IMG/VR virus record: IMGVR_UViG_3300021426_000006
Location: 39,223-103,222 of that record
Strand: one strand, 5' to 3'
Source of the DNA: a virus
Taxonomy: Duplodnaviria > Caudoviricetes
DNA: 64,000 bases
In this document: positions 1-64,000 of the stretch, piece by piece
Position numbering within the stretch: position 1 is the first letter of the stretch
Layout: each line of letters begins with the position of its first letter
Program-made: the position numbers and the translations under genes
Notes under the pieces: generated by a model
Seen by the model: the letters and a program-made list of their open reading frames with translations, nothing else
Databases searched by the model: none
What the model was told of the DNA's origin: nothing

Positions 1-31
1 TACCTAGTTGTCGTGTTTCGTCTAATGTCAT
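1..31 (-). CDS. 5' end of the next virion (ring/neck-like) gene, runs off the window
   Basis: ATG at 31-29 overlaps the TGA of the upstream gene (ATGA coupling); reads MTLDETRQLG. Confidence 0.6.
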   Translation of the reverse strand, partial: MTLDETRQLG

Positions 32-1191
32 GATTCAAGCCCTCTCATATTAAGTTTAGTGTTTAATCTACGTGATTCTACATTTTCTAACGCAAAAGAT
101 ACAGCAAGACTTATTAACTCTTCTGCAACAGTATCGTTACACTCAAATATATATTCTGGTTGCTATTCCGTAACATCCTCATCATTTTCATCTTCAACCT
201 AAAAGAAATAGAATGTATAACTTGAACGATCTCCTGTTTTCAAATCATTTAAGTCTTTTACAAAAGTATGCGGTTTTGTTATATAAGATAGAGATATATT
301 AGGAATAGTAGGAACATCTATTGGATCATATACAATATACATAGAATTATTCTCTATATAACATACAGGTTCTTTTACCCAAGGAATATTATAGTATGTA
401 GAAAAGAATTTTTGAGCAACGTCATGCGAAACTAATCTTACTGTCAAACCCTTTTTATCCTGACCATCTAGAGGATAAATTGTTTTCTTGTCTTCATGTT
501 TTCTATATACAATAAGCTATTCGTTTGATGTCTAAATTTGCTTTGAGTAAATTGATTCTATCCATAACAAATATTTTTTAGTACTGTCTGGTGTTTCATG
601 ATCCCATGTAGTATACGTGTAATCATCTACTACAAAACTATCTTTTATATTATATAATCCAGGATCGTCTTCACCTAAATCAATCAAGACAAAAGTATCT
701 TCATTATTATCAAAATAACCTAGCTTTACGTTAACAACATTTCCGTCAAAATCAAATTTATCACCGGCATTGATTTTCTCAAGTGGAACATAAAAAGAAG
801 CACCGTCTCCTCTATCTTCTAATGTCGTATCGTATACTCTTTCGTAAGAAATCGATGTATATTCAGGCCTCTTAAATAATTGTGCGCTTACAAAGTATAG
901 GAATCCATTTGGTAGTGTTGTAGTTACAACATTATCGGCTATCGTCGGATCTTTTGTAAGCAACCTACTTTCTGTAGTAATTAACGGTTGTATGTCTGAA
1001 ATTGCCTTTAGATCAGATTCTAAAGTAGAACGTCTAAAATTATTACCAACAACCTTTTGCGATATAAGTGCGTTGTAAGCCTTATCAAGGAATGTAGCGA
1101 CCTCGTATTCCGTTAACGATGGATATGACGAAGTAACATTTGCCTTGTCATATTCAATCATGAATTTAGTGTATATGTCTTTATGCGTCAT
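28..1191 (-). CDS. crAss-like virion ring/neck (tail stabilisation-type) protein, 387 aa, TAG=Gln
   Basis: Track ORFs 532-1191 and 199-447 are in one frame, broken only by 4 TAG codons; ends at TGA 28-30. Position downstream of the capsid gene and the EELISLAVSFALENVESRR C-terminus resemble crAss ring proteins. Confidence 0.7.
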
Positions 1192-1210
1192 ATCTCATTT
1201 GATCATAAGA

Positions 1211-1963
1211 TCACTTATTGTTTGTTTCGTTAATAATAGAAAGCTTTAGGTCTTGATTCTTCTTGTCGTCCAAATAAGCAATTGCATCGTCCAAACTATC
1301 TGCAAACATATCGCTTCCGTAAAAGTAATGTGTCTTATCTTTGCGTATAACGCCTTTGGCAATAGCCTGCTCTAATACAAATTCTGTATCCTTACGCTTA
1401 TTGTTTACCCACTTATCAAAAAATCTCTTTGGCTGTTTATCGACAAGTTCAAAAAGTGTAGATTCTACAAGTTCGTTAGACATTCTGTCAGCACTAACAC
1501 CGAATAAACGCAAACATTTGCGCATCTGTTCCAACGACAGTTTGTCGAATTCTTTGATTGCGTCTCTACGTACTTTATTTATCTTGTTAGCCTCTATAGC
1601 CTCAGCCTCACGATTTATAAGCAAATAATCTTTGCCCATAGTGAGCTTATCTAAAGAAGTAGATACACGCTTATGTCCGCTTAAGAACTTTATAATCATT
1701 GCTTGGCGAGGAATAGAGTCATCCAAAATAAGACCTCTAGATCCAACCTTTACGCAAAAATTAGTCCAAAAATCACTAGTTTTAGCTAAATGGCCCTCTT
1801 CATAACCCAAAGCCTTTTCAAAATATTTTTCATCTTCGGGGGTCAACCCGGTATAAATCGACCCAGATCTGGTAAAATACGGAGCAATGTAATCAAAACA
1901 TGCCTTGTACTTAATCAAACCAGCCCAGGGATTCTTCTTCTTAATTTTTAATTCAACTACCAT
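1211..1963 (-). CDS. conserved crAss-like protein immediately downstream of the major capsid gene
   Basis: Intact ORF; likely start MVVELKIKKKNPW at 1963, after the hairpin at 1984-2020. Confidence 0.75.
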   Translation of the reverse strand: MVVELKIKKKNPWAGLIKYKACFDYIAPYFTRSGSIYTGLTPEDEKYFEKALGYEEGHLAKTSDFWTNFCVKVGSRGLILDDSIPRQAMIIKFLSGHKRVSTSLDKLTMGKDYLLINREAEAIEANKINKVRRDAIKEFDKLSLEQMRKCLRLFGVSADRMSNELVESTLFELVDKQPKRFFDKWVNNKRKDTEFVLEQAIAKGVIRKDKTHYFYGSDMFADSLDDAIAYLDDKKNQDLKLSIINETNNK

Positions 1964-1983
1964 AATATAAATTAGTATGTTGT

Positions 1984-2020
1984 AATGCTGAACGGGGCGC
2001 ATAAGCGCCCCTCAGGCATT
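1984..2020 (-). terminator. stable hairpin after the capsid gene (terminator or processing site)
   Basis: GGGGCGC-ATAA-GCGCCCC core with flanking AATGC/GCATT pairing; no strong U-tract. Confidence 0.5.
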
Positions 2021-2042
2021 ATTTAATTTTTTGTGTTAAACA

Positions 2043-3554
2043 TTAATCTTGAGGGAGATTAGACGTTTCGCTATCATCTGCGTCGCAATACAGAATACCG
2101 CAAGACAGCGGGTTGCGAAGCATAATACCCTCTTCTCCGAGGAAGTGAACCTGATAACCATCACGGCTATTTGAACGCAGAGTATTTATACTATTTCCGT
2201 ATCCACTAGGAACAACAGAACCGCCAGTCGTCCACTGTACAAACTCACGACCCTTACGACAAACCTTAACGATGTTTGCCTGTCCATCACGCTGACCGAG
2301 GTCAACAAACAGGAATGTATACGACATCAGGGGTTTACCGGTCAGAGGATGAAGCTGACGGAACATATCCATGTTATCGAACAGAGGACAACGCTTCAGA
2401 GTCAGCTCAATACCGTTGGTCATCTTATAAGTAGTAAACTGTCCGCCAAGAGTCAGGTTCTGACCACTACCAGTAACAAATACAGTATCGATCATATTAA
2501 AGCTTGCTACCTTCTCCTTCAGGATACGGTCAAACTCGCGAATACCCATCTCACCAGTCAGAGCGATAAACTTGCGCTCGTTTGTTCCAAGCATGTTATA
2601 GCAAAGATCAAACAGATAATCTTCGAGCAGTTCTGCGGTAAGAGTAGTATAGTAACGAACGTTAGCGGGGCTAATCTGCTCGAACAGACCAGACATTGTG
2701 GGTGCGGGTCTTCCATTTGAGCCTTTAGTAAGATAAGTACCATCAGAAAGACGATTTGACTTCGAGAAAAGTAGAGCCTTTTCCTCACGCTTCTTCCACT
2801 CACGAAGAGCAATCCAATACTGATAATCAGACCACAGATAAGATGTTTTACCAGACTCGGGATCCTTCAAAGCGATAGCGAGCACTGTGCTATAAGCATC
2901 ACCGGTAATATCGTAAGACAAACGAAGAGTCTGAAGATGGTTACGCATCTTAAAAGGAGTCTGATAGTTGATGATATCTGCCTCATCACTATACTCCTCG
3001 TAAGCAGAACCCATACGGCTTACCTGACGACCAGGAAGCAGGAACTCTCCAGGGATATAAGCAGCTTGAGAACCATCAACAACATAACACTCATACACCC
3101 AAGCGTTACCGTCCTGATAAGGAGTAGCGCCAACACGAACCTGGAAACGATAGTCGTCGAATGACAGGATAGCACCTACGTTAAACCACTTCTCTTCGAG
3201 AGCGATATAAATAGGAGCACCGTTGGCACCAGGAGTAATTTGGTTAAAGTTGCTTGTATTAACTTCTACACCGTTAGACTTAGCCCAACGAATGTTTACA
3301 GCATGATCGCTGTCGATCATCACAGACCACTCAAACTCGCGGTTGTCGATAATCATAGTTTTGCCGAGACCGCCAGTAATAAGGTCAATTGCGGTAGATA
3401 CACCGTCATCTTTTGTACCAAATACCAGTGACAGAAGACCAGATACCTCATGAGGTCTTGTCAGCAGTGCATTAGAAATCATATTCTCATCTACCAGGTC
3501 CGAGAAACGACGTCCACGATACAGCTGGAGATTATTAAGTAAACTATTATTCAT
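2043..3554 (-). CDS. major capsid protein (crAss-like, HK97 fold), 503 aa
   Basis: Size, sequence character and the gene order terminase-portal-scaffold-MCP match Crassvirales; contains no TAG. Confidence 0.9.
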   Translation of the reverse strand: MNNSLLNNLQLYRGRRFSDLVDENMISNALLTRPHEVSGLLSLVFGTKDDGVSTAIDLITGGLGKTMIIDNREFEWSVMIDSDHAVNIRWAKSNGVEVNTSNFNQITPGANGAPIYIALEEKWFNVGAILSFDDYRFQVRVGATPYQDGNAWVYECYVVDGSQAAYIPGEFLLPGRQVSRMGSAYEEYSDEADIINYQTPFKMRNHLQTLRLSYDITGDAYSTVLAIALKDPESGKTSYLWSDYQYWIALREWKKREEKALLFSKSNRLSDGTYLTKGSNGRPAPTMSGLFEQISPANVRYYTTLTAELLEDYLFDLCYNMLGTNERKFIALTGEMGIREFDRILKEKVASFNMIDTVFVTGSGQNLTLGGQFTTYKMTNGIELTLKRCPLFDNMDMFRQLHPLTGKPLMSYTFLFVDLGQRDGQANIVKVCRKGREFVQWTTGGSVVPSGYGNSINTLRSNSRDGYQVHFLGEEGIMLRNPLSCGILYCDADDSETSNLPQD

Positions 3555-3567
3555 AAATTAATTAATT

Positions 3568-4734
3568 TTAAAACAGACCTGAGGCAAGATCTACAACTGA
3601 TTTTTGTTTTTCTTGATCAATATTAAATGTTGAATGGTTTTTTTGCGTATGTCTTAGAAGTTTTCTAAGCTTTTCTGCAGCAGACGTTTCTCCAGTCTTT
3701 TTAGCGTTTGAAATAAGAGCATCAGCTTTCATTGTAAAATAAGCTGATTCGATTAGGTTTTTTGAAAGATTTTTATTAAAATCCTTTTGATATTGTGACA
3801 ACCCATCGCTGTCTACTTTAAATATATATTCAAACAAAGCCTTCCTATCTTCTTTAGGAATAGAGATTCCACGAATATCTGTAAGGTTATTTATGTCATT
3901 AGAAACAGAATTAAAGAATTCTCTAGAAGCTGCTTCTTGTTGCTCTGCATATTCGCGTTGCTTTCTAGAAGCCTCTTCTTCTTCTCGCTTTCTAATTGAT
4001 TTAAGCCTTTCTAATGCGTCTTCAGATTCCTCGTAAAGCATATCGGCATCTTCGTATCTATTGATTCGTTTGTTAATTTGATCGTCCGTATACCCATCAT
4101 GCTTCAATAGTTCTCTTATTACGTTCTTCTGATTACTCTCATCTTCCATATCTATAGAATCAAGAGCTAGATCATTTTTTTGTATACTGTAAAAATCTTC
4201 AAAATTTCCGCCGTTCTTAATGTATTCGTCAAGCATCTGAACACGTTCGTCTGCATACTGCGGAACTGAATTTTGTTTTACAGCTTCTGTAAGATATTGT
4301 GTAAGATCGTCTACAGTAAGCGGTCTATCTTCATCTTTTATATCAGACATATTCCAGCCAAGAGACTCTCCAACCGCCTCAAAGAGAAGACCGATTTTCT
4401 GAGCTTCTATTAGATCAGATTCGGTCGGCGTTTCGTCATTGCCATCTTCTTCAGATTCGAGAGTCTGATTTTGTTCTACGTTGTTCATTTTGTCAAGAAC
4501 ATCCTGTGGAATGTTACTGTTGTCTTCTTTTGCTGTTTTATCTTCAACAACAGGTTCTTTTTCATTACCTTCCTCAGCTTGTGCTGGAACAGTTTCTTTA
4601 TCTTCTTCAAGCGGTGTTGTTGGAGGGAATAGGTCATCTACATTTGATATTCCATTACCCTCTTCAGCGTTGCTATAGATGTTTCCTAAAACATCTTCAA
4701 AGCCGCTTGGAATTGTATTTTTCTTTTTTGCCAT
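3568..4734 (-). CDS. acidic coiled-coil putative scaffold/structural protein (crAss gene-75-like)
   Basis: 388 aa, very D/E-rich N-terminus, helical C-terminus, directly upstream of the MCP. Confidence 0.75.
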   Translation of the reverse strand: MAKKKNTIPSGFEDVLGNIYSNAEEGNGISNVDDLFPPTTPLEEDKETVPAQAEEGNEKEPVVEDKTAKEDNSNIPQDVLDKMNNVEQNQTLESEEDGNDETPTESDLIEAQKIGLLFEAVGESLGWNMSDIKDEDRPLTVDDLTQYLTEAVKQNSVPQYADERVQMLDEYIKNGGNFEDFYSIQKNDLALDSIDMEDESNQKNVIRELLKHDGYTDDQINKRINRYEDADMLYEESEDALERLKSIRKREEEEASRKQREYAEQQEAASREFFNSVSNDINNLTDIRGISIPKEDRKALFEYIFKVDSDGLSQYQKDFNKNLSKNLIESAYFTMKADALISNAKKTGETSAAEKLRKLLRHTQKNHSTFNIDQEKQKSVVDLASGLF

Positions 4735-4766
4735 ATTGCAATATAGTTAATTAAGTTTTATTTTAT

Positions 4767-4928
4767 TCAGACTTCATTGTCTGTATTTTGTAAAAGTTTT
4801 ATAGTTTTGCATCTACGAATAAGCTCAACAAGTTCATTAGGAGATACGCTAATGGTTTTCCATACATATGTTGGGTCACACCCGCAAGTTCCACCGAGCC
4901 ACCATTCTTCTTGTATTTGTATTTTCAT
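4767..4928 (-). CDS. small hypothetical protein (53 aa)
   Basis: ATG 1 nt after the TAA of the upstream gene; MKIQIQEEWWLGGTCGCDP. Confidence 0.55.
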   Translation of the reverse strand: MKIQIQEEWWLGGTCGCDPTYVWKTISVSPNELVELIRRCKTIKLLQNTDNEV

Positions 4929-4929
4929 A

Positions 4930-6642
4930 TTACTTATTATTATGCAATCCATATCCAATACCTCCAACGACTGGCGCAGTAAGCGTTGTCGCGTTTTCAT
5001 TGAGCCATTTTGCAGCTTTTTCGTAGTCTGTTATAATATTAAAAAACCGACTCATATTATTGTCCATGTTTGACGGATCCATAAAATATTTTCCACTCGC
5101 ATAACGTAGATGAGCGGCAGTCAATGGTTCGTGTACTAGACCAAACATATCTTTTAATTGTGTACCTCTCGCGGCAAGTTCGTCGGATCCATTTTTTACA
5201 AAGTAGTCGTCCAAAGGTAAGTTGCTTAAATCAAACCCTTCTGGAGTGTTGTGTATCTTGTCAAACGCATGATGCCTTTCGTGAGACACCACTTTCCAAT
5301 ATAAATCTTCAGCTTCACTCTATGTCAATTTTCTACCTAGCTGAGCTTCTCTTGTAGAAAACAATTTTGATTTTGATATAAATATAGGTTTATCTTTAAG
5401 CGGTAGCATAAAACCAGCAGACGACGATCGAACCTACGGATCACTCAAAAACTTGATTGCACCATCCCTGTTTCCGAAAGCGTTATTTTCTAACCACTGG
5501 ATTGCTGATTCATAATCAGCAGCGTCGTCAATATTATATACCCTACCGACTCCTTCTACAAAATCTCCATTAATACGAGCACGATTGTTATGCAAGTTAA
5601 ATATTTGCTTTCCGTGAAAACCTTTATTTTCGTAAAGCATCTTTTCAATCATGTCTGCTTCTTGCCGTGTTGTAAATTTTTGTGTTATTGGATCTATTGT
5701 ATACTTTTGTGCGTTTTCCGGTATATTCGGATACACATCTGGTAATTTTGGTTTTTTGAGAATATTACCTACTTCGTATTCCGGGTGAACAGCCCGCCAT
5801 GCATCGTCACGAGCTTTCATTTTTGCGATTTCTTTGCGCACATTATCGTAATCTATAATCTTTGATTGCTTTAATGGCTATAAAAAACCTCTAACACCAG
5901 ATAAAATATCAAATTCTGGGCTGACTGTTTCGAGACCCTGGTTCATAGGTAGCCCAGTAAAGGGATTGTGTGTAGCGTTGTATTCATCTCTCCATTTAAC
6001 AGCTTGTTCCGAATTATCTATCTTTTTCGGAACATACGTGTATTTAGTTTTTCTTGGAGTTACAACAAGACCTTCGAAAGTTCTAGTCATATCGTCGTTT
6101 GCAGCCCTGAACCAACCTCCTTGACCGTCTTGGTAATATCTATATGAATCCTTACCATCATCAAATTTAGGAATTTTCCATACATTCTTTTTTGGAACAT
6201 ATCTGTCATAAACAACGCCTTTTTCTAGTCTATAGTTTTCTCTAAAATCCTAATTGTCCGGACCCCAATAGCCATATACGTCTTCCATCCATCTTGTTGG
6301 ATGACTATTTGGTTTCATGAATTCATAATTGCCAGTAGATTTATCGTATGCCACACTGTTTGCGTGCCAGGAAGGTATTTCTATGCCATACTGTCCGTAC
6401 TTTCCACTATTGCCAAGAGTATACATTCCCTGCCCAATTGCTTCGGAGAATGTTTTTGGTTTATCATTCAACTCCCAATAACGTCTCGTCCTGTAATCTC
6501 CTATTGGCTTTTGATTATCTGGAAGAGTTTGGCGGAAAGACTCAAATTCTTCATCATCAACAGGCTTACCGTTCTTATACGCAGGCAAACCTTCTTTCCA
6601 TCTCTTAAAACGCTCTCTAAATTGTGTTGGATCTCTACGCAT
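4930..6642 (-). CDS. 570-aa protein with C-terminal zincin (HExxH) metallopeptidase domain, TAG=Gln
   Basis: Four track ORFs are in frame and joined across 4 TAG codons; VVSHERHHA at about 5270-5295 and a downstream ELAAR glutamate. Confidence 0.75.
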
Positions 6643-6799
6643 ACATACCTCCTTCCATTCTATTAGATAATAAATTAGCTATTAAGTTGTGTATAAAATC
6701 ATTAGCTTCATCATGCTGTACTAAATGAAATATAGCTCTTAGAAGCTCATTGTTTTGTCTTGTAAGCTCTAAGAGCTCTTGTTCTTCATTTCTTGTCAT
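6605..6799 (-). CDS. small helical hypothetical protein
   Basis: ATG overlaps the portal TGA; MTRNEEQELLELTRQNNELL; ends at TAA 6605 in code 15 (TAG 6635 in code 11). Confidence 0.55.
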
Positions 6800-9285
6800 T
6801 TCTCTCCTGAAACTTTGTTTGCCCTAGCTGTACGTGCTTTAATCTTCTCTCTTTCAAGAGCAGCTTCATCTTTGGCTTTCTGCAATTCCATCTCGTGCTT
6901 CATACGCTCACGTTCAAGCTCAATCTTCTTATCTTCAATCTCTTTCTTTTGTTTAGCCTCGTAACGCTTAGTATATTCGTCAGACAGAATCTTACGTTGT
7001 TGTGTAGCATCTTTGGCGATCTCCATTGGATCAGGTATATTGTTTGCGTTCGCATCCTTGTCCTCAGTTCCACGATAAGCACTAATCTCAGCTACAGCAA
7101 TCTTAGTTTGATTATCAGCATCGATCTTATATCTCTCAAGATCCATCTTAGCTTCCTCAAGCATAAGTTCTTGTTCACGCTGTTCGTTCTGCATCTGTTG
7201 TAACTGTACAGCTTGCTGTTGTTCTGCTTCTTGTGCTTGCTGTTGCATTTGCTCTTGACGAGTCTGCATCTCCTGAAGCTTTTGCTTGATTATGTTAAAG
7301 TTATCGTTAGTAAGGATTTCAGCAGCTTCAAGTAGACTAGCACCATTCTACATCGCAGGTTGAATGAGTTGTTGAAGTTTTTGTATGTTCTCAAGATCTT
7401 TAGATGTATCTGTTACAAACACATCCATGTCTTCATAATAGAATTTATCAGAAATGTCTATATATGCGCGCTCTCCATTATCAAACACATACGACAGTTT
7501 TTGTTTACCTGTTTGTTCCCAAGCTCCTTTTGCTGTATTTAGAAGCATATTGAGCACATGTCGTTTGCATTGGTTGTGTGCCCAGAATAAAGGTTCTGTA
7601 ATATGTGAAGACTGTACAACTGATCGCTCCACGTTACCAACAAGTTCATTAGAACTAATTGCTCCTTGCCGCTGCTCTGTAATACCAGATATAGTACCAG
7701 CCAGTTGTTCTATCTTATCCATTAACTGAATGTACTCTGCTATTACGTTGGACATAGTAAGATCGAGAGATGTAATCTGATTAAACGTAGCAGGTTTACC
7801 TCCTTCTCGTCCAGGAACGTTCCAACCTTCTTCGTAAGGATTTATAAAGTTCACACCTACACTGGATAAGTAATGCATCCAACGATCTGGAGTTATATTC
7901 ATGGACTTTGGGATCTAAGTAATATCCATGTTTATTACTTTACCCTTATCTCTTGCAATTGCCAACTCTAAACGATACCACAGTACGATATACATGTATT
8001 GCAGTGGTTTGAGTATACTAACAAGCGATCTGGGCCTGCTGTTTGTATTGCTGTATATACAACCACAATAAGGAAGCTTTTGAGAATTTGGGTTATCTAT
8101 AGATACATGCTGGTATTCCAACGGCTGTATGCCAAAGTATAAATCAGAACCAGCTCTATATCCCTCCCACACTTCTATAATCCAATCGGGTTCTACAGAA
8201 AGCTCTGTACCAGTCTTTTTATAGCTTTCGTCTGCTATTTCTATCTAAGGCTGGCCAGCTTCATCTAGAGTAGTGACGTAATATATTTTCTTAAACGACT
8301 TCCAGCAACAATGCCATACGTTTATAGAATATCTATTCTTCTAATCAAACGCAGGATTGTCGTATATGCGCCACTGGATACCACCGCCAAAATTATCTAC
8401 AGGATCTTTTTCTCCTGCGTCATTCATTGGCACACCAGTAAGCATTTCGTTCAATTTATTAAGATCTTTTTCTGAAATTTTATTGAAATATCTATCGTAA
8501 ACCTCATATACAGGCAAACGCATCTTCCTACAACACCATGACCCGTCTTCTATGAATTCTAAGTCGGGACTCTTATCGTGTGAGAAATACATCGGGTTCA
8601 CTCTTTCTGCGTAAGGCTCGTCGTTTAGAACACCAACGTAATATACTTCCTCTCCTGCAATCAATGCATCTTTCCACGCTTTCAAAAACTCATTATCCAA
8701 ATTAAGCTTTTCTCGCAAGTATACGAGTGTATGATATGCAGTATTTTCTACAACGTCTTTATAATCGCGCTGCATGTATTTTGCAATCGCCTCTGGAGGC
8801 ATTATTTCCCCGCTTTGGAGTTGCTGCTAGAACTATTGCTGCTCCTCTGGACTCATTTTTCCAGTAATTGCAGCCATTATATACTGCATGAGGAACTCTT
8901 TCTCTTTATCCATCAATTCGGATGCAGCTTCCTGAGAAGTACGCACAACTCTAAAATTCATCGGTCTCTTTGTTTCTTCACCTATAAGAAGGTCTATCTT
9001 AGGCCGGATAATATTGAAGTCTTGCGGGCTTGCGGGAAATCCGTCTTCAACTTTAAAAGGATTTGTCACTCGTTTAAAATCCTTTTCGTCAAATATACTA
9101 TTATATAGATTATAATAAGTTTGCATTTCCCCGAATTGTGTCTTACTCAAGCCTCCAGATGCCACATTACCTTCTCCGATAATGTAGTTTACACAATCAT
9201 GCTACCATTTTTCGTTCTTTTTTGATAATGGTAGTTTCTATTGAGGAAACGTCGAATTGTATAAATTGTCTTCTACTTTAATCAT
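6796..9285 (-). CDS. portal protein, 829 aa, TAG=Gln
   Basis: Five track ORFs in one frame joined through 8 TAG codons (9238, 9202, 8833, 8827, 8341, 8245, 7915, 7348), giving FPQ(Q)KLP, EEQQ(Q)F(Q)QQLQ, AM(Q)NG; follows the terminase; C-terminal coiled coil. Confidence 0.9.
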
Positions 9286-9287
9286 TG

Positions 9288-11348
9288 TTAAAAGCTAAAT
9301 AACGGTATGTCATCGTTTACATTGTCTTTGGAAGCAAACCATTGCTAACTAAACAGTGGTAATTCGAAGAGCTCAACCTATTTGTTTTTATCTTTTGCAG
9401 CGGCCACTTTTACTTGAAACAATTCTTCTCTGTATATCATTGTCATACAAAGAGCTATCACTCGGTCTACGTTTTTTATACCGTCGTTTTCAATAAGTTC
9501 TTCTATAAGCGGTTCGCTGTATACTCTCTCTATATTAGGGTGTCCTGGCTCATATTCTTCCATCAACCATTCTAATATTAAACCTTCTCCATACGCCCTA
9601 ATAGCTTTTGTCATGTGGCAGCCTTTTCGGCGCTGCACTTTACTGTCTTTAAAGACTTCCGATATAATTTTATCTGGCTAATCTGCCAGCAAATAATCAC
9701 AGTGTTTATTTGTAAAATATGGGTATATGCCCTTTCTTTCGTTCTCAAATAACAGTCGCGCATTATAGAATATCAAAAGCTTTCTAACATTTTCATAATA
9801 TTCTTCTGCTGTATCTGGACGACCTGTGTATTCGGCTACAATTACGTCATTCCATGCTTCCCCTGCGCGTACTCTTTTAAATATAAAAGTAGATCCTAAG
9901 GAATTTGTAAATGACTCATCGTGGTCATACGGATCACAACCGCCGATGTATAAGCCGAATGGGGGGTCTGGGATAGGATATTCCCATATGACTACAGATC
10001 CGTTTGGTTTGTCATCTTTTTTTAAATGGTATGTTGTTATATCTCCTGATTTCTTTTCTGTCGCCTACACACCGCCATTTCCATCCCAACTAAGATCAAC
10101 TATGTGTTTCATGTTTTTAATCTTTGTGTTGGTACGTATTTTCGTCAATTGATCCATTAGCAACTTTCTAGGGAATATATTTTTACCCAACTCTAATACA
10201 GCTTCTTGCGGTTTTAAAGGACGTTCTGATATAAATCTATCTATAGATGTTTGTGATGCTCCTCCATCTTTAATTGTATTACGTTGGTTTATAAGTTCTT
10301 CAATAGCTTTTTCTTTTAAGCTGTTTCCAAACTTATCCATAAATATTTGGTTTCCAGCATCATCAAACGACTATAAATTGCTCCAAGCAGGCACAAAAAA
10401 TCCGCATTCTGTTTGTTCCTATCCGTCATCCCAAATATTAGGAAAACTCAAAACATTGAATGCTTTAGGGTTATAAAATATGTTTTTTAGACCGTCGAAC
10501 GATCCACCCTCAGTACCACCAGTTCCAAATAAACAAAGTAGACCGAAAGCTACACCATCGTCGGTTTCTACAGCAGGCTGCTCTATTCGCCAAGCTGTTT
10601 CTAGATTCGGGAATTTACCACCTTCTTCAAATAGTACAAGCTTGCCACGAGTACCACGAAGACGTTCTGGATCATTTTTCAAAGTAATACCTGTTATACT
10701 TGACAAATATCCTTGTTCAGTTTGTTTACCAAATTCGTCTGTAACTTTATATCCAGATACCCTTTCCAATCTAGTAGATGTCAATCTTTGTTTTGACCAA
10801 GCTGTATGCTTGTCAACAAAATCCATTATCTACCATGCTTTTGTAAGTAATCCGTCACCAACTAGAAACTTTTGTTCAGAAGCGACAGCAAAATTTTTAG
10901 ATCCAGGTATGAGTTCATAATTTCTCACCAACATAGAAGCTCCTTTGAAACTATAACCTCTCTATCTACATTTTAGAGTAGCCATATGTTTTCCTTGCTA
11001 TTCAGCTTCTTCTATTGCGTTGAAATAATAATAATCATAATCCCAAAAATCAGGAAAGTTTAATATACGTTCTCGTTTTGTACGTATATTACCATACCTA
11101 TCAGTGTACTCTTTTTCTTCAAGTTTCATGATAGGGCTGTAATTTAAATAGAAGTAATGGTAACCTGTTATAGCGTCTCCATCAGGTGCCACATATCCAT
11201 TTAAACACCTATTTGTTTCTTGCTCCCAAAATTGTATATAATCGGTAGTACCTCTGGGAGCTAATGTATAACAGCCGTGTTCTTGAAAAAATATAGCCGA
11301 CTGTCGAAACTTATCAGAAGAATAAATTTTTTTATTAAAGTCTACCAT
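9288..11348 (-). CDS. terL: terminase large subunit, 686 aa, TAG=Gln
   Basis: Joined through 9 TAG codons; Walker A LKCR(Q)RGYS with TAG at the conserved Gln (10962-10964), Walker B LVLFEEGG, FGTGG coupling motif, nuclease YIGGCDPYD. Confidence 0.92.
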
Positions 11349-11353
11349 AGCTA

Positions 11354-11923
11354 TTATGAATTATAAACAGAATTTAAACGATTCATCCAACCGGTTAACC
11401 ATTTTTTCTGTGATGGGTTTCTAGAAACAATTCCGTCGAAAAACTATTTTCTAGCGTCGTAGAGCTTTTTCTTTAACCCGTCTGCACTGTTTATAGCGGT
11501 GATTGTTTTAGGGCCAACAGAACCGTCCTAAGTAGCTCCTACGAGGCCTTGTATCTTTTTTATCATGCCTACACCAGAATGCCATACCCAATCCGCTATC
11601 ATATTTGCTACTGTTTGATCCATAATCTAATCTCCGCATACTTTATTCCAGTACATAGTATACACTATATCTTTCCATACAGAGTACTGTATATTTTTTA
11701 GATCATTAACTGTTGGAGAGGGAAGCCCCTTTTTTGTACAATATGCTTTATATGTGTTTAGTGTAACACCAACCATTGTAGCACCTCCAGTATCAGCAGG
11801 ATCATTTGACCATCCTGTTTTCTTTGCACGGTTAAATGCTGCTTCTAATGATTCTCCTGATTTAACAGTAGTACTTGCTTCCCATCTTAAAAGAATAGGA
11901 ATAAATTTATCAATTATTGCCAT
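11354..11923 (-). CDS. endolysin, glycoside hydrolase family 108 with C-terminal peptidoglycan-binding domain, 189 aa, TAG=Gln
   Basis: WE...SNDPADTGGATMVGVT motif; read-through of 3 TAG codons restores DGSVGPKTITAIN and WLTGWMNR; ends TAA. Confidence 0.85.
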
Positions 11924-11924
11924 A

Positions 11925-12443
11925 TTATCTTATTGTTTCGTATAAACCTATAGTACCACCACCTTTAACACGTCCAGCTTCAAGTTGTTCTGTCTTCGCT
12001 TGTTTCATTGCTATATCGAGTGATTTTACTATGTTACCTACATCCTTTAATATTCTAGTAACCTTTATAGCAGTATCTATGTCCATAAGACCTTTAGAAT
12101 AATCATTCAACGCTGCTATAAGTCCTTCGGCAGCCATCTGAGACGCACTTAATAATCTAGTCCCAGGAGTTTCTTGAAACTCTATAAACCTCTTACAAAG
12201 CTCTTCTACTTCTTCAGAAGGCTTATAGTTAGGATCTTTGAACACGTCTTTGGCTACAACAGAAGCTCTTTCATTTACTGGATACGCTTCGTATGGCGTA
12301 TTCCACCTGTGTAGCCAAATCACGTATTCGATCTCTTTTAGTGCCAAAGATTTATCTTTAGCAAGATTGTAATGATCTTTAAAGGGAGGTATAGCTAAAT
12401 CTTCTGTACTTAACTTAATTTTATCCCCTTGTATATCAAACAT
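11925..12443 (-). CDS. conserved crAss-like hypothetical protein (possible small terminase)
   Basis: Intact 172-aa helical ORF near terL; the function is inferred from position only. Confidence 0.6.
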   Translation of the reverse strand: MFDIQGDKIKLSTEDLAIPPFKDHYNLAKDKSLALKEIEYVIWLHRWNTPYEAYPVNERASVVAKDVFKDPNYKPSEEVEELCKRFIEFQETPGTRLLSASQMAAEGLIAALNDYSKGLMDIDTAIKVTRILKDVGNIVKSLDIAMKQAKTEQLEAGRVKGGGTIGLYETIR

Positions 12444-12831
12444 ATCTTTTTACAATTTTTGCAAACATTTTGTACATTCTTTGCACCAAATGCCCTATTA
12501 GATATGCAGCTTCTTCGCTGTATTCGTCAATACCATAAAAAGAACATACGTGCGATTGTACATGTTTTGCTTCGTGTATTACTGTGTTTACGAATTGACT
12601 AGCGTCTGTAGAAACACCTATACAAACAATACTCATTTTATATTCTGTGTTACTGAATGTAAAACCGGTGTTTTTATGTTTAAGTACTCGAAAAGCTCTT
12701 CTTATATCTTTTTCTGAGCAATTCAACTATCTTAATGAATCTTCTACTTCTACAAAATCGTCTTCGTCAACACCATAGTATACTAAAACATTCCAGCCTC
12801 TTTTACCAAGCTATATATACTGTGCAATCAT
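12436..12831 (-). CDS. small HExxH metallopeptidase-like protein, TAG=Gln
   Basis: ATG 12831, 2 TAG codons, VIHEAKHV followed by EEAAY. Confidence 0.7.
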
Positions 12832-13208
12832 ATAAATTCAGACCAATCAATAGTTATATGCATTCCGTCAATATCCGAAAGCCAACGATTAAAAACTTGT
12901 CCGTCATAACCGTCTGGGTCATCTATAACACCTTTTATATATTTACAAAGGTGCTATTCGTCATTTGGTACTGCATTCCCAAGGAAGTCTGCTTTGCACA
13001 TGTTTGCAACATATACATAGTCGTAAAGCATATTATACTAAAGCTTAGTGTTAGTGAGTTTTAATTTGTCATCTATTTCCTGTTTCGTGAAAGGTTTTAA
13101 TTCTCCGTTTTCATCCGACATTAAGCTGACTGCAAACTGACACAAATCTTTAGTAAAATGCGGGCCAAATAATTTTAAATACTTCTTAAAACTTTTAGTT
13201 GCTTCCAT
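12828..13208 (-). CDS. Bacteroidota-phage hypothetical protein (126 aa), TAG=Gln; absent from the ORF track
   Basis: Open from ATG 13208 to TGA 12828 with 2 TAG codons; YDYVYVANMCKADF...DDPDGYDGQVFNRW. Confidence 0.75.
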
Positions 13209-13704
13209 TTCCTTGTCTAGTTAACATTGATTCCAGTCTCGCCAGAACATCTTCCATGCGATCCATTCTACCAGAAATGTCGTTTATGGCATCGTCTCTT
13301 TCCTGTTCTTTTGCGTATACAGGATTCAACTGTTTTAAAATGTTTTCGCAAGCTTCGATATTTGTTTTGTGCTGTTCTACGCTAGCCAAAACACTTTTGC
13401 TATTCTAAAGCATTGCGTCAACTTCCTGTATCATACCTTCTTTAGTTTCGCTAATGACATAGTCACCATACGAATGAATAGTACTATTACTAGGAATACC
13501 TACAAACTCTTTTTTCTCGTTACCAATTTTAACTATTATATCTACAACACTTTGCAAATTAGTACCAAAACTAACAGCGGGGTTGTAGGTCTTATACATA
13601 GGATGAGGGGCTGTCACATTCTCGACATACCCTGTTACAACTTTAGGTTCTCCTGTTTTATCCAAAATGTGAAGAACTGTTCCTTGGCGTAATCCTGAAA
13701 ACAT
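13195..13704 (-). CDS. hypothetical protein with C-terminal coiled coil (169 aa), TAG=Gln
   Basis: Track ORFs 13405-13704 and 13195-13389 joined across one TAG. Confidence 0.75.
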
Positions 13705-13760
13705 ATTAATTAAAAAATTAAGAGTTTTCTGGGGGTAATATATACCCCCTTAAACTCGAG

Positions 13761-14138
13761 TTAAACAAATCTACCCATGCGGTCACGACGACGCATACGC
13801 ATTGCGCGGCGTCTGTAAGCGCGAGAGTTACGCATATCCATATCGTCTACATCATGATTACGCATGCTAGAACGCATTGCATAATTACGATTATATCTAT
13901 ATGACCCGCGTCTACGAAAATCAATATCTTGATCTTCGTCAGATTCTTCAACAGGTTCATAACGATCTTCGGACTCATCATATTCGTCTTCGTCTTCTTC
14001 TGAAGACTCAAAACAATCATAAAGCGTCTCTTTAAGCTCGCAGAGAGCCATCTTTTTCTTATGTCCAAGATCTTCAATCTCGTCGATAAGGTCGAAGGCT
14101 TTATCCTTTGCTGCTTGACGCGTTTCTATTATTATCAT
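13761..14138 (-). CDS. hypothetical protein, acidic middle and Arg-rich tail
   Basis: Intact 125-aa ORF within the operon. Confidence 0.7.
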   Translation of the reverse strand: MIIIETRQAAKDKAFDLIDEIEDLGHKKKMALCELKETLYDCFESSEEDEDEYDESEDRYEPVEESDEDQDIDFRRRGSYRYNRNYAMRSSMRNHDVDDMDMRNSRAYRRRAMRMRRRDRMGRFV

Positions 14139-14164
14139 AATTTGTAAAAATTAAATGGTTAATA

Positions 14165-14497
14165 TTAAGCTGCAAGAGCAGAGGTAATCTGCAAGATACC
14201 GTTAAACCTGTCATTAAATACAGTAATTACACCAGTACCGGTGATGTCTGCAGCAGTTACGGGAGTCCCATTAAAAAAGGTGAGTGCACGGGTGACGCCG
14301 TTGAGCGTGATAGATACTGGTAATGTACCAGTAGTATCAGCTGGGATGGCGTCAGCAATGCGAACCGTAAAATACCCGACAGGCTATATTCTGCGGAATC
14401 CAAGAGCGAACTCCACAGCAGTGTCGTTTACAGTTACATTGGTCGTGCTCAGATAAGGAACTCCATTTACATTAGTAGTTACATTAAAGCACCCCAT
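14165..14497 (-). CDS. beta-rich hypothetical protein (110 aa), TAG=Gln; absent from the ORF track
   Basis: ATG 14497 to TAA 14165 with one TAG; MGCFNVTTNVNGVPYL...SALAA. Confidence 0.75.
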
Positions 14498-14510
14498 ATT
14501 ACATCCTCAA

Positions 14511-15434
14511 TTAAAATGAAACATTGTTACCCCAGAAACCATTTCCGAAGCCGTTAAAACCACCATAGAAACCACCGCTCACATATGGAGTTGTGTTAAC
14601 TGCGGTCAACTGCGGCCACTGTACAGGTACAGTATTTGGCTGAGCAGATTTGATTGCTACGAGCTGGTTCTGTATATCGTTAAATCTCTCATTGAGTAAA
14701 ATAGTCTGTCTTTCGTTATTAGCGTTAGAACGAAGAAGAGCATTATCAGCAGTAAGAGAATCAATTTTATTCTGCAGCTCGCGTTTCTCAAGATCGCAGA
14801 ACTTGTCGTTGATCATGACACTTTGAGCATTGATAGCTTCAGTTATGTCTCGAGCATTCCGCTCGGCCTGATTAGACAGAGTATTAGTCTACTGACACAT
14901 ACCAAGCTGATCAGCAGCCTGATTTGCAGCCATTTGAGACTGAATAGTATTTGTCTACTGAGCAATAGCAAGACGGTTCTCACAGCAGCACTGACAGATC
15001 TGAGAAGCTATTGAAGCATTTCCAGCCTGTATTGCATTCTGTAATTGTAAACCGCTCATGCCTACTTGAGTACCAACAGAGTTGATAGCGTTGTTCAATG
15101 TGAATATACCATTCTGAACAGTATTGACTTCGGTGTTAAGCAGATTTGCGATGCTGTTAATAGAATCGCGGTTGCCTTGAATAGCATTCATCAGAAGCTC
15201 ACGACCTGTGTCGTTATTCATCTGATTGGACAGGAAACCTGCACCGTTGCCAAAACCGCCACCAAAACCATTGTTGCCATAAGCACCACCCCAGATAAGC
15301 CAGAGGAACAGGATCCATATCCAGTTACCGTTTCCACCAAATCCACCGTTGTTGTTTAAGGCTAGCAGCAAATTAGGATCAATGCTGCTGTTGTTTCCGT
15401 ACTCAGGAAACATCATAATTTTTGAATTTTCCAT
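14511..15434 (-). CDS. Gly/Asn-rich protein with one hydrophobic segment, CCC motif and coiled coil (307 aa), TAG=Gln
   Basis: Joined across 2 TAG codons in repeated Q(Q)TN contexts; WIWILFLWLIWGG; CQCCCENR. Confidence 0.8.
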
Positions 15435-15600
15435 AATTTAGTTTTAAATGATTAATGATTAATAAACATCTTTCGATGCTGTTGATTACAAAGGAAGGTT
15501 ATCTTTAACCAACCTTTGCTCTCAACACCAAAACACTTTTTAACGTGGGTGTTACCACATAATCATCATCTTTAATCATTAAAACTAATAGGAATTAGTA

Positions 15601-15643
15601 GCGACCTCGGTGGAATCGAACCACCTTATATACCATAGAGGCC
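15601..15643 (-). ncRNA. tRNA-like minihelix (acceptor-like stem plus T-arm)
   Basis: GGCCTC/GAGGTC stem stacked on GGTGG-TTCGATT-CCACC; 12-nt linker, no D or anticodon arm. Confidence 0.55.
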
Positions 15644-15675
15644 TCCCCATTTTAGACAGTCGGGGATCTGTTATA

Positions 15676-16764
15676 TTAATTCAATAACGTATCTCCAGTA
15701 TTGGAATTTATCTTTTCGACAAATTGTGTATCCAATTGCGACATTGGCAATATTCTGGATGACACACTACTCCAACCAGTATCGCTTGTATAAACACTAA
15801 CCGCAGAGTCTGGCACATATATGTTTATCTTGCTTAGCACGTTTCCTCCAAGTGATCCTTGAGTAAACGAAAACGTTGTCATGTCGTCAGCGTCGCTTTC
15901 ATCCGTAAACACCATAGGTGGAGTTGCGCAGTTTATTACAAGATTGACCGTAGACGGATATTCGTTGGCATTACCATCAAACATTTTGTAGTGTATATAC
16001 TAGATGTCGCTCCCGATATAAATAAGATTTAAATTCGGAACGTGTCTCACTGTGTATTGCAGCATATATACTACTTTTGGCAAATATATTTCTCTTGCGC
16101 CATTGTCGCACAAACACGCGTGATTAGCTCGTGTCACGTTTGGACATACTATCTTCTATAAGTTAGGAGTTGTATCTTCATTTGCTCTACTATCACCAGC
16201 TGTTTCTTTATCCGCACTAGCATTTCCAAATATACTTCCAGACTAGTTTTTATATTTTCTACGCGAAAGTTCAGTAAGATTTCCTGTATTCAAAAAGGTC
16301 AAACTACCAGATCGTATAAATCTTCGGGCAATATTTCTTAAATTTGGAAAAACGCTGAGGTCTATCGTAGTTATAGAATCGTTTATAAATATATTATGGA
16401 AGTCCTATGCTCTCTAATTCTAATTTGTACTATACAACCAATAATCCGTGATAATACTTGCAGAATCAAATGTCACTACGTTGTTTGACTACTAGACACC
16501 GTAGTTTTGTAAAAACGATGCGACACGGCCTTCAAGAATAGAGTCTTCAAAATACATAAGCCTTGTTGTAGCAGATATATAAAGATGGCCTTCAAACCTA
16601 CCTGTTAAATAATTATATTGGTGATCATAAATTTGGTCTACCTATAACCGTCCTTCAAGTATCACATTTTCACTATCCAATGCAAGATTGTATAAACGTT
16701 CTATTATATTATACGAAACCGCTTCCGTACTGCCGGTATTTTGCTATATTTTTAATGTTGTCAT
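15676..16764 (-). CDS. BspA-like leucine-rich-repeat protein (362 aa), TAG=Gln
   Basis: Open from ATG 16764 through 10 TAG codons; LRR-like units (IDLSVFPNL, L(Q)KIVCPNV, EIYLPKV) and the C-terminal IYVPDSAVSVY...W cap. Confidence 0.75.
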
Positions 16765-16766
16765 GT

Positions 16767-19700
16767 TTAAGAAACGTTTAAAATTTTACCGAACATCGCA
16801 AACGTCTTTGTATTAGAAATATTCTAAATATCAAGGTGCGATATATTTGAAGAATTTTGTACAGATGTATTGTTTGGTTGTAACACTACAGGACTGTTTA
16901 ATATCACTTTGGTAGGAGTTCCTAACTACAAATTAGTTATTTTTGAAGCCGTAGGCAATATTACATTCAACGATGTATTTTGTACATTAACGTCTGTTAT
17001 TTCAGTATTTGTAGATAAATCTATATCTCCAGAAAGTCCTGTACATCCGCTTAAAGATAGAACTTCAAGATTTGGTATATTTGTAAATACAAATTCTCCG
17101 TTTGTATTACGTAGCGAAGTACAGTTAGTAATACTAATACTTGTGATGTTTGGGATATAATTTAAAAATGAACTGCCTGTATACATAATTAGGGTTCTAA
17201 GCGTCTCTCCTGAATTTTCAGTTATCTATAGCTCGCCCGTTAAAGAAAGCAAATCTAATCTATAAACGCTATTTCCTATAGAATGAGACGACTTGGCGTC
17301 TATAATTCTATACAATACTGGGTTACTTATTGTGTCAAACAAAGCAGTTGAATCGTTGATTATAATCAAAGATTTACTTACTTCTATAGTTTTGTTAGAA
17401 GCAAAAACCCATTTGATGTTAATAGCATACTCTATTATACTATCATCTATTGGAAAGTTATTAGAAGCCCAAGTAGCATTTATAGAACCGTCGTCGTTGC
17501 TTTGAACGTCTATTGTATTGTCCCAATTAGAAGTAGTTATCGTATTTGTAGACTTATTGTATTGTATGTGGCCTCCTGTAGAATTTTCTATCGTGTACAA
17601 AATGTTGGAAACAGTAGCCGTAGTATCCTGGTTGGTGGTACAGTATAATTTGGCTGACGCACCAGAGCCTACAAATGCAATAAAGTTACCGCTAGACTTT
17701 ACGTAATTTCCATTTAGAGAAGTATACGCCACAGATAAATCTGTTGGATATGTAACACCAATAATATGTATAGTAACATATTGGTCTTGTACACCTAAAG
17801 TAACATGCACCCTTACGTCGTAGTTGTGACCTACTTGTGATTCCCTAGTCTGTAAATAAGCAAATCCATCACCAGATAGCTCTGGGTTTATTATTGAACA
17901 ACCTTGATATATAATTCTTCTAGTGGGATCTGTTGGTGTATCCATAGTCCACGTAAACTCATTGTTTATTTCGTCAGACAGCATGAAAGTTGTAGCGTTT
18001 AATGATGCACGACCACCTTCGTTTAAGTATATTTCACCGTCCTGTATATAAGCATCTCCGCCTACAATAATTTGCGTGTATTCTAACTCATGGTCTACAA
18101 CAAGTCCGGACGAGTTTCTATCAAATACCGAATCACCAAACCACTCTTTTATCTTACCGAGTTGAAGTGTAGTCAATGGAGTACCGTCTTCATTTTTCAA
18201 TAGAATATAACCCCTAAGATTATGATTCATTTGAGCAATTATTTCAAGCTCTTCATACGTAAGCATGTTTTCTGAACCTAATGAGTTGTCCCATCGTATC
18301 TTGTCGGCGTTGAATGCATACGAACTTAAATTTACATTGGCTTGCGCTGTTATCGATGCAATCCAGTTTTTTATAAATTTAATCGAATTTGCATTTTGAC
18401 AACTTATACCATTCATTGTAACAGAAGTCAAATTAGTAGGAATAGACTGCATTTTCTAAATCGTAGACGCAGATCCGTTCGACGAAGTAATTTCCCAAAA
18501 ACTAAGGTCTTCCCACGTAGAATCGTTCATGTACAGAGTGCTAACGCTAGACGGTAATTCAACATTGTTAAACGTGTTTCCAGAAGAAGAACTATAGAAA
18601 TCAGACAGCCCAGAACCCATCGCGTATACATTCTTTAAAGAAGAGATGTTGTTGTCGTGTATAAAGTCTCTGGTGCCAGTTTGATTTATTTGGCCCCTGA
18701 TGTTAAGCGTTTGCAAGTTCTCGAATGCTTCTTTTTGTCCACGAATAGCACCTCCTAGAGATCCTCTTACCGTAGTGTATGTATCTGTAGACACCCCGGT
18801 GAGTTTTGTTCCTATGTTTATCTCTTTTAAAGGAGAACCCAAAACTTTAGAATAAACACCAGTAAAATCTACGGCATCGAGTCCAGCAGCTATTTCACTA
18901 AGATCTACTGTGTCCATAAAATTCGCACCATATATATGGAACGGGTTTTTCGTATTTAGTACTGGAGCTACATAACTTAACGGATTGTTCGGACTTACCT
19001 GTTCGGTGTGTATTGTTTTATTATCCTTTTGTATTACTATATAAGTAGATTTATTTGGGATAATATTTATTTTTGCGTTAGACCCTTCCGATACGTTGGC
19101 AGTAATATATATAGAGTGATTCTTATAATCTCCGCAGAACCACTTTGCGTCATAATAATCCATTGATGTACTTAACCACCAATGTCTATGAGTCATTCTA
19201 GCTCCCTGCAACCATCTGAGCCATTCATTATCTGTACCTCTGGACTGTATATATTTAAAATCTCCACTCTTATTGTACATTGTTTCACACCAGGCATTCG
19301 CATAGTTTTCATCAAACATTTCAGAAACATTGTTGTACGAAAGTCCTGCTTCATGCAATGCGTCTGCTGTCTTTGGAACTATTGTGTTGGCCCAATATGG
19401 CCACGCTTCTAAAGCATCCCATAGCCAATTGCTTGTGACAATATTACCATTACTATCAGCACTCCTACCAGATATTGCATATGTAGTAATACTACCAGGG
19501 AGTTTGGTATTTCTATCGATAGGTGGATTATAGGCAATACCGCCATCGTTTTTATTACCAAGAGCAATATCCATATCCCACGGTTCATAATGGAAATGAA
19601 CACCATCGTATGTCTTTATTTGAGCGTTTCTTTCCATCGAGTCAACAAGACCGAAACGTAAAACGAAGATGTAATATGCAGCCATTTTATATAGATCCAG

Positions 19701-22700
19701 GTGATCGGCCGCTTCGTCTTGGAACTTTTGTTGATTGTTTCTGGTACTTACAACCCATTTAAACCAATCAACGAAAGGCTTAGCTTTCTTCGCAAACTTA
19801 GAGTTGTCACCAAACTTATCTGTTCCGTCTGATACATCTCCTGCCAGATCGTCTGGATCTGGGTATATCATCTCGAACGCGCGTTCCCATTTATACCGTT
19901 TTTCCGAAGAACCTTCTTCGTTTGAAGCATACTCTGTTTCATCGAATCCGTCAGAAGTCATATATGATGAATACATGTTGTTTGACTCAACGACTTCTAT
20001 GCGCAAAACGTTACCGTTGTCCCAAATCTTATTTTCAGACTTATCGTCGCTTTTGTGAGTAGTAGTTAAACAGAATGGGTCTTGTTGTACTTTGTATATG
20101 CTGCGTTCTCCATACAAGAAATCAGATTTCTTATCATCCATAAACACGTATTGGCCCAAGAATGTTTGTGTGTCGTCGTTTACATTCTGATAAAATACAG
20201 CGCATGGAATTGAATCTGGAGACACTCTTAGTTCATATGGAAAATCGCTGTTTGGAAAATAGTCATTCCACACAGAATCTAAGTTATACAAATCCTTTTG
20301 GTCCGATGGTATACTGGTGAATAATTGCGGTTCTGTACGAAGCTTATACTGGTCGTCTATTTCCGCATTATACCAGCTAGACTATATAAGTCTTTCCAAA
20401 CCTCCGTTATGTACGCCAGACGAGTCTGCATAGTTTGCTTGAAATACGAACTTGTTGGAAGGTATAGAGTTATCTTTCATCCTATACCTATTTTTATTAA
20501 GAGGTAATGGATCTTGTGGAGCTATTTCAAAAGTAGGAATCGCTGTAGAAGTAGATTTGTTAAACCACACTTTCATTGAAGGTATAGGATAGTTTAACGT
20601 ACTCTGTCCATGCTTCCTTATCTATATGTTGTTTATCTTAAAGTTTTTTGTAGAATCGTATGGACAGGTTCTTTCCAGTGTTACTTCTGATACAGAATCT
20701 TCTTTCTTCGCCTATTGATTCAAAATGTTTGAAAGATCTCCAGATATTAAGAACGTATCTATTTTGCTCTTACACAACTCGTAACTTATCTTGTCGCCTA
20801 CTCCTAGTATATTGTTGTTGTCGTATATTTCGACCTTGTTGTTGCTATCAAACACGTAGTTGTTATATGCTTGTGTGTATGTTATAGCATAGTTGTATAT
20901 GCGCATGTTATACACTCTTACACCCGAAGCAGATCCTCCTATTTTTATACCTCCTAAACTATTGTATGTTCCTCCTGCAGCATAGCTAGCACGTTCTAAT
21001 ATACCGTTGTTTACAATATAAGCCAAATTTGCTTCTTTTCCAGCAGAGTTACTACTGTTTATTATAAAAGCAAGTTTTAGTCTTTCGTTAGATTTATAGT
21101 TTGTATGAACAACCTCTTCGTTTGCATTGTTATACAGGGTAGCTGTGGTAGGAGTAATCTCGATTCTTGCTTGGTTTTCGGATCCTATTTTGATAAGTAC
21201 GTCATTGTCGTTGACTACCTTCTCTGTTTCGAATTCTACTTCAATGGTTTTTCCATCTGTGTTAATATCAAACCCAGCAAACGGATTGTGATTCGCAACT
21301 GCATATTCTCCAGTACCGCAAGTTCTGAAACTGTTTTCGTACCACCCTGAATTTGCGTTCCATTGTATACCTGTAAAGTTTACAGGTACTCCGTTTTGAG
21401 AATCTTCCCAAGTGGAATTATCTGTACTACTATTGGTTTTACCAAAGGCAGAAAGCTTGAACACATAAGAACCTGTTTCGCTTACATTAAAGTCATTATT
21501 TCGAGTTATATGAATGGGTATCCGCAACAGTTCTACATTGTTGTATTGTGCAGACAAAAACGTCAACGGCTGTGATTCTTCATCGTATTCGGAATATATT
21601 TCAGGAATGTATTGCAGATCTGGTGACTTTGTTTGCGTGTTTGCAGTAATCGTAGACAGTACTGTTGGATTTTGGTCTTCACTATCTTTGTATAGTTTCC
21701 AAGTAATTGTCAGTTTAGAATCACTTTGTTGGGCATCTGTATAATAACCCCAAGAAAGCTGTTGCTACATGTACTGCTGAGCAGTAAGTATCAACGAATT
21801 GAACGGAAATACGCCGCTGTCGAATGATGTAGATATTGGTATAAACTTTTCTACAGATATTTCCGGGTTAGCTATTACAAATGTATAGTATAACAGATTA
21901 CTGTTTATTACAGTACCCCCATCGTTATATGAAGATTGTGAATATATCTGCAGTGTATGTTTACCAGGCGCCAAATTAAACGCTATGGTTTTTTCTGTAT
22001 TTATTTTTACACCACTATTTGCCAGTACATCGGTTGTATATATTTCCTACGTATTTGTTCCGCTGTCTATAACAAAATAAACTTTTGCTGAACCGCTGTC
22101 ATCATTTCTTTCAAAGAAGCATGGTATTCGTACAGAACTCCCGCTTGTATATTTATCGTAGAATTTAAAATCGCTGGATACATTTAATTGTAACACAACT
22201 ATATTAAAATACGCAGAATTTCTTGCACCGCTTTCTGTGCCTCTACCGGATATTGTTATTGTATTCTTTCCAGCCTTTAGATAATTGTATATGCTAAAAT
22301 CAACAACATCTCCTTTATTATACCACCTGGTAAACGTGTTTGTCTTACCAGTAGATTCGTTGACTATTGTATATGTTACAGCAAGTCCTTCTGAAGATTC
22401 TCCTTCATCATTATAAATACTCCAACTATATTGTATTCTCGCTCCTATATTGTTGATGTCTCCCTGTCTTATATATTTGTTAGAATTGTCTAATCCAGCA
22501 AACGTCAGCTTATAGTCGCTCGGTCTAACAAAACTAAAAAGCTCTAACTCTGAATTATCGGAAGGATTTTCAGCCCACAGTTCATACGCCCGCTCGCTAG
22601 AGAACATCCTGTATTTATTGTTTGTTATATCCTCTTTTAAAACAAACGGCCGCTTAAGTCTGTCTTGTAATAATTGCCGGATTGATGCTCCGGATACTTG

Positions 22701-22790
22701 TTTTTTATCTGTTACGTCTTGTCCAGTGAAAGAATTAATACCTGTGATCCAATCCGTAAATTCGTCTATTACACCATTATATAAATCCAT
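16767..22790 (-). CDS. giant (2007 aa) tail/receptor-binding protein with CotH-like kinase domain and LRRs, TAG=Gln
   Basis: Seven track ORFs share one frame; the gaps contain only TAG stops. Motifs KHGQSTLNYP, FGLVDSMERN, PWDMDIALG; LamG-like segment before them; LRRs after. Confidence 0.75.
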
Positions 22791-22801
22791 TGTATTTACT
22801 T

Positions 22802-22975
22802 TTAATCTGCCCAAGGCGTGTTATCTGTCCAAGGATACTAATCTACCCAGTATCCGTTATAAAAACTCGAAAGTATTATACTAGGCCATATTTTTTGGCC
22901 GTACCAATATACAGCAATTACTGGAGTTGTTTTTGCGTATATAGCAGTAACATCTTTATTTCTAAACTTCAGCAT
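22802..22975 (-). CDS. small Trp-rich tail-associated protein (57 aa), TAG=Gln
   Basis: ATG 22975 to TAA 22802 with one TAG; GYWVD(Q)YPWTDNTPWAD. Confidence 0.65.
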
Positions 22976-22992
22976 TGTGTATAATATTTATG

Positions 22993-24324
22993 TTATACAG
23001 CCCAAGGACCGTAGTTACTCGTTTTAGCCCAGTTTATGAAAGTAATAATATCGCTTGCGTTACAAGTGTTTGAACCAACTTTAATCTCTATTTCCGAATC
23101 AGCCTTGAGTTTTATTGTATTTTCTGATTCTAGATTTAACCCTGTAGTCTATTTTCTAAACTTAACCCAAGTATAATCGCTAGGCGATGACGGATTTTCA
23201 ATATCGGATACTTTCAACCAGAATTCTGCTTTATCGCTTAAACTGTTCGCATAATCTGTAAAATAATCTTCTGTTGTGATTTGCATGTTATATGTAAGAT
23301 CGTCTAAAGTATAATACTCTCCTACATTAAATGTTTCCAACCAAATTTCATCAGCTTCTGATGGAGTTGTCTGTTCATCATTGGATTTATCTATAACCAC
23401 GTAAACAGTCTAGGTAGCAATTTCTAAATTACCCTTTTTAGTAATCTTTGCAGATGTTCCTGCTCCATTCAAAGCAGAAGCTGTTTCTATTATACTCTTG
23501 GTTGTAGCCGTCGGATCAGTATTATCAATGTTGTCATAGAAATCATCCGCAGCTTTAACATACTTGTACGAAGTAGTTGCGTCTGTAGCATCTGCCTTAT
23601 CTGAAGGAACTTTAGTACGTGTTGACATCTTCCATACACCATCCTTATTAAAACGATATTCGTCTGTGAATATAGATGTCTTTTCAGTATTAAACGTACC
23701 GAACTCCAAACCGTCTCCGCCGCCATGCTCAAACTTAATCTTATTCATATGGTTGTCTGAGTCATATCCTTTTGGCTGCAATGCGATACCTCCGTGTGAT
23801 TCTGATCTGAGATCGATAGCCTGTGCGCGAACCTTAAGATAACCTCTCGTGTTCTTTGCAGAGTTTACTGTAACGTCCATCACGTTCGCATTATTACCCA
23901 CTTTATCTTTTGTGGTAAGCAATATCTCAGATGCATTTAGCTGAAGTTTTGTTGGAATTTCGTCGTTTTCACTCTCCGTCAATACTTTTACAGACACTTC
24001 GTCATTTTTTGAAGTGCCTCTATGATGTGCCCAAAGTTCAATATCGTCTCCTGGTTTAAGCGCGATATTGCCGCCCTTTGCATTTGTAGCATCGCTAGCC
24101 TTACCTTCACCAGTACCAATAGCCTCACGAGGTTCAATATTTATATTGTTACTTCCTCTCAGTGTTACGTTTACACCGTTTGTTTTAGTGGTGTACTGTA
24201 TGTTGCCAGTCTCTTCATTTAGAAGGTTGTCTATCTTTTCAGCAACTTCTGGGGCAACTTGACCAACATCATAAGTTCCAGTTACATTACCGGATTGATC
24301 TTTAACTTGTATTTTTTTAATCAT
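22993..24324 (-). CDS. tail fibre/spike-like beta-rich protein (443 aa), TAG=Gln
   Basis: Track ORFs 23410-24324 and 23149-23400 plus a C-terminal extension, joined across 2 TAG codons; internal repeat GGNIALKP/GGIALQP. Confidence 0.7.
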
Positions 24325-24698
24325 GATATTATTAATATTTCGTTATCTACAATACCTGTTGTTATAAGTACATCTCCTTCCACATATCCGTTTAAAGATT
24401 GTAGTATATCGTCGTCTGTAGAAGGTTCATCTGGTATTACTGGTTCGTCTGGTGTATCAGGCTCTCCAGAATCGTCTTCTACAATAAAATATAAAACGTC
24501 ATCGTATGATTCTAAATTATTGTAATCAGACTAGCTTAATATTACGTTGGATGAATTGCCATTAAACATCACACCGTGTGTCCATATGGATTTTATATCC
24601 TTTATAAAAACTATAGACTTTTCATCCAACTTATTTTCCTATAAAGCTTTATCGAAAGAAGTTTTTGTATTAAAAAATACTTTGCTGTTCTTAATCAT
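24321..24698 (-). CDS. tail-fibre-associated protein (125 aa), TAG=Gln; absent from the ORF track
   Basis: 2 TAG codons; IVFIKDIKSIWTHG and a PDTPDEP linker; TGA overlaps the next ATG. Confidence 0.7.
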
Positions 24699-24713
24699 TA
24701 TACAGTCTATTAA

Positions 24714-24926
24714 TTACTTTTCTTTCAAAATAACATCTGTAATACCTTCCTTGCGATAATCTCCTTCTCCTTCGTGACGAGGTTCTGATACCATCACAAC
24801 ATCAAGGTCTCCATAAATGTTCTGCGCCTCTTTTGTTGTCATAGTAATGGTTTTTACAAGCGAACCATTTTCAACGTTTAGATATACGTTATCTGTAAGT
24901 ATCTCTACGTCCTTAAATTTTTTCAT
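24714..24926 (-). CDS. hypothetical protein (70 aa)
   Basis: Intact ORF in operon orientation. Confidence 0.6.
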   Translation of the reverse strand: MKKFKDVEILTDNVYLNVENGSLVKTITMTTKEAQNIYGDLDVVMVSEPRHEGEGDYRKEGITDVILKEK

Positions 24927-24954
24927 AACTTAATAATTGTTTTAAAATATTTGA

Positions 24955-26490
24955 TTACCTGTTCCAGTATTCAGGATGAACAACATCTATCATATTGTTT
25001 GTAAAGCCGCATTTGTTGTATTCCTTAATAATCTTACTGTATTTATCCTTACGGATAAACATGACAATATTCTGTCTATACCACACCGCTATATCTTTAT
25101 TTGTCCAAATAATAGGGCGGATAATGTCAGCAAACACGTAACCTTTTTCTTCAAACAAAGTCTTCCAATATGTTAACCACTATTCATTAACATGACCTTG
25201 ACCGCCTTGTTTTGGAATTGCAGCAGAGAAAAGAATCACATCACTTGCTTCAGTCAGGGTTTCTACCAAATCTTTTGCATGTATCTTCTCAACGTGTTCT
25301 GCTACCTCTAAACATACAGCCAAATCTACTTTGTCAAGATGTAATACACCATTATTTAAGTTTTGGCAAATAAATTTATCAGCTATTTTTACACTTTCTT
25401 TATCGTACCACTCTCCATCTACAGCTGTTACCTTTACACCGAATTTCTGCAAAATTTCTGTCCAACAACATAATGCACAGCCTATATCAACGGCGGTCTT
25501 AGGTTTGTAAAATTTAAATATTATTTCCAGTATAGATTGAGGAGATCTCATGTTCCTTGTACGATATTTCTTATCGTTAAATGTATAAGGTACAGATTCT
25601 TTTTTATTATATTTTCCTTCAACTGACTTTAAATTATTTAATTCTTTTAATTTATTAACATTACCTCCGCAAATAATCTTCATGTCTCTAGAAATCCACA
25701 TGGTCGATGCTGTTTTTTTAAATCTTTGTTCATTAACAAGTTTTTCTTTCATCGGAAGCATATCAGGATTTACTGAAAAGAACAAGTCAAGACAACGTAA
25801 ATTATTATTCATATTACCTCTTGCGAATATTCTATCAAGGTAATCTTCCCATGATTTTGAATAATAATGATTTATCCACGCTTTTTCAAAAGAAAGATGG
25901 CCCCCATCTGACATGTCTGTAAGTTTACATCCTTTAAACCAATGTATATGATTAAGCCCTTCGCATTTCTAAACGTTTACCAAAGATTTTACATTCCACT
26001 GCCATGAATCGTTTGCTAATGTTGTACCATCAGGCAGGTGAGTAGTATAATTATCAACAACTTTTCCTTCTGGTCTTTTTATATGTCCATTAGCTCCAAA
26101 TATTCGCCAAGATAATAATACACCTCCGTAGTCTTTAAAATCTTCTTCAAGATGTATTAGATTATATCCCACTTCAAAAGAAATAAATTCATCTACATCA
26201 AAGAATCCACACCAGTCAGCTAAATGTTCCTTTTTACATTTTTTCAGGAATTTGCTATAAAGATCGTACTGTCCTTGTGTTCCCTTTGCGTATTTAGGAA
26301 TAAGTATAGATGCAGAATGGAGTTCTATCTTGTTATTTTCTATTAAATCTTTTAATAAACCCTCATGACTATCACTACCGAAGTCTTCAAAGATATATAA
26401 TTTATCAAATCCAACTGAAAGATAATATTCTGCCCATTCCCTGATAAATCTCTGCTCATTCTTTACAATGGCGCATATTATAGATTTCAT
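24955..26490 (-). CDS. glycosyltransferase (GT-A, GT2/GT92-like) fused to a class I SAM-dependent methyltransferase, 511 aa, TAG=Gln
   Basis: ICAIVKNE...EWAEYY, DXD motif FFDVDEF, INHYYSKSWED; then VDIGCA, AVDG, CLEVAEH, GGQGHVNE(Q)WLTYW; joined across 2 TAG codons. Confidence 0.8.
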
Positions 26491-26507
26491 ATTTATAAAA
26501 TTTTATT

Positions 26508-28136
26508 TTAATATCCACCATAATATCCCCCATCTTTAGGTTCTATATATTTCACAAGAGTAAAGTCTGGTGTTACATTGTTAGAGTTTATAATTTGCCA
26601 AGCATTTTCATTGTATTTCACAAAAGCAGGTGTGCACTGATTATTATTAAAACTCCAAGCCTCTATAACCATTGCGCCTTCTGGTATCTCATTTTCTCTA
26701 CCATTCGCTATTAAAACTTCTTTTATAGGTAAGTTACCAAATCTCTGTGGTAATATAGATGGTTGTGTAGAAAGGTCAGGATGTGAAACTGGATAGAATA
26801 CACCATCTTTATTTTGGAATATTACATCATTGCCAAATAATACTCGACCGTCATTACCAAGGATATTAGAATTGTAATTATAATCAAAGGTATTATAATT
26901 ACAATTATTACCAAAGGTATTATAATAGCAATTACTATCGAAGGTATTAGAATAGCAATCATTACCGAAGATGTTAGACATACAATTGTTACCAAAGGTA
27001 TTAGAATAGCAATCATTACCGAAGGCGTTATAATAGCAATTATTATCGAAGGTATTAGAATACAAATTATTACCGAAGGTATTAGAATAGCAATTACTAC
27101 CGAGGGTATTATAAGCGCAATTATTACCAAAGGTATTATAATTGCAATTATTACCAAAGGTATTATAATAGCAATTACTATCGAAGGTATTAGAATAGCA
27201 ATTTCCATTAAAGCATGCATTGTTACATTGTGCCTTAAACTTATTTCCGTAACAAACGGAATTATTGTTGCTATTTAGAAATGTTATATTATTAAGAATA
27301 AACCGTTGCTTACTCTAATAATTCCCATAATAACCTTCAATAATATTCTTTTGATTTTTGTTACCTTGTGCTGTTTTTGTATGATCTTCACCATTTATGT
27401 CAAATGTATATCTCCAAACAAAGTTTTTAGTATCAATAATAGCATCTGATGGATACATAGTGATTGCGGAATTAACTTCAGAAATACTTTTATATCCAGA
27501 ATAAGTATTCTTCAAAGCAGGACACTTTTCCATTGTAATAATCCTATACCTCTTAAATTGGATATTCTTAAAGTCATAGCCGCATTCGTTATCAAACTCA
27601 TCTTTCATCCACCATATAACACCCTTACCATTAGAGGTATCTGCCCACATAAAGCGTGTATCATCGTTATCCAAACAGTATTTTAGTTCCCACGCCTCTA
27701 ATTTTGACTCACTGAAATAGGTGTCTCCTGTATGTTGTATAGCACTTGCATTCTCGCTGAGTTTATTAGTACTATCTGCCCTAACTATAATATCAAATTG
27801 ATGTCCAGCAGATTGTGATTCTAATTGTGCCGTAGTAGTAACATAGTCGGTAATTCTGTATAATTGACCTGCTACGAGGTTTCCACCATCTCGAAGATCC
27901 TTGAGTGCTTGCCAAGATATACTTACTGGGCTCATATTTTCTTTAATGTAGTTCTCTACCTCTTCAATGCTAGATCCACCTTCAATATCACTGTCTTTTA
28001 AATATTGTGCTACGGCATTTGCGTCAAGTATATCTCCAGATGAAAAACCGTTTGAATCTCCAATAATAACGTTTGGCTAAATACGCTGCCCGAGATTATC
28101 GCGAATAGAAGTACTTAATAATTTTGATTTTCTCAT
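26508..28136 (-). CDS. tail fibre/spike protein with 9-aa beta-solenoid repeats (542 aa), TAG=Gln
   Basis: ATG 28136, 2 TAG codons; GQLYRITDY N-terminal domain and NCYSNTFGN-type repeats. Confidence 0.75.
26855..27205 (-). repeat. coding 27-bp tandem repeat, about 13 imperfect copies
   Basis: Unit approximately AATTGCTATTCTAATACCTTCGGTAAT encoding NCYSNTFGN. Confidence 0.85.
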
Positions 28137-28172
28137 AATTTAGCTAAATCTTTAATTTGTATATATATGGTT

Positions 28173-28197
28173 ATAGGGGGCCATATTGGTCCCCTAT
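28173..28197 (-). terminator. hairpin between dUTPase and the tail operon
   Basis: ATAGGGGGCCA-TAT-TGGTCCCCTAT inverted repeat. Confidence 0.45.
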
Positions 28198-28251
28198 TCC
28201 GTGAAGCTTTGCCATCCTATGTACGCTGCTTCCCAGGCTTTTATTACGTAA

Positions 28252-28818
28252 TTATTGAGCCTGCTCAAGGCTGCTTTGTGCCTCGCCGCTGCCCGTGTTT
28301 GCGGTCTCCTGGTTAGTAAGCTCGCTTTTCTGTTCCGGATAACCAGTAGATCCCGTTGGTGCGCTAACTTCTTCTGTTGTTATATTGTCAGTTGAACCAT
28401 ATCCTCCCTCACCACGTTCACTCTCTGAAAGAGTATCAGACTCTATCATCTGAATATCGTATACAGGAAGAATAAGCAACTGCGCAAATTTTTCTCCTTC
28501 TTTATAAACACTTGGTACGACATCGGTTGTAGTTTTAAATTTGCCCATAACTTCTCCTCTGTAGCCTGCATCTATAATACCCATGCAGTTTGTAAGAATA
28601 ATGGACTTTTTAAATATAGAGCTACGAGATACCAGCACTCCCATATATCCTTCTGGGATCTCGAAAGCCAAATCCGTATGATATACCAAAATCAACTGTC
28701 CGCACTCATTCAACTCGGTTGTGATACGAGTGGCAGTTAAATCAAATCCTGCGTCCGTGTTATGGGCGCGTACCGGAGCAACTGCTCGCGGATCAAGTTT
28801 CTTAAATTTAATTTCCAT
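28252..28818 (-). CDS. dut: dUTP diphosphatase (trimeric dUTPase)
   Basis: Motifs AGFDL, SRSS, GIIDAGYRGE, FAQL, RGEGGYGST. Confidence 0.95.
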   Translation of the reverse strand: MEIKFKKLDPRAVAPVRAHNTDAGFDLTATRITTELNECGQLILVYHTDLAFEIPEGYMGVLVSRSSIFKKSIILTNCMGIIDAGYRGEVMGKFKTTTDVVPSVYKEGEKFAQLLILPVYDIQMIESDTLSESERGEGGYGSTDNITTEEVSAPTGSTGYPEQKSELTNQETANTGSGEAQSSLEQAQ

Positions 28819-29015
28819 GCGTATTTATAAAAATTATTGTTTACTGTTTTCTCAGTATTAGTGCTCGCTTTATACGGTATGCGGCCAAACGCTAACAACG
28901 GTTAATTACTCCGTGCGACAAGGTCTTTTATGCTCTGCCCTGCAAGATGCCGACTGCCCTCAACGTAATTTCTAGAAAATTCTATAGTCTTTTCGCAGTC
29001 TGTTTTATTTTTGTT

Positions 29016-29103
29016 GTTCATAGTGGTGGTTACGCTCCGCCTTCTCCGGACATATTTGGCATTATGCTATAGCCGGCGCTTTTACTAATAAGCTAACTAT
29101 GAA
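29016..29103 (-). ncRNA. tRNA-like element with an expanded anticodon loop (pseudo-tRNA)
   Basis: TTCATAG/CTATGAA acceptor, GCTT/AAGC D-stem, CCGG/CCGG stem around a 23-nt loop, GGCGG-AGCGTAA-CCACC T-like arm. Confidence 0.55.
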
Positions 29104-29145
29104 ATAATGTACAATTTTAAATTAATAAACAAATGAAAAATAAAT

Positions 29146-29222
29146 TGGTCCCGGCGTCCGGTTCATCTCCAGATCTTGGAGGGTTAGAGCCTCCCGTGCT
29201 AGGAATCATACACCACACCGAA
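29146..29222 (-). tRNA. amber suppressor tRNA, anticodon CUA (probably Gln-charged)
   Basis: GGAGG-CT CTA AC-CCTCC anticodon arm (anticodon 29187-29185), Gln-like TGGTGT...AGCAC D-arm, 7-bp acceptor with three G.U pairs, encoded 3' CCA, non-canonical T-loop. Confidence 0.85.
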
Positions 29223-29452
29223 GGGGCTGGTCTTTTAACGACTGACCAGGAAGATGTCGTGTTTACTCCTATGACCTCACACTCGCAGCAGTGAGCGCTG
29301 TATTAGTGCCGGAACTTTTTAACGAGTGTCCTTCGACGACCCTTCTCGTGGGCATGTGCCCCCTCAAGTTACAAGTATGAAAGTTTTTGTTATCAAGAGC
29401 GCCCTACTGCAGTCGCGATCTGCTGTGTTCTTTTAACATGTAGGGCTATTAT

Positions 29453-29776
29453 TCACCAAGTGAAAGCGTACTTAATTCGCTTCCATAATCTCTTATACCA
29501 AGGCTCCTTCTTGCAGAAGTTTTCGATCATGCAGCGGCCACAGTTAAATGTCTCTGCAACATCCATCATAATCTTATCTACTAACTGGAATGTAGATATT
29601 GTGGCATTTATAGCTTTCAGCACAATAAAGTTTAACTCGTCTGTAGTAATACAAATACCATTTTCAACCTTTGCGTAGATAAAACTTACTTTTATATCAT
29701 CTGCCGACTCGCACCATGTAATATCTACGACAGGCATATTAGCCTTGGTTTTACTTGTTTTATTTTTCTTATCCAT
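29453..29776 (-). CDS. hypothetical protein (107 aa)
   Basis: Intact ORF; C-terminal PWYKRLWKRIK amphipathic helix. Confidence 0.7.
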   Translation of the reverse strand: MDKKNKTSKTKANMPVVDITWCESADDIKVSFIYAKVENGICITTDELNFIVLKAINATISTFQLVDKIMMDVAETFNCGRCMIENFCKKEPWYKRLWKRIKYAFTW

Positions 29777-29781
29777 ATTAA

Positions 29782-30129
29782 TTAATTTGACTCTTTACAG
29801 TTTGCGTCATTTTCGGATTTAGCACTCGCCCAGCGTTCCTTCTCTTCTTGCTGCTCTTTTCTATATTGTAGAAGGTTCTCAAGCCATTGCTCATTTTTAA
29901 CTACTACCATTCTGTTTTTAAATGATCCTCGATAAAAAGTAACAATAATATCTCCTTTTTCTACATCAGCTTCCGAGTGGTATTCGCCAGATCCGTATAC
30001 TACATGCATTGGATATTCTGCAATATATACTCTATCGATTGCAGTAATTTCAGTTTCCAACCTATTTGCAGTATTTGTCTCGTGATCAACTAAAATGTTC
30101 GATCCTGTTGTTATGTATAACGTCTTCAT
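29782..30129 (-). CDS. hypothetical protein (115 aa)
   Basis: Intact ORF coupled to the upstream gene. Confidence 0.7.
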   Translation of the reverse strand: MKTLYITTGSNILVDHETNTANRLETEITAIDRVYIAEYPMHVVYGSGEYHSEADVEKGDIIVTFYRGSFKNRMVVVKNEQWLENLLQYRKEQQEEKERWASAKSENDANCKESN

Positions 30130-30341
30130 TTGGAACTATATTTTTTATTTTTGTTCTCTTTATATCGCTTCTTCAACTTGAACTTAAACAGTTGATTAAA
30201 TAATATATCTCGTATATCTTCATCATCTTTCATCAACTTCTGTGTTTCAATAAAAGGATGTTTGCATACTGCCTATACTATTTCTAAATCTATATTAGTT
30301 CTTTTAGATACTTCTTTTGCGATCTAGTCAATGTCAGTCAC
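30126..30341 (-). CDS. HU/IHF-like small DNA-binding protein (71 aa), TAG=Gln; absent from the ORF track
   Basis: GTG overlapping the upstream TGA; ID(Q)IAKEVSKRTNIDLEIV(Q)AVCKHPF...ILFNQLFKFK. Confidence 0.6.
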
Positions 30342-30739
30342 TTTTCAACACCAAGTATTTCGTACAATCGAAGAAGACGACTGTCTTTTATTAAATCAAA
30401 ACGAAGACCTGCAGCGTCTCTAAATATTACAATATCTCCGATTTTAACGTGCATTTTCGCACCTGGTTCATCATAATAAGTAGGACACTTAATAACTACG
30501 CCCTTACGATAATCCGAATCGACTTCCTTAACCTCTGTTTCAACGTTGTCAAAGTTTTGTGCTTTGACGCCATTTGCATCTTCTACGGGTGTACCAGTTG
30601 AAACAGGTTTACTAAACTCTTTCTTAACTTTAACAGGCTCCAACGGTTTTACAAGAAAGTAGTCGAAAAAACTATATTTAATCTTTTCACTAATACTCTG
30701 TGCTACCGGAGTCTGATCAATAATCTCATTCTCTTCCAT
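30338..30739 (-). CDS. GroES/Cpn10-like co-chaperonin
   Basis: DYFLVKP...KGVVIK...VKIGDIVIF...EILGV pattern with a long mobile loop. Confidence 0.7.
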   Translation of the reverse strand: MEENEIIDQTPVAQSISEKIKYSFFDYFLVKPLEPVKVKKEFSKPVSTGTPVEDANGVKAQNFDNVETEVKEVDSDYRKGVVIKCPTYYDEPGAKMHVKIGDIVIFRDAAGLRFDLIKDSRLLRLYEILGVEK

Positions 30740-31152
30740 TACTTCTTCAAACTCTTAAGATGTTCTAACAGCGTCACCAAGTTTGTGAGAACTGCTTCTT
30801 TTTCCACTTTTACGCAAGTTGGAAGTCCTATTGTATCTTTTTCCAACGTTGCCAAACCGTCTTTATATTTGGCCAGAAGAGTATTGATTTCATCGAAGAT
30901 ATTGACAAAATTGGTTTTGTTGTCTTCTACAGCTTCGAGGTAACCCTCTTTTATCAGCTCTTTGGCGTATTCTTCGGAAATCTGAAACTCTGAATTGTAG
31001 CTAGACTTTATACTATCTACAGATTCGTCATCATTCTTATAAAACTCTTCCTTATGCTTAGAAACATACATCTTGGTAGATTCGTCGTATTCAAACAAAT
31101 CACCTGAGTCCATAACAAAGAATGGATCAATTACACGTAATATTTTTGCCAT
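30739..31152 (-). CDS. hypothetical protein, first gene of the leftward late operon
   Basis: Likely start MAKILRVIDP at 31152. Confidence 0.7.
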   Translation of the reverse strand: MAKILRVIDPFFVMDSGDLFEYDESTKMYVSKHKEEFYKNDDESVDSIKSSYNSEFQISEEYAKELIKEGYLEAVEDNKTNFVNIFDEINTLLAKYKDGLATLEKDTIGLPTCVKVEKEAVLTNLVTLLEHLKSLKK

Positions 31153-31316
31153 ATTTGTTTTAAATATTTTGAAATTACACCGCCATAACGGTGATGTACT
31201 AAAATACGGTTGCATTTACAGATAAAATTTTTTATTTTGCAACTTTTTGTATGCAGCATACGTTATACGGGTACAAATCCCCCTAAGAACCCCCTATATA
31301 ATATATTATAATATAC
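31153..31316. promoter_or_regulatory. divergent intergenic region (strand switch), presumed late promoters
   Basis: All genes to the left are on minus and all to the right on plus; AT-rich. No promoter consensus could be assigned. Confidence 0.5.
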
Positions 31317-31718
31317 ATGAATAAGAGTATAATAGATACATACACAACCATATACTTTGTAGATATAGTAGTAGCAAATAAATACGCAACATTAGAAGAA
31401 CTTAAAGAGTTGTATGTCTATTCAGATGGAGTAGAACTAGACAATGCTTTAACATCTGGTCTATGCACTACATCTACATGCAAAAGAAAGTCAGATAATA
31501 AAGATGTTGTTCTTATTAAGTACAATAAAGATTCTGATATAAAAGGCATAAATAAAACATTAGACCTCATAAATACTGTATGCCATGAATCTGGCCATGC
31601 TGTATTAGATATATACGAACATATGAGTCAGCAGATATGTAATTGTAGTCCGGAACCTTTTTGTTATCTTTTAGGATATGTTGCGGAATGTGTATATAAA
31701 ACGTTAACAAAGAAATGA
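31317..31718 (+). CDS. HExxH metallopeptidase-like protein
   Basis: VCHESGHA followed by EPFCYL. Confidence 0.7.
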   Translation: MNKSIIDTYTTIYFVDIVVANKYATLEELKELYVYSDGVELDNALTSGLCTTSTCKRKSDNKDVVLIKYNKDSDIKGINKTLDLINTVCHESGHAVLDIYEHMSQQICNCSPEPFCYLLGYVAECVYKTLTKK

Positions 31719-32206
31719 ATTTAATAGAACTGAATGCTATACTATACTATGCAGACTTTCTAAGTATGAAAGCTATATGTTAGCCTGTTACAGATAATTG
31801 TAAATACTTTTTTATACACGGAGCGCCTATAAATAGTCTATATATACTCGATTTAGAGCCGTTATATGACACAGATAATGAGTATTATAAGCAAGCTTTG
31901 ACTGAATATGAAGCAATAAAGAATAAGTTCGGCGAAAACGGTGTTGAAAGCTTTATAGACGATATATGCTGTATAAAAGCATGCGGTAGCGTAAACGCAG
32001 AATAGATGTTAAAGTGTATACATTAGTATAGCAATAAGAAAGAACGAGCAAACGCATTTGGCGTATACTATAATTGGAAAAACAATCAAGTTTACACACA
32101 TACTATAATCAATGAAGATGGAAAACCAGTAGAAAGACAATGTACAAAATACGTATACCACATTGAAAGAATGCTTGAAAGACCCTTTGTGGCAAAAGGG
32201 ATATGA
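31715..32206 (+). CDS. hypothetical protein (163 aa), TAG=Gln; absent from the ORF track
   Basis: ATGA-coupled start; open to TGA 32206 through 3 TAG codons. Confidence 0.75.
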
Positions 32207-32347
32207 GTATATAAGTAGAAATTTGAAATATAGATTAGAAAACGGCTGTTATGGAGAGTGAATACATACTTTTTATATTTGCAGCGGTAGCTGTAATATA
32301 TGCTGTAGCTAAAGATATTAAAAATTTGGTAAAAAACAACAAAAAAC

Positions 32348-32719
32348 ATGAAAAATTATACTAATATTTACGATATTGACGGTAATATCATACGTGCTGC
32401 GGGCGATAACCATAAAATAACGCTTGAAGAAGCACAAAAAATGATAGATTCGTATAAAGAAAAGCTACAAAATTGTGATAAAAATGACCCAAAAACAAGT
32501 GTATATAGAACATATATAACAAATCTTACACACTATGTTGTAAAACAATACGAAAATATCCCTTATAACAAACTTGCTGAAATGTTTGCTTCAAAAACAA
32601 AAGAAACTCCTTTAAATGAGCAAATAAATAATGCCATGAATGACCTAAAAGAGCAGGTTGAAGCAGAGCAAAAGGAGACAGTAATGGACGAATATGTAGA
32701 TTTTGAGGAAATATCATGA
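32348..32719 (+). CDS. hypothetical protein (123 aa)
   Basis: Intact ORF coupled to the next gene. Confidence 0.7.
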   Translation: MKNYTNIYDIDGNIIRAAGDNHKITLEEAQKMIDSYKEKLQNCDKNDPKTSVYRTYITNLTHYVVKQYENIPYNKLAEMFASKTKETPLNEQINNAMNDLKEQVEAEQKETVMDEYVDFEEIS

Positions 32720-33039
32720 ATGTAATATATAATAACATACTACCATTTAAAGGTTTTCAAGCAATGAACCTTTTTGGTATTATTCTAGCTCGAAAAGAAT
32801 ACGGAAAATTAAACCAGATAGTATTAAATCATGAAGCTATACACACAGCGCAAATGAAAGAGCTATTATACATACCTTTCTATATTTTATACGGAATTGA
32901 ATATCTTATAAATTTGATAAAATATCATGACGGAAATAAAGCCTATAAGAATATCAGCTTCGAACGAGAGGCTTACAGGTACGAACGACAGCTGGACTAC
33001 ATCGACGGAAGACAACATTTTGCTCAATACGAACTATGA
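32716..33039 (+). CDS. small HExxH (zincin-like) protein
   Basis: LNHEAIHTAQ...ISFEREAY. Confidence 0.75.
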   Translation: MNVIYNNILPFKGFQAMNLFGIILARKEYGKLNQIVLNHEAIHTAQMKELLYIPFYILYGIEYLINLIKYHDGNKAYKNISFEREAYRYERQLDYIDGRQHFAQYEL

Positions 33040-33248
33040 ACACTCAAACAATTAAAGGCCAAAGTCTTAAGTATTTTATACTTGGAAGTATTATATCAGC
33101 AGATAATGATAAATATACTGAAGACGTAAAGCAAGAGATAATGCAACGCATGAAAAAAGATCCTGAAAATTGGTCGTATATATTAGAACCATTAGGAGAA
33201 CATGCTAGTAAATACGTAGAACTTATAGAATCCGCAAACAATGAGTAA
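33036..33248 (+). CDS. hypothetical protein (70 aa)
   Basis: Overlap-coupled ORF. Confidence 0.6.
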   Translation: MNTQTIKGQSLKYFILGSIISADNDKYTEDVKQEIMQRMKKDPENWSYILEPLGEHASKYVELIESANNE

Positions 33249-33450
33249 TTACGAAGATATAGAAAAGTATAAAATAGTTGGTAAATACCAAGTTGTAGAG
33301 CTTAACAAGCTAGGTGGTAAAATTATTACCGATAACCCATTAGAAGCTGTTTGGGAGGCAAATAAATTCCCAGGGCAACGAGAAATAAGAAACATATGTG
33401 GAGAGGTTGAGTTCTATAAAGAGGGAGATAAATATAAGATAAAGAGATAA
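33241..33450 (+). CDS. hypothetical protein (69 aa)
   Basis: Overlap-coupled ORF followed by a terminator. Confidence 0.6.
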   Translation: MSNYEDIEKYKIVGKYQVVELNKLGGKIITDNPLEAVWEANKFPGQREIRNICGEVEFYKEGDKYKIKR

Positions 33451-33454
33451 GAAG

Positions 33455-33490
33455 ATCCGGGGAGCATTGCTCTTCGGATTTTTTTTTATT
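33455..33490 (+). terminator. intrinsic terminator
   Basis: ATCCGGGGAGC-ATT-GCTCTTCGGAT hairpin plus a long T-run. Confidence 0.85.
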
Positions 33491-33645
33491 TTTTATTTTG
33501 TTTTGTGGGTGTGGAAATGAGAAACTGTGACACGCATTCCCCCGGCATCGCTAGAAAAACGAAACTACCCCCTGTGGTTGCTCACTTCGTTCGCTCTTTT
33601 CAATCTTTTGTTTTGCTCCGCGTAATTAACTAAATCATTATCGTT

Positions 33646-33915
33646 ATGCGAAACACTACAAATTTCGACGATGCGTTCGTCGTGTTATTGGCTAAAAATG
33701 CTGGTGCCAACCCACACAAGTGCACAGCAAGCGTGCAATTAAGCATTCGTGAAGGCAATCCTCGCAAAATATTCAAATACCTTAATATCTATGAGGACCG
33801 CAGTCGTGGATGGGACAACAACGATGTACTCGTGTGCTCCATACTCTTGGGTTTTGACGCTGTTCCAAAACCTGTTGCTCCAAACCCATGCCTTGACGAC
33901 GACCTCCCATTCTAA
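33646..33915 (+). CDS. early protein with SSB-like C-terminal tail (DDDLPF)
   Basis: 89-aa ORF directly after repeat 1. Confidence 0.7.
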   Translation: MRNTTNFDDAFVVLLAKNAGANPHKCTASVQLSIREGNPRKIFKYLNIYEDRSRGWDNNDVLVCSILLGFDAVPKPVAPNPCLDDDLPF

Positions 33916-34005
33916 TCATGTGCCTGCTCACTGCGTTCGCAGTTGAGTGGGCATTTGTTTTGCTTTGCGTAATTAACTAACACGTTTAATCAATAAACAA
34001 AAGCT

Positions 34006-34185
34006 ATGAACAAAAAGTATCAAATCTTCAAGCGTCTCGGAAGTAATTGGAATCCGAGTTACGAAAACGAGTTTAATAACATTGACGATGCGAGGATGTT
34101 CCGCAACCTTCTGCAAAAGACCGAAAACGAGAATGCGGCGGATGGCTGCATGTGGGAATATTACATCGTCGAAGTTATCGAGTAA
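34006..34185 (+). CDS. small early protein (59 aa); absent from the ORF track
   Basis: MNKKYQIFKRLG...YYIVEVIE after repeat 2 with an A-rich leader. Confidence 0.65.
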   Translation: MNKKYQIFKRLGSNWNPSYENEFNNIDDARMFRNLLQKTENENAADGCMWEYYIVEVIE

Positions 34186-34305
34186 GCCCAACAGTGCAAT
34201 GAGAGTTTGCCGTGCTAAACGGCAGCTCTCTGTGCTGTGCCTCACTTCGTTCGGCTTTATAGAGCTATTGTTTTGCTTCGCGTTGTTAACTAAAACGTAC
34301 ACAAT

Positions 34306-34404
34306 ATGACCGCACAAGAAATCGGTGAGATGTTTGAAGAGATAGTAGAACACCTCGACGAATACGAATATCCAGCATGCTGGATTGTCCGTGGAAACAT
34401 GTAA
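34306..34404 (+). CDS. small early peptide (32 aa)
   Basis: MTAQEIGEMFEEIVEHL after repeat 3. Confidence 0.5.
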   Translation: MTAQEIGEMFEEIVEHLDEYEYPACWIVRGNM

Positions 34405-34617
34405 GTATAATTAGCAATAGAAGCCTGGTAATGCTCGCTTCGCTCGCTTTTCTTTGCTTTGCTGTCTTGCTTCGCATTGTTAAGCATATTGCTATTATGC
34501 AATCCTCTGAAAGAGTCTTTTTCCCTCACTTTAACCAGGGAATGCGGAGTGTGGTATGGCAACCGTACTCTTAAGATATAGCCGTTTATCACTCACACTC
34601 TCAAACAATCGTAAACA

Positions 34618-35226
34618 ATGGAGACAATGAATCAAAACAAGTCCTATAAGGACTTATGTGGCACCTACAGAGTGGTAGCCGCAGAATTAGTGCCAGCAAA
34701 GGCAGGTAGCAACAAGAACGACTACATCCGTCTATCACTCAAGAAAGTAATGCGTAACGGCCGATTACAGCTCGGATTCAGTCATTATTTTAACTTGGGA
34801 ATCAAGGAATACGTTGACGAGTACAAGCGTCTTGGAGTGACCGACAAGGGCATAAGTGCAGAAAATCTCGCAAAGCTGAAACAGGCTTATGATGCGGGTG
34901 AAACAGATGCTCAATACGAATATTATGGCATGTACTGGACCCAGGAATTTGGCGGAGTATACCGTAACAAAGAAACTGGCAAAATTTCGTCAGAGACCCT
35001 AATCTTCATCCCGTGTGACGAGGACACGGGCGTGCCTCTCAAAGAGTTCTGTATGACGTCAGCGAGATTAGCCGAAATCCTGAACGGCTATGAGATAGTT
35101 AAACAAGACACTGCGGAAGTACAACCTACGGTAAACGACGCTGACCAAGGCGCAGGCGAAGAAGATGAAAGAGCCGCATTTGAAGAGTTCATGCGCCAAC
35201 AAAAAGCCGCAAAAGGAGGCCAATAA
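34618..35226 (+). CDS. hypothetical early protein (202 aa)
   Basis: Intact ORF followed by a long hairpin at 35225-35292. Confidence 0.75.
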   Translation: METMNQNKSYKDLCGTYRVVAAELVPAKAGSNKNDYIRLSLKKVMRNGRLQLGFSHYFNLGIKEYVDEYKRLGVTDKGISAENLAKLKQAYDAGETDAQYEYYGMYWTQEFGGVYRNKETGKISSETLIFIPCDEDTGVPLKEFCMTSARLAEILNGYEIVKQDTAEVQPTVNDADQGAGEEDERAAFEEFMRQQKAAKGGQ

Positions 35227-35338
35227 CCTCTCCCTTCCTCACACCCAAAGCGTGCGCGACAAGCGTGCGCAACGGGGGTGTGGGAGAAGGTTTAGTTGTA
35301 ATTAAGTATAGAATTTGAATCAATCACTAAATACAACT

Positions 35339-35686
35339 ATGTTAGTACAAAGACATTACAAAGAAGAGAAGGTAGTTGAGTCTTACACTATCGATGGTGT
35401 AACCAGTGCCGATATGCACAAAATGACTCAGGTATATGACAAAGTAATGGGCATCATTGTAAATCATCTCAATAAAAAAGCTGAGAAAAAGAAATATCTC
35501 AGTGATGATGATTTGTATGACATCCTGGCGGTTCTCGATGTACTCACAGATGGCAATCGTGTTTGCATCAGAAAGAGTGTATTCGAAGAGCGCAAGGAAG
35601 AACTTCTTAAGATGCACAAAGAACTTGTTGATGCGCCTGTTGGAGAGCAAGACATTGAAGATGCACAATTTGATGAAGACGAATAA
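35339..35686 (+). CDS. hypothetical early protein
   Basis: ATG 35339 within the track ORF; acidic tail. Confidence 0.7.
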   Translation: MLVQRHYKEEKVVESYTIDGVTSADMHKMTQVYDKVMGIIVNHLNKKAEKKKYLSDDDLYDILAVLDVLTDGNRVCIRKSVFEERKEELLKMHKELVDAPVGEQDIEDAQFDEDE

Positions 35687-35719
35687 CTCTCGCGTCCTGA
35701 GCATGACGTAAAACTGCTT

Positions 35720-35801
35720 GACTGTCGTCACGGTAAAAGTCCGTGGCCTGATGACCTCTTATGAGGCACGAGTAAAATCGTGGGCATGAGCCGAAACAGT
35801 T
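35720..35801 (+). ncRNA. type III hammerhead-like ribozyme with extra hairpins
   Basis: GACTG-TC, stem I GTCACGG/CCGTGGC, CTGATGA core, two inserted hairpins, GGC-ATGA-GCC, GAAA, CAGTT. Confidence 0.6.
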
Positions 35802-36352
35802 TAAACTCTTTTATTATGTACTTCAAATGAATGGCGGGAACCAGTGCGTGCCCACTCCCGTTCTAAGATACCTAGCCGCAGATTGGTATCTGGCACATCA
35901 AACATCAATTCAATTAACGTTGAAAGGGTGTATGATTTGACCGTTGTACACCCTGGAGTTTAATGCAAATTGCACACACTGTACGGTCCACCTTCGCATA
36001 AATTGAGGGTGAGACTGTACAAAATGGGCTAAATTCATCTTGGTCAACACTGAAAGACCAGTGTAGATGCATGATGCCTGTGTGTGCTAGTCTCGCTTGC
36101 ATGACGATAAAATGAACATGGTTAGTCATTAGGAGCAAGCTAAATGCAAATGGGAGAGCGATGCTGGTCTGTACTCAGCAACTCTCCCAATTTAGACTCT
36201 CATAGTTAAATGTGCTGTACATTGTCAGCCACTATTGCTGGTCGCCGCTCAAGCCTCACGTTGGTTTCGAAAGCACAGACACTATAGTGAACCGATCTTG
36301 GATAAGATTACCATGAGAGTTTTTTGTTGGAATCAATTCAACTAAATATATT

Positions 36353-36670
36353 ATGCAATACATCAAATCAAGAGCCTTAGCATGGATTGTGCTGTTGTTA
36401 GGGTTTATTGCCATCATAAATGGCAACATTAAAGCACAGAACGTTATACGTAAGGGTAATACCTTCGTAGAACAAAAATCTGACTCTACAAAAAAGAGTG
36501 GCGCCACAAAGACTGATTATCTGTACACCGACGCAAGAGGTATAACAGATACAGTTTATATCTCTTCCACTGGTAAAGCGTTTATCTGGAAAGTCTCAAA
36601 GAAGACTGGAAAGGTTTATCGCAAATACCTTCCTAAAGTGACTGAACAGTTAAACAAGGAGAAGAAATGA
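36353..36670 (+). CDS. hypothetical protein with N-terminal signal/TM segment
   Basis: ALAWIVLLLGFIAII followed by a basic domain. Confidence 0.75.
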   Translation: MQYIKSRALAWIVLLLGFIAIINGNIKAQNVIRKGNTFVEQKSDSTKKSGATKTDYLYTDARGITDTVYISSTGKAFIWKVSKKTGKVYRKYLPKVTEQLNKEKK

Positions 36671-36959
36671 AAATACTCAACAATGATTGGTTTTGGGCAC
36701 TATTAGTTGCTCTAACTTTTCTTGCTTTGTTTCTGATGTACGAACCAACAACAAAATAAAGCATGTTCAACACAAGAATCGGAAATCGTGTTCACGAAAT
36801 TCGTGGGCACGAGTATTTGACTGTGGGAGAGCGTGTGAATAACACAACTTCCCAAAGACACTATCAGGTCGAATATCCTGAAGACTTATAGTGTTTGGAG
36901 CTTACAGGGGCGCGACTGTTTAACGCACAACTTTGTTTTACGAAAATTATTGTACAAAG

Positions 36960-37181
36960 ATGAATACAGAAGAAAAAGCGAGAGCTTACGATGAAACTGT
37001 TAAAAAACTGCGTAAATTCTACAGAGATTACGATACAGTTTCTTGTTTAATTGATGTAAAAGAAGAACTTGCAAATCTTTTCCCAGAGCTCAAAGAATCA
37101 GAGAGTGAGGATGAAGAGTTTATAGACCCCGACGCTCTTATTCAACAACGAATGGATGCGCTCGCTGCTATAACCGCTTAA
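36960..37181 (+). CDS. hypothetical protein (73 aa)
   Basis: MNTEEKARAYDE...LFPELKESE, a pattern typical of Bacteroidota phage proteins. Confidence 0.65.
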   Translation: MNTEEKARAYDETVKKLRKFYRDYDTVSCLIDVKEELANLFPELKESESEDEEFIDPDALIQQRMDALAAITA

Positions 37182-37332
37182 GACAGTGTTTTTAGCCATA
37201 GATTTTACACTGTAAAGCAGAGATAGCGTCTGTATAGCGAGGTGACCCGTATTCCTCGCATTTTAAAAGAAACAACTCTCAAGTAAGGTGAGGATAAGTC
37301 CTTACAAAAAATAACAATTAAACATAATCAAT

Positions 37333-37764
37333 ATGAAAAAAATTACCGTCACTGGCAGGAATATTACTGCCGTCACATGCGTAGAACTCACAGAAGAAAT
37401 GGTTCTCGCCATTAAAAGAAGGCCAACTCAGCTAAATGGTCTTCTGAAAGATTTACACGTAACAGGTACGGTGTGTAAGGATAAAGAACAAAATCTTGTA
37501 TTTGAAATGTCCCTTCCTATTCCAAATGTCTTTATCCTGCAGGGGGAGATGGCGCACTTTGAAAAAATAGAACATCAGTTCACAAAAGAAGTTTCAAAGT
37601 GGGTTGAGGAAGATGCCGCTCAAAATAAGGAACCAGAAACTGGTAAATACGTGTATCTTAAACGTACGGATCACGGCTACAAAGTAGGCGGCAACATGAA
37701 TTTAGAAGAAGTAGTGAATACTCTTGCATCAATGTTCATCAGCTATGCGGCCAACAAAAAGTAA
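37333..37764 (+). CDS. hypothetical protein (143 aa)
   Basis: Intact ORF with A-rich leader. Confidence 0.75.
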   Translation: MKKITVTGRNITAVTCVELTEEMVLAIKRRPTQLNGLLKDLHVTGTVCKDKEQNLVFEMSLPIPNVFILQGEMAHFEKIEHQFTKEVSKWVEEDAAQNKEPETGKYVYLKRTDHGYKVGGNMNLEEVVNTLASMFISYAANKK

Positions 37765-38005
37765 CCAGAGTAAACAACCACATAAGCTCAACCAAGTTCA
37801 TCCACCACTTCCTAAAAAGAAGCGTGTGGATGAACAAGGTAACGACAGGCGTCGTTTGTGGTTGAGAGACGGCAAAACAACCATGCCGTTCGTAGAAGGT
37901 CTTACGGAGGCCGGATGTAAGGCTTTGATCAATATGATCAATTCTACTCTCATAAAATTAGGAAGTGAAACGTTATCAAGTAACAAATTCTTAATAACGA
38001 GATGA
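37724..38005 (+). CDS. hypothetical protein (start uncertain)
   Basis: TGA overlaps the next ATG. Confidence 0.55.
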   Translation: MHQCSSAMRPTKSNQSKQPHKLNQVHPPLPKKKRVDEQGNDRRRLWLRDGKTTMPFVEGLTEAGCKALINMINSTLIKLGSETLSSNKFLITR

Positions 38006-38478
38006 ACAGTAATTTAGTAACAATAAAACAGGCTCTATCATTAAGAGAGCTCGGTTTTAACGAACCGACTGTTCGGTATGCATTTAGATTTTCTGATGAC
38101 TGCGAATATCGTATACAACAACATGCGTTCCTTTACAACTACAACAACAAGTATCCAAGAATGCTTTCGATTCCCACTGTCGATGAGGTGATCGATTGGC
38201 TGCGAAGAAAGTTCCACGTGATAATATATGATGCAACACAACCATTTGTGTGTCCTACTAGGATGAAGATCCTGTACGCGTACAAAGTAAAATTCTGTAA
38301 CGTACGTCATGGATGGAACAGTAGAGAGTACTTAGGGTGCTCTAAATGGAGTACTAATTCGTATTCAGCAAAAAGGCAAGCGCTGTGGATTGCACTACGA
38401 TACATCGTTAAAAAGAAGAAAGATGCTGAAGGTAGGAGAAAGAACACAGATAAACGGAGAGACGTACGTAGTACGTAA
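38002..38478 (+). CDS. hypothetical protein (158 aa)
   Basis: LVTIKQALSLRELGF...IPTVDEVIDWLR pattern. Confidence 0.75.
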   Translation: MNSNLVTIKQALSLRELGFNEPTVRYAFRFSDDCEYRIQQHAFLYNYNNKYPRMLSIPTVDEVIDWLRRKFHVIIYDATQPFVCPTRMKILYAYKVKFCNVRHGWNSREYLGCSKWSTNSYSAKRQALWIALRYIVKKKKDAEGRRKNTDKRRDVRST

Positions 38479-38593
38479 AATGTACCAACGCTGCGTGCCA
38501 TGTCTTCTGTGCGATTTATTTGATACCAGTCATGGATGTCGATTGAACGTATGTTCACTTCCAAAGTGGACATATCTTGAGAAGGTGGAGTAG
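38423..38593 (+). CDS. small Cys-rich protein
   Basis: MLKVGERTQINGETY...CVPCLLC; ends TAG. Confidence 0.55.
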   Translation: MLKVGERTQINGETYVVRKMYQRCVPCLLCDLFDTSHGCRLNVCSLPKWTYLEKVE

Positions 38594-38640
38594 TCACCAC
38601 AGGTTGACTACAAGTAAATAATCGTTATAAAAAACAAATT

Positions 38641-38883
38641 ATGGCTAAAAACAGACCTTATTCTCTGTGTATCGGCATAGAGAAACTTAGAAGCCTCAAA
38701 AGGGGGAAATCTAACATAGTGTCTCACCCAAAAACAAGGAGATGGACAGATTTCATCAACAAAAAACAAAAGAAAGTGAGGTTTTTCGACCAAAACACGA
38801 TTGACTCTGGCACATTTGACGTGGATGAAATAATAATCGCCATGCAATGCGGAGAAGAAGTAGTCAAAATAAAAATAAAATGA
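38641..38883 (+). CDS. hypothetical protein (80 aa)
   Basis: Intact ORF, ATGA-coupled to the next gene. Confidence 0.65.
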   Translation: MAKNRPYSLCIGIEKLRSLKRGKSNIVSHPKTRRWTDFINKKQKKVRFFDQNTIDSGTFDVDEIIIAMQCGEEVVKIKIK

Positions 38884-39068
38884 AGAATCTGAAGCCAGGA
38901 CAATTTTGTACCATTGGCGGAATTGTCTATCGGGCTAAAAAAAGGATTAATGGATGTGCTGGCTGTGCATTGGATAGTTTTGTTTTGTGCCCGAATATAG
39001 TAGACCGCAGAATAGAAAAACCTCAACTACAATGTGAACTAAACAACGTAATTCTGGTAAAAGTATGA
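38880..39068 (+). CDS. small Cys-rich protein
   Basis: MKNLKPGQFCTIGGIVY...CAGC. Confidence 0.6.
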   Translation: MKNLKPGQFCTIGGIVYRAKKRINGCAGCALDSFVLCPNIVDRRIEKPQLQCELNNVILVKV

Positions 39069-39262
39069 AAGAGAAGCAATTGTTTTACCTAGGATTTACA
39101 ATAATGATTCTAGGATTCACTTGGTTGTACACAATGTCGAAATGCGCACGATATTATACGCAATACATAAACAAAGACTATATCATGGGAATCTTAATAA
39201 TAACGGCAATCCTGATGGCCGTTGGAGGATTTACAATGATGATGGCCTATTTCTCTGATTAA
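39065..39262 (+). CDS. small membrane protein with two TM helices
   Basis: Two hydrophobic stretches in 65 aa. Confidence 0.65.
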   Translation: MKEKQLFYLGFTIMILGFTWLYTMSKCARYYTQYINKDYIMGILIITAILMAVGGFTMMMAYFSD

Positions 39263-39909
39263 CCGACTCCATCGGTATATATGGAGATGAAATAATCATA
39301 GTTTACTTGTTAGCCAAGAGGGGCGGTTCGTGAGAATAGTCCCTCTTAAAACATACGCATAGAACTCGCCAGAAAGCAGGAAACCTCAAGGCCTGCCAGT
39401 CTCTATTGGATATAGACAGTTAACGGGTAGAGACCAACGAGGAGAGGGTGCGTAAGCCGTCGTGGTCAGAGGAGACGTAAAAAGAAGCTGACACCATGCT
39501 ATTAGGTATATATAATGGCAAAATTGGGCACGCCTTGCATTTTGATACGGACTGCAAGAAACTCAGCCCGCCCACAGTCGTGGCCAGGAACGTAGACACC
39601 TGGCATGCGTATGCCGAAAGTGCAACTGTGGGTTCAATTGATAGTTTCAAGATTTGTTTATTATGTATTATTATTGTTTTAGGTTTTAAGATTGTATGGA
39701 TGGATTACTAAAAAACAAGTTTCTTTCATGATAAATAGTTTTTTGAGAATCTAATCTTATGCGTGATGCTGTTGTGAAACATAGTTACGCAGACTGTTTA
39801 GCAGTTCGTGAGAATAGCTAAACATTTTGGAAAAATAACCCGAGGTGACGGTGGAGGTGGCAGACTAGTGTGCGATTTGCAAGTACTGCGTGTAGGGTTT
39901 TAAATATTT

Positions 39910-39983
39910 GGACTTGTAGCTCAGTTGGTTAGAGCAACAGACTCATAATCTGTAGGTCCTTGGTTCAAGCCCAAGCTGGTCCA
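39910..39983 (+). tRNA. tRNA with CAT anticodon (Ile2 or elongator Met)
   Basis: Cloverleaf; ACAGA-CT CAT AA-TCTGT; CTTGG-TTCAAGC-CCAAG. Confidence 0.9.
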
Positions 39984-40120
39984 CTAGCGCGTGATGCGTG
40001 AAGTACGTGAATTGTTTTAGTGAAGATGTTATATTAATTCTGTTTTCATCTATTTTTACTAACATGAGTGTATTATTACTCCACAGCGGTGGAGAGGCCC
40101 TCACAGCGGTGAGGGCTGCT

Positions 40121-40192
40121 GGTCCATTCGTCTATCGGTTAGGACGAGAGATTTTCATTCTCTAAAGAGCAGTTCGACTCTGCTATGGACTA
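40121..40192 (+). tRNA. tRNA-Glu(TTC)
   Basis: GGTCCAT/ATGGACT acceptor; AGAGA-TT TTC AT-TCTCT. Confidence 0.92.
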
Positions 40193-40193
40193 C

Positions 40194-40463
40194 ATGTATA
40201 GAGCCGGAACATTGGTTACATTACGCGATGGAAACGTGTATCGCACAAGCAGAAAAACAGTATGCGTGTGTGAGTATTGTATTGACTATTACAAGAAGCA
40301 CAATTTGAGAAAGCCATGTAGTATATTTGGAGATAAACCTCGGCCATTTGGAGACAAATGGTGGCTTCTCAATAATGAAAAATGTGCAGAAATGTATGGT
40401 GAATATCAATTTCCAAAACAGGTCTTTTCCAAGTCTTCCTCAAAGACTGGATGTAAACTATAA
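40194..40463 (+). CDS. small Cys-rich protein
   Basis: Start moved to 40194 to clear the tRNA; MYRAGTLVTLRDGNVY...CVCEYC. Confidence 0.6.
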   Translation: MYRAGTLVTLRDGNVYRTSRKTVCVCEYCIDYYKKHNLRKPCSIFGDKPRPFGDKWWLLNNEKCAEMYGEYQFPKQVFSKSSSKTGCKL

Positions 40464-40493
40464 GTTATTAATCCTTTTAAACGTTATCAAAAC

Positions 40494-41036
40494 ATGAGAG
40501 GAAACAAATTTCGAAACCTTAAACGGTTTTTAGGAGGCTATTTTGCCCTCCTTGTTGTCATGATCTGTGCAGTTATAGGGTTGCACAGTTGTGACAAGGT
40601 GAACGCCGTTTGTTCATCAAATGGCGTAGACAGTGTGTATGTAACTGAGTGTATCAAAGCTACTGCAAATCCAACCTTTACTTCACTTACAGAGGTGAAA
40701 GTAGCTCAAAAGCAGCTTGCTGAGAAATACTCAGTGGACGAGGTGTTCTTGAACATGCCCGACAACATTTTAAACAACGTTGTAAACGTGTGTTTAAACA
40801 AGAATACTGTCATTACAAAAACAGATATTGTAAACGAATATCGAGCGAACAAGGATGTATACGATAATCTTGATTCGCAACCGACATCCGCTAATAACAA
40901 CACTGTAAAAAAAGACACTGTCAAAGAGGGACAGCGAAAGCCTACTGCGGGAAAGGTGTCCTATCGATATGAAATGGACACGGTAGAAGGAACTCCAAAA
41001 CGTGTATTAGTAAAAGAAGAAAGAGTGTATGAGTAA
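40494..41036 (+). CDS. putative membrane-anchored protein or lipoprotein
   Basis: Hydrophobic segment ending LHSC. Confidence 0.7.
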   Translation: MRGNKFRNLKRFLGGYFALLVVMICAVIGLHSCDKVNAVCSSNGVDSVYVTECIKATANPTFTSLTEVKVAQKQLAEKYSVDEVFLNMPDNILNNVVNVCLNKNTVITKTDIVNEYRANKDVYDNLDSQPTSANNNTVKKDTVKEGQRKPTAGKVSYRYEMDTVEGTPKRVLVKEERVYE

Positions 41037-41529
41037 TAACGCACTTGTTCTCCAGTGGAAAGGAGAACTTCTACCAGATTATTTAACGCAGAAAATCGCG
41101 GAACTACTAATTGTAAATAGAATATGCATCCCAGAGATGTTGACTATCAAGTACGTCGATGAAGAAAGTATTGCAAAAATACTTATTCGCGACGCTGCTC
41201 AAAGTACTGTAGTAGTTAAGAACACCAGTGATGATGAGGAGGCAATTAAAAATGCTGTAATCTATATTGGCGAGCGATTTAAAGAATCTCTATCAAGTGC
41301 AAACAAGCACGGAGACGCTTTAATGTTCGCTATAGAATTATTAGATGCTGCAATCGTTGCCAAACGAAGTATATCATTCACTGGGGTAGGATCTGATAAC
41401 GAGCTGTTAGCAGCTATAAAGATTCTATCGAAAACGACCGGAGTGATACCTTCCGTACTTGCGAAGAAGTATCATTTTTCTCAGAAAATCGTAGACGTGA
41501 TAAAAGAAGTATATAACAAAGTATTTTAA
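41029..41529 (+). CDS. hypothetical protein (166 aa)
   Basis: Intact overlap-coupled ORF. Confidence 0.75.
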   Translation: MSNNALVLQWKGELLPDYLTQKIAELLIVNRICIPEMLTIKYVDEESIAKILIRDAAQSTVVVKNTSDDEEAIKNAVIYIGERFKESLSSANKHGDALMFAIELLDAAIVAKRSISFTGVGSDNELLAAIKILSKTTGVIPSVLAKKYHFSQKIVDVIKEVYNKVF

Positions 41530-41721
41530 CTATGTGCCACGGAAACAAAATAAGGTCTGGAAAAACTATTCGTTTTAATCCAAAGAAAGGAGAAGAACGA
41601 GAAGTAACACCTTATAAAAGGGAAAAATACAAATTCTGCATCCGTTCTTACGAAGAATAAAACACCTGTCAGTGCAGGTATAATTAACATAGTTTATAAA
41701 CATTAAAAAACCGTTATCAAA

Positions 41722-42369
41722 ATGGGAAAAGAAAAAGAAACAAACAAGCCTGTTGCCATTACTGTTGACAACGTAGTAGAAGAAGCAAAAAAGGGTAACA
41801 CCATGACGACGGACCTTTGCTCCAAGATGAAGGCCGAGTTGAAGGACGAGAAAGACAAGCGTATTATACGCGAAGTAAAATCACGTTACACGAAGATTGC
41901 CTACAATGTAGGCATGGGCCTAGTTCATGTGCGTAAGTCGCGCCTGAGAGACGATATTGCTCTGTACAATATTCGTCAGCAAGGCCGTCTACAGAGATTT
42001 CTCTGTGGCTTCGAAGTTACCGAACAAGTAATAAATGAATTCGCCAAGACTCCTGACGACATCCTGGAGTTGGAAACTCTCGATGAGAAGAAGTCAGTAC
42101 TGAAGCTGAAGGTTCTCAAAGAGGATGGAAAGACTCGCGAGGAGAAGGAGTTTAAGGTCGGCGATAGCGTTCCTGCGCTAATCGACTTCACAGAGTTCGA
42201 CAAAGCTCTCATCAAGCTGAATGAGAAGCTTAAGAACAAAGTGAAAGAAGTCGAAGACAAGTTCAGGGATGAAGTCAAGGTAATTCAGCAGGCTGCCGGT
42301 GAATACTGGCGTTCTGACTGGGCTTACGATATCCGTATTATCACTGACAACGGAATCGATCGAGTCTAA
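41722..42369 (+). CDS. hypothetical protein (215 aa)
   Basis: Intact ORF with TTATCAAAATG leader; directly upstream of the hairpin array. Confidence 0.8.
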   Translation: MGKEKETNKPVAITVDNVVEEAKKGNTMTTDLCSKMKAELKDEKDKRIIREVKSRYTKIAYNVGMGLVHVRKSRLRDDIALYNIRQQGRLQRFLCGFEVTEQVINEFAKTPDDILELETLDEKKSVLKLKVLKEDGKTREEKEFKVGDSVPALIDFTEFDKALIKLNEKLKNKVKEVEDKFRDEVKVIQQAAGEYWRSDWAYDIRIITDNGIDRV

Positions 42370-42402
42370 GACTATTAATTATAGTTAAAGAACACATCAT
42401 CC

Positions 42403-42794
42403 GTAAGATTCGAGCCTTGAGCCAATATCTTACAAACCAAGAGAAAGCAGACTACGTTATGGAGTATAGAAAGTATTTACAGCAGAAATTTGGCATTGCG
42501 CCACGATATTTCAGCTGATACAGGTCTATCGGGGATCGACACTCGCAATCTCTAACAGTAGAATTAACTACACATAGTTCGAGCCTTGAGCCAATACTAT
42601 GAGGGTGACAAGCCCGACTTCACGGGTTATAATATGAAGTCATTTGATCAAAAATCGTGATTTGTGGAGAGCCTTGAGCCCACTGGTAAATATGAGCACC
42701 TAAGTGACTTGGTTAAAGTCCAGTGCACAATGATTTCAAGAATGCAGATATGACCTATTTCCGAGCCTTGAGCCAGTATTTAGACAATCATATC
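42403..42794 (+). ncRNA. array of four hairpins presenting an identical GAGCCTTGAGCC loop (candidate decoy sRNA)
   Basis: 12-mer at 42412, 42581, 42669 and 42763; closing stems differ in sequence but pair: GTAAGAT/ATCTTAC, CATAGT/ACTATG, GTGG/CCAC, GATATGA/TCATATC. Confidence 0.75.
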
Positions 42795-42929
42795 AACTTG
42801 TTTAAGGCGAAATAAAAGCTGTTTTAAGCGTTTTCAAAGCTTAAGTGGATTAGCTACCCACAAGAGTAGAGAAAACGTCTTAGAATGGCTTAAAATAACC
42901 TTAAATCGAATGTTTTGACTGATCATCAG

Positions 42930-42980
42930 AACGTTCACAACACTTAGAGTATGAAACGTTCACAACACTTAGAGTATGAA
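42930..42980 (+). repeat. perfect 25-bp tandem duplication
   Basis: AACGTTCACAACACTTAGAGTATGA x2. Confidence 0.9.
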
Positions 42981-43137
42981 AAGAATCGTTTTAGCAAAAT
43001 TTGAAGTAGATGATGATCCAAATGTAGATCATTTACCAGAATATCAGCGTTCGTATACAAAATACCAAGCTGAAATGCGTACTAAGAAGATTTTAGAGCT
43101 TGTGACAAAAGAAGCTTGTGAATTTTCAATCTCTTAA
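42976..43137 (+). CDS. small hypothetical protein (53 aa)
   Basis: MKRIVLAKFEVDDDP; starts in the second repeat copy. Confidence 0.5.
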   Translation: MKRIVLAKFEVDDDPNVDHLPEYQRSYTKYQAEMRTKKILELVTKEACEFSIS

Positions 43138-43141
43138 GAAA

Positions 43142-43443
43142 TCTTAGCGTGTCCCAGGAGAAGCTGTTGGACGGCGGTTCGATTCCGCCCAGGTCCACGG
43201 ATACTGTTCGCTGGTCAGATGCCATAAATTCAAAACCAGCATAAGGGGGAGGACTAGGTGTAGGCTAAACATTGCGCATACCCCCAGTCAGGGCCTGACT
43301 GGATTAGACAGCAGTGGAAAGTAAGACAGTCGAAAGACAAGCGCTTTGATATAAATCTAAACGACAACAATAATGTTGTTGACTACACGGGCCTCAAGGA
43401 GGCAGCATGAAGTCGGTGTACAGGCTACCAAAGTGCCTGTGTC
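43142..43443 (+). ncRNA. ssrA: circularly permuted (two-piece) tmRNA
   Basis: The 3' piece (GCTGTTGGAC GGCGG-TTCGATT-CCGCC CAGGTCC A, ending 43197) lies upstream of the 5' piece (GGGCCTGACTGGATTAGACAGC, starting 43291); acceptor stem has G3.U70; tag frame 43363-43410 DNNNVVDYTGLKEAA*. Confidence 0.88.
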
Positions 43444-43498
43444 GAGTGAGTTAAACTGGGCGTATTGTACGCGCTGGGTTCGAATCCCAGACTCACTC
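43444..43498 (+). ncRNA. D-armless tRNA-like element
   Basis: GAGTGAGT/ACTCACTC stem, CTGGG-TTCGAAT-CCCAG T-arm, small GCGTA-TTG-TACGC hairpin. Confidence 0.6.
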
Positions 43499-43615
43499 CT
43501 ATGCGGATGGTAGCAGTACTGGCCAGACCTACCGTAAAGAAGCAAAACTGACGGACACATCTGCAGAAAGTTTCCACTTTTCTCCGGCCAGAGAAGTACG
43601 TATATGTGGAAACGA

Positions 43616-43686
43616 TGGACTATAGTGTAATGGTAACACACAAGATTTTGGTTCTTGTATTCTGAGTTCGAATCTCAGTGGTCCAA
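43616..43686 (+). tRNA. tRNA-Gln(TTG)
   Basis: TGGACTA/TGGTCCA acceptor; CAAGA-TT TTG GT-TCTTG; CTGAG-TTCGAAT-CTCAG. Confidence 0.92.
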
Positions 43687-43703
43687 CAAAATCATAAGCA
43701 AAT

Positions 43704-44201
43704 ATGGGAAAAACAACTGGATACAAAGGAATGCTACGGGACAGATGTCCAACAGTAGTAAATTATGCGCTTAAATGGCAAAAAGCTAAAGAGCGTTGGA
43801 TTGATCATGCTTATGCCAACTTCATAAAAATATACTGTGACAAAGAAGAAAGAAAAAATGCCACACGTATAATTCTAGGAATTGCAAAATTCTATAGAAA
43901 TTTTGATTTTGACAAAAGCATAGATTGGGAAAATTTGACACCTGAAGAAACTATTTATTGGAAAAGAGTATCTTCGTGGGTTGAATGGTTCATGAAAAAA
44001 TACGCATATATAGAAAATGCGTATAAAATCTCTCGACAAAATGGCAAGGATGAGTTCTCAATAAAAGTAGAAATTATCCAAGGTTATTTAAGCCAATTAT
44101 TACCAAAAGAAAATACAACTGAAAAAGAAAAACAAGCTTATTATGATTATGTAGATAAACTTGTAGATTTTCTAATCAATTGTTTTGAAAATCGTATCTA
44201 G
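43704..44201 (+). CDS. hypothetical protein (165 aa)
   Basis: Intact ORF; ends TAG. Confidence 0.75.
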   Translation: MGKTTGYKGMLRDRCPTVVNYALKWQKAKERWIDHAYANFIKIYCDKEERKNATRIILGIAKFYRNFDFDKSIDWENLTPEETIYWKRVSSWVEWFMKKYAYIENAYKISRQNGKDEFSIKVEIIQGYLSQLLPKENTTEKEKQAYYDYVDKLVDFLINCFENRI

Positions 44202-44214
44202 ATTAAAAGGGATT

Positions 44215-44589
44215 ATGCTCAATGTATTTTCCGATAGTAAGCTGAAGATGTCTGAACAAATTCAGGCACTTCAAAAATGTGCAGGCAGTAGTCATACAAG
44301 ATTATTGTTTGCTGGACCAGAAGATGAATCGTTATATATGCTAAAACCTGGCGTAATTGATATACTTGATTACATAAATCGAGCAATATTATTTCAGTTG
44401 CCAAGAGTAAAAAGCTGTTTCAATATTCAATGGATATTTGTCAGAATACGTATAGCTACAAACCTGCTCAACGCACAAGTAGATTCTGGAACCATGCCAA
44501 AAGAAATAGCAATAGCGTATCATGAACGGATGACATCACGAATAAGGGAAATTCTTGGAAAAATATATACTGAGGATTTACCTTTTTAG
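44215..44589 (+). CDS. hypothetical protein with SSB-like tail (TEDLPF)
   Basis: Likely ATG 44215; ends TAG. Confidence 0.65.
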   Translation: MLNVFSDSKLKMSEQIQALQKCAGSSHTRLLFAGPEDESLYMLKPGVIDILDYINRAILFQLPRVKSCFNIQWIFVRIRIATNLLNAQVDSGTMPKEIAIAYHERMTSRIREILGKIYTEDLPF

Positions 44590-44715
44590 CCCTGAAAACC
44601 TAATCTGGATTGGTATTCCAGCAGGGCACAATACAGCTAGTGTCTGTTATATCTCGGAAGAGGTTAATAACCACTCGGTAGTGTACTCTATCGTTACTTT
44701 TTTATTTGTTTGATT

Positions 44716-45273
44716 ATGAAATCTCCAAGAATAACATCTGAAGAGGTTGGGATAATCAAAAGAGCTCAAGCAGGTGATGAATCTGCTTTTAATGCACTAT
44801 TCTATCGCTACAAAGGATTCGTAGAAAATCTACTATTCCAGTACATAAAAGATATGGACGAAGCGAAAGACGTGACGAACATTGTGTTCCTCAAAGTGCA
44901 TGATAAACTCTCAATGTTCACAGCTTATGAATCTTTTGGAGGATGGCTGCGAATACTAACAAATCGAACTGCAATCGATTATTTACGAGAAATGAAAAAC
45001 AAAAGCACAGTGCTTGGAGATTCTGATAGTAGACTGCCATCAGATGAAACAAGTGGATCTGCAGAAGACGATCTAGTCAATCGTATGACGTATGATCAAA
45101 TACTAGCTGAGTTTGACAAGTTTCCTGAAACCACTTGTAAGGTTTCAAAACTATTCTATGTGAATAATATGACTGTAGAACAGATTAGTGAAAAGCTGAA
45201 TGTCCCAACTGGAACTATTAAGTCAATGTTATCAAGGACACGACGCAAGATTAAAAAAAAGTTAAATATTTAA
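44716..45273 (+). CDS. ECF-type RNA polymerase sigma factor
   Basis: AQAGDESAFNALF, DEAKDV, region 2 FGGWLRILTNRTAIDYLR, region 4 EQISEKLNVPTGTIKSMLSRTR. Confidence 0.9.
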   Translation: MKSPRITSEEVGIIKRAQAGDESAFNALFYRYKGFVENLLFQYIKDMDEAKDVTNIVFLKVHDKLSMFTAYESFGGWLRILTNRTAIDYLREMKNKSTVLGDSDSRLPSDETSGSAEDDLVNRMTYDQILAEFDKFPETTCKVSKLFYVNNMTVEQISEKLNVPTGTIKSMLSRTRRKIKKKLNI

Positions 45274-45278
45274 AAAAG

Positions 45279-45671
45279 ATGGTCTTACTCTGGTTTATTC
45301 TTGGAATACTTTTGATTTTCGCTATAGCCCGCTATAACGAAAGCAACATGTTATTCTGGACACTTCTGTTTTCCCTTATTATAGGGTTTGCAGGTGCCAA
45401 GATGATGTTAGACATCAATCATGGCAATGAACAAAAGAGTAATATCAGCAACGTTCAGGCAAACCCCACACAGGTTCCAACGACTCCGCTAAGTGCAATA
45501 TTATATTGCGCAACAGAGGAATTAGTTGAATCGAATAATGTGGTGACAGCACAAAAACCTGTGGGTCAGGGTATAATGCCTGCTGCAAACGAAACTGATG
45601 TTATTCTTAGTGAGATCTTCGGGAGGACCCGAGATCAACCACAAATTAAAAAGTTCTTTAACACATCGTGA
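45279..45671 (+). CDS. membrane protein with two N-terminal TM helices
   Basis: Two hydrophobic segments; directly follows the sigma gene. Confidence 0.75.
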   Translation: MVLLWFILGILLIFAIARYNESNMLFWTLLFSLIIGFAGAKMMLDINHGNEQKSNISNVQANPTQVPTTPLSAILYCATEELVESNNVVTAQKPVGQGIMPAANETDVILSEIFGRTRDQPQIKKFFNTS

Positions 45672-45749
45672 ATACTAATGAACTTTAAAACGGCATACAG
45701 TATTGTAGTCTAGCCAGCTACTAGTATTAATTTTTAACCTATTATCAAA

Positions 45750-47180
45750 ATGGGAAAGAACAAAACCGCTGCAAAGAGTGCAGCACAGGCAGCAGCACAG
45801 CAGGCTGCTCCATCTAACAAGACTAATAAGCAGGAGACTGCTGATAAGTCACAAGTTGCAGTAATTCAGTTAGGAGATCTTGACAAGTTGGCTCAAGCAC
45901 GGGCTCTTTCTGGTCTTGATCCAAATCACACTGTAGACCTGTTGAAGATGATGCACGAAACGTATCGTACAGATCCTAACGCAGCTACAAAGCTTAACAT
46001 TTCACAGGAAACTGTTGATAAGATCAACAGAATTACTGCTATTGGTCAAGTTGCAGTTCTGACCAATGAAATTATGATTGCACAGACGCCGTTTGCAATA
46101 TCAATGCGCGTAAATCAGCTCGAAGCACTCAAGGAGGTAGCTCCTATGGTCGGTGTTGTTATCGACACAACAAAGGCTTTGCCTTCACCGAGTGCAGAAG
46201 GTGTTGTAGAACTGCCCAGTACAGCAGTTAAGATTTCTAAGGAGTCTCAAGAGACTTTGAAGAAAGAACAGGCTGCGGCAAAGGAAAAGGTAGAACTCGA
46301 TCCTACAAAGATCGAGAATGTAGAGGAATTGAAGAAATCTCTCCTGAACATCCTGGTAAAGGGTAACGGAAGCGAAGGTCTTTATGACAAGCTTTCTACG
46401 GCTGTCAACTTCTACAAAGCATACCTTGACATAAATGCGGGCAAGGAGAAGGATCCTGAAGCTGCTCGTAAGGCAATTGAATCCAAAAGTCGCGTTGATC
46501 TTTTGTCTGAAATTGCTGATATGCTGGGTAAGTGTACCTTCACCCTTGGCGGTGTTTCCAAGTTCATGTTCGAAAGCACTCAGCGTACGAAGAGCCCTGT
46601 TACAGCCTTCTGTACCCTCCGAGAGGCAAGTTTGAACAAGAAGACTGGTATGCCTCAAATAGAGGACCAGATGGTGGCTGATATTGTCAAGGTTCTTCAT
46701 CGTTGGCACGCCAATACAGAAATTGCGGCAACCAACGAAGCCATTAAGGGTTTCGAGAGAGACATTGAGATCTTGAAGAAGGACGAGAAGAAGAACGCCA
46801 AAGGCATTGAAGACGGTAAGAAGAAGATTGAGAACGCCAAGAACCACATCAAGGAGATTGAACAGGTTGTAAACTATGTCAACCTTCCTGATCGCGAAAC
46901 CGTAGACAACTTCTCGACCAACTACACCGATAACAAGGCAGAAGGCTTTAAGTTAGCCCGTATGACAGGATCTAAGATTCTGGATACGTACTTCAAGGGT
47001 ATCGATGTATCGAAGATCAAGAAGGAGAGCTTGGTGCACAATCTTCAGCAATATGTTGGAGTGATTACCAACATGTTCTTGCCGCCGCTTAACCGGATTG
47101 AAGATTACAGTGAAGCAAACATCACTGAATTCGAGATGGTTGAGGCCGAGGATAACAACTCTTCTGAAAAAAACGAGTAA
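45750..47180 (+). CDS. hypothetical protein (476 aa) with coiled coil
   Basis: Long intact ORF with TTATCAAAATG leader. Confidence 0.85.
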   Translation: MGKNKTAAKSAAQAAAQQAAPSNKTNKQETADKSQVAVIQLGDLDKLAQARALSGLDPNHTVDLLKMMHETYRTDPNAATKLNISQETVDKINRITAIGQVAVLTNEIMIAQTPFAISMRVNQLEALKEVAPMVGVVIDTTKALPSPSAEGVVELPSTAVKISKESQETLKKEQAAAKEKVELDPTKIENVEELKKSLLNILVKGNGSEGLYDKLSTAVNFYKAYLDINAGKEKDPEAARKAIESKSRVDLLSEIADMLGKCTFTLGGVSKFMFESTQRTKSPVTAFCTLREASLNKKTGMPQIEDQMVADIVKVLHRWHANTEIAATNEAIKGFERDIEILKKDEKKNAKGIEDGKKKIENAKNHIKEIEQVVNYVNLPDRETVDNFSTNYTDNKAEGFKLARMTGSKILDTYFKGIDVSKIKKESLVHNLQQYVGVITNMFLPPLNRIEDYSEANITEFEMVEAEDNNSSEKNE

Positions 47181-47305
47181 AGGTCAGTGAATACAAGCCG
47201 AACTTCATTGGCCGACTGCGCGACAAATGGCACGATTATGTGTCAGTTGAAGTAATAAGATTAAAACGGCAACTCGGTTATAAACTTATCAAGTAGTATC
47301 AAACT

Positions 47306-47803
47306 ATGAGAAAAGTAACAACTGTTCTGTGCAGTATAGCTTTCATGATTTCTGGAATCATGATGGCTATAACTGCCTCAGATCCGTCACCTGGTAACAG
47401 TTATAAAACTGTCAACGCAGCAACAATTCAACAGATGTATATTCCTACATTTCCAGAGTTGAAAGCTGACACAGGTAGGATCGATTTATCCGAGGATCTC
47501 TTGCGAGACCTCGCCAAGAAAAAAGGAGTTCTGGATACTGTCTATATCACCAAGACAGACACCATTAAAGAACAGGTAACTAAGGTGAAGTGGCGTAGGA
47601 ATCCTGCTCCTGCGTCAGTAGTAAAAAGAGACACCATCCAGGTGCCCGTTTACTATCTAGCAACACAGGTAGAGATAAAGGAAGACTCTATGGGTCAATG
47701 CATACCAGTTTACGAATTGCGCAAAGTAGATGAATTATGCACCGAAACAAAAACTTCCTCTGTAGAGGGCACCAACGAGTGTCACATTAAGGGAGACGAC
47801 TGA
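47306..47803 (+). CDS. secreted or membrane-anchored hypothetical protein
   Basis: N-terminal signal-like segment; DTVY/DTI low-complexity motifs. Confidence 0.75.
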   Translation: MRKVTTVLCSIAFMISGIMMAITASDPSPGNSYKTVNAATIQQMYIPTFPELKADTGRIDLSEDLLRDLAKKKGVLDTVYITKTDTIKEQVTKVKWRRNPAPASVVKRDTIQVPVYYLATQVEIKEDSMGQCIPVYELRKVDELCTETKTSSVEGTNECHIKGDD

Positions 47804-47819
47804 GCTTTGAGCTCGGTCT

Positions 47820-50120
47820 CCCTTAAAACAGGTAAGCACATTTCAGGTGGGTCTCATTAGCCCAGGTGCGAATAGTACAACTTGATCCGAGAATATGTTA
47901 GCCTTCTCAAAAGGTGAGAAACTCAAAAGGTAGGATGAAATGCTGTAAGTTCTATGCGTACTACATAGTAGAAAAGCTTATAGTAAGAGGGTAAAGTGCA
48001 TGTATCAAACCCTTCGATCCACGAGAACCGTCTGGAGGTGGAATAATCGTAAAAGGCACATAAGTCTCAAGAAGAGCAAAACTGAACCGTATCGATAGAT
48101 CTACATTCAAGGATACATAGAGGTAGAATAACGAAACACGAGTTGAAACCATCTATATGCTAATCGAGTAGAAGTAATTCTTACCTAAAAGAATTATTAC
48201 CGTGACAGCACATGGCATGACTGTCGGACTGGCAATCCTTTGCGGTATAACCGTAACGCAAAGCCAAAAATAGATGGGATGTATCAACACAATAGCTGTA
48301 GGATGGTGCTTCAAGAAATCCAAGTCTTGTGTAAGAGTCCGAAAAACTACAAAATGATAGCAAGATGATATGAAAATTAGCAACCTTTTGACAAAATACA
48401 TAATGATTAGTATTTGGGAAAGGGTCTGGGAATGAGGTGGATGCTGAATTATATCGTGAGGGGTATACTCACGAGGCGTACCGTAACTACGTCGCATTGA
48501 AGTCCTTGCCGTTCGATTCGAGGATATTTTCAAAAGAGCTTGTGAAAGTAAAGTGACCGCCAGGCCTTTGTCGTTCATGCGGTATATAAAAGTAGAATGA
48601 CCACCGGGGTAGGGCAGCCCCCGAGTTCCTGAGAAGGTTCTATTAAACTGGAGGATGCGCGAGTGAAGTCCGCGATGAAAGACTATTCTAAACACAAACA
48701 TGCTGGTAAGCGAGCAATGAGAGTGATAAATCAAATGTTAGCAAGAGAAAATGCTACTAACATTATAGTATGTCTGCTAGAAAGACAAAAAATCTTAATT
48801 GTGGATGCAATCACAATTTTGGTGGTCGATCGGAAGAGTATACACACCAGTATATTTGGATGTCGCTATCAATTTAAAGACGGATAATAGTTCGAAGGTT
48901 TGTCTGTAAGAACTTAGCTGCGTAGTCCCTAAGGTTGGATCTATATACTACGTGCGAACCCTTACTTTCAATTTAGATACTTCTTACAAAAATAAGTCGA
49001 TAATAAAATAGAGAGAATTAACATGTTTAACAAAAATTGATGTCCCCCGATAGCCGTAATAAAAGAAAAAAGTGTGGAAGACTTTAGCTCCCGTTGTATG
49101 GGAAGCAGGTGAGGTCGGGAAGTTCGAGTGCCAACCGTTTCTGAGAAGCAAATAGACAGAATACGAAACGAAACGAAATATAGACAGCAAATCTATATGG
49201 GTGGAAAGTATAAAGTTATATACATTGACGATGCAAGGCAGCTCTAATACAATCTCGAGGTTGTATGAATCCGTAGCCAATTAAACGCAGTGATTAATCG
49301 TATGCGGGTCGTAAGACGCCACGCCTCACTGTCTCTGAGGATTGTGGTAAGCAAGGAAGAGTGGGTGATAAATCTAAATGTATGAGGTGAAATTCCTCCA
49401 GTATTCGAGCACTATAAACAAATGAGGCAAGCACTTGCCAAAAGAAGAAAACAAGCCGTAGGGTCGACGCACTGACACGTCATAAGGACCGTTCGATAAA
49501 GAAACGCACTCCTCGCGTAAAACAATAGTTCTGGAGCTATTGAAACAGGAAACAAGCACGTTTTGTATGTAAGCTGTTAGGCTTGATAAATAATCAGAAA
49601 ACATACAAGTAGTAGATTCACTTTTGTTCGGAAAATACACTAGCGAAGATATTACAAAAATTTTGTGGGGTCCTACGAGCACTAGTTGCGTAAGCAAAAT
49701 TCTGCCAACGGACAAAAAGACACTGGGTTTAGTAAGAAATGAAAGTATTCAGTGCATATTGAAGTATAAATCAATATAAAATTACAATATGAAAGTACTT
49801 GAATGTACAACAACAAAGTTTGCAGTTTTACTTAAATTAGAAGAGTCTTCTGATGATGGGCACGGATGATCCTACCGTTGGATCCCCCTTAAACACTCGA
49901 GTAGGGTTTAAGTAGCCAGAATGAACACTAATGAAAGAAAACAAAAACATTCCTCTCGTAAGCACGGATAAATGATGCGAAAGAATATTCATACAATAAG
50001 ATTAGTTTACGTTGAGCCTTAGAGCCTGTAGACTTTATCTACAAAATGGTTCACCTTCCGCCACAGAAGTGAAGGACAGTAATTAATCTTATCGTTGGTG
50101 GATCAACCACGATATCAAAA
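47820..50120 (+). ncRNA. 2.3-kb ORF-free structured tract, candidate large ncRNA(s)
   Basis: Longest plus-strand track ORF is 74 aa; many short helices; A-rich linkers on plus; the strand is inferred. Confidence 0.55.
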
Positions 50121-50133
50121 AGGATAAGAAAAA

Positions 50134-50781
50134 ATGATCGACGTTAATGTAGAAAGCAAAATTTCTAAAAATTGCCAAATGATTAGTCAGTTTGGCTCTC
50201 GCCTCGGTACACAATTTTATAAGGCAGAAGGCCGTGAAGTATGGCAGGGCGGTAAAGACGGTTTTGAGAACGACAAGAAGGCCATTGCAAATGGTGAAAG
50301 TCAGGCGTTTATCCTGAATCGTTCTCCGCGTAAGTTCCTCGCAAAGAGTCATCGTATCACCGGTACTCAGATCGTAAAGGACGAAATCACCGGTGATGTA
50401 GTAGTTCTGGTAAATCCCGACGGAAAGGGAGGTTACGACTTGTGTCTCCCTATAACGAATGATTTGATTCGTGTAGGTGTCGTGACTCAGGAGGCTGTTG
50501 CCAAGGCTCTTAAGGGAGACGATAACAGCTTCTTCCTCAATGCAGACAATCTTGTTAAGATTCTGAATCATGCCAATGAGGCTGAAGTTCGTAACCTTAC
50601 GGAGCTTCGTGGCCGTATCGACAAGATGATTCAGAATATTCAGGCCGGTATTGCTGAGAACAAGCAGAAGGCTGAGCTCGCAAGCAAGGAGTGGACTGAC
50701 TCCGCAATCAGTCCAGATCTTAGCGATGTAATTAACCACACTGCCACCGGCGTGATTGTGACAAAGTCTTCTGAAGAGTAA
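50134..50781 (+). CDS. hypothetical protein (215 aa)
   Basis: Intact ORF with C-terminal coiled coil. Confidence 0.8.
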   Translation: MIDVNVESKISKNCQMISQFGSRLGTQFYKAEGREVWQGGKDGFENDKKAIANGESQAFILNRSPRKFLAKSHRITGTQIVKDEITGDVVVLVNPDGKGGYDLCLPITNDLIRVGVVTQEAVAKALKGDDNSFFLNADNLVKILNHANEAEVRNLTELRGRIDKMIQNIQAGIAENKQKAELASKEWTDSAISPDLSDVINHTATGVIVTKSSEE

Positions 50782-50783
50782 TC

Positions 50784-51383
50784 ATGAATACAAAGTCCCT
50801 TACTCCAAATTCAATCTCATTGATGCATTATTTAATGCAAAATGAGACGATAGCCAATAAAGTTAAGGCTGCTGGAAAAGAGGGCAAACAGTATGCAATT
50901 TATACGATTGAGGATGATGGAAGTATAATACTTGGCGAAACCAAACATAAGTTTTGGAATCAGCTCATAGGATGTAAATTTGTACTTACATTTGAATCAT
51001 TCGCTACTTGTGTATGGGATGCTCTTGTGGACTTAGCTACAGGTGGCAATCAGGAGGCTCTTCTCCAGGGCCTCAGTAAGGAAGTGTTAGAGAAAGCACA
51101 GCGTGAGAAGGAGTACAACTGGGTCGTTGAAAGATTGGTAGATTGTTTCCGTCATGTATGTAACAATAAAGGTGTCGAGTCGCGTTCCGAGGGACGCTCT
51201 GGGAAGTCTGGCCAGAAGATAGATACTGAAAGAGTTGTAGTACGTGACCGAAATAATTCGCCGGTCGAAATCAATGTTAATATTGGAAACAAACGACGCA
51301 CATTTAGCTTTCCTGACGCAACAGGACAAGCAGATCTTGTTTTAGAAATGGGAGTAGTTGGAGTAACTTGCGAACAGCACTAA
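50784..51383 (+). CDS. hypothetical protein (199 aa)
   Basis: Intact ORF. Confidence 0.8.
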   Translation: MNTKSLTPNSISLMHYLMQNETIANKVKAAGKEGKQYAIYTIEDDGSIILGETKHKFWNQLIGCKFVLTFESFATCVWDALVDLATGGNQEALLQGLSKEVLEKAQREKEYNWVVERLVDCFRHVCNNKGVESRSEGRSGKSGQKIDTERVVVRDRNNSPVEINVNIGNKRRTFSFPDATGQADLVLEMGVVGVTCEQH

Positions 51384-51570
51384 TCGGTTGTGATGCAACT
51401 TGTTTAGACTCCTGAGGGAAATCTAAACGCCTAGTGTTAATTCAATAGTGAAAAACAAAACTATTCTTTAACAAGAACTGTAAAAAAACAAATATATCCT
51501 ATATAGTTATCGAGGTAACTGGGGGGAGAGTTTCGAGGAACTCTCTCCCCGAGGATAATTCTTTAAGCCT

Positions 51571-51765
51571 ATGAAATTGAAAGAATACATCGAAATCCTT
51601 CAGACATTTGATCCAAATGTAGAAGTTCTGAAACAGGAGAAAAAGCAACATGGTCGTAAAATTCTAATTCCGTTAGAAAAACGCGACATTATTCCACCAC
51701 ATGTTCATTTTAAGTACAATAGTACTACAGGACATGAAACTCTCGTAGACTCATTTGTAGTCTAA
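51571..51765 (+). CDS. hypothetical protein (64 aa)
   Basis: MKLKEYIEILQTFDPN; follows the GC hairpin at 51521-51550. Confidence 0.65.
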   Translation: MKLKEYIEILQTFDPNVEVLKQEKKQHGRKILIPLEKRDIIPPHVHFKYNSTTGHETLVDSFVV

Positions 51766-51855
51766 ATTTACACGGGTGTGATTCCCATGTAAATTACTAG
51801 TAGGTATCTCGAATTCGCTTAAACTGAGTATTAACTAAAATCAAATGTTTTATAT

Positions 51856-52395
51856 ATGACAAAATCAATTAAGCTGAATTCAGGTAAAATCATCAACATT
51901 CGTAAGGATATTGATGCAAAGAAGAAAAAATACTGGAAGATCATTCGTACCACAAACTTGCTTTCTAAGAAAGAGGTATCGAATGGATTCCGTACCCATG
52001 ATCTGAAGACTCTCTATAATGAGATAACTCAGATGGCGGAGAAGCTTGTGCTTGTTAAAGGTATGCTGTTTTACCTTAATATGGGTATAACAACATTTGA
52101 CAAAGAGGCTTTTAAAAAGACAAACAACTATAGTATTTTTATGGCATGCGAGATGAAGGAGATTATTGCACAGTTGAAGATGGTGCCTACTCTTGATCCC
52201 AAGACTAAGTCTCAGAAAGGTCTAAAGGCTATTGGTAAGGATGAAGTGTTTACATCGGCAAAGATTGCTGCATTGATTAAAGATCTCCAGCTAAAGGCTA
52301 ATAAGTTTGATGCTGCAATGGAAAAGTTCAATAACGAAACAGAAATTGATATTACTTCTATTTCTGATGAGTTCAAGGAAGATCTCACAGCGTAA
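51856..52395 (+). CDS. hypothetical basic helical protein (179 aa)
   Basis: Intact ORF. Confidence 0.8.
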   Translation: MTKSIKLNSGKIINIRKDIDAKKKKYWKIIRTTNLLSKKEVSNGFRTHDLKTLYNEITQMAEKLVLVKGMLFYLNMGITTFDKEAFKKTNNYSIFMACEMKEIIAQLKMVPTLDPKTKSQKGLKAIGKDEVFTSAKIAALIKDLQLKANKFDAAMEKFNNETEIDITSISDEFKEDLTA

Positions 52396-52405
52396 AAATA
52401 GTATA

Positions 52406-52450
52406 GATCAGATATGTAGGTATGTACTAGGATCGTTCCCTAGCTGATCA
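52406..52450 (+). ncRNA. tRNA-like minihelix
   Basis: GATCAG/CTGATC stem stacked on CTAGG-ATCGTTC-CCTAG. Confidence 0.5.
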
Positions 52451-52594
52451 CATGAATAATTTCGAAAAATTCTGTAAAGAAAAAGTAGAAGAAGCGAGAC
52501 GTCGCTACTTCGAAGTTAGGCAAGCTGAAATGTTACTTGCATGGAAAAATCGCTTAAAGCGAAAGTAATTAACCACTCTAAAACCGTTATCAAA

Positions 52595-52975
52595 ATGGAA
52601 AAAGAAGAAAAGATCGTAAAGGTGTACTCAAACAATAGCAAAAAAGCACGCCTAAAGCGACGCAAAAATAAATTTCAACGTATTTGGGACGCTGAAAAGC
52701 AAACTTATGTGAAAGTACGTAAGGCAAAATACCCAGTCTACCCAAAGAAACAGAAGAAAGACTGGAGAGAAGTTGATAAATCTTCTTCGATAGAACGTCG
52801 CCGTAAGTCTACAAAAAAGATCAAGAGTGCACCGGTAATTGCAACTAAGCAAGAACCCGAAGTAAAACAGCAAGTTCGTAAAGAACCTGCACGCGTAAAA
52901 GCAACCACCGTAAGAATAAACGGTGTGAAGCATACGTGGGATAGTAAAACGTTGCGTTATAAAGTAGCAGCATAG
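52595..52975 (+). CDS. very basic protein ending KVAA
   Basis: Start placed at the TTATCAAAATG leader; ends TAG. Confidence 0.75.
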   Translation: MEKEEKIVKVYSNNSKKARLKRRKNKFQRIWDAEKQTYVKVRKAKYPVYPKKQKKDWREVDKSSSIERRRKSTKKIKSAPVIATKQEPEVKQQVRKEPARVKATTVRINGVKHTWDSKTLRYKVAA

Positions 52976-53000
52976 TATTAACTTTTAAATCATTATCAAA

Positions 53001-54005
53001 ATGACTAGTAAGACAAAACTCCTTAAGAAAGGAAAATATACACCAGGTACTGCCACACCTGCACCTGCAAAAAAGGCAGAGAATAACGTTGTTAAGAATA
53101 CAACAAGTACTAAAAATAAGCAACTCAGCCTTAGGAAACAAGCTGAGATACGCTCTCGTGCACGTCGCCAGCGTTCTATGTTGAAGCTTGGAATGAAACA
53201 AGAACTCATAGAAGAGATGTTTGCACAAGAAGACAACCGAATGGTACTTGTACTTTTGAATGGTGCATACACTATTCAAGATGGAACAAAGACTAAAACT
53301 GTGCGTAAGCGCGATGAACACCATAAGGTAGTGTCTGTAGAAACAGTAGAGGTTCCAAACATCTTGCGTGGTTATGAAGCTGCACGTAAGTATGTGGACG
53401 ATCAAAAGCTGCACTTTATGGCTGGACGTACAAATTCTATATGGATACTTAGCGATAAGTATCATGTAGATGACGTAGTAGAAAAACTTAGCATACTTGG
53501 TAGAGTTTCTGTCACAAAGCCGGAAAAGCATACTAATGAAACAGAAAGCGCTCGCCTGAAGAAGGAAAAGAAGACTCCCAAAAAGCCAACGAACAATACT
53601 GCAGAAGTAAAGGCGAAGGCAAAAACAGCACGTAAAGAGGCAAATGCGAACAAGATTAACATGCGCCCATATTATGCCGCTCTTCGTAAAGGTGGTGTGA
53701 GTGAAAGAATAAAGCGCCACAATCCGGATCTGGCCAAAAAGATAGAGGCATGGATAAAAGAAAGAAAAGCTGCAAGTGCGTCCAAAGAAGAAAAGTCGAA
53801 GGAAGTACGTGCTAAGCATAATCAATTAACTTCTTTCGAATCGAAAACAAACAAAAGAGCTCGCAAGGTGATTAAGCATTTAGCAAAAATAGAACGCCGT
53901 AGAGAGCTTGAAAAGAAGTGTGCGGAGAGTAATGCCAAAGAGCGTGCTAAACGCGCTCAGAAGGCTCAAAAACCAGTTCAAACGGAACTTAACATTGCTG
54001 CATAA
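53001..54005 (+). CDS. very basic protein (334 aa) ending NIAA
   Basis: K/R-rich intact ORF. Confidence 0.8.
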   Translation: MTSKTKLLKKGKYTPGTATPAPAKKAENNVVKNTTSTKNKQLSLRKQAEIRSRARRQRSMLKLGMKQELIEEMFAQEDNRMVLVLLNGAYTIQDGTKTKTVRKRDEHHKVVSVETVEVPNILRGYEAARKYVDDQKLHFMAGRTNSIWILSDKYHVDDVVEKLSILGRVSVTKPEKHTNETESARLKKEKKTPKKPTNNTAEVKAKAKTARKEANANKINMRPYYAALRKGGVSERIKRHNPDLAKKIEAWIKERKAASASKEEKSKEVRAKHNQLTSFESKTNKRARKVIKHLAKIERRRELEKKCAESNAKERAKRAQKAQKPVQTELNIAA

Positions 54006-54007
54006 CC

Positions 54008-54724
54008 ATGAAGAACCGTAGAGAACGAGCAAAAGAGGTGCGTAGAAGAAAAGTAGCGCAACTTGCAGCCTATAGTAGGCAATATACCGTTAAGAACTGT
54101 ACAGTTCCTAATATAGAAAGGCATGGTACAGGTGAATGGGATATTCCTGAAGAAGAATATCCGCAGCCTAAAACTCTTCGTAAAAAGTATAAGAAAAAGT
54201 ATTATAAAGATGATGGTACTATTCGTAAGATAGTAACTCATCCTTCCGATTATGATGCTTTTCCTGACCATACTTTTCATCCGAAAGGAAGGGCATGGTA
54301 TATGGAACAGATGGTACAGCATAAAATTGCTAAGTGGGAGAAAAAGAATCCGTGTCCAATCAAGCAAAATGATGGACAGCAGGATTTGTTTGAGCAAGAA
54401 TACTTAGTGCCGTGGAAGGCGGAGCGAGAGCTTGCAATAGAACGTATCAGAGATTTCGTCGTCTCTGTGTATGACAAATTACCGCTTACGGGGCGGTTCC
54501 AAAAATCCGAAAACAAGTTTGTAGAAGAAAATGTAGCCGTTATAAAAGATTTAGGAAACGAAGGTCATCATATAAATGACTTAGATTCTAAGAAATCAAA
54601 ACTGCTCAAAATAGCACAAAAGAAAACAAACGAAACAAAGATAAAACATAAGAATCTCATTTGTACTAATTTAAAAGACCACAAACGTCAAAAAGGTAGG
54701 ATACTCCTACCAAAAGCTGCATAA
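54008..54724 (+). CDS. basic protein (238 aa) ending PKAA, with internal QQDLF
   Basis: Intact ORF. Confidence 0.8.
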   Translation: MKNRRERAKEVRRRKVAQLAAYSRQYTVKNCTVPNIERHGTGEWDIPEEEYPQPKTLRKKYKKKYYKDDGTIRKIVTHPSDYDAFPDHTFHPKGRAWYMEQMVQHKIAKWEKKNPCPIKQNDGQQDLFEQEYLVPWKAERELAIERIRDFVVSVYDKLPLTGRFQKSENKFVEENVAVIKDLGNEGHHINDLDSKKSKLLKIAQKKTNETKIKHKNLICTNLKDHKRQKGRILLPKAA

Positions 54725-54731
54725 TGCAGCA

Positions 54732-54797
54732 GGGAATATGGTAATAGACATGCGACAAACAGCATAATCTATGCGAGGTTCGATTCCTCGCTTCCCA
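54732..54797 (+). ncRNA. tRNA-like element upstream of the polymerase
   Basis: GGGAA/TTCCC stem, CGAGG-TTCGATT-CCTCG T-arm, one irregular internal hairpin. Confidence 0.55.
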
Positions 54798-54825
54798 CTA
54801 GTATTAACTAAAGAACCTTAGAGTC

Positions 54826-56688
54826 ATGTGGATACGAAGCGACCGTGCAGTAGTGTACGATATAGAAGTCTTCCCAAACGTATTCCACGCAGTACTATAT
54901 GATACAGAACTCAAAACGCGTACTTGTATTGAGATTTCTGAAAGAAAAAACGACATTAGAGACTTGATCCAGTTGTTTACGGAAGGTGATAACAAAATAT
55001 TTGTTGGCTACAATAATCATCATTACGATGATGTTATCATCAACTATATCATTGATTTTAAAGATAAACTGACAGATCTGCCTTATTGGAGGATCTGTCA
55101 GTCACTTTTTAATCTTTCTTCGTACATTGTGAAAGACGAAGAGGGAAGCAGAGAACGGCTCAAAAGATGGAAATATGCACATTATTTCAAATCTATGGAC
55201 CTTCTTACAATGCAATTTAGTCAAAAGTTGCGCGTTGGATTAAAAACTATGCAGGTAACAATGCATTACAAAAACGTACAAGAGTATGATGGGGATTTCG
55301 ATCAAAATCTTCCATTAGATAAGATTGACGAAATGATTGCATACAATATAAATGATGTAGAATCGACTACTGAGCTTTTAAGCCGGTTGAAAGACCAAGT
55401 TGAACTACGTTTGTTTATAGAAAAAGAACACGGTATTGACTGTCTATCTATGGATAGTGTGAAAATGGCAGAGACCTTTCTACTCGAAAAATATTCGCAG
55501 AAGTCAGGTATTCCTAAAAATGTTATAAAGGAAATGAGATCTCCAATGGATTATATTCCGTTAAAAGATGTTATTTTGCCATTTATACAATACAAAAACC
55601 CAAAGTTACAAGACGTTCTTGAAGACATGAAGAAACAGATCGTGTATTCAAAAGAACGCAAAGGCTATGAGAATAAGTTTGTTATCTCAAATGTGGTATA
55701 TTCAGTTGGAGTTGGTGGAATCCATTCTATACATACTCCAAAAATATTCCGTCCAGGTGAAGACGAGTTCATAGGGCATGCGGATGTGGCGTCCATGTAC
55801 CCTTCTCTATTAATAGAGTACCAATGGGGTCCTCGACACTTGGGAAAATTATTTTGCGACCTATTTGCTGGGCTTAAAGCTGAGCGTTTGGAAGCAAAAC
55901 ATACAGGACAAAAAGTTAAGAATCTGTTTCTAAAGATCGTGCTTAACTCTCCTACAGGCAAGATGCAACAGGAGGTCAGTTGGATGTATGATCCGTTCAA
56001 CGTTTTTAAGATCAGAATAAACGGTCAACTGATTCTTTTAATGCTCGTAGACAGGCTTTTAGACTTAGGATGTGAAATCATTCAGGTCAACACAGATGGC
56101 GTTGTCTATAAGGCTAAAAACACGCTTAGAGAAAGAATTCAGGAAGCTATCTCTGAAGTGGAACGAATCACCCGACTTGAATTTGAGTCTGACGAGTATG
56201 AAGCATTCTATCAATACGCTATCAATGACTACTTTGGTGTCTTGAAAGGTGGAGAGATAGAAGAAAAAGGTATGTTTATAACCAAGACCAAGTTAGGCAA
56301 AGGTTTGGCTCCGGTAGTAATACCAAAAGCTATAATAGCATACTTTACACAGGGAACGCCCGTGACAGAATTTATTGAGAAGGATAAAGATATCCGTGAT
56401 TTCTTAATGTCACAAGCAGTAGATAAGAAATTTAAAGTTGTACATGGAGATAAACCTATACAACGTATCAATAGATTTTATGCAAGCACAAATGGTGAAT
56501 ATCTATTCAAGATCGATCCAGACGGTAATAGAGATAAAACCAATATGTTAACTAAATCAGGAGTAACAATCCTGAATAAGTTTGATGATCTCCCGATAGA
56601 AGATCGAAAGATTAACTATCGTTACTATATCAGTGAAGCCAAAAAAGTGATAGCGGACTTTACTGAACAACAGCTATCATTATTTTAG
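54826..56688 (+). CDS. polB: DNA polymerase, family B, with 3'-5' exonuclease domain
   Basis: ExoI YDIE, ExoII GYNNHHYD, ExoIII YNINDV; motifs DVASMYPS, KIVLNSPTGK, NTDG; C-terminal QLSLF. Confidence 0.93.
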   Translation: MWIRSDRAVVYDIEVFPNVFHAVLYDTELKTRTCIEISERKNDIRDLIQLFTEGDNKIFVGYNNHHYDDVIINYIIDFKDKLTDLPYWRICQSLFNLSSYIVKDEEGSRERLKRWKYAHYFKSMDLLTMQFSQKLRVGLKTMQVTMHYKNVQEYDGDFDQNLPLDKIDEMIAYNINDVESTTELLSRLKDQVELRLFIEKEHGIDCLSMDSVKMAETFLLEKYSQKSGIPKNVIKEMRSPMDYIPLKDVILPFIQYKNPKLQDVLEDMKKQIVYSKERKGYENKFVISNVVYSVGVGGIHSIHTPKIFRPGEDEFIGHADVASMYPSLLIEYQWGPRHLGKLFCDLFAGLKAERLEAKHTGQKVKNLFLKIVLNSPTGKMQQEVSWMYDPFNVFKIRINGQLILLMLVDRLLDLGCEIIQVNTDGVVYKAKNTLRERIQEAISEVERITRLEFESDEYEAFYQYAINDYFGVLKGGEIEEKGMFITKTKLGKGLAPVVIPKAIIAYFTQGTPVTEFIEKDKDIRDFLMSQAVDKKFKVVHGDKPIQRINRFYASTNGEYLFKIDPDGNRDKTNMLTKSGVTILNKFDDLPIEDRKINYRYYISEAKKVIADFTEQQLSLF

Positions 56689-56717
56689 TAACCACTTGAG
56701 AACCTAGAGTCAGTAAG

Positions 56718-57284
56718 ATGATTATTGAAGTAAACACAAAACTTCTGGATGCATTTCCAGATTTAAATTCAAATCAATTATTGTTCTTAAGTATTGTATT
56801 GGATAAGAATCAACCAAAATATCAAGACGTCCGCAAGATTGTCAGCCTAATCAGCGACGACGAAATACAATATTTAATCTCTCAACAGCTAGTTGCCTCG
56901 ATCGAGAGAGACAACTCAATAACATATCAACCAACGGATAAACTCAAAGTAGCAATAGCCCAGAGCAAAGATTATTTTGATATATTCTATGATATGTATC
57001 CAGTGTACGTGATGCGCGCAGATGGCTCTAAGAGTTATCTACGAGCCAATGTAAACAAATGTCGTCATTTCTTTAACACAAAGTGCGGAAGAAGTTCAGC
57101 TATGGCTGAACATATTATAAAATGCTTAGATTACGAAGTATCTAAACGGATGCGAGAAGGAAGTTTAAGCTATATGATGACTATGTGGAATTGGTTAACG
57201 CGAAGTCAGTGGGAAGCTGTTGAAGACGAGATGCAAGATACTAAAACACAGACAGTAAATTCCTATGGAACAGAACTTATCTAA
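56718..57284 (+). CDS. replication-associated protein (possible initiator or helicase loader)
   Basis: FDIFYDMYP...WLTRSQWE pattern; lies between pol and helicase. Confidence 0.55.
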   Translation: MIIEVNTKLLDAFPDLNSNQLLFLSIVLDKNQPKYQDVRKIVSLISDDEIQYLISQQLVASIERDNSITYQPTDKLKVAIAQSKDYFDIFYDMYPVYVMRADGSKSYLRANVNKCRHFFNTKCGRSSAMAEHIIKCLDYEVSKRMREGSLSYMMTMWNWLTRSQWEAVEDEMQDTKTQTVNSYGTELI

Positions 57285-58188
57285 TATACGTCCGATGAGC
57301 GTTGTCGCTCAAGAAGCTATAAATTATATAGCAGGACGAAGGGAACACAATATTGTATCCCTGAAAACTAGATGGGAAAAGTTCAATAGGCAGTGTATGG
57401 GAGGTATTGAACCAAATACCGTTTACACCATAGCTGGCATATCTGGAACAGGTAAGAGTAGTTGGGTAAACTGCTTAGTTACCGATATAATTGATTTGAA
57501 CCCAACTGAAGATATAGTTGTTTTAAATTTCTCTTTAGAGATGGTTGGATTTAGGCAAGTTGGAAGAACGCTTTCGAATAAACTTCGTAAAACAACTTCT
57601 ACCTTGTATAGTTCGGAAACGGACCTTGATGACGAAACCTTCAGAAAAGTCATTGCAGTATCTAATCAGCTAAAGGAGTACCCAATCTACTTTGTAGATA
57701 ATCCTGGGACACCTACGCAAGTAGAACAGACTATAAAAGATTTCTATAATCAGTATGTAAAAGATACTGGTAAACATTTTGTAATTGTGTATGACCATAC
57801 ATTATTAACAAAACAGGTAGGTTCTGTAATAGAAACTACAAGCGAACTTGAACGCGTATTTATACAAGCAAAAAAGTACCCGTTCACTTCGATTATACAG
57901 ATTGCACAAATGAATAGAAATATTGAATCTTCAGAAAGGATTAACAACCCATTGAGTCATTACCCAATGAGGAGTGATCTTTCCTCATCTGATGCGATGT
58001 TTCAAGCAAGTGATTACGTGCTTGTTATGCATAGACCAGAGATATTGAACATTCAGGAATATGGCCCAAACCGCTTACCTACTAACAACAAGGTGTATAT
58101 GCATATGCTAAAAAATAGAGATGCTGGAAAACCTTGTATACTTGAATTCGAGAATGACCTGATGTACAATAATCTGATCGAATGTTAA
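57265..58188 (+). CDS. dnaB: DnaB-like (SF4) replicative helicase
   Basis: Walker A AGISGTGKS, FSLEM, IVYDH, AQMNR, SDL, KNR. Confidence 0.9.
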   Translation: MEQNLSNIRPMSVVAQEAINYIAGRREHNIVSLKTRWEKFNRQCMGGIEPNTVYTIAGISGTGKSSWVNCLVTDIIDLNPTEDIVVLNFSLEMVGFRQVGRTLSNKLRKTTSTLYSSETDLDDETFRKVIAVSNQLKEYPIYFVDNPGTPTQVEQTIKDFYNQYVKDTGKHFVIVYDHTLLTKQVGSVIETTSELERVFIQAKKYPFTSIIQIAQMNRNIESSERINNPLSHYPMRSDLSSSDAMFQASDYVLVMHRPEILNIQEYGPNRLPTNNKVYMHMLKNRDAGKPCILEFENDLMYNNLIEC

Positions 58189-58229
58189 TGCTCAGATGAA
58201 AGTATTAACTAAAAACAAGGCTGAATAAC

Positions 58230-58730
58230 ATGATTACGACATATAACTTTTATAGTAAGGATAATAATAACAGTAGTATTTTTCTGGGCTCAACTAAGCC
58301 TACAAACTATTCTTCGATTCTCGATGACATTATTACTACTGATATAATTAATAAGAATTCGTATTTGTTCAATAATAAGAAGGACGACGATTATATTATT
58401 GATTCGTTGATAGGTAACGATCCTATCATCCTTACTGGTAGCACACTGAAGGTTAGTGATGAATTCACTAAGGCTGCTACCTTCCTTGCCAACTACAAGA
58501 AGTATAAGAAGACTTATAATCTTCCTTATATCATTGGTAAGATGTATACATTGTCAGATGGTACCCCCATTGTGTTCTACGATGATGAGGTGCAGATTGG
58601 TTTTGATACCTTCAAGTATACGAAGTTTGCTGATTTTTCGTTCTTGAACAGTCTGACAAAGAAGACAAAGAAGACCATCATCAACATTTATACTTTTGGT
58701 ATAGGTGATATTGAGATAAATCTTCTTTAA
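58230..58730 (+). CDS. hypothetical protein (166 aa)
   Basis: Intact ORF. Confidence 0.75.
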   Translation: MITTYNFYSKDNNNSSIFLGSTKPTNYSSILDDIITTDIINKNSYLFNNKKDDDYIIDSLIGNDPIILTGSTLKVSDEFTKAATFLANYKKYKKTYNLPYIIGKMYTLSDGTPIVFYDDEVQIGFDTFKYTKFADFSFLNSLTKKTKKTIINIYTFGIGDIEINLL

Positions 58731-58754
58731 TAAATCATAAGAACTATAAGTCAC

Positions 58755-59498
58755 ATGATAACACTACCTACACAAAAAGTTCCTGCAACTTCTACTAATC
58801 CCCAATATTTAGTAATTTATGGCTTGCCTAAATCAGGAAAGACCAGTGCTGTAGCACAATTAGAGAATAACCTTATTGTGGACCTCGAAGGCGGATCTAA
58901 GTTCATTGATGCTCTTGCTGTACAAGCTAGAACAATTAATGATCTTGGAGAAATTGCACAAGCCATACGAGCTAAGAACGAAGAAGTAGGGCATAATTTC
59001 TATAAGCACATTACAATAGACAACGCAACACGTCTTGAAGATATTTGCATGTCTTATGCTTGCACTTTATACAGGCAGACAGAGCTTGGCCGAAACTGGA
59101 AAGGAACAGACGTTACCACATTGGCCAGAGGAGCTGGATACAAGTATTTACGAGATGCCGTTAAAAAGGTCATTGATATGTTCAAAGACCTTTGCGACGA
59201 ATTTATTCTGATAGGACACGTTAAAGATTCTATTACAGATAAGGATGGACAAGAAGTCAACGCGAAAGAAATTGATCTCGTTGGAAAACTCGGAAGAATT
59301 ATATGCGGACTCGCAGATGCTGTCGGATACGTTTACCGAAAGGAAAATGAAACTCATATCTCGTTTAAAGGTGGCGATGGGGACTCAGTACTCGAAGCAA
59401 GAGCGAAACATCTTGCGGGAAGAGATATTATCATTTCTACGGGAAATGAAGACGGAACGATAACAACCTATTGGGATCGTGTTTATAAACCTGAATAA
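58755..59498 (+). CDS. AAA_24/Sak4-like NTPase (recombination)
   Basis: IYGLPKSGKT, VDLEGG, ITIDN, LIGH, ADAVGY; precedes the SSB. Confidence 0.85.
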   Translation: MITLPTQKVPATSTNPQYLVIYGLPKSGKTSAVAQLENNLIVDLEGGSKFIDALAVQARTINDLGEIAQAIRAKNEEVGHNFYKHITIDNATRLEDICMSYACTLYRQTELGRNWKGTDVTTLARGAGYKYLRDAVKKVIDMFKDLCDEFILIGHVKDSITDKDGQEVNAKEIDLVGKLGRIICGLADAVGYVYRKENETHISFKGGDGDSVLEARAKHLAGRDIIISTGNEDGTITTYWDRVYKPE

Positions 59499-59602
59499 AA
59501 ATGATCGAACTACAATGGATGCCTGGTACGTTTGTATCAGATAGAATATTATAGGAATTAAACAGAGAATTTTTAAGAACTATAAGTCAGAAGGAAGAAA
59601 TT

Positions 59603-60193
59603 ATGTATAGTACAAAAACAGCAACAACAAACAATACAGAGTTTAATAGCTCATATATGCCTGTAGGCATCAACGAAAATGTAACCTTGAAAGAGGTGAA
59701 CGTAAACAAGACACCGAACGGTCGTGACTTCTTGGAGATTATCTTTGAGAATGAACAGGGTCAAACGGCAACTATGACTGAGTGGAAGAACGAAAAGAAT
59801 ATGTGGATTAAAACCGATGAAGAACTTCAGAATCGGGATAATCAACAGTTCGGTCGTATTCTACAAGTGATAGATGCGTGCAATGGAGGACATAAAGATT
59901 TTGAAGGTTCTTCATTCGTAGAAATGATCAATTGGGTGAAGCAACAGCTAATAGCTGATCATACTCCTTTACGTCTTAAGGTTGTTTACGATAAGAAGGG
60001 TTATACGAAAGTAAGCTCTCTTGGTATTTTTGTTGAACCTATGAGTGTAGAACAGTCTCAGATTAAGCTTTGGAAGAATGATCTTCTGGAGCGTCCTATT
60101 GTGGCAGATGTTGAACCTGCTACAGATCCGCTCGGTGTAACAGCTGCTCCGGTAACTGAGACTTCAACAGGTGCTGACGACCTCCCTTTTTGA
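59603..60193 (+). CDS. ssb: single-stranded DNA-binding protein (crAss type)
   Basis: Follows the Sak4-like gene; acidic tail ADDLPF. Confidence 0.75.
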   Translation: MYSTKTATTNNTEFNSSYMPVGINENVTLKEVNVNKTPNGRDFLEIIFENEQGQTATMTEWKNEKNMWIKTDEELQNRDNQQFGRILQVIDACNGGHKDFEGSSFVEMINWVKQQLIADHTPLRLKVVYDKKGYTKVSSLGIFVEPMSVEQSQIKLWKNDLLERPIVADVEPATDPLGVTAAPVTETSTGADDLPF

Positions 60194-60334
60194 ATGATCC
60201 TGCAATAGCGGTATTGCAGGATTTTGATATTCTAAAAAATAATGGTCAGTTAAGTTAAAAAGTCAAACAAGATGGTGCTGACTACCGTGGGAAAAGGTCA
60301 GTGGTGGAGGCTAACTTCCGGTTAGCCCCAATTT

Positions 60335-60407
60335 GCGGTCTTAGTTCAGTTGGTAGAACGCTGGTCTCCAAAACCAGTAGTCGGGGGTTCGAATCCTTCA
60401 GATCGCG
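60335..60407 (+). tRNA. tRNA-Trp(CCA)
   Basis: GCGGTCT/AGATCGC acceptor; CTGGT-CT CCA AA-ACCAG. Confidence 0.92.
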
Positions 60408-60430
60408 CAATACAAAAGAGCTTATAAGCC

Positions 60431-61408
60431 ATGTATAGTACAAAAACAGCGATTACAATGAGTCTTAAAGACTTATTGGATAAGTTGGACGACTATACTA
60501 TCTATTCTTACTATCTTGGCGAATTTAAGCCAGGAAAGCTCATGAACAGCCCGTTGAGAAATAGCGACAAGATACCATCTTTTGCTATATTTCCAAGTAA
60601 AACTGGAGCATTGCTGTTCAAAGATCACGGAACTGGAGAAGCAGGAAACGCTTTGAAGTTCTTAAAAATGTATCGAGGGATACAGACCAGAGAAGAGCTC
60701 GAAAGAGAACTTCTAAAAATCATAAGAAGAACGAACCCAAATCTTGAAGTAAGAACAAACAATTACTCAAAACCTGTGGGTTCTGGTGTAAAAGATATAG
60801 GGATTGTTCGTCAGCCGTTCACAACAGTAGACAGACAATATTGGAAGCAATTCCATATCTCTATTGATACGTTGAAGAAATTCAATGTATTTAGCATTAA
60901 ACACTTTCTTTGTAATAGAGTCGTCAGAGGAACCTACAAAGAAGATAATCCTATGTATGCCTATAAGGTCTATGACAGGTTTAAGATTTATAGACCTTTA
61001 GCCTCAAAGTATACTAAATGGCGTACCAATCTGACAAATCGGTATGTTCAGGGGTTAGCCGAATTGCCACAAGAGGGTGGTAATCTCCTCATCATAACAA
61101 AATCCTTAAAGGATGTGATGTGTCTTTATGAGATGGGGTTTAGTGCTATAGCAGCTTCGAGTGAAACTACGTTTATACCCGAAGATATACTTCAGTCGCT
61201 AAGAAAAAAGTGGAAGCATGTTGTTATAATATACGATCGAGATAAAACGGGAATGAAAACAGCTCGAGAGTATAGTAAACAATATAAAATAGATGCTATA
61301 TTCGTTCACAAAAAGTTTAAAGCAAAGGACATATCTGATGCTGTTCGAGATAACGGGTTCTTTGCTGTAAAAGAATGGTTAACTAAAACAGTAGAAAGAT
61401 ATGTTTGA
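60431..61408 (+). CDS. dnaG: DnaG-like DNA primase (TOPRIM)
   Basis: SPLR..DKIPSF, FKDHG, IITKSLKDVM, YDRDKTG, KDISD. Confidence 0.88.
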   Translation: MYSTKTAITMSLKDLLDKLDDYTIYSYYLGEFKPGKLMNSPLRNSDKIPSFAIFPSKTGALLFKDHGTGEAGNALKFLKMYRGIQTREELERELLKIIRRTNPNLEVRTNNYSKPVGSGVKDIGIVRQPFTTVDRQYWKQFHISIDTLKKFNVFSIKHFLCNRVVRGTYKEDNPMYAYKVYDRFKIYRPLASKYTKWRTNLTNRYVQGLAELPQEGGNLLIITKSLKDVMCLYEMGFSAIAASSETTFIPEDILQSLRKKWKHVVIIYDRDKTGMKTAREYSKQYKIDAIFVHKKFKAKDISDAVRDNGFFAVKEWLTKTVERYV

Positions 61409-61604
61409 AATAATTGCAGGTGCCTTTTTAGGCGGTATATCTGGAGTTGCAGTAGGTCTCTGGCTTACAGTTAAAGCATTTAAAGAGACATGTAAAAATC
61501 TTCAGGTGGATCCAATTGGTTTTGTTATTTATAAAACCAAGAAAGAAAAGTCAGAGACTAAGAAAATCGATAAAAGTACCGTAACATTCGTCTATGACAA
61601 CTAA
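61401..61604 (+). CDS. small single-TM protein
   Basis: Hydrophobic N-terminus. Confidence 0.6.
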   Translation: MFEIIAGAFLGGISGVAVGLWLTVKAFKETCKNLQVDPIGFVIYKTKKEKSETKKIDKSTVTFVYDN

Positions 61605-61983
61605 AGGTAGGGTCAAGAATGCGACAGCAGTCGATGCGTATGGACTCCATTTTAGGAGTAAACTCGAACTCTATACGTATGAAGCTTTTATGAAAGCAGG
61701 AATTCCTGTTAAATATGAGCCAAAGCATTTTACTCTACTCAAATCGTTCGAATTTTTAGGTCAAAAAATAAGACCTATTACATATCTACCAGACTTCGTA
61801 GGACGAGGTTTTATAGTAGAATGTAAAGGTCTTATGGGAGACTCATTTCCTTTACGTTGGAAGCTTTTCAAATATTATTTGTATAAGCATCACGCAAAGA
61901 TAAAACTATATCTTGTGAGAAATCATAAAGATGTAGATAACATGATCCAAGAACTTTTAAGTCAGAGAAAACATGGAAAATAA
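61594..61983 (+). CDS. PD-(D/E)XK endonuclease (T7 endonuclease I/resolvase-like)
   Basis: FRSKLE...YEP...YLPDF...VECKG. Confidence 0.85.
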   Translation: MTTKGRVKNATAVDAYGLHFRSKLELYTYEAFMKAGIPVKYEPKHFTLLKSFEFLGQKIRPITYLPDFVGRGFIVECKGLMGDSFPLRWKLFKYYLYKHHAKIKLYLVRNHKDVDNMIQELLSQRKHGK

Positions 61984-62743
61984 TAACGCGCAGTTTGTCA
62001 ATTATAACGGACACATACTTCCGAAGCCAGAAGGAACAGATTATAATCTCACACCCAATAAGGTATACACCATGAAACAAGACAAATATGGTGATAGTGT
62101 ATACTTAGAGGAAGATAAAGATTTTGAGTTTCCATCTACTTATTATGAAGAAGATCCAAAGTTTATAAATAAATGTATAACTACGTTTAATAATACCGAA
62201 AAACTTACAACAGGTGTTCTATTAAGTGGTTTGAAAGGATCTGGTAAAACATTGATGGCAAAGAAAATTGCAGTCGAGTCAGGTTTACCTATTATAGTAG
62301 TAGATAAAGATGTTTCTGCTGGTTGTATTGAGCTGTTCTTTTCAAGAATTTTTACTCCTGTGTGTGTTATATTTGACGAAATTGACAAATACTGGAATAC
62401 ACGTTATCTTCTTGGATTCCTTGATGGTGTAAAACCTACAGGAAAGAAGCTTGTTATCTGTACTTGTAACGATGAGGACGAGATTGATGAGTATCTCAAC
62501 GATCGTTGTTCTCGTATTCGTTATAAGAAAACATTTAACAGTCTTAACGTTAATGTAATCGAAAATGTAATTTGCAGTATAATTGGCGATAAAAATAAAG
62601 CCAAGGATGCTGCAGCATACATACACGACGCATTAGAAGTGGCATCTTATGACAATGTCATAGTGTTTGCAGAGGAGTTGAAAAACTACCCCGATGAATC
62701 ATTTAAAGATATTGTTAAAGACCTTAACGTTGAAAAGAAGTGA
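61973..62743 (+). CDS. AAA+ ATPase
   Basis: GLKGSGKT, IFDEIDK, TCN, DRCSR. Confidence 0.88.
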   Translation: MENNNAQFVNYNGHILPKPEGTDYNLTPNKVYTMKQDKYGDSVYLEEDKDFEFPSTYYEEDPKFINKCITTFNNTEKLTTGVLLSGLKGSGKTLMAKKIAVESGLPIIVVDKDVSAGCIELFFSRIFTPVCVIFDEIDKYWNTRYLLGFLDGVKPTGKKLVICTCNDEDEIDEYLNDRCSRIRYKKTFNSLNVNVIENVICSIIGDKNKAKDAAAYIHDALEVASYDNVIVFAEELKNYPDESFKDIVKDLNVEKK

Positions 62744-63801
62744 TGGATATTTCCATACCATACTACGAGGACCACACACGTGTGAGTAACTCGTCTATAG
62801 GCTGGTTCTTAAACAAAGGGCCAGCCTATTTTTATAAGATGCTTAAAGGAGAAATCGAAGGAGAGAAATCTACTGCGATGGATCGTGGATCTATGATTCA
62901 CGAATACATTCTCCAGCCCGAAGAGTTCCAAAAAGACTATGTAGTATGGAACAAAAGTAGACCTACTTCTGCACAACAGGAGAAGTTCTGTCAGGCATTA
63001 GCATTTTCAACAGAAATAGAGCCAAATAGAGCCATTCTGGACGCCTATAAACAGGCGTATAGCACAGCAGGAAAGTCGGATGACAAAATGCTGTCAGAGG
63101 GCCTTAAAATAGCCTCTACATTGAAGGATTACATAGACTTCCTGAAAGCAAATGATGGAAGGATTATGATTAGTCCTTGGGATGTTAAAATGCTTGAGAA
63201 AATTAAGCATAACATCCAATCCCATAAGCTTGCTAGCAAAATAATATGGTTTGTTGGATATGGAGAATACCCAGCAGATTCACCAATAATGCCAGGAGAT
63301 GAAATGGCGCTTTGGCACGAATTTCATATAAACTGGGAGTGGGAAATGTTACTTGAACGTTCTGGAGATTCAAATCCTCCAGAATTACTTCAAGTGGCAT
63401 GCAAGTCTCTATTAGATGGTCTTACTCTTGATTTTAAGAATAAGAAAGCTATCATATACGACTTAAAGACTACACAAAAGTTGTGGCATTTTGAGGATAG
63501 TATAGAGATGTACGATTATTGTAGGCAGCTTGCGTATTATACAATGGCTGTAAAATGGTATCTCAAAAACGAATGCAACGAAAATATAAACGATTGGGCA
63601 TTCGAATATTATATCATTGGAATCGATACTACTGGATCGTATGAAATACGTGTATTCCGTATTGAAGAGTTCATGGTGCAAAGCCGCAACTATGTCATAC
63701 AGGATGTGTTGATGGATATTGCTTGGCACCAAGCAAATAGTAAGTGGGATCATAGTAGAGAATATTATGAAGGTAATGGCTCAGAGTCATTGAACCTATG
63801 A
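62740..63801 (+). CDS. PD-(D/E)XK exonuclease (RecE/Cas4-like)
   Basis: SNSSI, GSMIH, KSLLD, DLKTT, QLAYY. Confidence 0.85.
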   Translation: MMDISIPYYEDHTRVSNSSIGWFLNKGPAYFYKMLKGEIEGEKSTAMDRGSMIHEYILQPEEFQKDYVVWNKSRPTSAQQEKFCQALAFSTEIEPNRAILDAYKQAYSTAGKSDDKMLSEGLKIASTLKDYIDFLKANDGRIMISPWDVKMLEKIKHNIQSHKLASKIIWFVGYGEYPADSPIMPGDEMALWHEFHINWEWEMLLERSGDSNPPELLQVACKSLLDGLTLDFKNKKAIIYDLKTTQKLWHFEDSIEMYDYCRQLAYYTMAVKWYLKNECNENINDWAFEYYIIGIDTTGSYEIRVFRIEEFMVQSRNYVIQDVLMDIAWHQANSKWDHSREYYEGNGSESLNL

Positions 63802-64000
63802 GCACATTTGAAAAAATTATAATTCCTTTAATAGATGATAATATAAAGCCGAAAGATGTATTGACAGATGACTTTATAGGTGTTTACACAGAAGATATAA
63901 ATATGCCTGGATTAGACTATGTGTACTTGGTTTACCTATACGACATGGAAAACCTAAGAACAGATATTTGTGTAAATGGCATAGATTCTGTAAAAAATAT
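63798..64000 (+). CDS. hypothetical protein, runs off the window
   Basis: ATGA-coupled start; open to the window end. Confidence 0.65.
   Translation, partial: MSTFEKIIIPLIDDNIKPKDVLTDDFIGVYTEDINMPGLDYVYLVYLYDMENLRTDICVNGIDSVKN

Follow-up and report, generated by a model that had tools for sequence, protein, structure and literature searches.

On sequence evidence, positions 42370-42940 of the 64,000-nucleotide stretch of phage DNA analysed here (the window) encode a conserved, highly structured plus-strand RNA of about 570 nt. This non-coding RNA, here called the four-loop RNA, carries four copies of a short bipartite motif, and the same motif is found at the start codons of a set of replication genes. 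The motif type in the RNA and in the leaders changes jointly between phage lineages. The sharing of the motif suggests that an RNA-binding regulator acts at both places, and possibly that the RNA is a decoy for this regulator. Crass-like phages are among the most abundant gut viruses, and we know of no described mode of post-transcriptional control of gene expression in them. The locus represents a new conserved structured RNA family in a gut crAss-like phage.

Extent, conservation and RNA-library coverage of the four-loop RNA

The four-loop RNA is found between the stop codon of ORF 41722-42369 (215 aa) and a permuted tmRNA region. The preliminary description had pointed out an ORF-free tract with four exact copies of a 12-mer, and this holds: only a 33-aa TTG ORF and a 30-aa GTG ORF are found there, and GAGCCTTGAGCC occurs on the plus strand at 42412, 42581, 42669 and 42763, with spacings of 169, 88 and 94 nt, a count not reached in any of 100 shuffles. 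The local GC content is about 0.41, and the predicted fold has a z-score of -3.9. Counterparts that can be aligned with it were found in 44 relatives, 38 of which are distinct. In a comparison of 34 distinct full-length relatives, every one retains an H-type pseudoknot, three conserved single-stranded blocks and 3' hairpins with G.U pairs, and in most relatives the motif occurs four times, at constant positions. Conservation extends to the linkers GAATTAAC, GATCAAA and ATCAAGAATGC.

Rfam 15 gave no match to the four-loop RNA, and a cmscan of 42330-43000 with an E limit of 10 returned a chance 12-bit match to a TMV pseudoknot and nothing else. The earlier statement that no such system was known from crAss-like phages agrees with this, as the RNA was found neither in Rfam nor in the literature searched. 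Contigs from RNA libraries of two studies cover 42034-42811 with 100% identity; they are not strand-resolved and may include DNA carry-over. The X4 contig is unbroken over all four motif copies and the X2 contig over the first two. As these data consist of contigs only, they give no expression ranking, and no conclusion is drawn from the lower cover of 51-58 kb.

Since a first broad 15-mer scan of viral contigs gave mostly chance matches, a 24-nt pattern was used instead. From MAFFT alignments RNAalifold recovered no more than the tips of the hairpins because the families were aligned out of register, and the structure counts were therefore made by script on motif-anchored sequences.

Structural parts of the RNA

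All parts of the RNA described here are on the plus strand. Hairpin 1 (42403-42433) has the 7-bp stem GTAAGAT/ATCTTAC and the loop tc-GAGCCTTGAGCC-aat; its counterparts in relatives have unrelated stems that still pair, such as ACACAGT/ACTGTGT, ACAAATA/TATTTGT, GGGC/GCCC and TGCGTT/AACGCA. The conserved block GAATTAAC is followed by hairpin 2 (together 42561-42601), where the motif (42581-42592) is found in the loop of the 6-bp stem CATAGT/ACTATG, replaced in relatives by CGTAGC/GCTATG, CATAC/GTATG, CGAAC/GTTCG, TCTCATC/GATGAGA or TATC/GATA. The third copy (42669-42680) follows the conserved block GATCAAA (together 42646-42680) and has a weak local stem only, just GTG(G)/(C)CAC. Ahead of hairpin 4 (42747-42794) comes the conserved block (A)TTTCAAGAATGC, similar to a translation-start region; the hairpin places copy 4 (42763-42774) on a weak inner stem within the outer stem GATATGA/TCATATC. 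The claim that every copy sits at the apex of a hairpin thus stands for copies 1 and 2, while the stems at copies 3 and 4 are weak.

The stems of the motif hairpins differ completely between relatives, and the motif flanks are complementary with a mean of 3.67 Watson-Crick pairs, compared to 2.51 in 200 permutations (maximum 3.02). Whether G.U or A.C pairs were allowed, the total came to 321 bp, and with equal totals the strand test is uninformative for these hairpins; a stricter mismatch count gave 3 GT versus 2 AC.

The H-type pseudoknot (42611-42640) consists of S1, (AG)CCCG/CGGG(TT), the 6-nt loop ACTTCA, an A/U linker and S2, where TGAAGT pairs with the loop. All 34 arrays examined have it, and the 10 different versions of the S2 helix among them are Watson-Crick paired throughout. 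In 16 of 16 cases the loop forms at least 4 bp with its own downstream segment, while cross-pairings reach this in 30 of 224. The S1 pair beside the closing G-C is C-G, U.G or U-A among the arrays. Downstream of hairpin 4 comes a long conserved 3' hairpin (42796-42905) with the tip GTGG-attagcta-CCAC, whose tip pairs covary (GC to AU) and whose conservation extends to crAss records by BLAST. The terminal hairpin (42908-42936) is GAATGTTTTGA-CTGATCA-TCAGAACGTTC, and at four of its 10 pairs a G.U or U.G is present in between 3 and 11 of 20 sequences. It is therefore a hairpin of the plus-strand RNA and not a perfect DNA palindrome. With covariation in both stems of the pseudoknot and G.U pairs in the hairpins, the original reading of the tract as a structured plus-strand RNA is supported.

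A strain-specific insertion (42937-43139, plus strand) with a tandem 28-mer and a 53-aa ORF (42976-43137) is located outside the conserved RNA. In relatives the terminal hairpin runs directly into the tmRNA without these approximately 200 nt, and the RNA-library contig of one relative skips 42938-43139, joining 42937 to 43140. The immediate downstream neighbour on the plus strand is a circularly permuted (two-piece) tmRNA, called by ARAGORN at 43108-43501 and matched by Rfam RF04321 at 43144-43410 with 61.7 bits (gathering score 47). The array is upstream of both the match and the call, and is thus outside the tmRNA models.

Definition and occurrence of the motif

With up to two mismatches GAGCCTTGAGCC has eight matches in the window, where 2.2 are expected and none of 100 shuffles reaches eight. 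GAGCC-N0-6-GAGCC has six matches against an expected 0.18. In the whole 103-kb genome all five matches to GAGCC-N2-3-GAGCC are on the plus strand, and no reverse-strand copies exist. The general form of the motif is G-W-R-Y-C, a spacer of 2-5 nt, and G-W-R-Y-C again; spacers of 2 and 3 nt occur in the window, those of 4 and 5 nt in the related genome G005, and the range across genomes is 2-5 nt. The strand bias is seen in other genomes as well. GARYC-N2-3-GARYC occurs 8 times forward and 2 times reverse in the window's own genome, 9/0 in G001, 0/8 in G002 and 0/6 in cr131_1, while the control, the reversed pattern, gave 0-2 matches. Counted with their own motif, G005 has 8/0 and cr7_1 has 7/0.

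Two further motif hairpins are found on the plus strand outside the array. One (47787-47826), with the stem TTAAGGGAGAC/GTCTCCCTTAA and the variant GAGCT-TT-GAGCT (47802-47813) in its loop, is located at the stop of ORF 47306-47803; no counterpart is listed in the six genomes scanned. The other (50004-50034) is the fifth hairpin copy that had been noticed from the start, GAGCCTTAGAGCC at 50014, on the stem AGTTTAC/GTAGACT with one U.G pair, about 107 nt upstream of ORF 50134-50781. Its site is present with the genome's own motif in G001, G005, cr7_1 and G008, is degenerate in G007, and is absent in G003, W02, G004 and G006. The sites at 47802 and 50014 flank a 2.3-kb non-coding tract.

Leader sites at replication genes

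The same motif family is found in the leaders of six or seven replication genes, always on the sense strand and in the ribosome-binding region 0-14 nt upstream of the ATG. The related motif proposed at the gene starts is confirmed, and its sharing with the array is supported. In the window, GAACCTTAGAGTC (54813-54825) abuts the ATG at 54826 of the family-B DNA polymerase gene (polB). GAACCTAGAGTC (56700-56711) is found 6 nt before the ATG at 56718 of a replisome-organizer-like gene, the product of which (56718-57284) carries a ScpB-like annotation in some records and that of a putative replisome organizer in another one. GAACTATAAGTC occurs twice, at 58741-58752, 2 nt before the ATG (58755) of a Sak4-like gene, where the flanks TCAT/ATGA can pair, and at 59577-59588, 14 nt before the ATG (59603) of an SSB-like gene. 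GAGCTTATAAGCC (60418-60430) abuts the primase ATG (60431) and has flanks, ATACA/TGTAT, that can pair, while GAACTTTTAAGTC (61951-61963) is located 9 nt before the ATG (61973) of an AAA ATPase gene and GAGTCATTGAACC (63784-63796) 1 nt before the ATG at 63798 of the last gene of the module. All these sites are on the plus strand. Short stems including the AUG can be drawn for the polB, Sak4, primase and ATPase genes. In prediction, pairing of the AUG is not higher in motif leaders than in control genes: the probability in the former (0.50-0.63) overlaps that of the latter (0.37-0.89) in 10 genomes.

It had been proposed as a check that array and leader motifs should change together in relatives, and with one exception they do. 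In the 28 nt preceding the ATG of six replication genes, a GA-type array goes with 20 GARYC and no GTRYC half-sites and a GT-type array with two GARYC and nine GTRYC; control leaders have 4/1 (GARYC/GTRYC) in both types. The unusual 4-5 nt spacer of G005 is common to its array and two leader sites directly adjoining the ATG. A perfect GTATC-N3-GTATC abuts the Sak4 ATG in cr7_1 and G008, and GTATC-TTA-GTATC abuts the polB ATG in G004 and G006. The discordant genome is G003, which has a GTGCC array and GA-like leaders of the type GAACA-ATT-AGACA. The loops of the L150 array are of leader type (GAACC-TTT-GAGTC), indicating that array and leader forms are interchangeable. In cr109_1, from another subfamily, neither the leader motif nor a clear array was found. 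The co-variation perhaps rests on two or three independent evolutionary switches. The matching of motif type between RNA and leaders within each lineage supports a lineage-specific RNA-binding regulator.

Search for the binding protein

No informative result on the putative binder came from Pfam, PHROGs, the ESM Atlas or the fold searches made with one AlphaFold model. No CsrA-like protein was found among 29 plus-strand ORFs at 40-64 kb scanned against Pfam. ORF 41722-42369 had no match in Pfam or PHROGs, and the basic proteins at 52541-54724 had none above the Pfam curated cut-off. The model of 50134-50781 displays an unassignable alpha/beta domain and a long helix (pLDDT 81); Foldseek gave no match at E<=0.001 (best 0.23), and the best VIA Z was 3.6, all matches being coiled coils. 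Two further ORFs were set aside, 51856-52395 since it resembles Siphovirus Gp157-like proteins, and 54008-54724, which has an N-terminal Arg-rich stretch, but in some GA-type genomes only. No conserved small ORFs were found. When G003 was searched for a recombinant block that might locate the gene, no G003 ORF was closer to the GT-type genomes, and by pairwise identity none of 18 protein families tracks the motif type.

Other readers of the motif were considered and rejected. For an ECF-sigma promoter (GAAC...GTC) the words are 2-3 nt apart rather than about 16, and the phage sigma factor (44710-45273) is therefore no -35/-10 reader of the motif. For pairing of the loops with other RNAs, complements of 7 nt (tmRNA tag region) and 10 nt (within ORF 45750-47180) were seen; both are within chance and lack a counterpart in cr7_1. 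T-loop mimicry (TTCGAGCC) fails as the dinucleotide preceding the motif is variable (tc, aa, ca, ga).

Possible roles of the RNA and the leader sites

In the proposed mechanism a phage-encoded, lineage-specific RNA-binding protein would bind both the loops of the array and the leader sites. It would probably be oligomeric, with each pentamer read by one subunit or domain. On the mRNAs the bound protein would block initiation and thereby repress translation, as is known for T4 RegA and the MS2 coat protein, while the four consensus sites of the RNA would compete for the same protein and in this way set the timing or the strength of replisome shut-off. Taken as a whole, the combination of a structured RNA, a shared leader motif, a lineage-specific repressor and an RNA competitor is given slightly less than an even chance of being right. 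That the RNA would act as a decoy is plausible. The more specific version, in which the approximately 570-nt RNA buffers a co-evolving translational repressor of the whole replisome gene set and so acts as a replication timer of the Oafivirinae, is more tentative still.

The protein might instead mainly be part of a ribonucleoprotein (RNP) on the four-loop RNA, with the leaders as mimics that sense free protein. The RNA would then be its primary partner and no decoy, and the RNP might be tied to the tmRNA/tRNA cluster or to maturation. The four sites at conserved positions in most relatives, together with the conserved linkers and pseudoknot, are what one would expect of such a particle, and in relatives lacking the 200-nt insertion the RNA directly adjoins the tmRNA. 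However, there is no evident reason for a tmRNA-linked particle to feed back on replisome genes, a protein partner for it is not known, and the Rfam tmRNA models end outside the array; feedback from an RNP is considered unlikely, and a role of the RNA as primary partner in such a particle equally so. A similarly low probability is assigned to the motif as the site of an endoribonuclease acting like T4 RegB, where cuts in the leaders would inactivate or mature the mRNAs and cuts in the array would yield small RNAs. The position of the sites beside start codons and at the borders of non-coding tracts (47802, 50014) would suit an endoribonuclease, and tRNA or tRNA-like elements precede polB and primase, suggesting processed polycistronic RNAs. 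An RNA that stays intact is favoured by the pseudoknot and by the long-range stem around copy 4, as well as by the contigs X4 and X2. The scans of ORFs against Pfam and PHROGs yielded no RNase family.

The motif could also be read in DNA. The sites would then be iterons or operators for a DNA-binding protein, such as the replisome organizer (56718-57284) or else a transcription factor. Repression at the leaders would be transcriptional in this view, and the array would function either as an origin or as a group of high-affinity operators. In its favour, the lambda origin likewise has four iterons, the genes under putative control belong to replication, tandem direct repeats of 7-8 bp can be read by ribbon-helix-helix proteins, and the annotation of the organizer-like protein fits as well. 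Against this, spacer length is not fixed even within one genome (two lengths each in the window and in G005, as given above), the repeats are found in loops of covarying hairpins of a pseudoknotted RNA, and the leader sites precede individual cistrons in tightly packed operons, 0-14 nt from the ATG. The units are 12-15 nt long and 88-169 nt apart in the loops of variable inverted repeats, whereas origin iterons are direct repeats of about 17-22 bp in regular phase, beside an AT-rich unwinding region; the GC content at the array is about 0.41. Cumulative GC skew, which is of limited value as an indicator in phages, reaches its minimum near 31-32 kb at a switch in gene orientation, away from the array at 42.4 kb. 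Recognition of the sites as DNA is held to be improbable, and an origin or operator cluster in the array is doubtful to the same degree. Far less probable are signals in single-stranded DNA, either N4-like hairpin promoters for the virion RNA polymerase or primase/ssi priming sites. The pentamers resemble T7 primase sites such as GTGTC. Loops of about 17 nt nevertheless differ from the N4 type, which lies ahead of early genes on the template strand and has a 5-7 bp stem and a 3-nt loop, sites that abut the ATG leave no room for a transcript including the start codon, and the surrounding pseudoknot and G.U pairs point to RNA. In favour of such signals, the virion RNA polymerase of crAss-like phages prefers single-stranded DNA; its promoters are unknown (bioRxiv 10.1101/2020.03.07.982082).

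The locus offers a sharply defined cis-element, common to the RNA and seven replication-gene leaders. Its natural specificity variants (GAGCC, GUGCC and GUAUC, with spacers of 2-5 nt) change jointly in both places and make the regulator directly testable by RNA pull-down and specificity swap. If the competitor reading is true, a protein-sponge RNA would be added to phage biology, and an orthogonal RNA-protein pair would be available for the engineering of Bacteroidales. A decoy would further imply a recognition code that is naturally re-programmable (GA, GU and spacer variants). To our knowledge, a phage RNA acting as a protein decoy would be without described precedent.

Comparison with known systems

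Like ROOL and GOLLD, the four-loop RNA is a large conserved structured phage RNA from a gut or rumen setting that adjoins tRNA/tmRNA genes. It is smaller, and its loop motif is shared with mRNA leaders; the ROOL and GOLLD models of Rfam gave no match in 40000-52000 (E up to 1), nor in 42330-43000 or 47780-50140 (E up to 10). TRAP and HutP, which are ring-shaped and read triplets with 2-4 nt spacers, resemble the proposed regulator in that direct repeats of short RNA words fit head-to-tail subunits. Here, however, each site has only two words, these are pentamers, and a protein of this kind was not found. In the replicase operators of MS2, Qbeta and PP7 a loop is read sequence-specifically by the coat protein and the AUG can be in the 3' arm, a likeness seen in the window in the flanks of the Sak4 (TCAT/ATGA) and primase (ATACA/TGTAT) sites. 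The RNA phages have one operator per genome, while the loops studied here are of about 17 nt with two half-sites, and AUG sequestration is statistically not above controls.

The T4 RegA regulon and the autogenous operators of T4 gp43 and gp32 are similar in that a phage repressor acts on the mRNAs of replication genes at sites overlapping the start codon. The RegA sites are loose and AU-rich, unlike the sharp bipartite repeat that co-evolves between lineages here, and we know of no competing RNA for RegA. CsrB and RsmZ RNAs titrate a translational repressor through repeated loop motifs that mimic mRNA operators. The array was originally described as CsrB-like, and CsrB/RsmZ/RsmY with CsrA/RsmA indeed share with it a short motif that is repeated in hairpin loops and overlaps the ribosome-binding regions of the targets, here at seven sites 0-14 nt upstream of an ATG. 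The likeness does not extend to the motif itself, as paired G-W-R-Y-C pentamers (GAGCC-TT-GAGCC) replace A(N)GGA, nor to the protein and the RNA family, with no CsrA-like protein among the 29 ORFs scanned and no match to an Rfam model. The RNA described here is phage-encoded and usually carries four copies of the motif together with conserved linkers and a pseudoknot. The conservation of all three, copy number, linkers and pseudoknot, argues for a defined particle rather than a simple sponge.

Motif Copies and Their Genomic Context

The window phage belongs to the Crassvirales, family Suoliviridae, close to the subfamily Oafivirinae. The complete genome is 103,222 bp with direct terminal repeats, of which the window forms positions 39223-103222. 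A search of the window finds GAGCCTTGAGCC exactly at 42412, 42581, 42669, and 42763 on the + strand, as given in the preliminary description, and the longest ORF in the tract carrying them (42370-42940, the four-loop RNA) has at most 33 codons. When up to two mismatches are allowed there are eight matches in the window against 2.2 expected, a number reached in 0 of 100 shuffles. The pattern GAGCC-N0-6-GAGCC has six matches (0.18 expected), including GAGCCTTAGAGCC at 50014 and GAGCCAAATAGAGCC at 63019, and in the complete genome all five matches to GAGCC-N2-3-GAGCC are on the + strand. That every copy sits at the apex of a hairpin holds for copies 1 and 2, found atop clean stems of 7 and 6 bp, but not for copy 3, where GTG(G)/(C)CAC is the sole pairing, while copy 4 is enclosed by an outer stem, GATATGA/TCATATC. 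The fifth copy, at 50014, is borne on the stem AGTTTAC/GTAGACT as originally described.

The repeat at 63019-63033, GAGCC-AAATA-GAGCC, lies inside an exonuclease ORF. It is kept at the same place in the compared genome G001, and as GAGCC-TAATA-GAGCC in G005, and may reflect a coding constraint or an internal site. Motif hairpins at 47802 and 50014 flank a 2.3-kb tract (47820-50120) without convincing + strand genes; sheep-gut RNA-library contigs from a relative accumulate there, and no Rfam match was found at an E-value limit of 10.

A 215-aa ORF is found upstream of the four-loop RNA, while a circularly permuted tmRNA (43108-43501; ARAGORN, and Rfam RF04321 at 61.7 bits) and a tRNA-Gln are found downstream. 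In the window strain the RNA is parted from the tmRNA by a 200-nt insertion (42937-43139) made up of two tandem copies of a 28-mer (GAACGTTCACAACACTTAGAGTATGAAA) and then a 53-aa ORF (42976-43137). Relatives do not have this insertion, and an RNA-library contig from one of them joins 42937 directly to 43140. The cumulative GC-skew minimum is at the strand switch around 31-32 kb, away from the array.

Structure and Conservation of the Four-Loop RNA

Searching IMG/VR with a 24-nt pattern taken from the conserved 3' end of the tract yielded 41 loci; adding the window and two GenBank records brings the set to 44 relatives (38 distinct). Most carry four motif copies, whose positions are conserved at about -400, -300, -220, and -130 nt relative to the 3' anchor. 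An alignment of 15 diverse members further displays conserved single-stranded blocks before hairpin 2 (GAATTAAC), copy 3 (GATCAAA), and hairpin 4 (ATATCAAGAATGC), a long 3' hairpin tipped by GTGG...CCAC, and a terminal hairpin. The motif stems have entirely different sequences between relatives, and on average the motif flanks form 3.67 Watson-Crick pairs, more than expected by chance (2.51 over 200 permutations, maximum 3.02). The fold of the tract as a whole has z = -3.9.

Each of the 34 distinct full-length arrays has an H-type pseudoknot located between hairpin 2 and copy 3. Its stem 1 encloses a 6-nt loop whose last base is A, and after an A/U linker of 5-9 nt a downstream segment pairs with the loop. 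This second stem occurs as ten different helices, all Watson-Crick: ACTTCA/TGAAGT, CCACA/TGTGG, CCCA/TGGG, CCCTA/TAGGG, CTGCA/TGCAG, GTTCA/TGAAC, ACACA/TGTGT, ACCAA/TTGGT, ACTTA/TAAGT, and TCATA/TATGA. Own loop and downstream segment form at least 4 bp in every one of the 16 distinct cases; when loops were crossed with the segments of other cases, 30 of 224 combinations did so. The stem-1 pair beside the closing G-C is C-G, U.G, or U-A among relatives, and at four positions of the terminal hairpin G.U or U.G pairs occur in 3-11 of 20 sequences. Since these G.U pairs would be A.C mismatches on the opposite strand, the conserved structure is that of a + strand RNA. RNA-library contigs from two studies match 42034-42811 at 100% identity, bridging the upstream ORF into the array, with the strand not resolved and DNA carry-over possible. 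Rfam 15 has no family for this RNA, even at an E-value limit of 10.

The blocks GATCAAA and ATCAAGAATG (42644-42680, 42735-42760) resemble the translation-start context of the phage and open mini-ORFs of 3-11 codons (ATG-CAG-ATA-TGA in the window, MLNITL* in cr7_1).

Leader Sites of the Replication Genes

The array motif had been related to a motif at replication-gene starts, and this relationship is confirmed by seven window genes with a sense-strand copy 0-14 nt upstream of the ATG. These are polB (54813, GAACCTTAGAGTC), a replisome-organizer-like gene (56700, GAACCTAGAGTC), Sak4 and SSB (58741 and 59577, both GAACTATAAGTC), primase (60418, GAGCTTATAAGCC), an AAA ATPase (61951, GAACTTTTAAGTC), and the last gene of the module (63784, GAGTCATTGAACC). 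Genome-wide, GARYC-N2-3-GARYC is found 8/2 times (forward/reverse) in the window genome, 9/0 in G001, 0/8 in G002, and 0/6 in cr131_1, while reversed-pattern controls give 0-2 matches. Several leader sites are able to form short hairpins with the AUG in the 3' arm; predicted AUG pairing in motif-bearing leaders is not above that of control genes.

A second leader type, TAGTATTAAC, about 11 nt, and (C)ATTATCAAA directly followed by ATG, precedes several non-replication genes in the window and all relatives (40465-40493, 41690-41721, 45715-45749, and 52965-53000; ATGs at 40494, 41722, 45750, and 53001). This element may be a phage promoter whose transcripts have a very short leader or none. The polB leader has the bipartite motif in place of the ATTATCAAA part. 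Upstream of polB there is also a tRNA-like T-arm (GGTTCGATTCC; 54725-54812), not called by ARAGORN, and upstream of primase a tRNA-Trp (60335-60408). In relatives a T-arm is retained at both positions, so the replication mRNAs may undergo tRNA-type processing. The leader of ORF 58230 (58200-58229) has AGGCTGAAT(T) right before the ATG in 10/10 genomes.

Co-Variation of Array and Leaders

In relatives the loop motif is a direct pentamer repeat with a short A/U-rich spacer. GAGCC-(TT/TA/TAA/TTA)-GAGCC is found in the window, the IMG/VR loci L072, L155, L161, and L080, and the genome cr131_1; GAGCC-TATTA-GAGCC in L103 and L162; GTGCC-(TT/TTC/TTT/TTA)-GTGCC in L032, L033, and L143; and GTATC-(TTT/TTC/TTA/ATT)-GTATC in 28 of the 44 loci. 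The L150 array is mixed, with GAACC-TTT-GAGTC twice, GAGCC-AT-GAGCC, and GAATC-TT-GAATC. The half-site is thus G-W-R-Y-C; the two halves vary in concert, and the spacer of 2-5 nt may differ by one nucleotide within one genome.

Orthologous leaders were compared in ten genomes, grouped as GA-type (GARYC) or GT-type (GTRYC) by their array. In the window, G001, G007, cr131_1, and G005, array and leaders are both GA-type; G005 has an unusual 4-5 nt spacer common to its array and to perfect GAGCC...GAGCC sites abutting two ATGs. For cr273_1 the comparison covers the leaders, which are GA-type, and the presence of GAGCC repeats. Arrays of the GT type likewise have GT-type leaders: in cr7_1 and G008 the Sak4 ATG is directly preceded by a perfect GTATC-N3-GTATC, and the organizer-gene leader is TTATC-AAC-GTATA in cr7_1, with TAC for AAC in G008. 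In G004 and G006 the arrays contain GTGCC, GTACC, and GTGTC, and GTATC-TTA-GTATC abuts the polB ATG. The exception is G003, with a GTGCC array and leaders of the GAACA-ATT-AGACA type. No leader motif and no clear array were found in cr109_1 (subfamily Loutivirinae). Within 28 nt upstream of six replication genes, GA-type genomes have 20 exact GARYC and 0 GTRYC half-sites, against 2 and 9 in GT-type genomes, while eleven control leaders give 4/1 in both groups. Co-variation of array and leader motifs across related genomes, a check set beforehand, is borne out by these counts apart from G003. Since the compared genomes are mutually related, the independent switches of motif type are few, perhaps two or three.

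Proposed Mechanism and Candidate Binding Proteins

The motif is confined to the sense strand, takes the ribosome-binding position of individual cistrons in packed operons, tolerates flexible spacing, and is displayed in covarying RNA loops. The simplest explanation for these four features together would be a trans-acting factor, specific to the lineage, that recognises RNA. Bound to a leader site at -13 to -1 relative to the AUG, such a factor would block initiation, and the RNA would compete for it through its four consensus sites. Head-to-tail subunits or tandem domains would fit the arrangement as direct repeats. We infer the existence of the protein, the sign of regulation, and the competition itself. 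A ribonucleoprotein with feedback is a close rival: the four sites in most relatives, the conserved linkers, and the conserved pseudoknot match a defined particle more closely than a simple sponge. Further rival readings take the motif for RNase processing sites, or for iterons or operators acting at the DNA level.

As to the RNA-reading factor, for most of the ORFs nearby, no match in Pfam or PHROGs passes the curated cut-offs, and neither a conserved small ORF in the region nor a protein family tracking the motif type was found. In several lineages the fifth hairpin lies some 107 nt ahead of ORF 50134-50781. Its model from a 21-sequence alignment (pLDDT 81) has an alpha/beta domain and a 53-residue helix, with no significant structural neighbour. 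ORF 51856-52395 is Gp157-like in appearance.

The leader of ORF 50134 (50035-50133) also contains a hairpin kept with compensatory changes in 10/10 genomes; its sequence is ATCGTTGG-TGGATCA-ACCACGAT in some of them and TTAATCAATAA in others, and an invariant ATCAAAAAGGA comes next. The basic 238-aa protein encoded at 54008-54724 ends in ...GRILLPKAA and its orthologues in ...LPQAA, ...SAAA, or ...MRMAA, resembling an ssrA-like AA degron. In some GA-type genomes the protein begins with an Arg-rich stretch (RRERAKEVRRRKVAQ), recalling the RNA-binding peptides of N proteins.

Relation to Known Systems

No description of the four-loop RNA was found in Rfam or the searched literature. In another crAss-like phage, phi14:2, very abundant early transcripts arise from two intergenic regions, and no element like the four-loop RNA was reported in that study (bioRxiv 10.1101/2020.03.07.982082). 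By function its closest analogues are the CsrB/Rsm sponges with CsrA, the T4 RegA regulon, and the operators bound by RNA-phage coat proteins; the four-loop locus belongs to none of these families. A regulatory RNA that binds a protein and is matched by operators on mRNAs would be a known kind of system, and the RNA family proposed for this role here is new.

Follow-up and report, generated by a model that had tools for sequence, protein, structure and literature searches.

A gene-free 2.3-kb tract in the replication module of a crAss-like phage family is a probable locus of very large structured non-coding RNA

What does a phage gain from more than 2 kb of DNA, placed among its replication genes, in which no protein is encoded? 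This question is raised by a tract in the 64,000-nucleotide stretch of DNA analysed here (the window), which corresponds to bases 39223-103222 of IMG/VR record IMGVR_UViG_3300021426_000006; the record, from a gut crAss-like phage, is complete at 103,222 bp and bears direct terminal repeats. The gene-free tract occupies positions 47804-50133 of the window, between the stop codon of a 165-aa gene (47803) and the ATG of a 215-aa gene (50134), and the gene for the B-family DNA polymerase, at 54826, follows approximately 4.7 kb downstream. The initial annotation, made from the letters of the window, had described it as a helix-rich region without a credible gene, encoding either one very long structured RNA or a cluster of RNAs, and had linked it to an operator/decoy system. 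In this report, we combine coding analysis, comparative genomics and covariation analysis, and we estimate with a probability of roughly 0.8 that the tract is a gene, or a tightly linked set of genes, for very large, multi-domain, structured non-coding RNA on the plus strand. The proposal of a very long structured RNA or RNA cluster is thus supported by synteny, by length, by the lack of coding and by covariation with held-out and shuffle controls; the operator/decoy link fared less well.

The tract is not protein-coding under any genetic code. Its longest plus-strand open reading frame is 74 aa under code 11, 74 aa when TAG is read as Q and 96 aa under code 4, and because TAA, TAG and TGA are each present in at least 10 copies in every plus frame of the window tract, no code reassignment opens a frame there. 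In all nine tracts considered (that of the window and those of eight related GenBank genomes), the number of stops per plus frame is 39-62. Three-base substitution periodicity was absent in the tract among 12 relatives (rate ratios 1.03-1.27), while the genes just downstream, used as a control for codon periodicity in the same 12 relatives, reach a ratio of 2.76 with p down to 1e-61. A 193-aa open reading frame on the minus strand (48153-48734) is lost in relatives (longest minus frames 80-83 aa, in L007 and L009) and fits the kind of frame expected opposite a purine-rich plus strand, which in the tract is 58% purine. With no long plus frame, no codon periodicity and no conserved minus frame, the region of 2.3 kb without a credible gene is confirmed as such. 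Comparison with Rfam by Infernal, a check recommended in the initial annotation, matched no known intron or other family: cmscan with all Rfam 15 families found nothing in window 47000-51000 at E up to 1, and an Rfam 15 search inside the tract of seven relatives found nothing at E up to 5.

The locus is kept in place and in length across a phage family, comprising Suoliviridae and unclassified relatives. The recommended BLASTN comparison matched the tract only to crAss-like phages of Suoliviridae and to one unclassified gut phage; the best matches were two phages from pig faeces, cr273_1 and cr272_1, with 73.5% identity across 46% of the query length. A syntenic unannotated gap of 2.0-2.2 kb was present in 8/8 related GenBank genomes, preceded in order by a sigma-factor-like gene and genes of ~130, ~470 and ~150 aa, and followed by two genes of ~200 aa and then the DNA polymerase gene. 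Seven of the eight are classified (Buhlduvirus, Cacepaovirus, Chuhaivirus, Bohxovirus, two Burzaovirus and Buchavirus), so that two subfamilies are covered, and the eighth is the unclassified Dulem virus 42. A 17-nt pattern, TGAGAACCGTYTGGNGA, derived from an invariant loop of the tract, located at least 107 IMG/VR loci; together with the eight GenBank genomes these gave 115 candidates, in 100 of which nhmmer detected homology, in many cases over the full length. In 61 of the approximately 100 confirmed IMG/VR homologues listed, the corresponding position is likewise occupied by a gap without ORFs, 1.9-2.5 kb long. The full tracts among the matches listed (n=70, 1917-2543 nt) were reduced at 95% identity to 33 representatives, which are 37-65% identical to the window tract. 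Mean pairwise identity among the 12 relatives is 57.5% in the tract versus 51.3% in 2.3 kb of coding DNA downstream. A search for related loci with the downstream protein found no relatives.

The evidence for structure is comparative, since the folding energy of the window sequence is no better than that of shuffled sequence. Against dinucleotide shuffles, the minimum free energy of the tract gave z scores of +0.33 (47804-48800) and -0.36 (48801-49800), and the description 'helix-rich' therefore does not hold by folding energy alone; covariation, in contrast, does exceed chance. An RNAalifold consensus of 12 relatives reached -338 kcal/mol with 296 pairs, 154 of them with compensatory changes, all counted on the alignment from which the structure was derived; five column shuffles yielded 80-116 pairs, of which 24-31 were compensatory, at -45 to -59 kcal/mol, and for adjacent coding DNA of the same 12 genomes the values were 216 pairs, 84 of them compensatory, and -135 kcal/mol. 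When RNAalifold was applied to the raw MAFFT alignment of 24 sequences, misalignment of variable stems had left only 10 pairs, and a naive all-against-all helix scan had produced many spurious long-range matches among conserved G/U-rich columns; both were replaced by folds of closer sequences, covariance-model realignment and a held-out test. In the latter, 20 sequences were aligned by sequence only and a structure of 314 pairs was predicted from 12 of them. The five divergent held-out sequences formed standard pairs at 74.3% of these positions, versus 35-42% when partners were slid by 1-3 columns, and where both bases in a held-out sequence were unlike those of the window, 64-80% of such pairs still formed. 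Every 250-nt bin across 47804-50133 exceeded its slid control (55-87% versus 29-45%), the weakest being 49554-49803 (55% versus 44%). Together, these comparisons indicate that compensatory changes preserve dozens of helices, and no fewer than two pseudoknots, throughout the tract, the terminal 100 nt at either end included (Table 1).

Table 1. Predicted structural features in and beside the tract (window positions)
Feature	Position	Strand	Basis or detail
Hairpin in upstream stop codon, loop UUU	stem 47800-47806/47810-47816	+	-8.2 kcal/mol, z -2.1
5' domain, most widely conserved part	about 47836-48142	+	eight curated helices, model R1
H1	47848-52/47860-64	+	5' domain
H2	47885-88/47933-36	+	5' domain
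H3 (CCTT/AAGG)	47902-05/47911-14	+	5' domain
H4	47943-49/47977-83	+	5' domain
H5	47989-92/48009-12	+	5' domain
H6, closes loop GAGAACCGUCUGG (48023-35)	48019-22/48038-41	+	5' domain
H7	48066-68/48074-76	+	5' domain
H8	48089-93/48112-16	+	5' domain
PK1, GUGC (H5 loop) with GCAC	47996-99/48056-59	+	pair counts, 50 sequences
PK2, H8 loop with 3' segment	48100-06/48121-27	+	12-sequence consensus fold
Central domain	48440-48700	+	alignment A6
Central hairpins	48454-60/48468-74; 48507-11/48519-23; 48570-76/48595-601	+	A6
Central hairpin, loop CCGUAAC	48475-80/48488-93	+	A6
Central hairpins	48605-10/48618-23; 48658-61/48671-74	+	A6
Central enclosing helix	48565-69/48677-81	+	A6
Middle hairpins	48838-43/48850-55; 48892-99/48979-86; 48919-26/48947-54	+	5-7 compensatory pairs per helix
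3' half domain, closing helix 49024-29/49415-20	49024-49520	+	consensus folds
3' half hairpins	49088-92/49100-04; 49178-84/49192-98; 49323-26/49339-42	+	consensus folds
3' half hairpins	49379-86/49404-11; 49462-66/49486-90; 49504-07/49515-18	+	consensus folds
3' quarter hairpin, loop UUGAAU	49795-98/49805-08	+	alignment A7
3' quarter hairpin, loop UACCGUU	49868-72/49880-84	+	alignment A7
3' quarter helices	49888-94/49906-12; 49951-53/49966-68	+	alignment A7
Hairpin GUUUAC/GUAGAC, loop GAGCCTTAGAGCC / GAGCCUUAGAGCC	50007-12/50029-34	+	-8.0 kcal/mol
Terminal conserved hairpin, loop AUCAA	50090-97/50107-14	+	A7 helix 7

For the 5' domain, the covariance model R1 found exactly one match per locus, at the expected place, in 50/50 loci searched. 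In alignment A5, 90.3% of cells are paired versus 63.1% after shuffling (0/500), 33 of the 36 pairs show changes on both sides, and covariation is 0.531 versus at most 0.146 with slid partners. The loop of H6, GAGAACCGUYUGG, has only one variable position across all 33 representatives. Two pseudoknots are supported in this domain. In PK1, a standard pair is present at each of the four positions in 43-46 of 50 sequences, and the second pair alternates (CG 20, GC 11, UA 6, AU 6). In PK2, 7/7 pairs carry a compensatory change and 89% of pairs are standard in all 20 aligned sequences; these counts come from the 20-sequence alignment, the PK2 columns being unaligned inserts in A5. An earlier consensus fold had chosen H8 over PK2 for the same stretch, and if both are present, a pseudoknot is the only way in which they could coexist. 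The helices singled out in the initial annotation can be judged against these alignments: GCTGTAAG/CTTATAGT, ATCGTTGGT/ACCACGAT and CTTAAAC/GTTTAAG are present, and their homologous positions co-vary; TTTGCG/CGCAAA folds in the window (z -2.4), although the part around it varies and aligns poorly; and TTCTCA/TGAGAA gives way to the overlapping CCUU/AAGG hairpin (H3), which is the conserved pairing and is supported by covariation. Just outside the domain, a hairpin was also seen by eye at the upstream stop in the A2 relatives, where the loop is T-rich (TTTG/TATG) and the stems differ.

Further domains follow towards the 3' end. The central domain comprises 54 pairs in alignment A6, with 89.3% paired versus 78.3% after shuffling (0/500), a percentage inflated by derivation of the structure from the same alignment; 26 pairs change on both sides versus 15.3 in shuffled data, and covariation is 0.385 versus at most 0.099 with slid partners. 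In the 3' half, held-out pairing in the two 250-nt bins over 49054-49553 is 81-83% versus 32-35% for the slid control. The 3' quarter (49785-50133) was assessed in the sequence-only alignment A7 with five helices chosen by eye, and its 29 pairs are 81.4% paired versus 69.6% after shuffling (0/500), with both-side changes in 22 pairs versus 13.0 and covariation of 0.411 versus at most 0.124 with slid partners. In the terminal hairpin, 85.7% of cells are paired and 3/7 pairs change on both sides.

How many RNA molecules this architecture represents is a separate question. One tentative answer is a single RNA of ~2.1-2.5 kb with one defined architecture, as an RNA-only assembly or a ribonucleoprotein core, in which ACCGU and GAGAACCGUYUGG elements would contact a host target. 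Another possible answer, which we hold with similar caution, is a string of smaller structured RNAs and leader elements that are transcribed or processed separately, with units such as a ~300-nt 5' domain, the central domain, a 400-nt unit at 49024-49420 and a leader of the 215-aa gene. The supported helices are all local, the longest spanning 396 nt (49024-29/49415-20) and ~260 nt (47881-84/48139-42), and since no well-supported helix exceeds ~400 nt, the 5' half is not linked to the 3' half in a single fold by any of them. Separate RNAs are also suggested by the most divergent relatives, in which the nhmmer match is limited to the 5' ~200 nt, and by the independent gain or loss of segments by domains, as illustrated by a ~90-nt insertion at 48351-48440, found in the window only among the aligned relatives, and by a deletion in the central domain of the window tract. 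On the other hand, block order and total length are kept in all 70 full copies listed. Terminator-like sites within the tract number 0 on the plus strand and 5 on the minus strand, the Bacteroidota TTTG...TAnnTTTG promoter pair does not occur on the plus strand in or just before the tract, and sigma-70-like promoter sites are at chance (12 versus 8.7 expected).

The tract might alternatively be a long structured 5' leader acting in cis, which would control when, or how strongly, the downstream replication genes are translated. No terminator interrupts the tract before the conserved terminal hairpin, which is followed by AUAUCAAAAAGGA and then by the ATG at 50134; a UAUCAAA motif of this type precedes the ATG of many plus-strand genes in the replication block, and 50090-50133 is probably the leader of the 215-aa gene. 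In addition, one metatranscriptome contig joins the terminal hairpin to the downstream gene of a relative (loose end 50131), and a copy of the replication-gene start motif is located at 50014-50026. A leader of the full length of the tract is nevertheless unlikely, because the best-conserved part is 2 kb away from the start codon to be controlled and because the tract is conserved above the genes that it would serve; moreover, a phage leader of 2 kb that contains conserved helices by the dozen is not known to us.

The start motif copy also bears on the proposed operator/decoy system. A regulator-motif hairpin had been noted near the end of the tract, and it does fold at 50007-50034 (-8.0 kcal/mol), with a loop matching the motif family found before replication-gene ATGs. 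The motif, GARCYT..AAGYC, has five plus-strand matches in the window versus 0.5 expected, one of which is the copy in the tract. In alignment A7, however, this copy can be made out in the closest relatives alone (L002, L022, L048 and L011), and the tie to an operator or decoy is accordingly thin; the element that recurs throughout the family is ACCGU. A sponge or decoy RNA for the operator motif was considered and rejected, as several displayed copies would be needed and the tract has only one.

Whether the conserved pairing belongs to RNA or to DNA can be judged from its strand asymmetry. The consensus fold is more stable on the plus strand than on the minus strand (-338 versus -299 kcal/mol), and among pairs predicted on both strands and read on the plus strand, G-U outnumbers A-C (94 versus 58). 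In the central domain, several positions either keep G-U in almost every sequence or switch between G-U, G-C and A-U. In addition, ACCGT is the most over-represented of the 1,024 pentamers in the 33 representatives (164 versus 45.7 expected, 3.6x), with 2-9 copies per RNA and at least three in 30/33, while its complement ACGGT is depleted (29 versus 45.4 expected); the window tract has eight ACCGT and no ACGGT. The fold energy, the G-U excess, the ACCGT bias and the lack of plus-strand terminators thus favour a plus-strand RNA over a DNA element, and the pairing rules, as read from the alignments, fit RNA on the plus strand. An element acting as DNA, for instance an origin of replication or a site for packaging or recombination, with hairpins in single-stranded DNA, would suit the location in the replication module upstream of the polymerase gene and the many conserved inverted repeats; yet we consider it very improbable, because G-U is conserved on one strand only, with A-C under-represented at shared pairs, because the ACCGT bias is strand-specific, and because no iterons, direct repeats or other repeat families were found in the tract. 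Nor does GC skew turn at the tract, its cumulative minimum lying near 31 kb of the window, and covarying pseudoknots fit folded RNA. Finally, recoding of TAG or TGA and numerous introns are found in some crAss-like phages (PMC7886860), but a decayed gene, a gene in an unusual code, a self-splicing intron or a mobile insert has hardly any probability here, given that all three stops are frequent in every frame without codon periodicity, that no group I/II intron or other Rfam family matches positions 47000-51000 of the window or the tracts of seven relatives, that the flanking genes are complete and separate in all relatives, and that the tract is conserved above neighbouring genes.

If the tract is, as we favour, a locus of large structured plus-strand RNA, a possible course of events can be outlined. 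Its direction is the same as that of the surrounding replication-module genes, and the RNA would be made with, or just after, the upstream genes, since the first structure lies at their stop codon and the tract is free of plus-strand terminators. It would then accumulate as a stable species and might act as a scaffold, in the form of an RNA-only assembly or an RNA-protein particle, whose invariant unpaired segments and recurrent ACCGU elements would engage a factor of the host or of the phage, while the last 130 nt of the tract may overlap the translational leader of the next gene. A scaffold mechanism with ACCGU as contact element is a speculative part of this outline. Several ACCGU copies sit in loops of covariation-supported hairpins, and in general local folding their loop display is weak and not significant (probability unpaired 0.50 versus 0.42 in controls). 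The genes nearby give few further clues: an ECF-type sigma factor is encoded at 44710-45270, three genes upstream of the tract; PHROGs, Pfam and ESM Atlas gave no functional lead for the other neighbouring proteins; and a tRNA island (39910-43687) shares the genome arm with the tract, its tRNAs and a tmRNA-like gene being located 4-8 kb upstream.

Metatranscriptomes, which had been suggested as a check, gave weak evidence of expression. In two sheep-gut metatranscriptomes, contigs of relatives have word depths of 100-500 on conserved patches of the tract and the flanking genes have depths of 0-7, a contrast that is confounded because the relatives map only where the tract is conserved. Run X1, which holds the window phage itself, shows a flat depth of 1-10 over genes and tract. 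All these runs are assembled contigs, showing neither strand nor transcript ends.

The whole family spends approximately 2% of its genome on RNA that is conserved above the neighbouring proteins, and this conservation implies a function central to infection that present annotation has missed. Such an RNA would be a prime target for RNA structure determination and bears on how uncultured phages take over their Bacteroidota hosts, and its GAGAACCGUYUGG loop provides a ready nucleic-acid marker for the family, with homology in 100/115 candidates. If the single-RNA reading were true, no larger structured RNA would be known from phages or bacteria outside the ribosome; it would be two to three times the size of GOLLD, which is the largest of the ornate phage RNAs whose structure has been solved.

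In the literature on non-coding or structured RNAs of crAss-like phages and Suoliviridae, we found no description of the tract. GOLLD and ROOL, which often sit beside tRNA islands in phages or prophages, are the nearest kind of RNA. Like them, the tract RNA would be phage-encoded, very large, pseudoknotted and covarying, with no known protein partner or function; unlike them, it matches neither Rfam model in sequence or structure, exceeds GOLLD two- to threefold with its length of 2.1-2.5 kb, and is tied to a constant position among the replication genes of a single phage family. A tRNA island is present in the genome arm of the tract, ~4 kb upstream and not directly beside it. GOLLD, the largest of three RNAs studied by cryo-EM and longer than 800 nt in many members, forms a 14-mer and ROOL an 8-mer RNA-only nanocage (PMC12286853).

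Within crAss-like phages, the nearest experimental precedent is the lncRNA pair of phi14:2, a Cellulophaga phage that produces abundant early lncRNAs from long intergenic regions (Drobysheva, bioRxiv 10.1101/2020.03.07.982082). Its ORF-free region of 1.7 kb (record 2905-4601) lies ~5 kb upstream of the B-family DNA polymerase gene, close to the 4.7 kb found here and in the same orientation, and is transcribed rightward at a high level (bioRxiv 10.1101/2020.03.07.982082). The two cases differ in family, phi14:2 belonging to Steigviridae. A search of phi14:2 bases 1-14000 with R1, which covers the 5' domain only, with filters off detected no homology, the best match having E 0.09 over 30 nt, outside the gap. 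A further parallel is offered by sponge RNAs of the CsrB/RsmZ type, in which many copies of a short motif titrate a protein. The tract RNA would be far larger than these, with a complex tertiary-type architecture and no known partner protein, but it shares with them a short, strand-specific motif, ACCGU, that recurs along the RNA with several copies placed in loops.

Among pentamers, ACCGT showed the strongest enrichment in the RNA family: across the window tract (47804-50133) and its 33 representative homologues it occurred at 3.6 times expectation, each tract containing 2-9 copies. The reverse complement was depleted in the same tracts. Three copies in the window tract were located in the loops of hairpins supported by covariation, and another in a hairpin specific to the window (see the table).

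The tract and its relatives also differ by whole segments. An insertion of ~90 nt (48351-48440) is present in none of the aligned relatives, and a segment of ~70-100 nt that the relatives carry in the central domain is missing here at about 48531; together, these differences indicate that the RNA domains tolerate modular gain and loss. In a divergent group of six loci with tracts of 2.48-2.54 kb, the nhmmer match was confined to the 5' ~200 nt. One member of this group, L047, carries its tract on a 195,667-base IMG/VR contig, which is double the usual genome size. Open frames of at least 90 aa were observed on the + strand inside the tract of a few relatives (seven loci); these may be inserted genes or have arisen by chance.

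Upstream of the RNA locus, at a distance of three genes, the phage encodes an ECF-type sigma factor; the synteny of the two is kept in relatives. Further upstream, a permuted tmRNA-like gene is flanked by phage tRNAs. Many genes of the rightward block carry a short signal, (T)TATCAAA, 0-20 nt upstream of the ATG, and a second gene class has other motifs in its place.

Features of the RNA locus and its surroundings (window coordinates)
Feature	Position	Strand	Detail
tRNA-Met	39910		phage tRNA
tRNA-Glu	40121		phage tRNA
tmRNA-like gene	43108-43501		permuted, with tag peptide; ARAGORN call
tRNA-Gln	43616		phage tRNA
ECF-type sigma factor	44710-45270		Sigma70 regions 2 and 4
ACCGT in hairpin loop	48027		covariation-supported
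ACCGT in hairpin	48250		window-specific
ACCGT in hairpin loop	48480		covariation-supported
ACCGT in hairpin loop	49874		covariation-supported
(T)TATCAAA-type signal	upstream of ATGs at 40494, 41722, 45750, 47306, 50134, 53001	+	
GAAC..AAGTC-type motifs	genes at 54826, 56718, 58755, 59603, 60431, 61973		second gene class

A comparable region is found in Cellulophaga phage phi14:2, in which a 1.7-kb gap (2905-4601) remains after all of its small ORFs were withdrawn by RefSeq in 2020. Although homology to the 5' domain of the window tract is undetectable there, the gap occupies a similar place relative to the polymerase gene, and it was reported by the phage's authors as highly transcribed long non-coding RNA (bioRxiv 10.1101/2020.03.07.982082).

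Follow-up and report, generated by a model that had tools for sequence, protein, structure and literature searches.

The coat-protein operators of MS2 and PP7 are small hairpins with an unpaired stem base, situated at a replication gene's start codon; weak when free, such a hairpin represses only after the dimeric protein has bound it. In T4, a large lytic phage, post-transcriptional control acts at the initiation regions of replication genes through RegA, one regulator serving many genes, and through the autogenous gp43 and gp32 operators. CsrA/RsmA, with its CsrB/RsmZ sponges, uses a short motif that lies over target initiation regions and is repeated at the hairpin tips of non-coding RNAs. 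The archaeal and eukaryal bulge-helix-bulge splice motif has bulges on opposite strands and a dyad across a short helix, as if for a dimeric enzyme. Phage N4 injects its own RNA polymerase (RNAP), and this virion enzyme uses short, strand-specific DNA hairpin promoters upstream of early genes. The crAss polymerase prefers single-stranded templates (preprint 10.1101/2020.03.07.982082).

The signal described here is small, strand-specific and base-paired. It lies immediately ahead of the start codons of replication genes in a crAss-like gut phage, whose genome has 103,222 bp, and in relatives of this phage, and it recurs in an array on non-coding DNA. It points to an undescribed control circuit with a single reader, most likely on RNA. 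Positions are those of the window, the whole 64,000-nucleotide stretch of DNA that was analysed, unless the genome is named.

Strand-specific copies at replication-gene starts

A preliminary description placed one bipartite motif at the starts of six replication genes. Each of the six copies was found at the position given, at the start of its gene, and a seventh belongs with them:

54813-54826, plus strand: polB copy, GAACC-TTA-GAGTC-A; its last A is that of the polB ATG
54802-54809 with 54828-54835: possible lower stem of the polB copy
56700-56712, plus strand: loader copy, GAACC-TA-GAGTC(A), 5 nt before ATG 56718 of an ScpB-like loader or replisome-organiser gene
58741-58753, plus strand: Sak4-like ATPase copy, GAACT-ATA-AGTC(A), 1 nt before ATG 58755 (Pfam AAA_24)
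58734-58738 (ATCAT) with 58755-58759 (ATGAT): lower stem of the Sak4 copy
59577-59589, plus strand: SSB copy, GAACT-ATA-AGTC(A), 13 nt before ATG 59603 (PHROG 378, SSB)
60418-60431, plus strand: primase copy, GAGCT-TAT-AAGCC-A; its last A is that of the primase ATG
60410-60414 (ATACA) with 60432-60436 (TGTAT): lower stem of the primase copy
61951-61964, plus strand: AAA ATPase copy, GAACT-TTT-AAGTC-A, 8 nt before ATG 61973, within the 3' end of ORF 61594-61983
63784-63796, plus strand: seventh copy, GAGTC-ATT-GAACC, 1 nt before ATG 63798, within the 3' end of an exonuclease gene

The last of these had been listed as a weaker copy at 63792. It is present but not weak: it is a full member that obeys every pairing rule, overlooked because the regular expression then in use did not match GAGTC-ATT-GAACC.

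Over the whole 103,222-bp genome, GARCY-N2-4-RAGYCA has 10 matches on the plus strand and none on the minus strand, where a first-order Markov model predicts 0.77 per strand (maximum 3 in 60 simulations), so that the motif is indeed more frequent than this model predicts; the reversed pattern has 0 matches. Four plus-strand matches lie beyond the six gene starts, three in the array (42412-42775) and one at 45212. The fourth array copy, at 42669, and a copy at 50014 differ from the pattern by the missing final A alone. The copy at 55372, within polB, may be accidental. In five relatives, matches of the complementary type lie on the strand of the replication module.

At seven replication and recombination genes the core lies 0-13 nt before the AUG. 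The motif ends at or within 3 nt of a start codon in 118 of 218 placed cases: the next base is the A of the ATG in 66, and the ATG follows 1-3 nt later in 52 more. Of 312 cases, 195 have an A directly after the motif. The preference for a motif-final A that doubles as the first base of the ATG would agree equally well with a transcript that begins there. Copies also lie within upstream ORFs at the AAA gene, gene 63798 and the sigma gene. The proposal of one strand-specific element common to the initiation sites of replication genes is thus borne out, and the element is conserved across related phages.

The core is a paired mini-helix

The motif was initially read as the loop of a hairpin. This reading must be abandoned, because complementary class counts and orthologue pair counts show that its two halves pair with each other. 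The motif is a mini-helix, 5'-G N R Y Y-(2-4 nt)-R N R Y C A, and not an unpaired loop: R3 pairs with Y, Y4 with R, and Y5 with the first R of the 3' half, while the two N, both A in this genome, are unpaired. G1 and C may close the helix. The core is dyad-symmetric, with two symmetric single-base bulges, and can be described as a "bulge-helix-bulge" mini-hairpin.

Pairing was tested in 1.06 Mb of related phages with a pattern that does not require it, GA[AG][CT][CT]N2-4[AG]A[AG][CT]C. The four complementary classes gave 141, 49, 51 and 71 matches on the plus strand versus 13, 8, 2 and 21 on the minus strand; the twelve non-complementary classes gave 137 versus 95. Y5 and its partner are C-G in 144 cases and T-A in 137, with 20 C.A and 11 T.G. 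Where matches in these phages adjoin ORF starts, full complementarity holds in 117 of 141 distinct contexts and, on the minus strand, in 0 of 13, which supports pairing and not readout of a duplex sequence. Duplex readout also fails because three pairing classes stand side by side within this single genome. No excess of G.U over A.C was found in the pattern-class counts, and this signature of RNA is lacking in the core.

Orthologous sites vary accordingly. The polB cores comprise GAACC..GAGTC, GAGCC..GAGCC, GAGTT..AAACC, GAGTC..GAACC, GAACT..AAGTC, GTATC..GTATC and GCATC..GCATC; of the aligned cells, 87% in the core and 69% in the lower stem are paired, versus 26-40% when the partners are slid. 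At the primase the variants are GAGCT..AAGCC, GAACT..AAGTC, GAGTT..AAACC, GAGCC..GAGCC and GTACT..ATGTC.

Lower stems and the start codon

The variable stems proposed earlier to flank the motif all exist as named, but comparison does not support SSB AATTT/AAATT or AAA CATG/CATG. Lower stems that include the start codon are kept by differing sequences and registers at polB, the loader (in some lineages), Sak4, the primase and gene 63798, and they run 5-10 nt beyond the ATG. Flank pairing averages 4.11 bp versus 3.23 (sd 0.10) for re-paired flanks, a statistic inflated by related sequences. Relative to controls, allowing G.U lengthens flank stems more than allowing A.C. In single-sequence folding of 43-nt windows, better-than-shuffle folding was not found at the six starts of this genome (z = +1.04, +0.40, -0.86, +1.37, -1.01 and +0.53 against dinucleotide shuffles).

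At polB, the loader, Sak4, the primase and gene 63798, orthologues retain the stems by shifting register and by compensatory change; SSB and, in this lineage, AAA show no such retention. In the Sak4 alignment A2, 88.7% of cells are paired versus 19-50% when slid, and the covariation score is 0.190 versus 0.121 in shuffles, none of 500 of which reach 0.190. The Sak4 lower stem carries a U-A to C-G change in 3 sequences and a U.G opposite the G of the AUG in 4 orthologues. At the primase, where the copy begins 9 nt after tRNA-Trp (60335-60408), the 5' arm shifts register (ATACA, TATACA, ACAT, ACTAT, ACTATA) and always pairs with a constant ATGTATAGT. In some relatives a 10-11 bp stem (TTAGTAATTA / TGATTATTGA) surrounds the loader motif and its ATG. 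The gap between polB and the loader is about 1 nt in motif-less lineages, whereas the motif lineage has a 29-nt insert with the hairpin.

The AAA site of another lineage, GAACC-AAAA-GAGTC, has a 7-bp stem, CATTATT / AATAATG, holding the ATG. Gene 63798 has the lower stem GCTCA / TGAGC (MFE -8.4, z = -1.14), and its copy is kept in at least 12 relatives, with GCTCA, GCTCG or GCTC paired to TGAGC, TGAGT or GAGC. The SSB motif lies 10-15 nt upstream of the start codon and has no flanking stem (MFE 0, z = +1.37; best flank stems of 1-2 bp in most orthologues). A purine-rich AAGGAAG word lies between it and the SSB ATG.

Array and copies away from gene starts

The remaining copies, and the gene that holds one of them, are as follows:

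42412-42775, plus strand: array of four GAGCC-TT-GAGCC hairpins (42412, 42581, 42669, 42763) in an ORF-free tract, each with its own lower stem
44716-45273, plus strand: ECF-type sigma factor gene (Pfam Sigma70_r2, 34.0 bits, cut-off 24; Sigma70_r4_2, 32.5 bits, cut-off 25.7)
45212-45225, plus strand: sigma-gene copy, GAACT-ATT-AAGTC-A, spelling sigma-4 residues GTIKS
50014-50026, plus strand: GAGCC-TTA-GAGCC on a strong stem (MFE -9.1, z = -2.0)

The array, with spacings of 88-170 bp, lies in an RNA-gene island beside permuted tmRNA and tRNA genes. Non-coding arrays of 3-5 hairpins on stronger stems occur in 7 of 7 complete genomes examined, and orthologous arrays were found in L095, G001, G002, G003, G004, G005, G006, G008 and G009. 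Their lower stems of 5-8 bp differ in sequence (GTAAGAT/ATCTTAC versus GGGGAT/ATCCCC), as do the core types; array flank stems average 5.1 bp versus 3.6 for re-paired flanks. G006 and G008 have the array and no gene-start copy, and control of replication genes is therefore not the array's only or original role.

The 50014 copy ends a 2.3-kb ORF-poor tract, 120 nt before gene 50134. The conserved sigma-gene copy is inside the gene, and in relatives too it does not stand at a start codon; the motif-forming codons are kept in G000, G001, G003 and G005, and G006, G008 and G009 have different synonymous codons there. The gene itself was found in all five other genomes queried, including those that lack gene-start motifs. 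It may be regarded as context for a possible promoter function rather than as an established member of the element. A different set of hairpins, GC-rich with GNA loops, lies at genome 37.4-37.56 kb.

A probable common reader

The two unpaired bases are A/A in G000, G001, G003, G005 and G006, C/C in L088, and T/T in all array and gene-start copies across G008 and G009 and at the Sak4 start of cr124_1. That they change together in all copies of a genome suggests a single, co-evolving trans-acting reader, and this genome-wide joint switch supports the idea, already put forward, of one regulator for all sites.

Such a regulator had been likened to CsrA or RegA, with no recognisable homologue, and the scans agree: no CsrA gene was found in the genome by a scan that did give matches in control genomes, and RegA (Pfam Translat_reg) had no match in 40 plus-strand ORFs or in a whole-genome scan run without a positive control. 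No RNA-binding Pfam or PHROG family occurs among the forty plus-strand ORFs scanned. Candidate readers were also sought by PDB sequence searches with four conserved neighbours and by two look-ups in the Atlas, and none emerged.

We favour, tentatively and at somewhat less than even confidence, the view that the element is a hairpin recognised by a single trans-acting factor which the phage encodes and which is probably homodimeric, and that the element most likely works as RNA. The sequences show the motif with its strand bias, pairing, conservation and position, the arrays and the joint switch of the unpaired bases; action on RNA, a protein reader and repression of translation are inferences. 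At most of the seven genes the AUG would be taken up in the 3' arm of the weak lower stem. Unbound, the hairpin is probably too weak to block ribosomes, but it would be held closed, and initiation stopped, once the factor is in place, as happens when the MS2 coat protein occupies the replicase operator. The array tract could serve as an RNA with several sites for this factor, either a decoy for it or its main partner. Counting for an operator are the enrichment on one strand, the pairing, the position at start codons, the lower stems that hold the AUG, the joint switch of the unpaired bases, the operon context (the hairpin insert between polB and the loader, and the copies inside upstream ORFs) and the place of the array beside the permuted tmRNA and tRNAs. 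Counting against it are the six starts that fold no better than shuffles, SSB with no lower stem, the array-only G006 and G008, the core with no G.U excess, the negative scans for an RNA-binding protein among the forty plus-strand ORFs, and a final A that suits a transcript 5' end as well.

Alternative explanations

It is possible, although we think it unlikely, that a phage-specific transcription machine uses the hairpin, or its 13 nt, as a promoter and starts at the conserved A after the motif. This machine would be either the virion RNAP that is injected or the host enzyme altered by a phage factor. The mRNAs of polB, the primase and often Sak4 would then be leaderless and others would have short leaders, and the array would be a cluster of tandem promoters for the tmRNA/tRNA island and for the sigma-factor operon downstream, much as T7 has three tandem early promoters. 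Motif orientation strictly follows transcription; the commonest layout puts the conserved C-A step at the ATG (66 at distance 0, 52 at 1-3), and A is the usual next base (195/312). Arrays are in every genome, as expected of an essential set of early promoters, and the sigma-gene copy could serve the next gene. The N4 hairpin promoters are a precedent, but there transcription begins downstream of the hairpin foot, whereas a start at the motif's last base would fall inside the hairpin here. A bulged core of 2-4 bp is unlikely to extrude from duplex DNA. ECF sigma promoters have about 16-17 nt between GAAC-like and GTC-like boxes; the spacing here is 3, and the sigma gene also occurs in genomes that have no gene-start copies. 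Six internal promoters seem unnecessary, given that motif-less relatives couple the same genes tightly in one operon, and about 25 upstream, early-looking plus-strand ORFs (31317-42369) have no copy. The separate GNA-loop hairpins also tell against this reading. The phi14:2 crAss virion RNAP, whose early promoters have no known motif, accepts denatured or single-stranded DNA as its template, a property in favour of a hairpin promoter (preprint 10.1101/2020.03.07.982082).

A signal for a structure-specific RNase, of phage or host, that cuts beside the hairpin is likewise a doubtful explanation. Modelled on T7 RNase III sites, T4 RegB or Cas6/Csy4, such cuts would mature the non-coding RNAs of the island and trim or decapitate the replication-gene mRNAs at their starts. 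A dyad-symmetric helix with two symmetric bulges is a substrate type for dimeric nucleases. Some copies separate cistrons, and at the primase and polB they immediately follow tRNA or tRNA-like elements; those inside ORFs (the sigma gene, 61594 and the exonuclease) have no obvious use as translation operators; the arrays are set among RNA genes; and array-only genomes such as G006 and G008 would be expected if RNA maturation were the primary role. However, no nuclease of such specificity was recognised among the plus-strand ORFs scanned, the helix is far shorter than RNase III substrates, and the motif does not fit the 3-4-3 archaeal bulge-helix-bulge geometry.

Quite improbable is a replication or recombination signal in single-stranded or cruciform DNA, such as an origin or primosome-assembly hairpin or a site for a structure-specific DNA enzyme, with the gene-start position secondary. 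The strictly Watson-Crick core with no G.U excess would suit it, repeated hairpins in a non-coding tract look like an origin with repeated sites, and all copies lie in or adjoin the replication module. It leaves unexplained why 118 of 218 placed cases end at or within 3 nt of start codons, the flank pairing with the start-codon region and the shared orientation along transcription, and the 88-170 bp spacings are unlike known iteron origins. Chance or a coding by-product with no shared function has a negligible probability: some copies do coincide with conserved codons (those for GTIKS in the sigma gene and for QELLSQ ahead of the AAA gene) and that at 55372 may be accidental, but the Markov expectation (10 copies versus 0.77), the empty opposite strand and the 117 of 141 fully complementary start-adjoining matches already contradict it, compensatory changes conserve the motif across genera, and motif-forming synonymous codons are confined to motif-bearing lineages.

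Comparison with known systems

Each of the systems introduced above differs from the element described here. The splice motif has a 3-nt bulge, a 4-bp helix and a 3-nt bulge, versus 1-2-1 here, and no splicing endonuclease is encoded among the plus-strand ORFs scanned with Pfam. N4 hairpins have uninterrupted 5-7 bp stems, 3-nt loops and a downstream transcription start, whereas here the core is bulged, with 2-4 bp, and the extended stem enters the ORF. The CsrA motif is a GGA loop triplet; here a paired, symmetric element of another sequence is found with no CsrA gene, and two lineages have the array without targets. In T4, RegA recognises unstructured, AU-rich sites, gp43 is the polymerase itself acting on one hairpin, and none of the RegA, gp43 and gp32 systems has a multi-copy RNA array. 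MS2 has one asymmetric operator in its RNA genome, a hairpin with a lone bulged A and a loop of 4 nt that the capsid protein reads. The present element belongs to a dsDNA phage of 103 kb, where it occupies at least seven sites besides an array; it has dyad symmetry and two bulges, and its reader is putative. In common with MS2 and PP7, it combines a core with unpaired bases and an AUG in or beside the 3' arm.

Copies of the Motif and Genome Setting

That the motif is more frequent than random sequence would provide is borne out by a search of the whole genome with GARCY-N2-4-RAGYCA, which yields ten matches on the + strand and none on the − strand or in the reversed control; a first-order Markov model predicts 0.77 per strand. 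The preliminary description had placed copies at the starts of polB, the ScpB-like loader, the Sak4-like ATPase, SSB, primase, and the AAA ATPase, and all six were found there. A seventh, ahead of the gene at 63798, had been called weak; it is a full member by the motif's real rule and ends one base ahead of the ATG. This copy and those that lie away from gene starts are the following.

42412–42775, + strand: ORF-free array of hairpins, three of whose copies match the full pattern
42669, + strand: fourth copy of the array, lacking only the final A
45212, + strand: copy inside the sigma-factor gene, matching the full pattern
50014: copy lacking only the final A
63784–63796: GAGTC-ATT-GAACC, ahead of the gene at 63798
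55372–55384, + strand: GAGCT-TTT-AAGCC within polB, obeying the pairing rule but followed by G, and possibly accidental

The source record is a complete 103,222-bp virus with direct terminal repeats, and the window is its bases 39223–103222. The replication module displays 68–74% nucleotide identity to members of the Suoliviridae, subfamily Oafivirinae, order Crassvirales (cr272_1, cr273_1, cr131_1, cr124_1). The gene names proposed earlier stand, that of polB through homology to annotated relatives, and those of SSB and the exonuclease are likewise upheld; a DnaB-like helicase, an AAA_24/Sak4-like ATPase, a DUF1064 (Holliday-junction-resolvase-like) protein, and an AAA ATPase are also recognized in the module. 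The ECF-type sigma factor is encoded at 44716–45273 (+ strand), where Sigma70_r2 and r4_2 both exceed the Pfam cut-offs, and orthologues with 49–60% identity occur in all five of the other complete relatives queried. A circularly permuted tmRNA at 43144–43410 (+ strand; Rfam RF04321, 61.7 bits versus a gathering score of 47), with a tag peptide given by ARAGORN as DNNNVVDYTGLKEAA, sits between the hairpin array and tRNA-Gln.

The Core Is a Paired Structure

Orthologous upstream regions taken from 80 related viral contigs retain the element while its core sequence changes. At the polB site alone the variants include GAACC..GAGTC, GAGCC..GAGCC, GAGTT..AAACC, GAGTC..GAACC, GAACT..AAGTC, GTATC..GTATC, and GCATC..GCATC. 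Throughout the orthologous sites, bases 3–4 of the two halves are without exception reverse complements of each other, and base 5 of the first half pairs with base 1 of the second.

The pairing was assessed with a pattern that does not require complementarity, GA[AG][CT][CT]N2-4[AG]A[AG][CT]C, over 1.06 Mb (the 80 loci and this genome). The four complementary classes number 141, 49, 51, and 71 on the + strand and 13, 8, 2, and 21 on the − strand; the twelve non-complementary classes together give 137 and 95. Base 5 and its partner are C-G in 144 cases and T-A in 137, compared with 20 C.A and 11 T.G. When each distinct context is counted once and the search is confined to 25 nt around ORF starts, all three pairs are complementary in 117 of 141, where about one in eight would be expected; on the − strand this holds for 0 of 13. 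All of the statistics, here and below, are drawn from related genomes. Because of this pairing evidence, and because this genome alone uses three pairing classes (AC/GT, GC/GC, and GT/AC), the element is read as a structure rather than as a duplex sequence.

By these comparisons the core is a predicted mini-hairpin with two-fold symmetry, 5'-G N R Y Y-loop-R N R Y C A, consisting of a 2-bp central helix, one unpaired base in each strand (both A here), and a closing Y-R pair beneath a loop of 2–4 nt. An outer G-C pair is possibly present as well; pairing of G1 with the last C was rejected as a proven feature, its tally being no higher than background. In the tally over 1.06 Mb, G.U is no more common than A.C within the core. 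A K-turn was also rejected, since its register is not supported by covariation. The earlier picture of a conserved loop carried on a variable stem cannot be the sole structure, because the halves of the core pair with each other. Pairing by itself does not define the element: a search for any 5-mer pair obeying the pairing rules gave 440 matches per strand versus 422 in shuffles, so sequence constraints are needed besides.

Flanking Stems at Start Codons

The stems originally drawn around the six starts are all present in the sequence, but taken alone they are not significant. Windows of 43 nt compared with dinucleotide shuffles give z = +1.04, +0.40, −0.86, +1.37, −1.01, and +0.53; the SSB window has a minimum free energy of 0, and the free gene-start hairpins are weak, at 0 to −5 kcal/mol.

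Comparison across relatives supports the stems for most genes, the SSB stem and the CATG/CATG stem of the AAA gene excepted. At Sak4, CCAT/ATGG substitutes for ATCAT/ATGAT where the second codon differs. The 3' arm at primase is constant, ATGTATAGT, and its 5' arm occurs as ATACA, TATACA, ACAT, ACTAT, or ACTATA, each complementary in a different register. Stems at polB include TATTAAC/GTTGATA, TAATC/GATTA, and TTTTTATTT/AAATAAAAA; the loader has TTAGTAATTA/TGATTATTGA, the AAA gene of another lineage CATTATT/AATAATG, and gene 63798 GCTCA/TGAGC. In every one of these the start codon lies within the 3' arm. The mean flanking stem is 4.11 bp, versus 3.23 (sd 0.10) for re-paired flanks, a figure inflated by related sequences.

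In the polB alignment 75.7% of cells are paired (core 87%, lower stem 69%) and in the Sak4 alignment 88.7%, compared with 26–40% and 19–50%, respectively, for slid partners, an excess that is partly to be expected, the first sequence of each alignment having supplied the structure. The covariation score is 0.156 at polB versus 0.114 in shuffles, a value reached by 4 of 500, and 0.190 at Sak4 versus 0.121, reached by 0 of 500. In the lower stem of Sak4, U-A changes to C-G three times, and U.G occurs opposite the G of AUG four times.

No lineage has a stem at SSB, where the motif lies 10–15 nt upstream of the start with a purine-rich AAGGA word between. Nor do relatives conserve the CATG/CATG stem of the AAA gene.

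Distribution among Relatives

In 66 cases the ATG starts with the very next base after the motif, in 52 it begins 1–3 nt further on, and in the rest the distance is up to 25 nt. The loci fall into three groups: GA-type genomes, this one included, with 5–9 copies per 20 kb; GT- or GC-type genomes with 3–4 copies; and replication modules without any copy. In motif-less relatives the gap between polB and the loader is about 1 nt, and in this lineage it holds a 29-nt insert with the hairpin. The element was not found at the same genes in two other Suoliviridae subfamilies (cr6_1, cr56_1), nor did a direct-repeat search of the early non-coding region of phage phi14:2 reveal a comparable repeated hairpin.

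An array of 3–5 hairpins in non-coding DNA is present in all nine complete genomes searched for one. Its cores stand on lower stems of 5–8 bp, of unrelated and co-varying sequence, above a small internal loop, and these stems are stronger (−7 to −10 kcal/mol). Whole-genome copy lists were compiled for seven of the nine; those of G006 and G008 include the array but no copy at a gene start. The array is the more widespread and probably the older part of the system. In L092, a 37-kb viral contig, the unit GAGCCTT is repeated in tandem at least 15 times at 12561–12680, equivalent to overlapping GAGCC-TT-GAGCC; the repeat could instead code on the opposite strand.

Within a genome the unpaired bases are identical in both halves of all copies. 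A/A is the state of G000, G001, G003, G005, and G006. G008 and G009 have T/T, in G009 consistently at all four array copies, polB, and primase; T/T is also found at the Sak4 start of cr124_1, and C/C in L088. G006 and G008 differ in this state even though their replication proteins are 79–96% identical. Bases that are uniform in each genome and switch between close relatives argue for a single co-evolving reader, that is, a trans-acting factor recognizing the core, and the symmetry would be the mark of two equivalent pockets, as in a dimer.

The copy at 45212 encodes GTIKS of the sigma factor. Exactly the motif-forming codons are used there in the four genomes that have gene-start copies, and other synonymous codons in the three others; since the codons track the gene-start copies, a function is probable for this copy despite its position away from a start.

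Other Signals near the Start Sites

Several further features were observed in the same regions. The SSB (59603–59622, + strand) and primase (60431–60450, + strand) ORFs share their first 20 nt, ATGTATAGTACAAAAACAGC (MYSTKTA), in almost every relative, and in two other subfamilies the pair again share N-terminal words of their own (MTYS/MYS in cr6_1, MIY/MIY in cr56_1). Two unrelated genes thus show concerted evolution at their starts. A tRNA gene or tRNA-like T-arm (GGTTCGAxTCC) precedes polB and primase in every Suoliviridae genome examined (54740–54800 and 60335–60408, + strand, in the window; also contigs L009, L010, L140, and L141), and neither ARAGORN nor Rfam calls the one ahead of polB here.

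A second class of upstream signal comprises AGTATTAAC(T), which stands 17–26 nt ahead of five ATGs (45723, 51827, 52974, 54800, and 58201, + strand), and TTATCAAAATG, which is the context of the start at five genes (40484, 41714, 45742, 52587, and 52993, + strand); a related ATTAAC..AACTAAAGAA..ATG is carried by phi14:2. These two signals may be promoter or initiation-context elements. Between helicase and Sak4, AAGGCTGA (58210–58229, + strand) lies 1–6 nt ahead of the ATG of a 166-aa ORF and is conserved over three subfamilies (L009:6454, L010:6445, L011:5296, L140:5844, L141:5619). About 1.7 kb before the window, at genome positions 37400–37560, repeated GC-rich hairpins, GCGAGCGTAGCGAGT and CTCGCGAAGCGAG, occur between TATATA runs; they are a different set from the core motif and could be origin or polymerase signals.

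Search for a Candidate Reader

No RNA-binding family was detected among 40 + strand ORFs (Pfam on 40, PHROGs on 20). PDB sequence searches with four conserved neighbors and two Atlas look-ups returned nothing, and a synteny and identity profile around the arrays gave no candidate. Nor did a candidate emerge when the whole of G008 was screened for ORFs that resemble G009 more than they do G006; the screen is noisy because late genes look fragmented by table-11 stops. ORF 41722–42369 has no relatives in the viral contigs. The 180-aa ORF at 40494–41036 (+ strand) keeps its syntenic position upstream of the array in those relatives that were compared, with identity of only about 27–36% even among otherwise close genomes (27% between G006 and G008). 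No fold or family was recognized in it, and as a possible reader of the motif it is a lead, not a finding.

Proposed Mechanism and Alternatives

The reading that we tentatively favor is an RNA operator hairpin recognized by one factor that represses the replication genes; action on RNA, a protein reader, and repression are points that we infer. Action in the transcript is consistent with the orientation of the element, its position at the start codon, the pairing of its flanks with the start region, the occurrence of copies within upstream ORFs, and the operon context. The weak free hairpins would matter only once clamped by the bound factor, and the clamped hairpin would hide the AUG. The array, on its stronger stems, would also be recognized by this factor and be either a decoy or its principal partner.

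A role in starting transcription is unlikely, though it would account for the C-A step at the ATG, for the universal arrays, and for the fact that crAss-like phages are not known to have an early promoter. It agrees poorly with stems extending into the ORF, with the tightly coupled operon of motif-less relatives, and with the early-looking ORF block at 31317–42369, which is motif-free. The phage does possess its own ECF-type sigma factor. ECF promoters combine a GAAC-like −35 box with a CGTC/GTC-like −10 box about 16–17 nt away; an ECF promoter was rejected because the halves of the motif are just 2–4 nt apart, the variants GAGCC..GAGCC and GTATC..GTATC carry neither box, and the sigma gene also occurs in genomes without gene-start copies.

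A signal for a structure-specific RNase deserves about the same low expectation. Symmetry, intragenic copies, the position after tRNA-like elements, and array-only genomes would all be explained by it, but no nuclease was recognized.

Slightly less credence is given to the hairpin as a promoter of the crAss-type virion RNA polymerase, recognized single-stranded as in phage N4. If this were true, every genome would have its tandem early promoters in the array, leaderless replication-gene mRNAs would arise from the gene-start copies in one lineage, and the concerted switches from A/A to T/T to C/C would reflect co-evolution with the polymerase. A replication signal acting at the DNA level is improbable and leaves the link to the start codon unexplained; chance is excluded by the counts.

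Significance

Crassvirales are among the most abundant phages of the mammalian gut, and to our knowledge almost nothing is known about the timing of their gene expression. The one experimental study, on phi14:2, found no shared signal ahead of the early or replication genes of that phage (10.1101/2020.03.07.982082). A short element is now defined by clear rules of pairing, two symmetric unpaired bases, and a fixed start-codon position. Within a single clade of subfamily rank, made up of Oafivirinae-like phages from the rumen and from pig and primate gut, it marks out a replication regulon. The concerted bulge switches provide natural specificity variants (A/A, T/T, C/C) with which to find the reader by pull-down or co-variation. 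Each of the mechanisms considered, whether an RNase signal, a promoter for the injected polymerase, or a translational operator together with its multi-site RNA, would be a first for this phage order.

Comparison with Known Systems

Rfam cmscan of 31000–64000 (E ≤ 1) found nothing at the motif copies or the array; its matches were tRNAs, tmRNA-type matches (the permuted tmRNA above cut-off), and two weak − strand matches. Bacteroides-type promoter words, TTTG..TAnnTTTG, show no pattern in the module. N4-type hairpin promoters have a 5–7 bp stem, a 3-nt loop, and a transcription start a few nucleotides downstream; the element here differs in its bulged core of 2–4 bp and in a lower stem that overlaps the ORF.

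Among translational regulators, ribosomal protein bS21 (PF01165) had no match in the phage genome, and the controls, Bacteroides included, matched. RegA (PF01818) gave no match in a whole-genome scan, nor in its control set, and Translat_reg had no Pfam match in the 40 + strand ORFs. The earlier statement that the phage has no CsrA homologue holds: a six-frame scan of the whole genome for CsrA/RsmA (PF02599) gave 0 candidates where control genomes matched, and Pfam on the 40 + strand ORFs was negative. CsrA recognizes A(N)GGA, shown in hairpin loops and overlapping the ribosome-binding site, whereas the element here is G-N-R-Y-Y..R-N-R-Y-C with internally paired halves and no conserved GGA. 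CsrB is a non-coding RNA with many copies of the mRNA motif; the arrays of 3–5 copies in ORF-free DNA of every complete genome examined would be a counterpart if they were transcribed as one RNA. The proposed clamp at the AUG follows the same logic as the MS2 coat-protein operator, and the likeness to T4 RegA is at the level of the regulon. Full-text literature searches returned no prior description of the element. Post-transcriptional operators of phage replication genes are of a known kind; the element itself, its symmetric geometry, the array, and its occurrence in Crassvirales are new.
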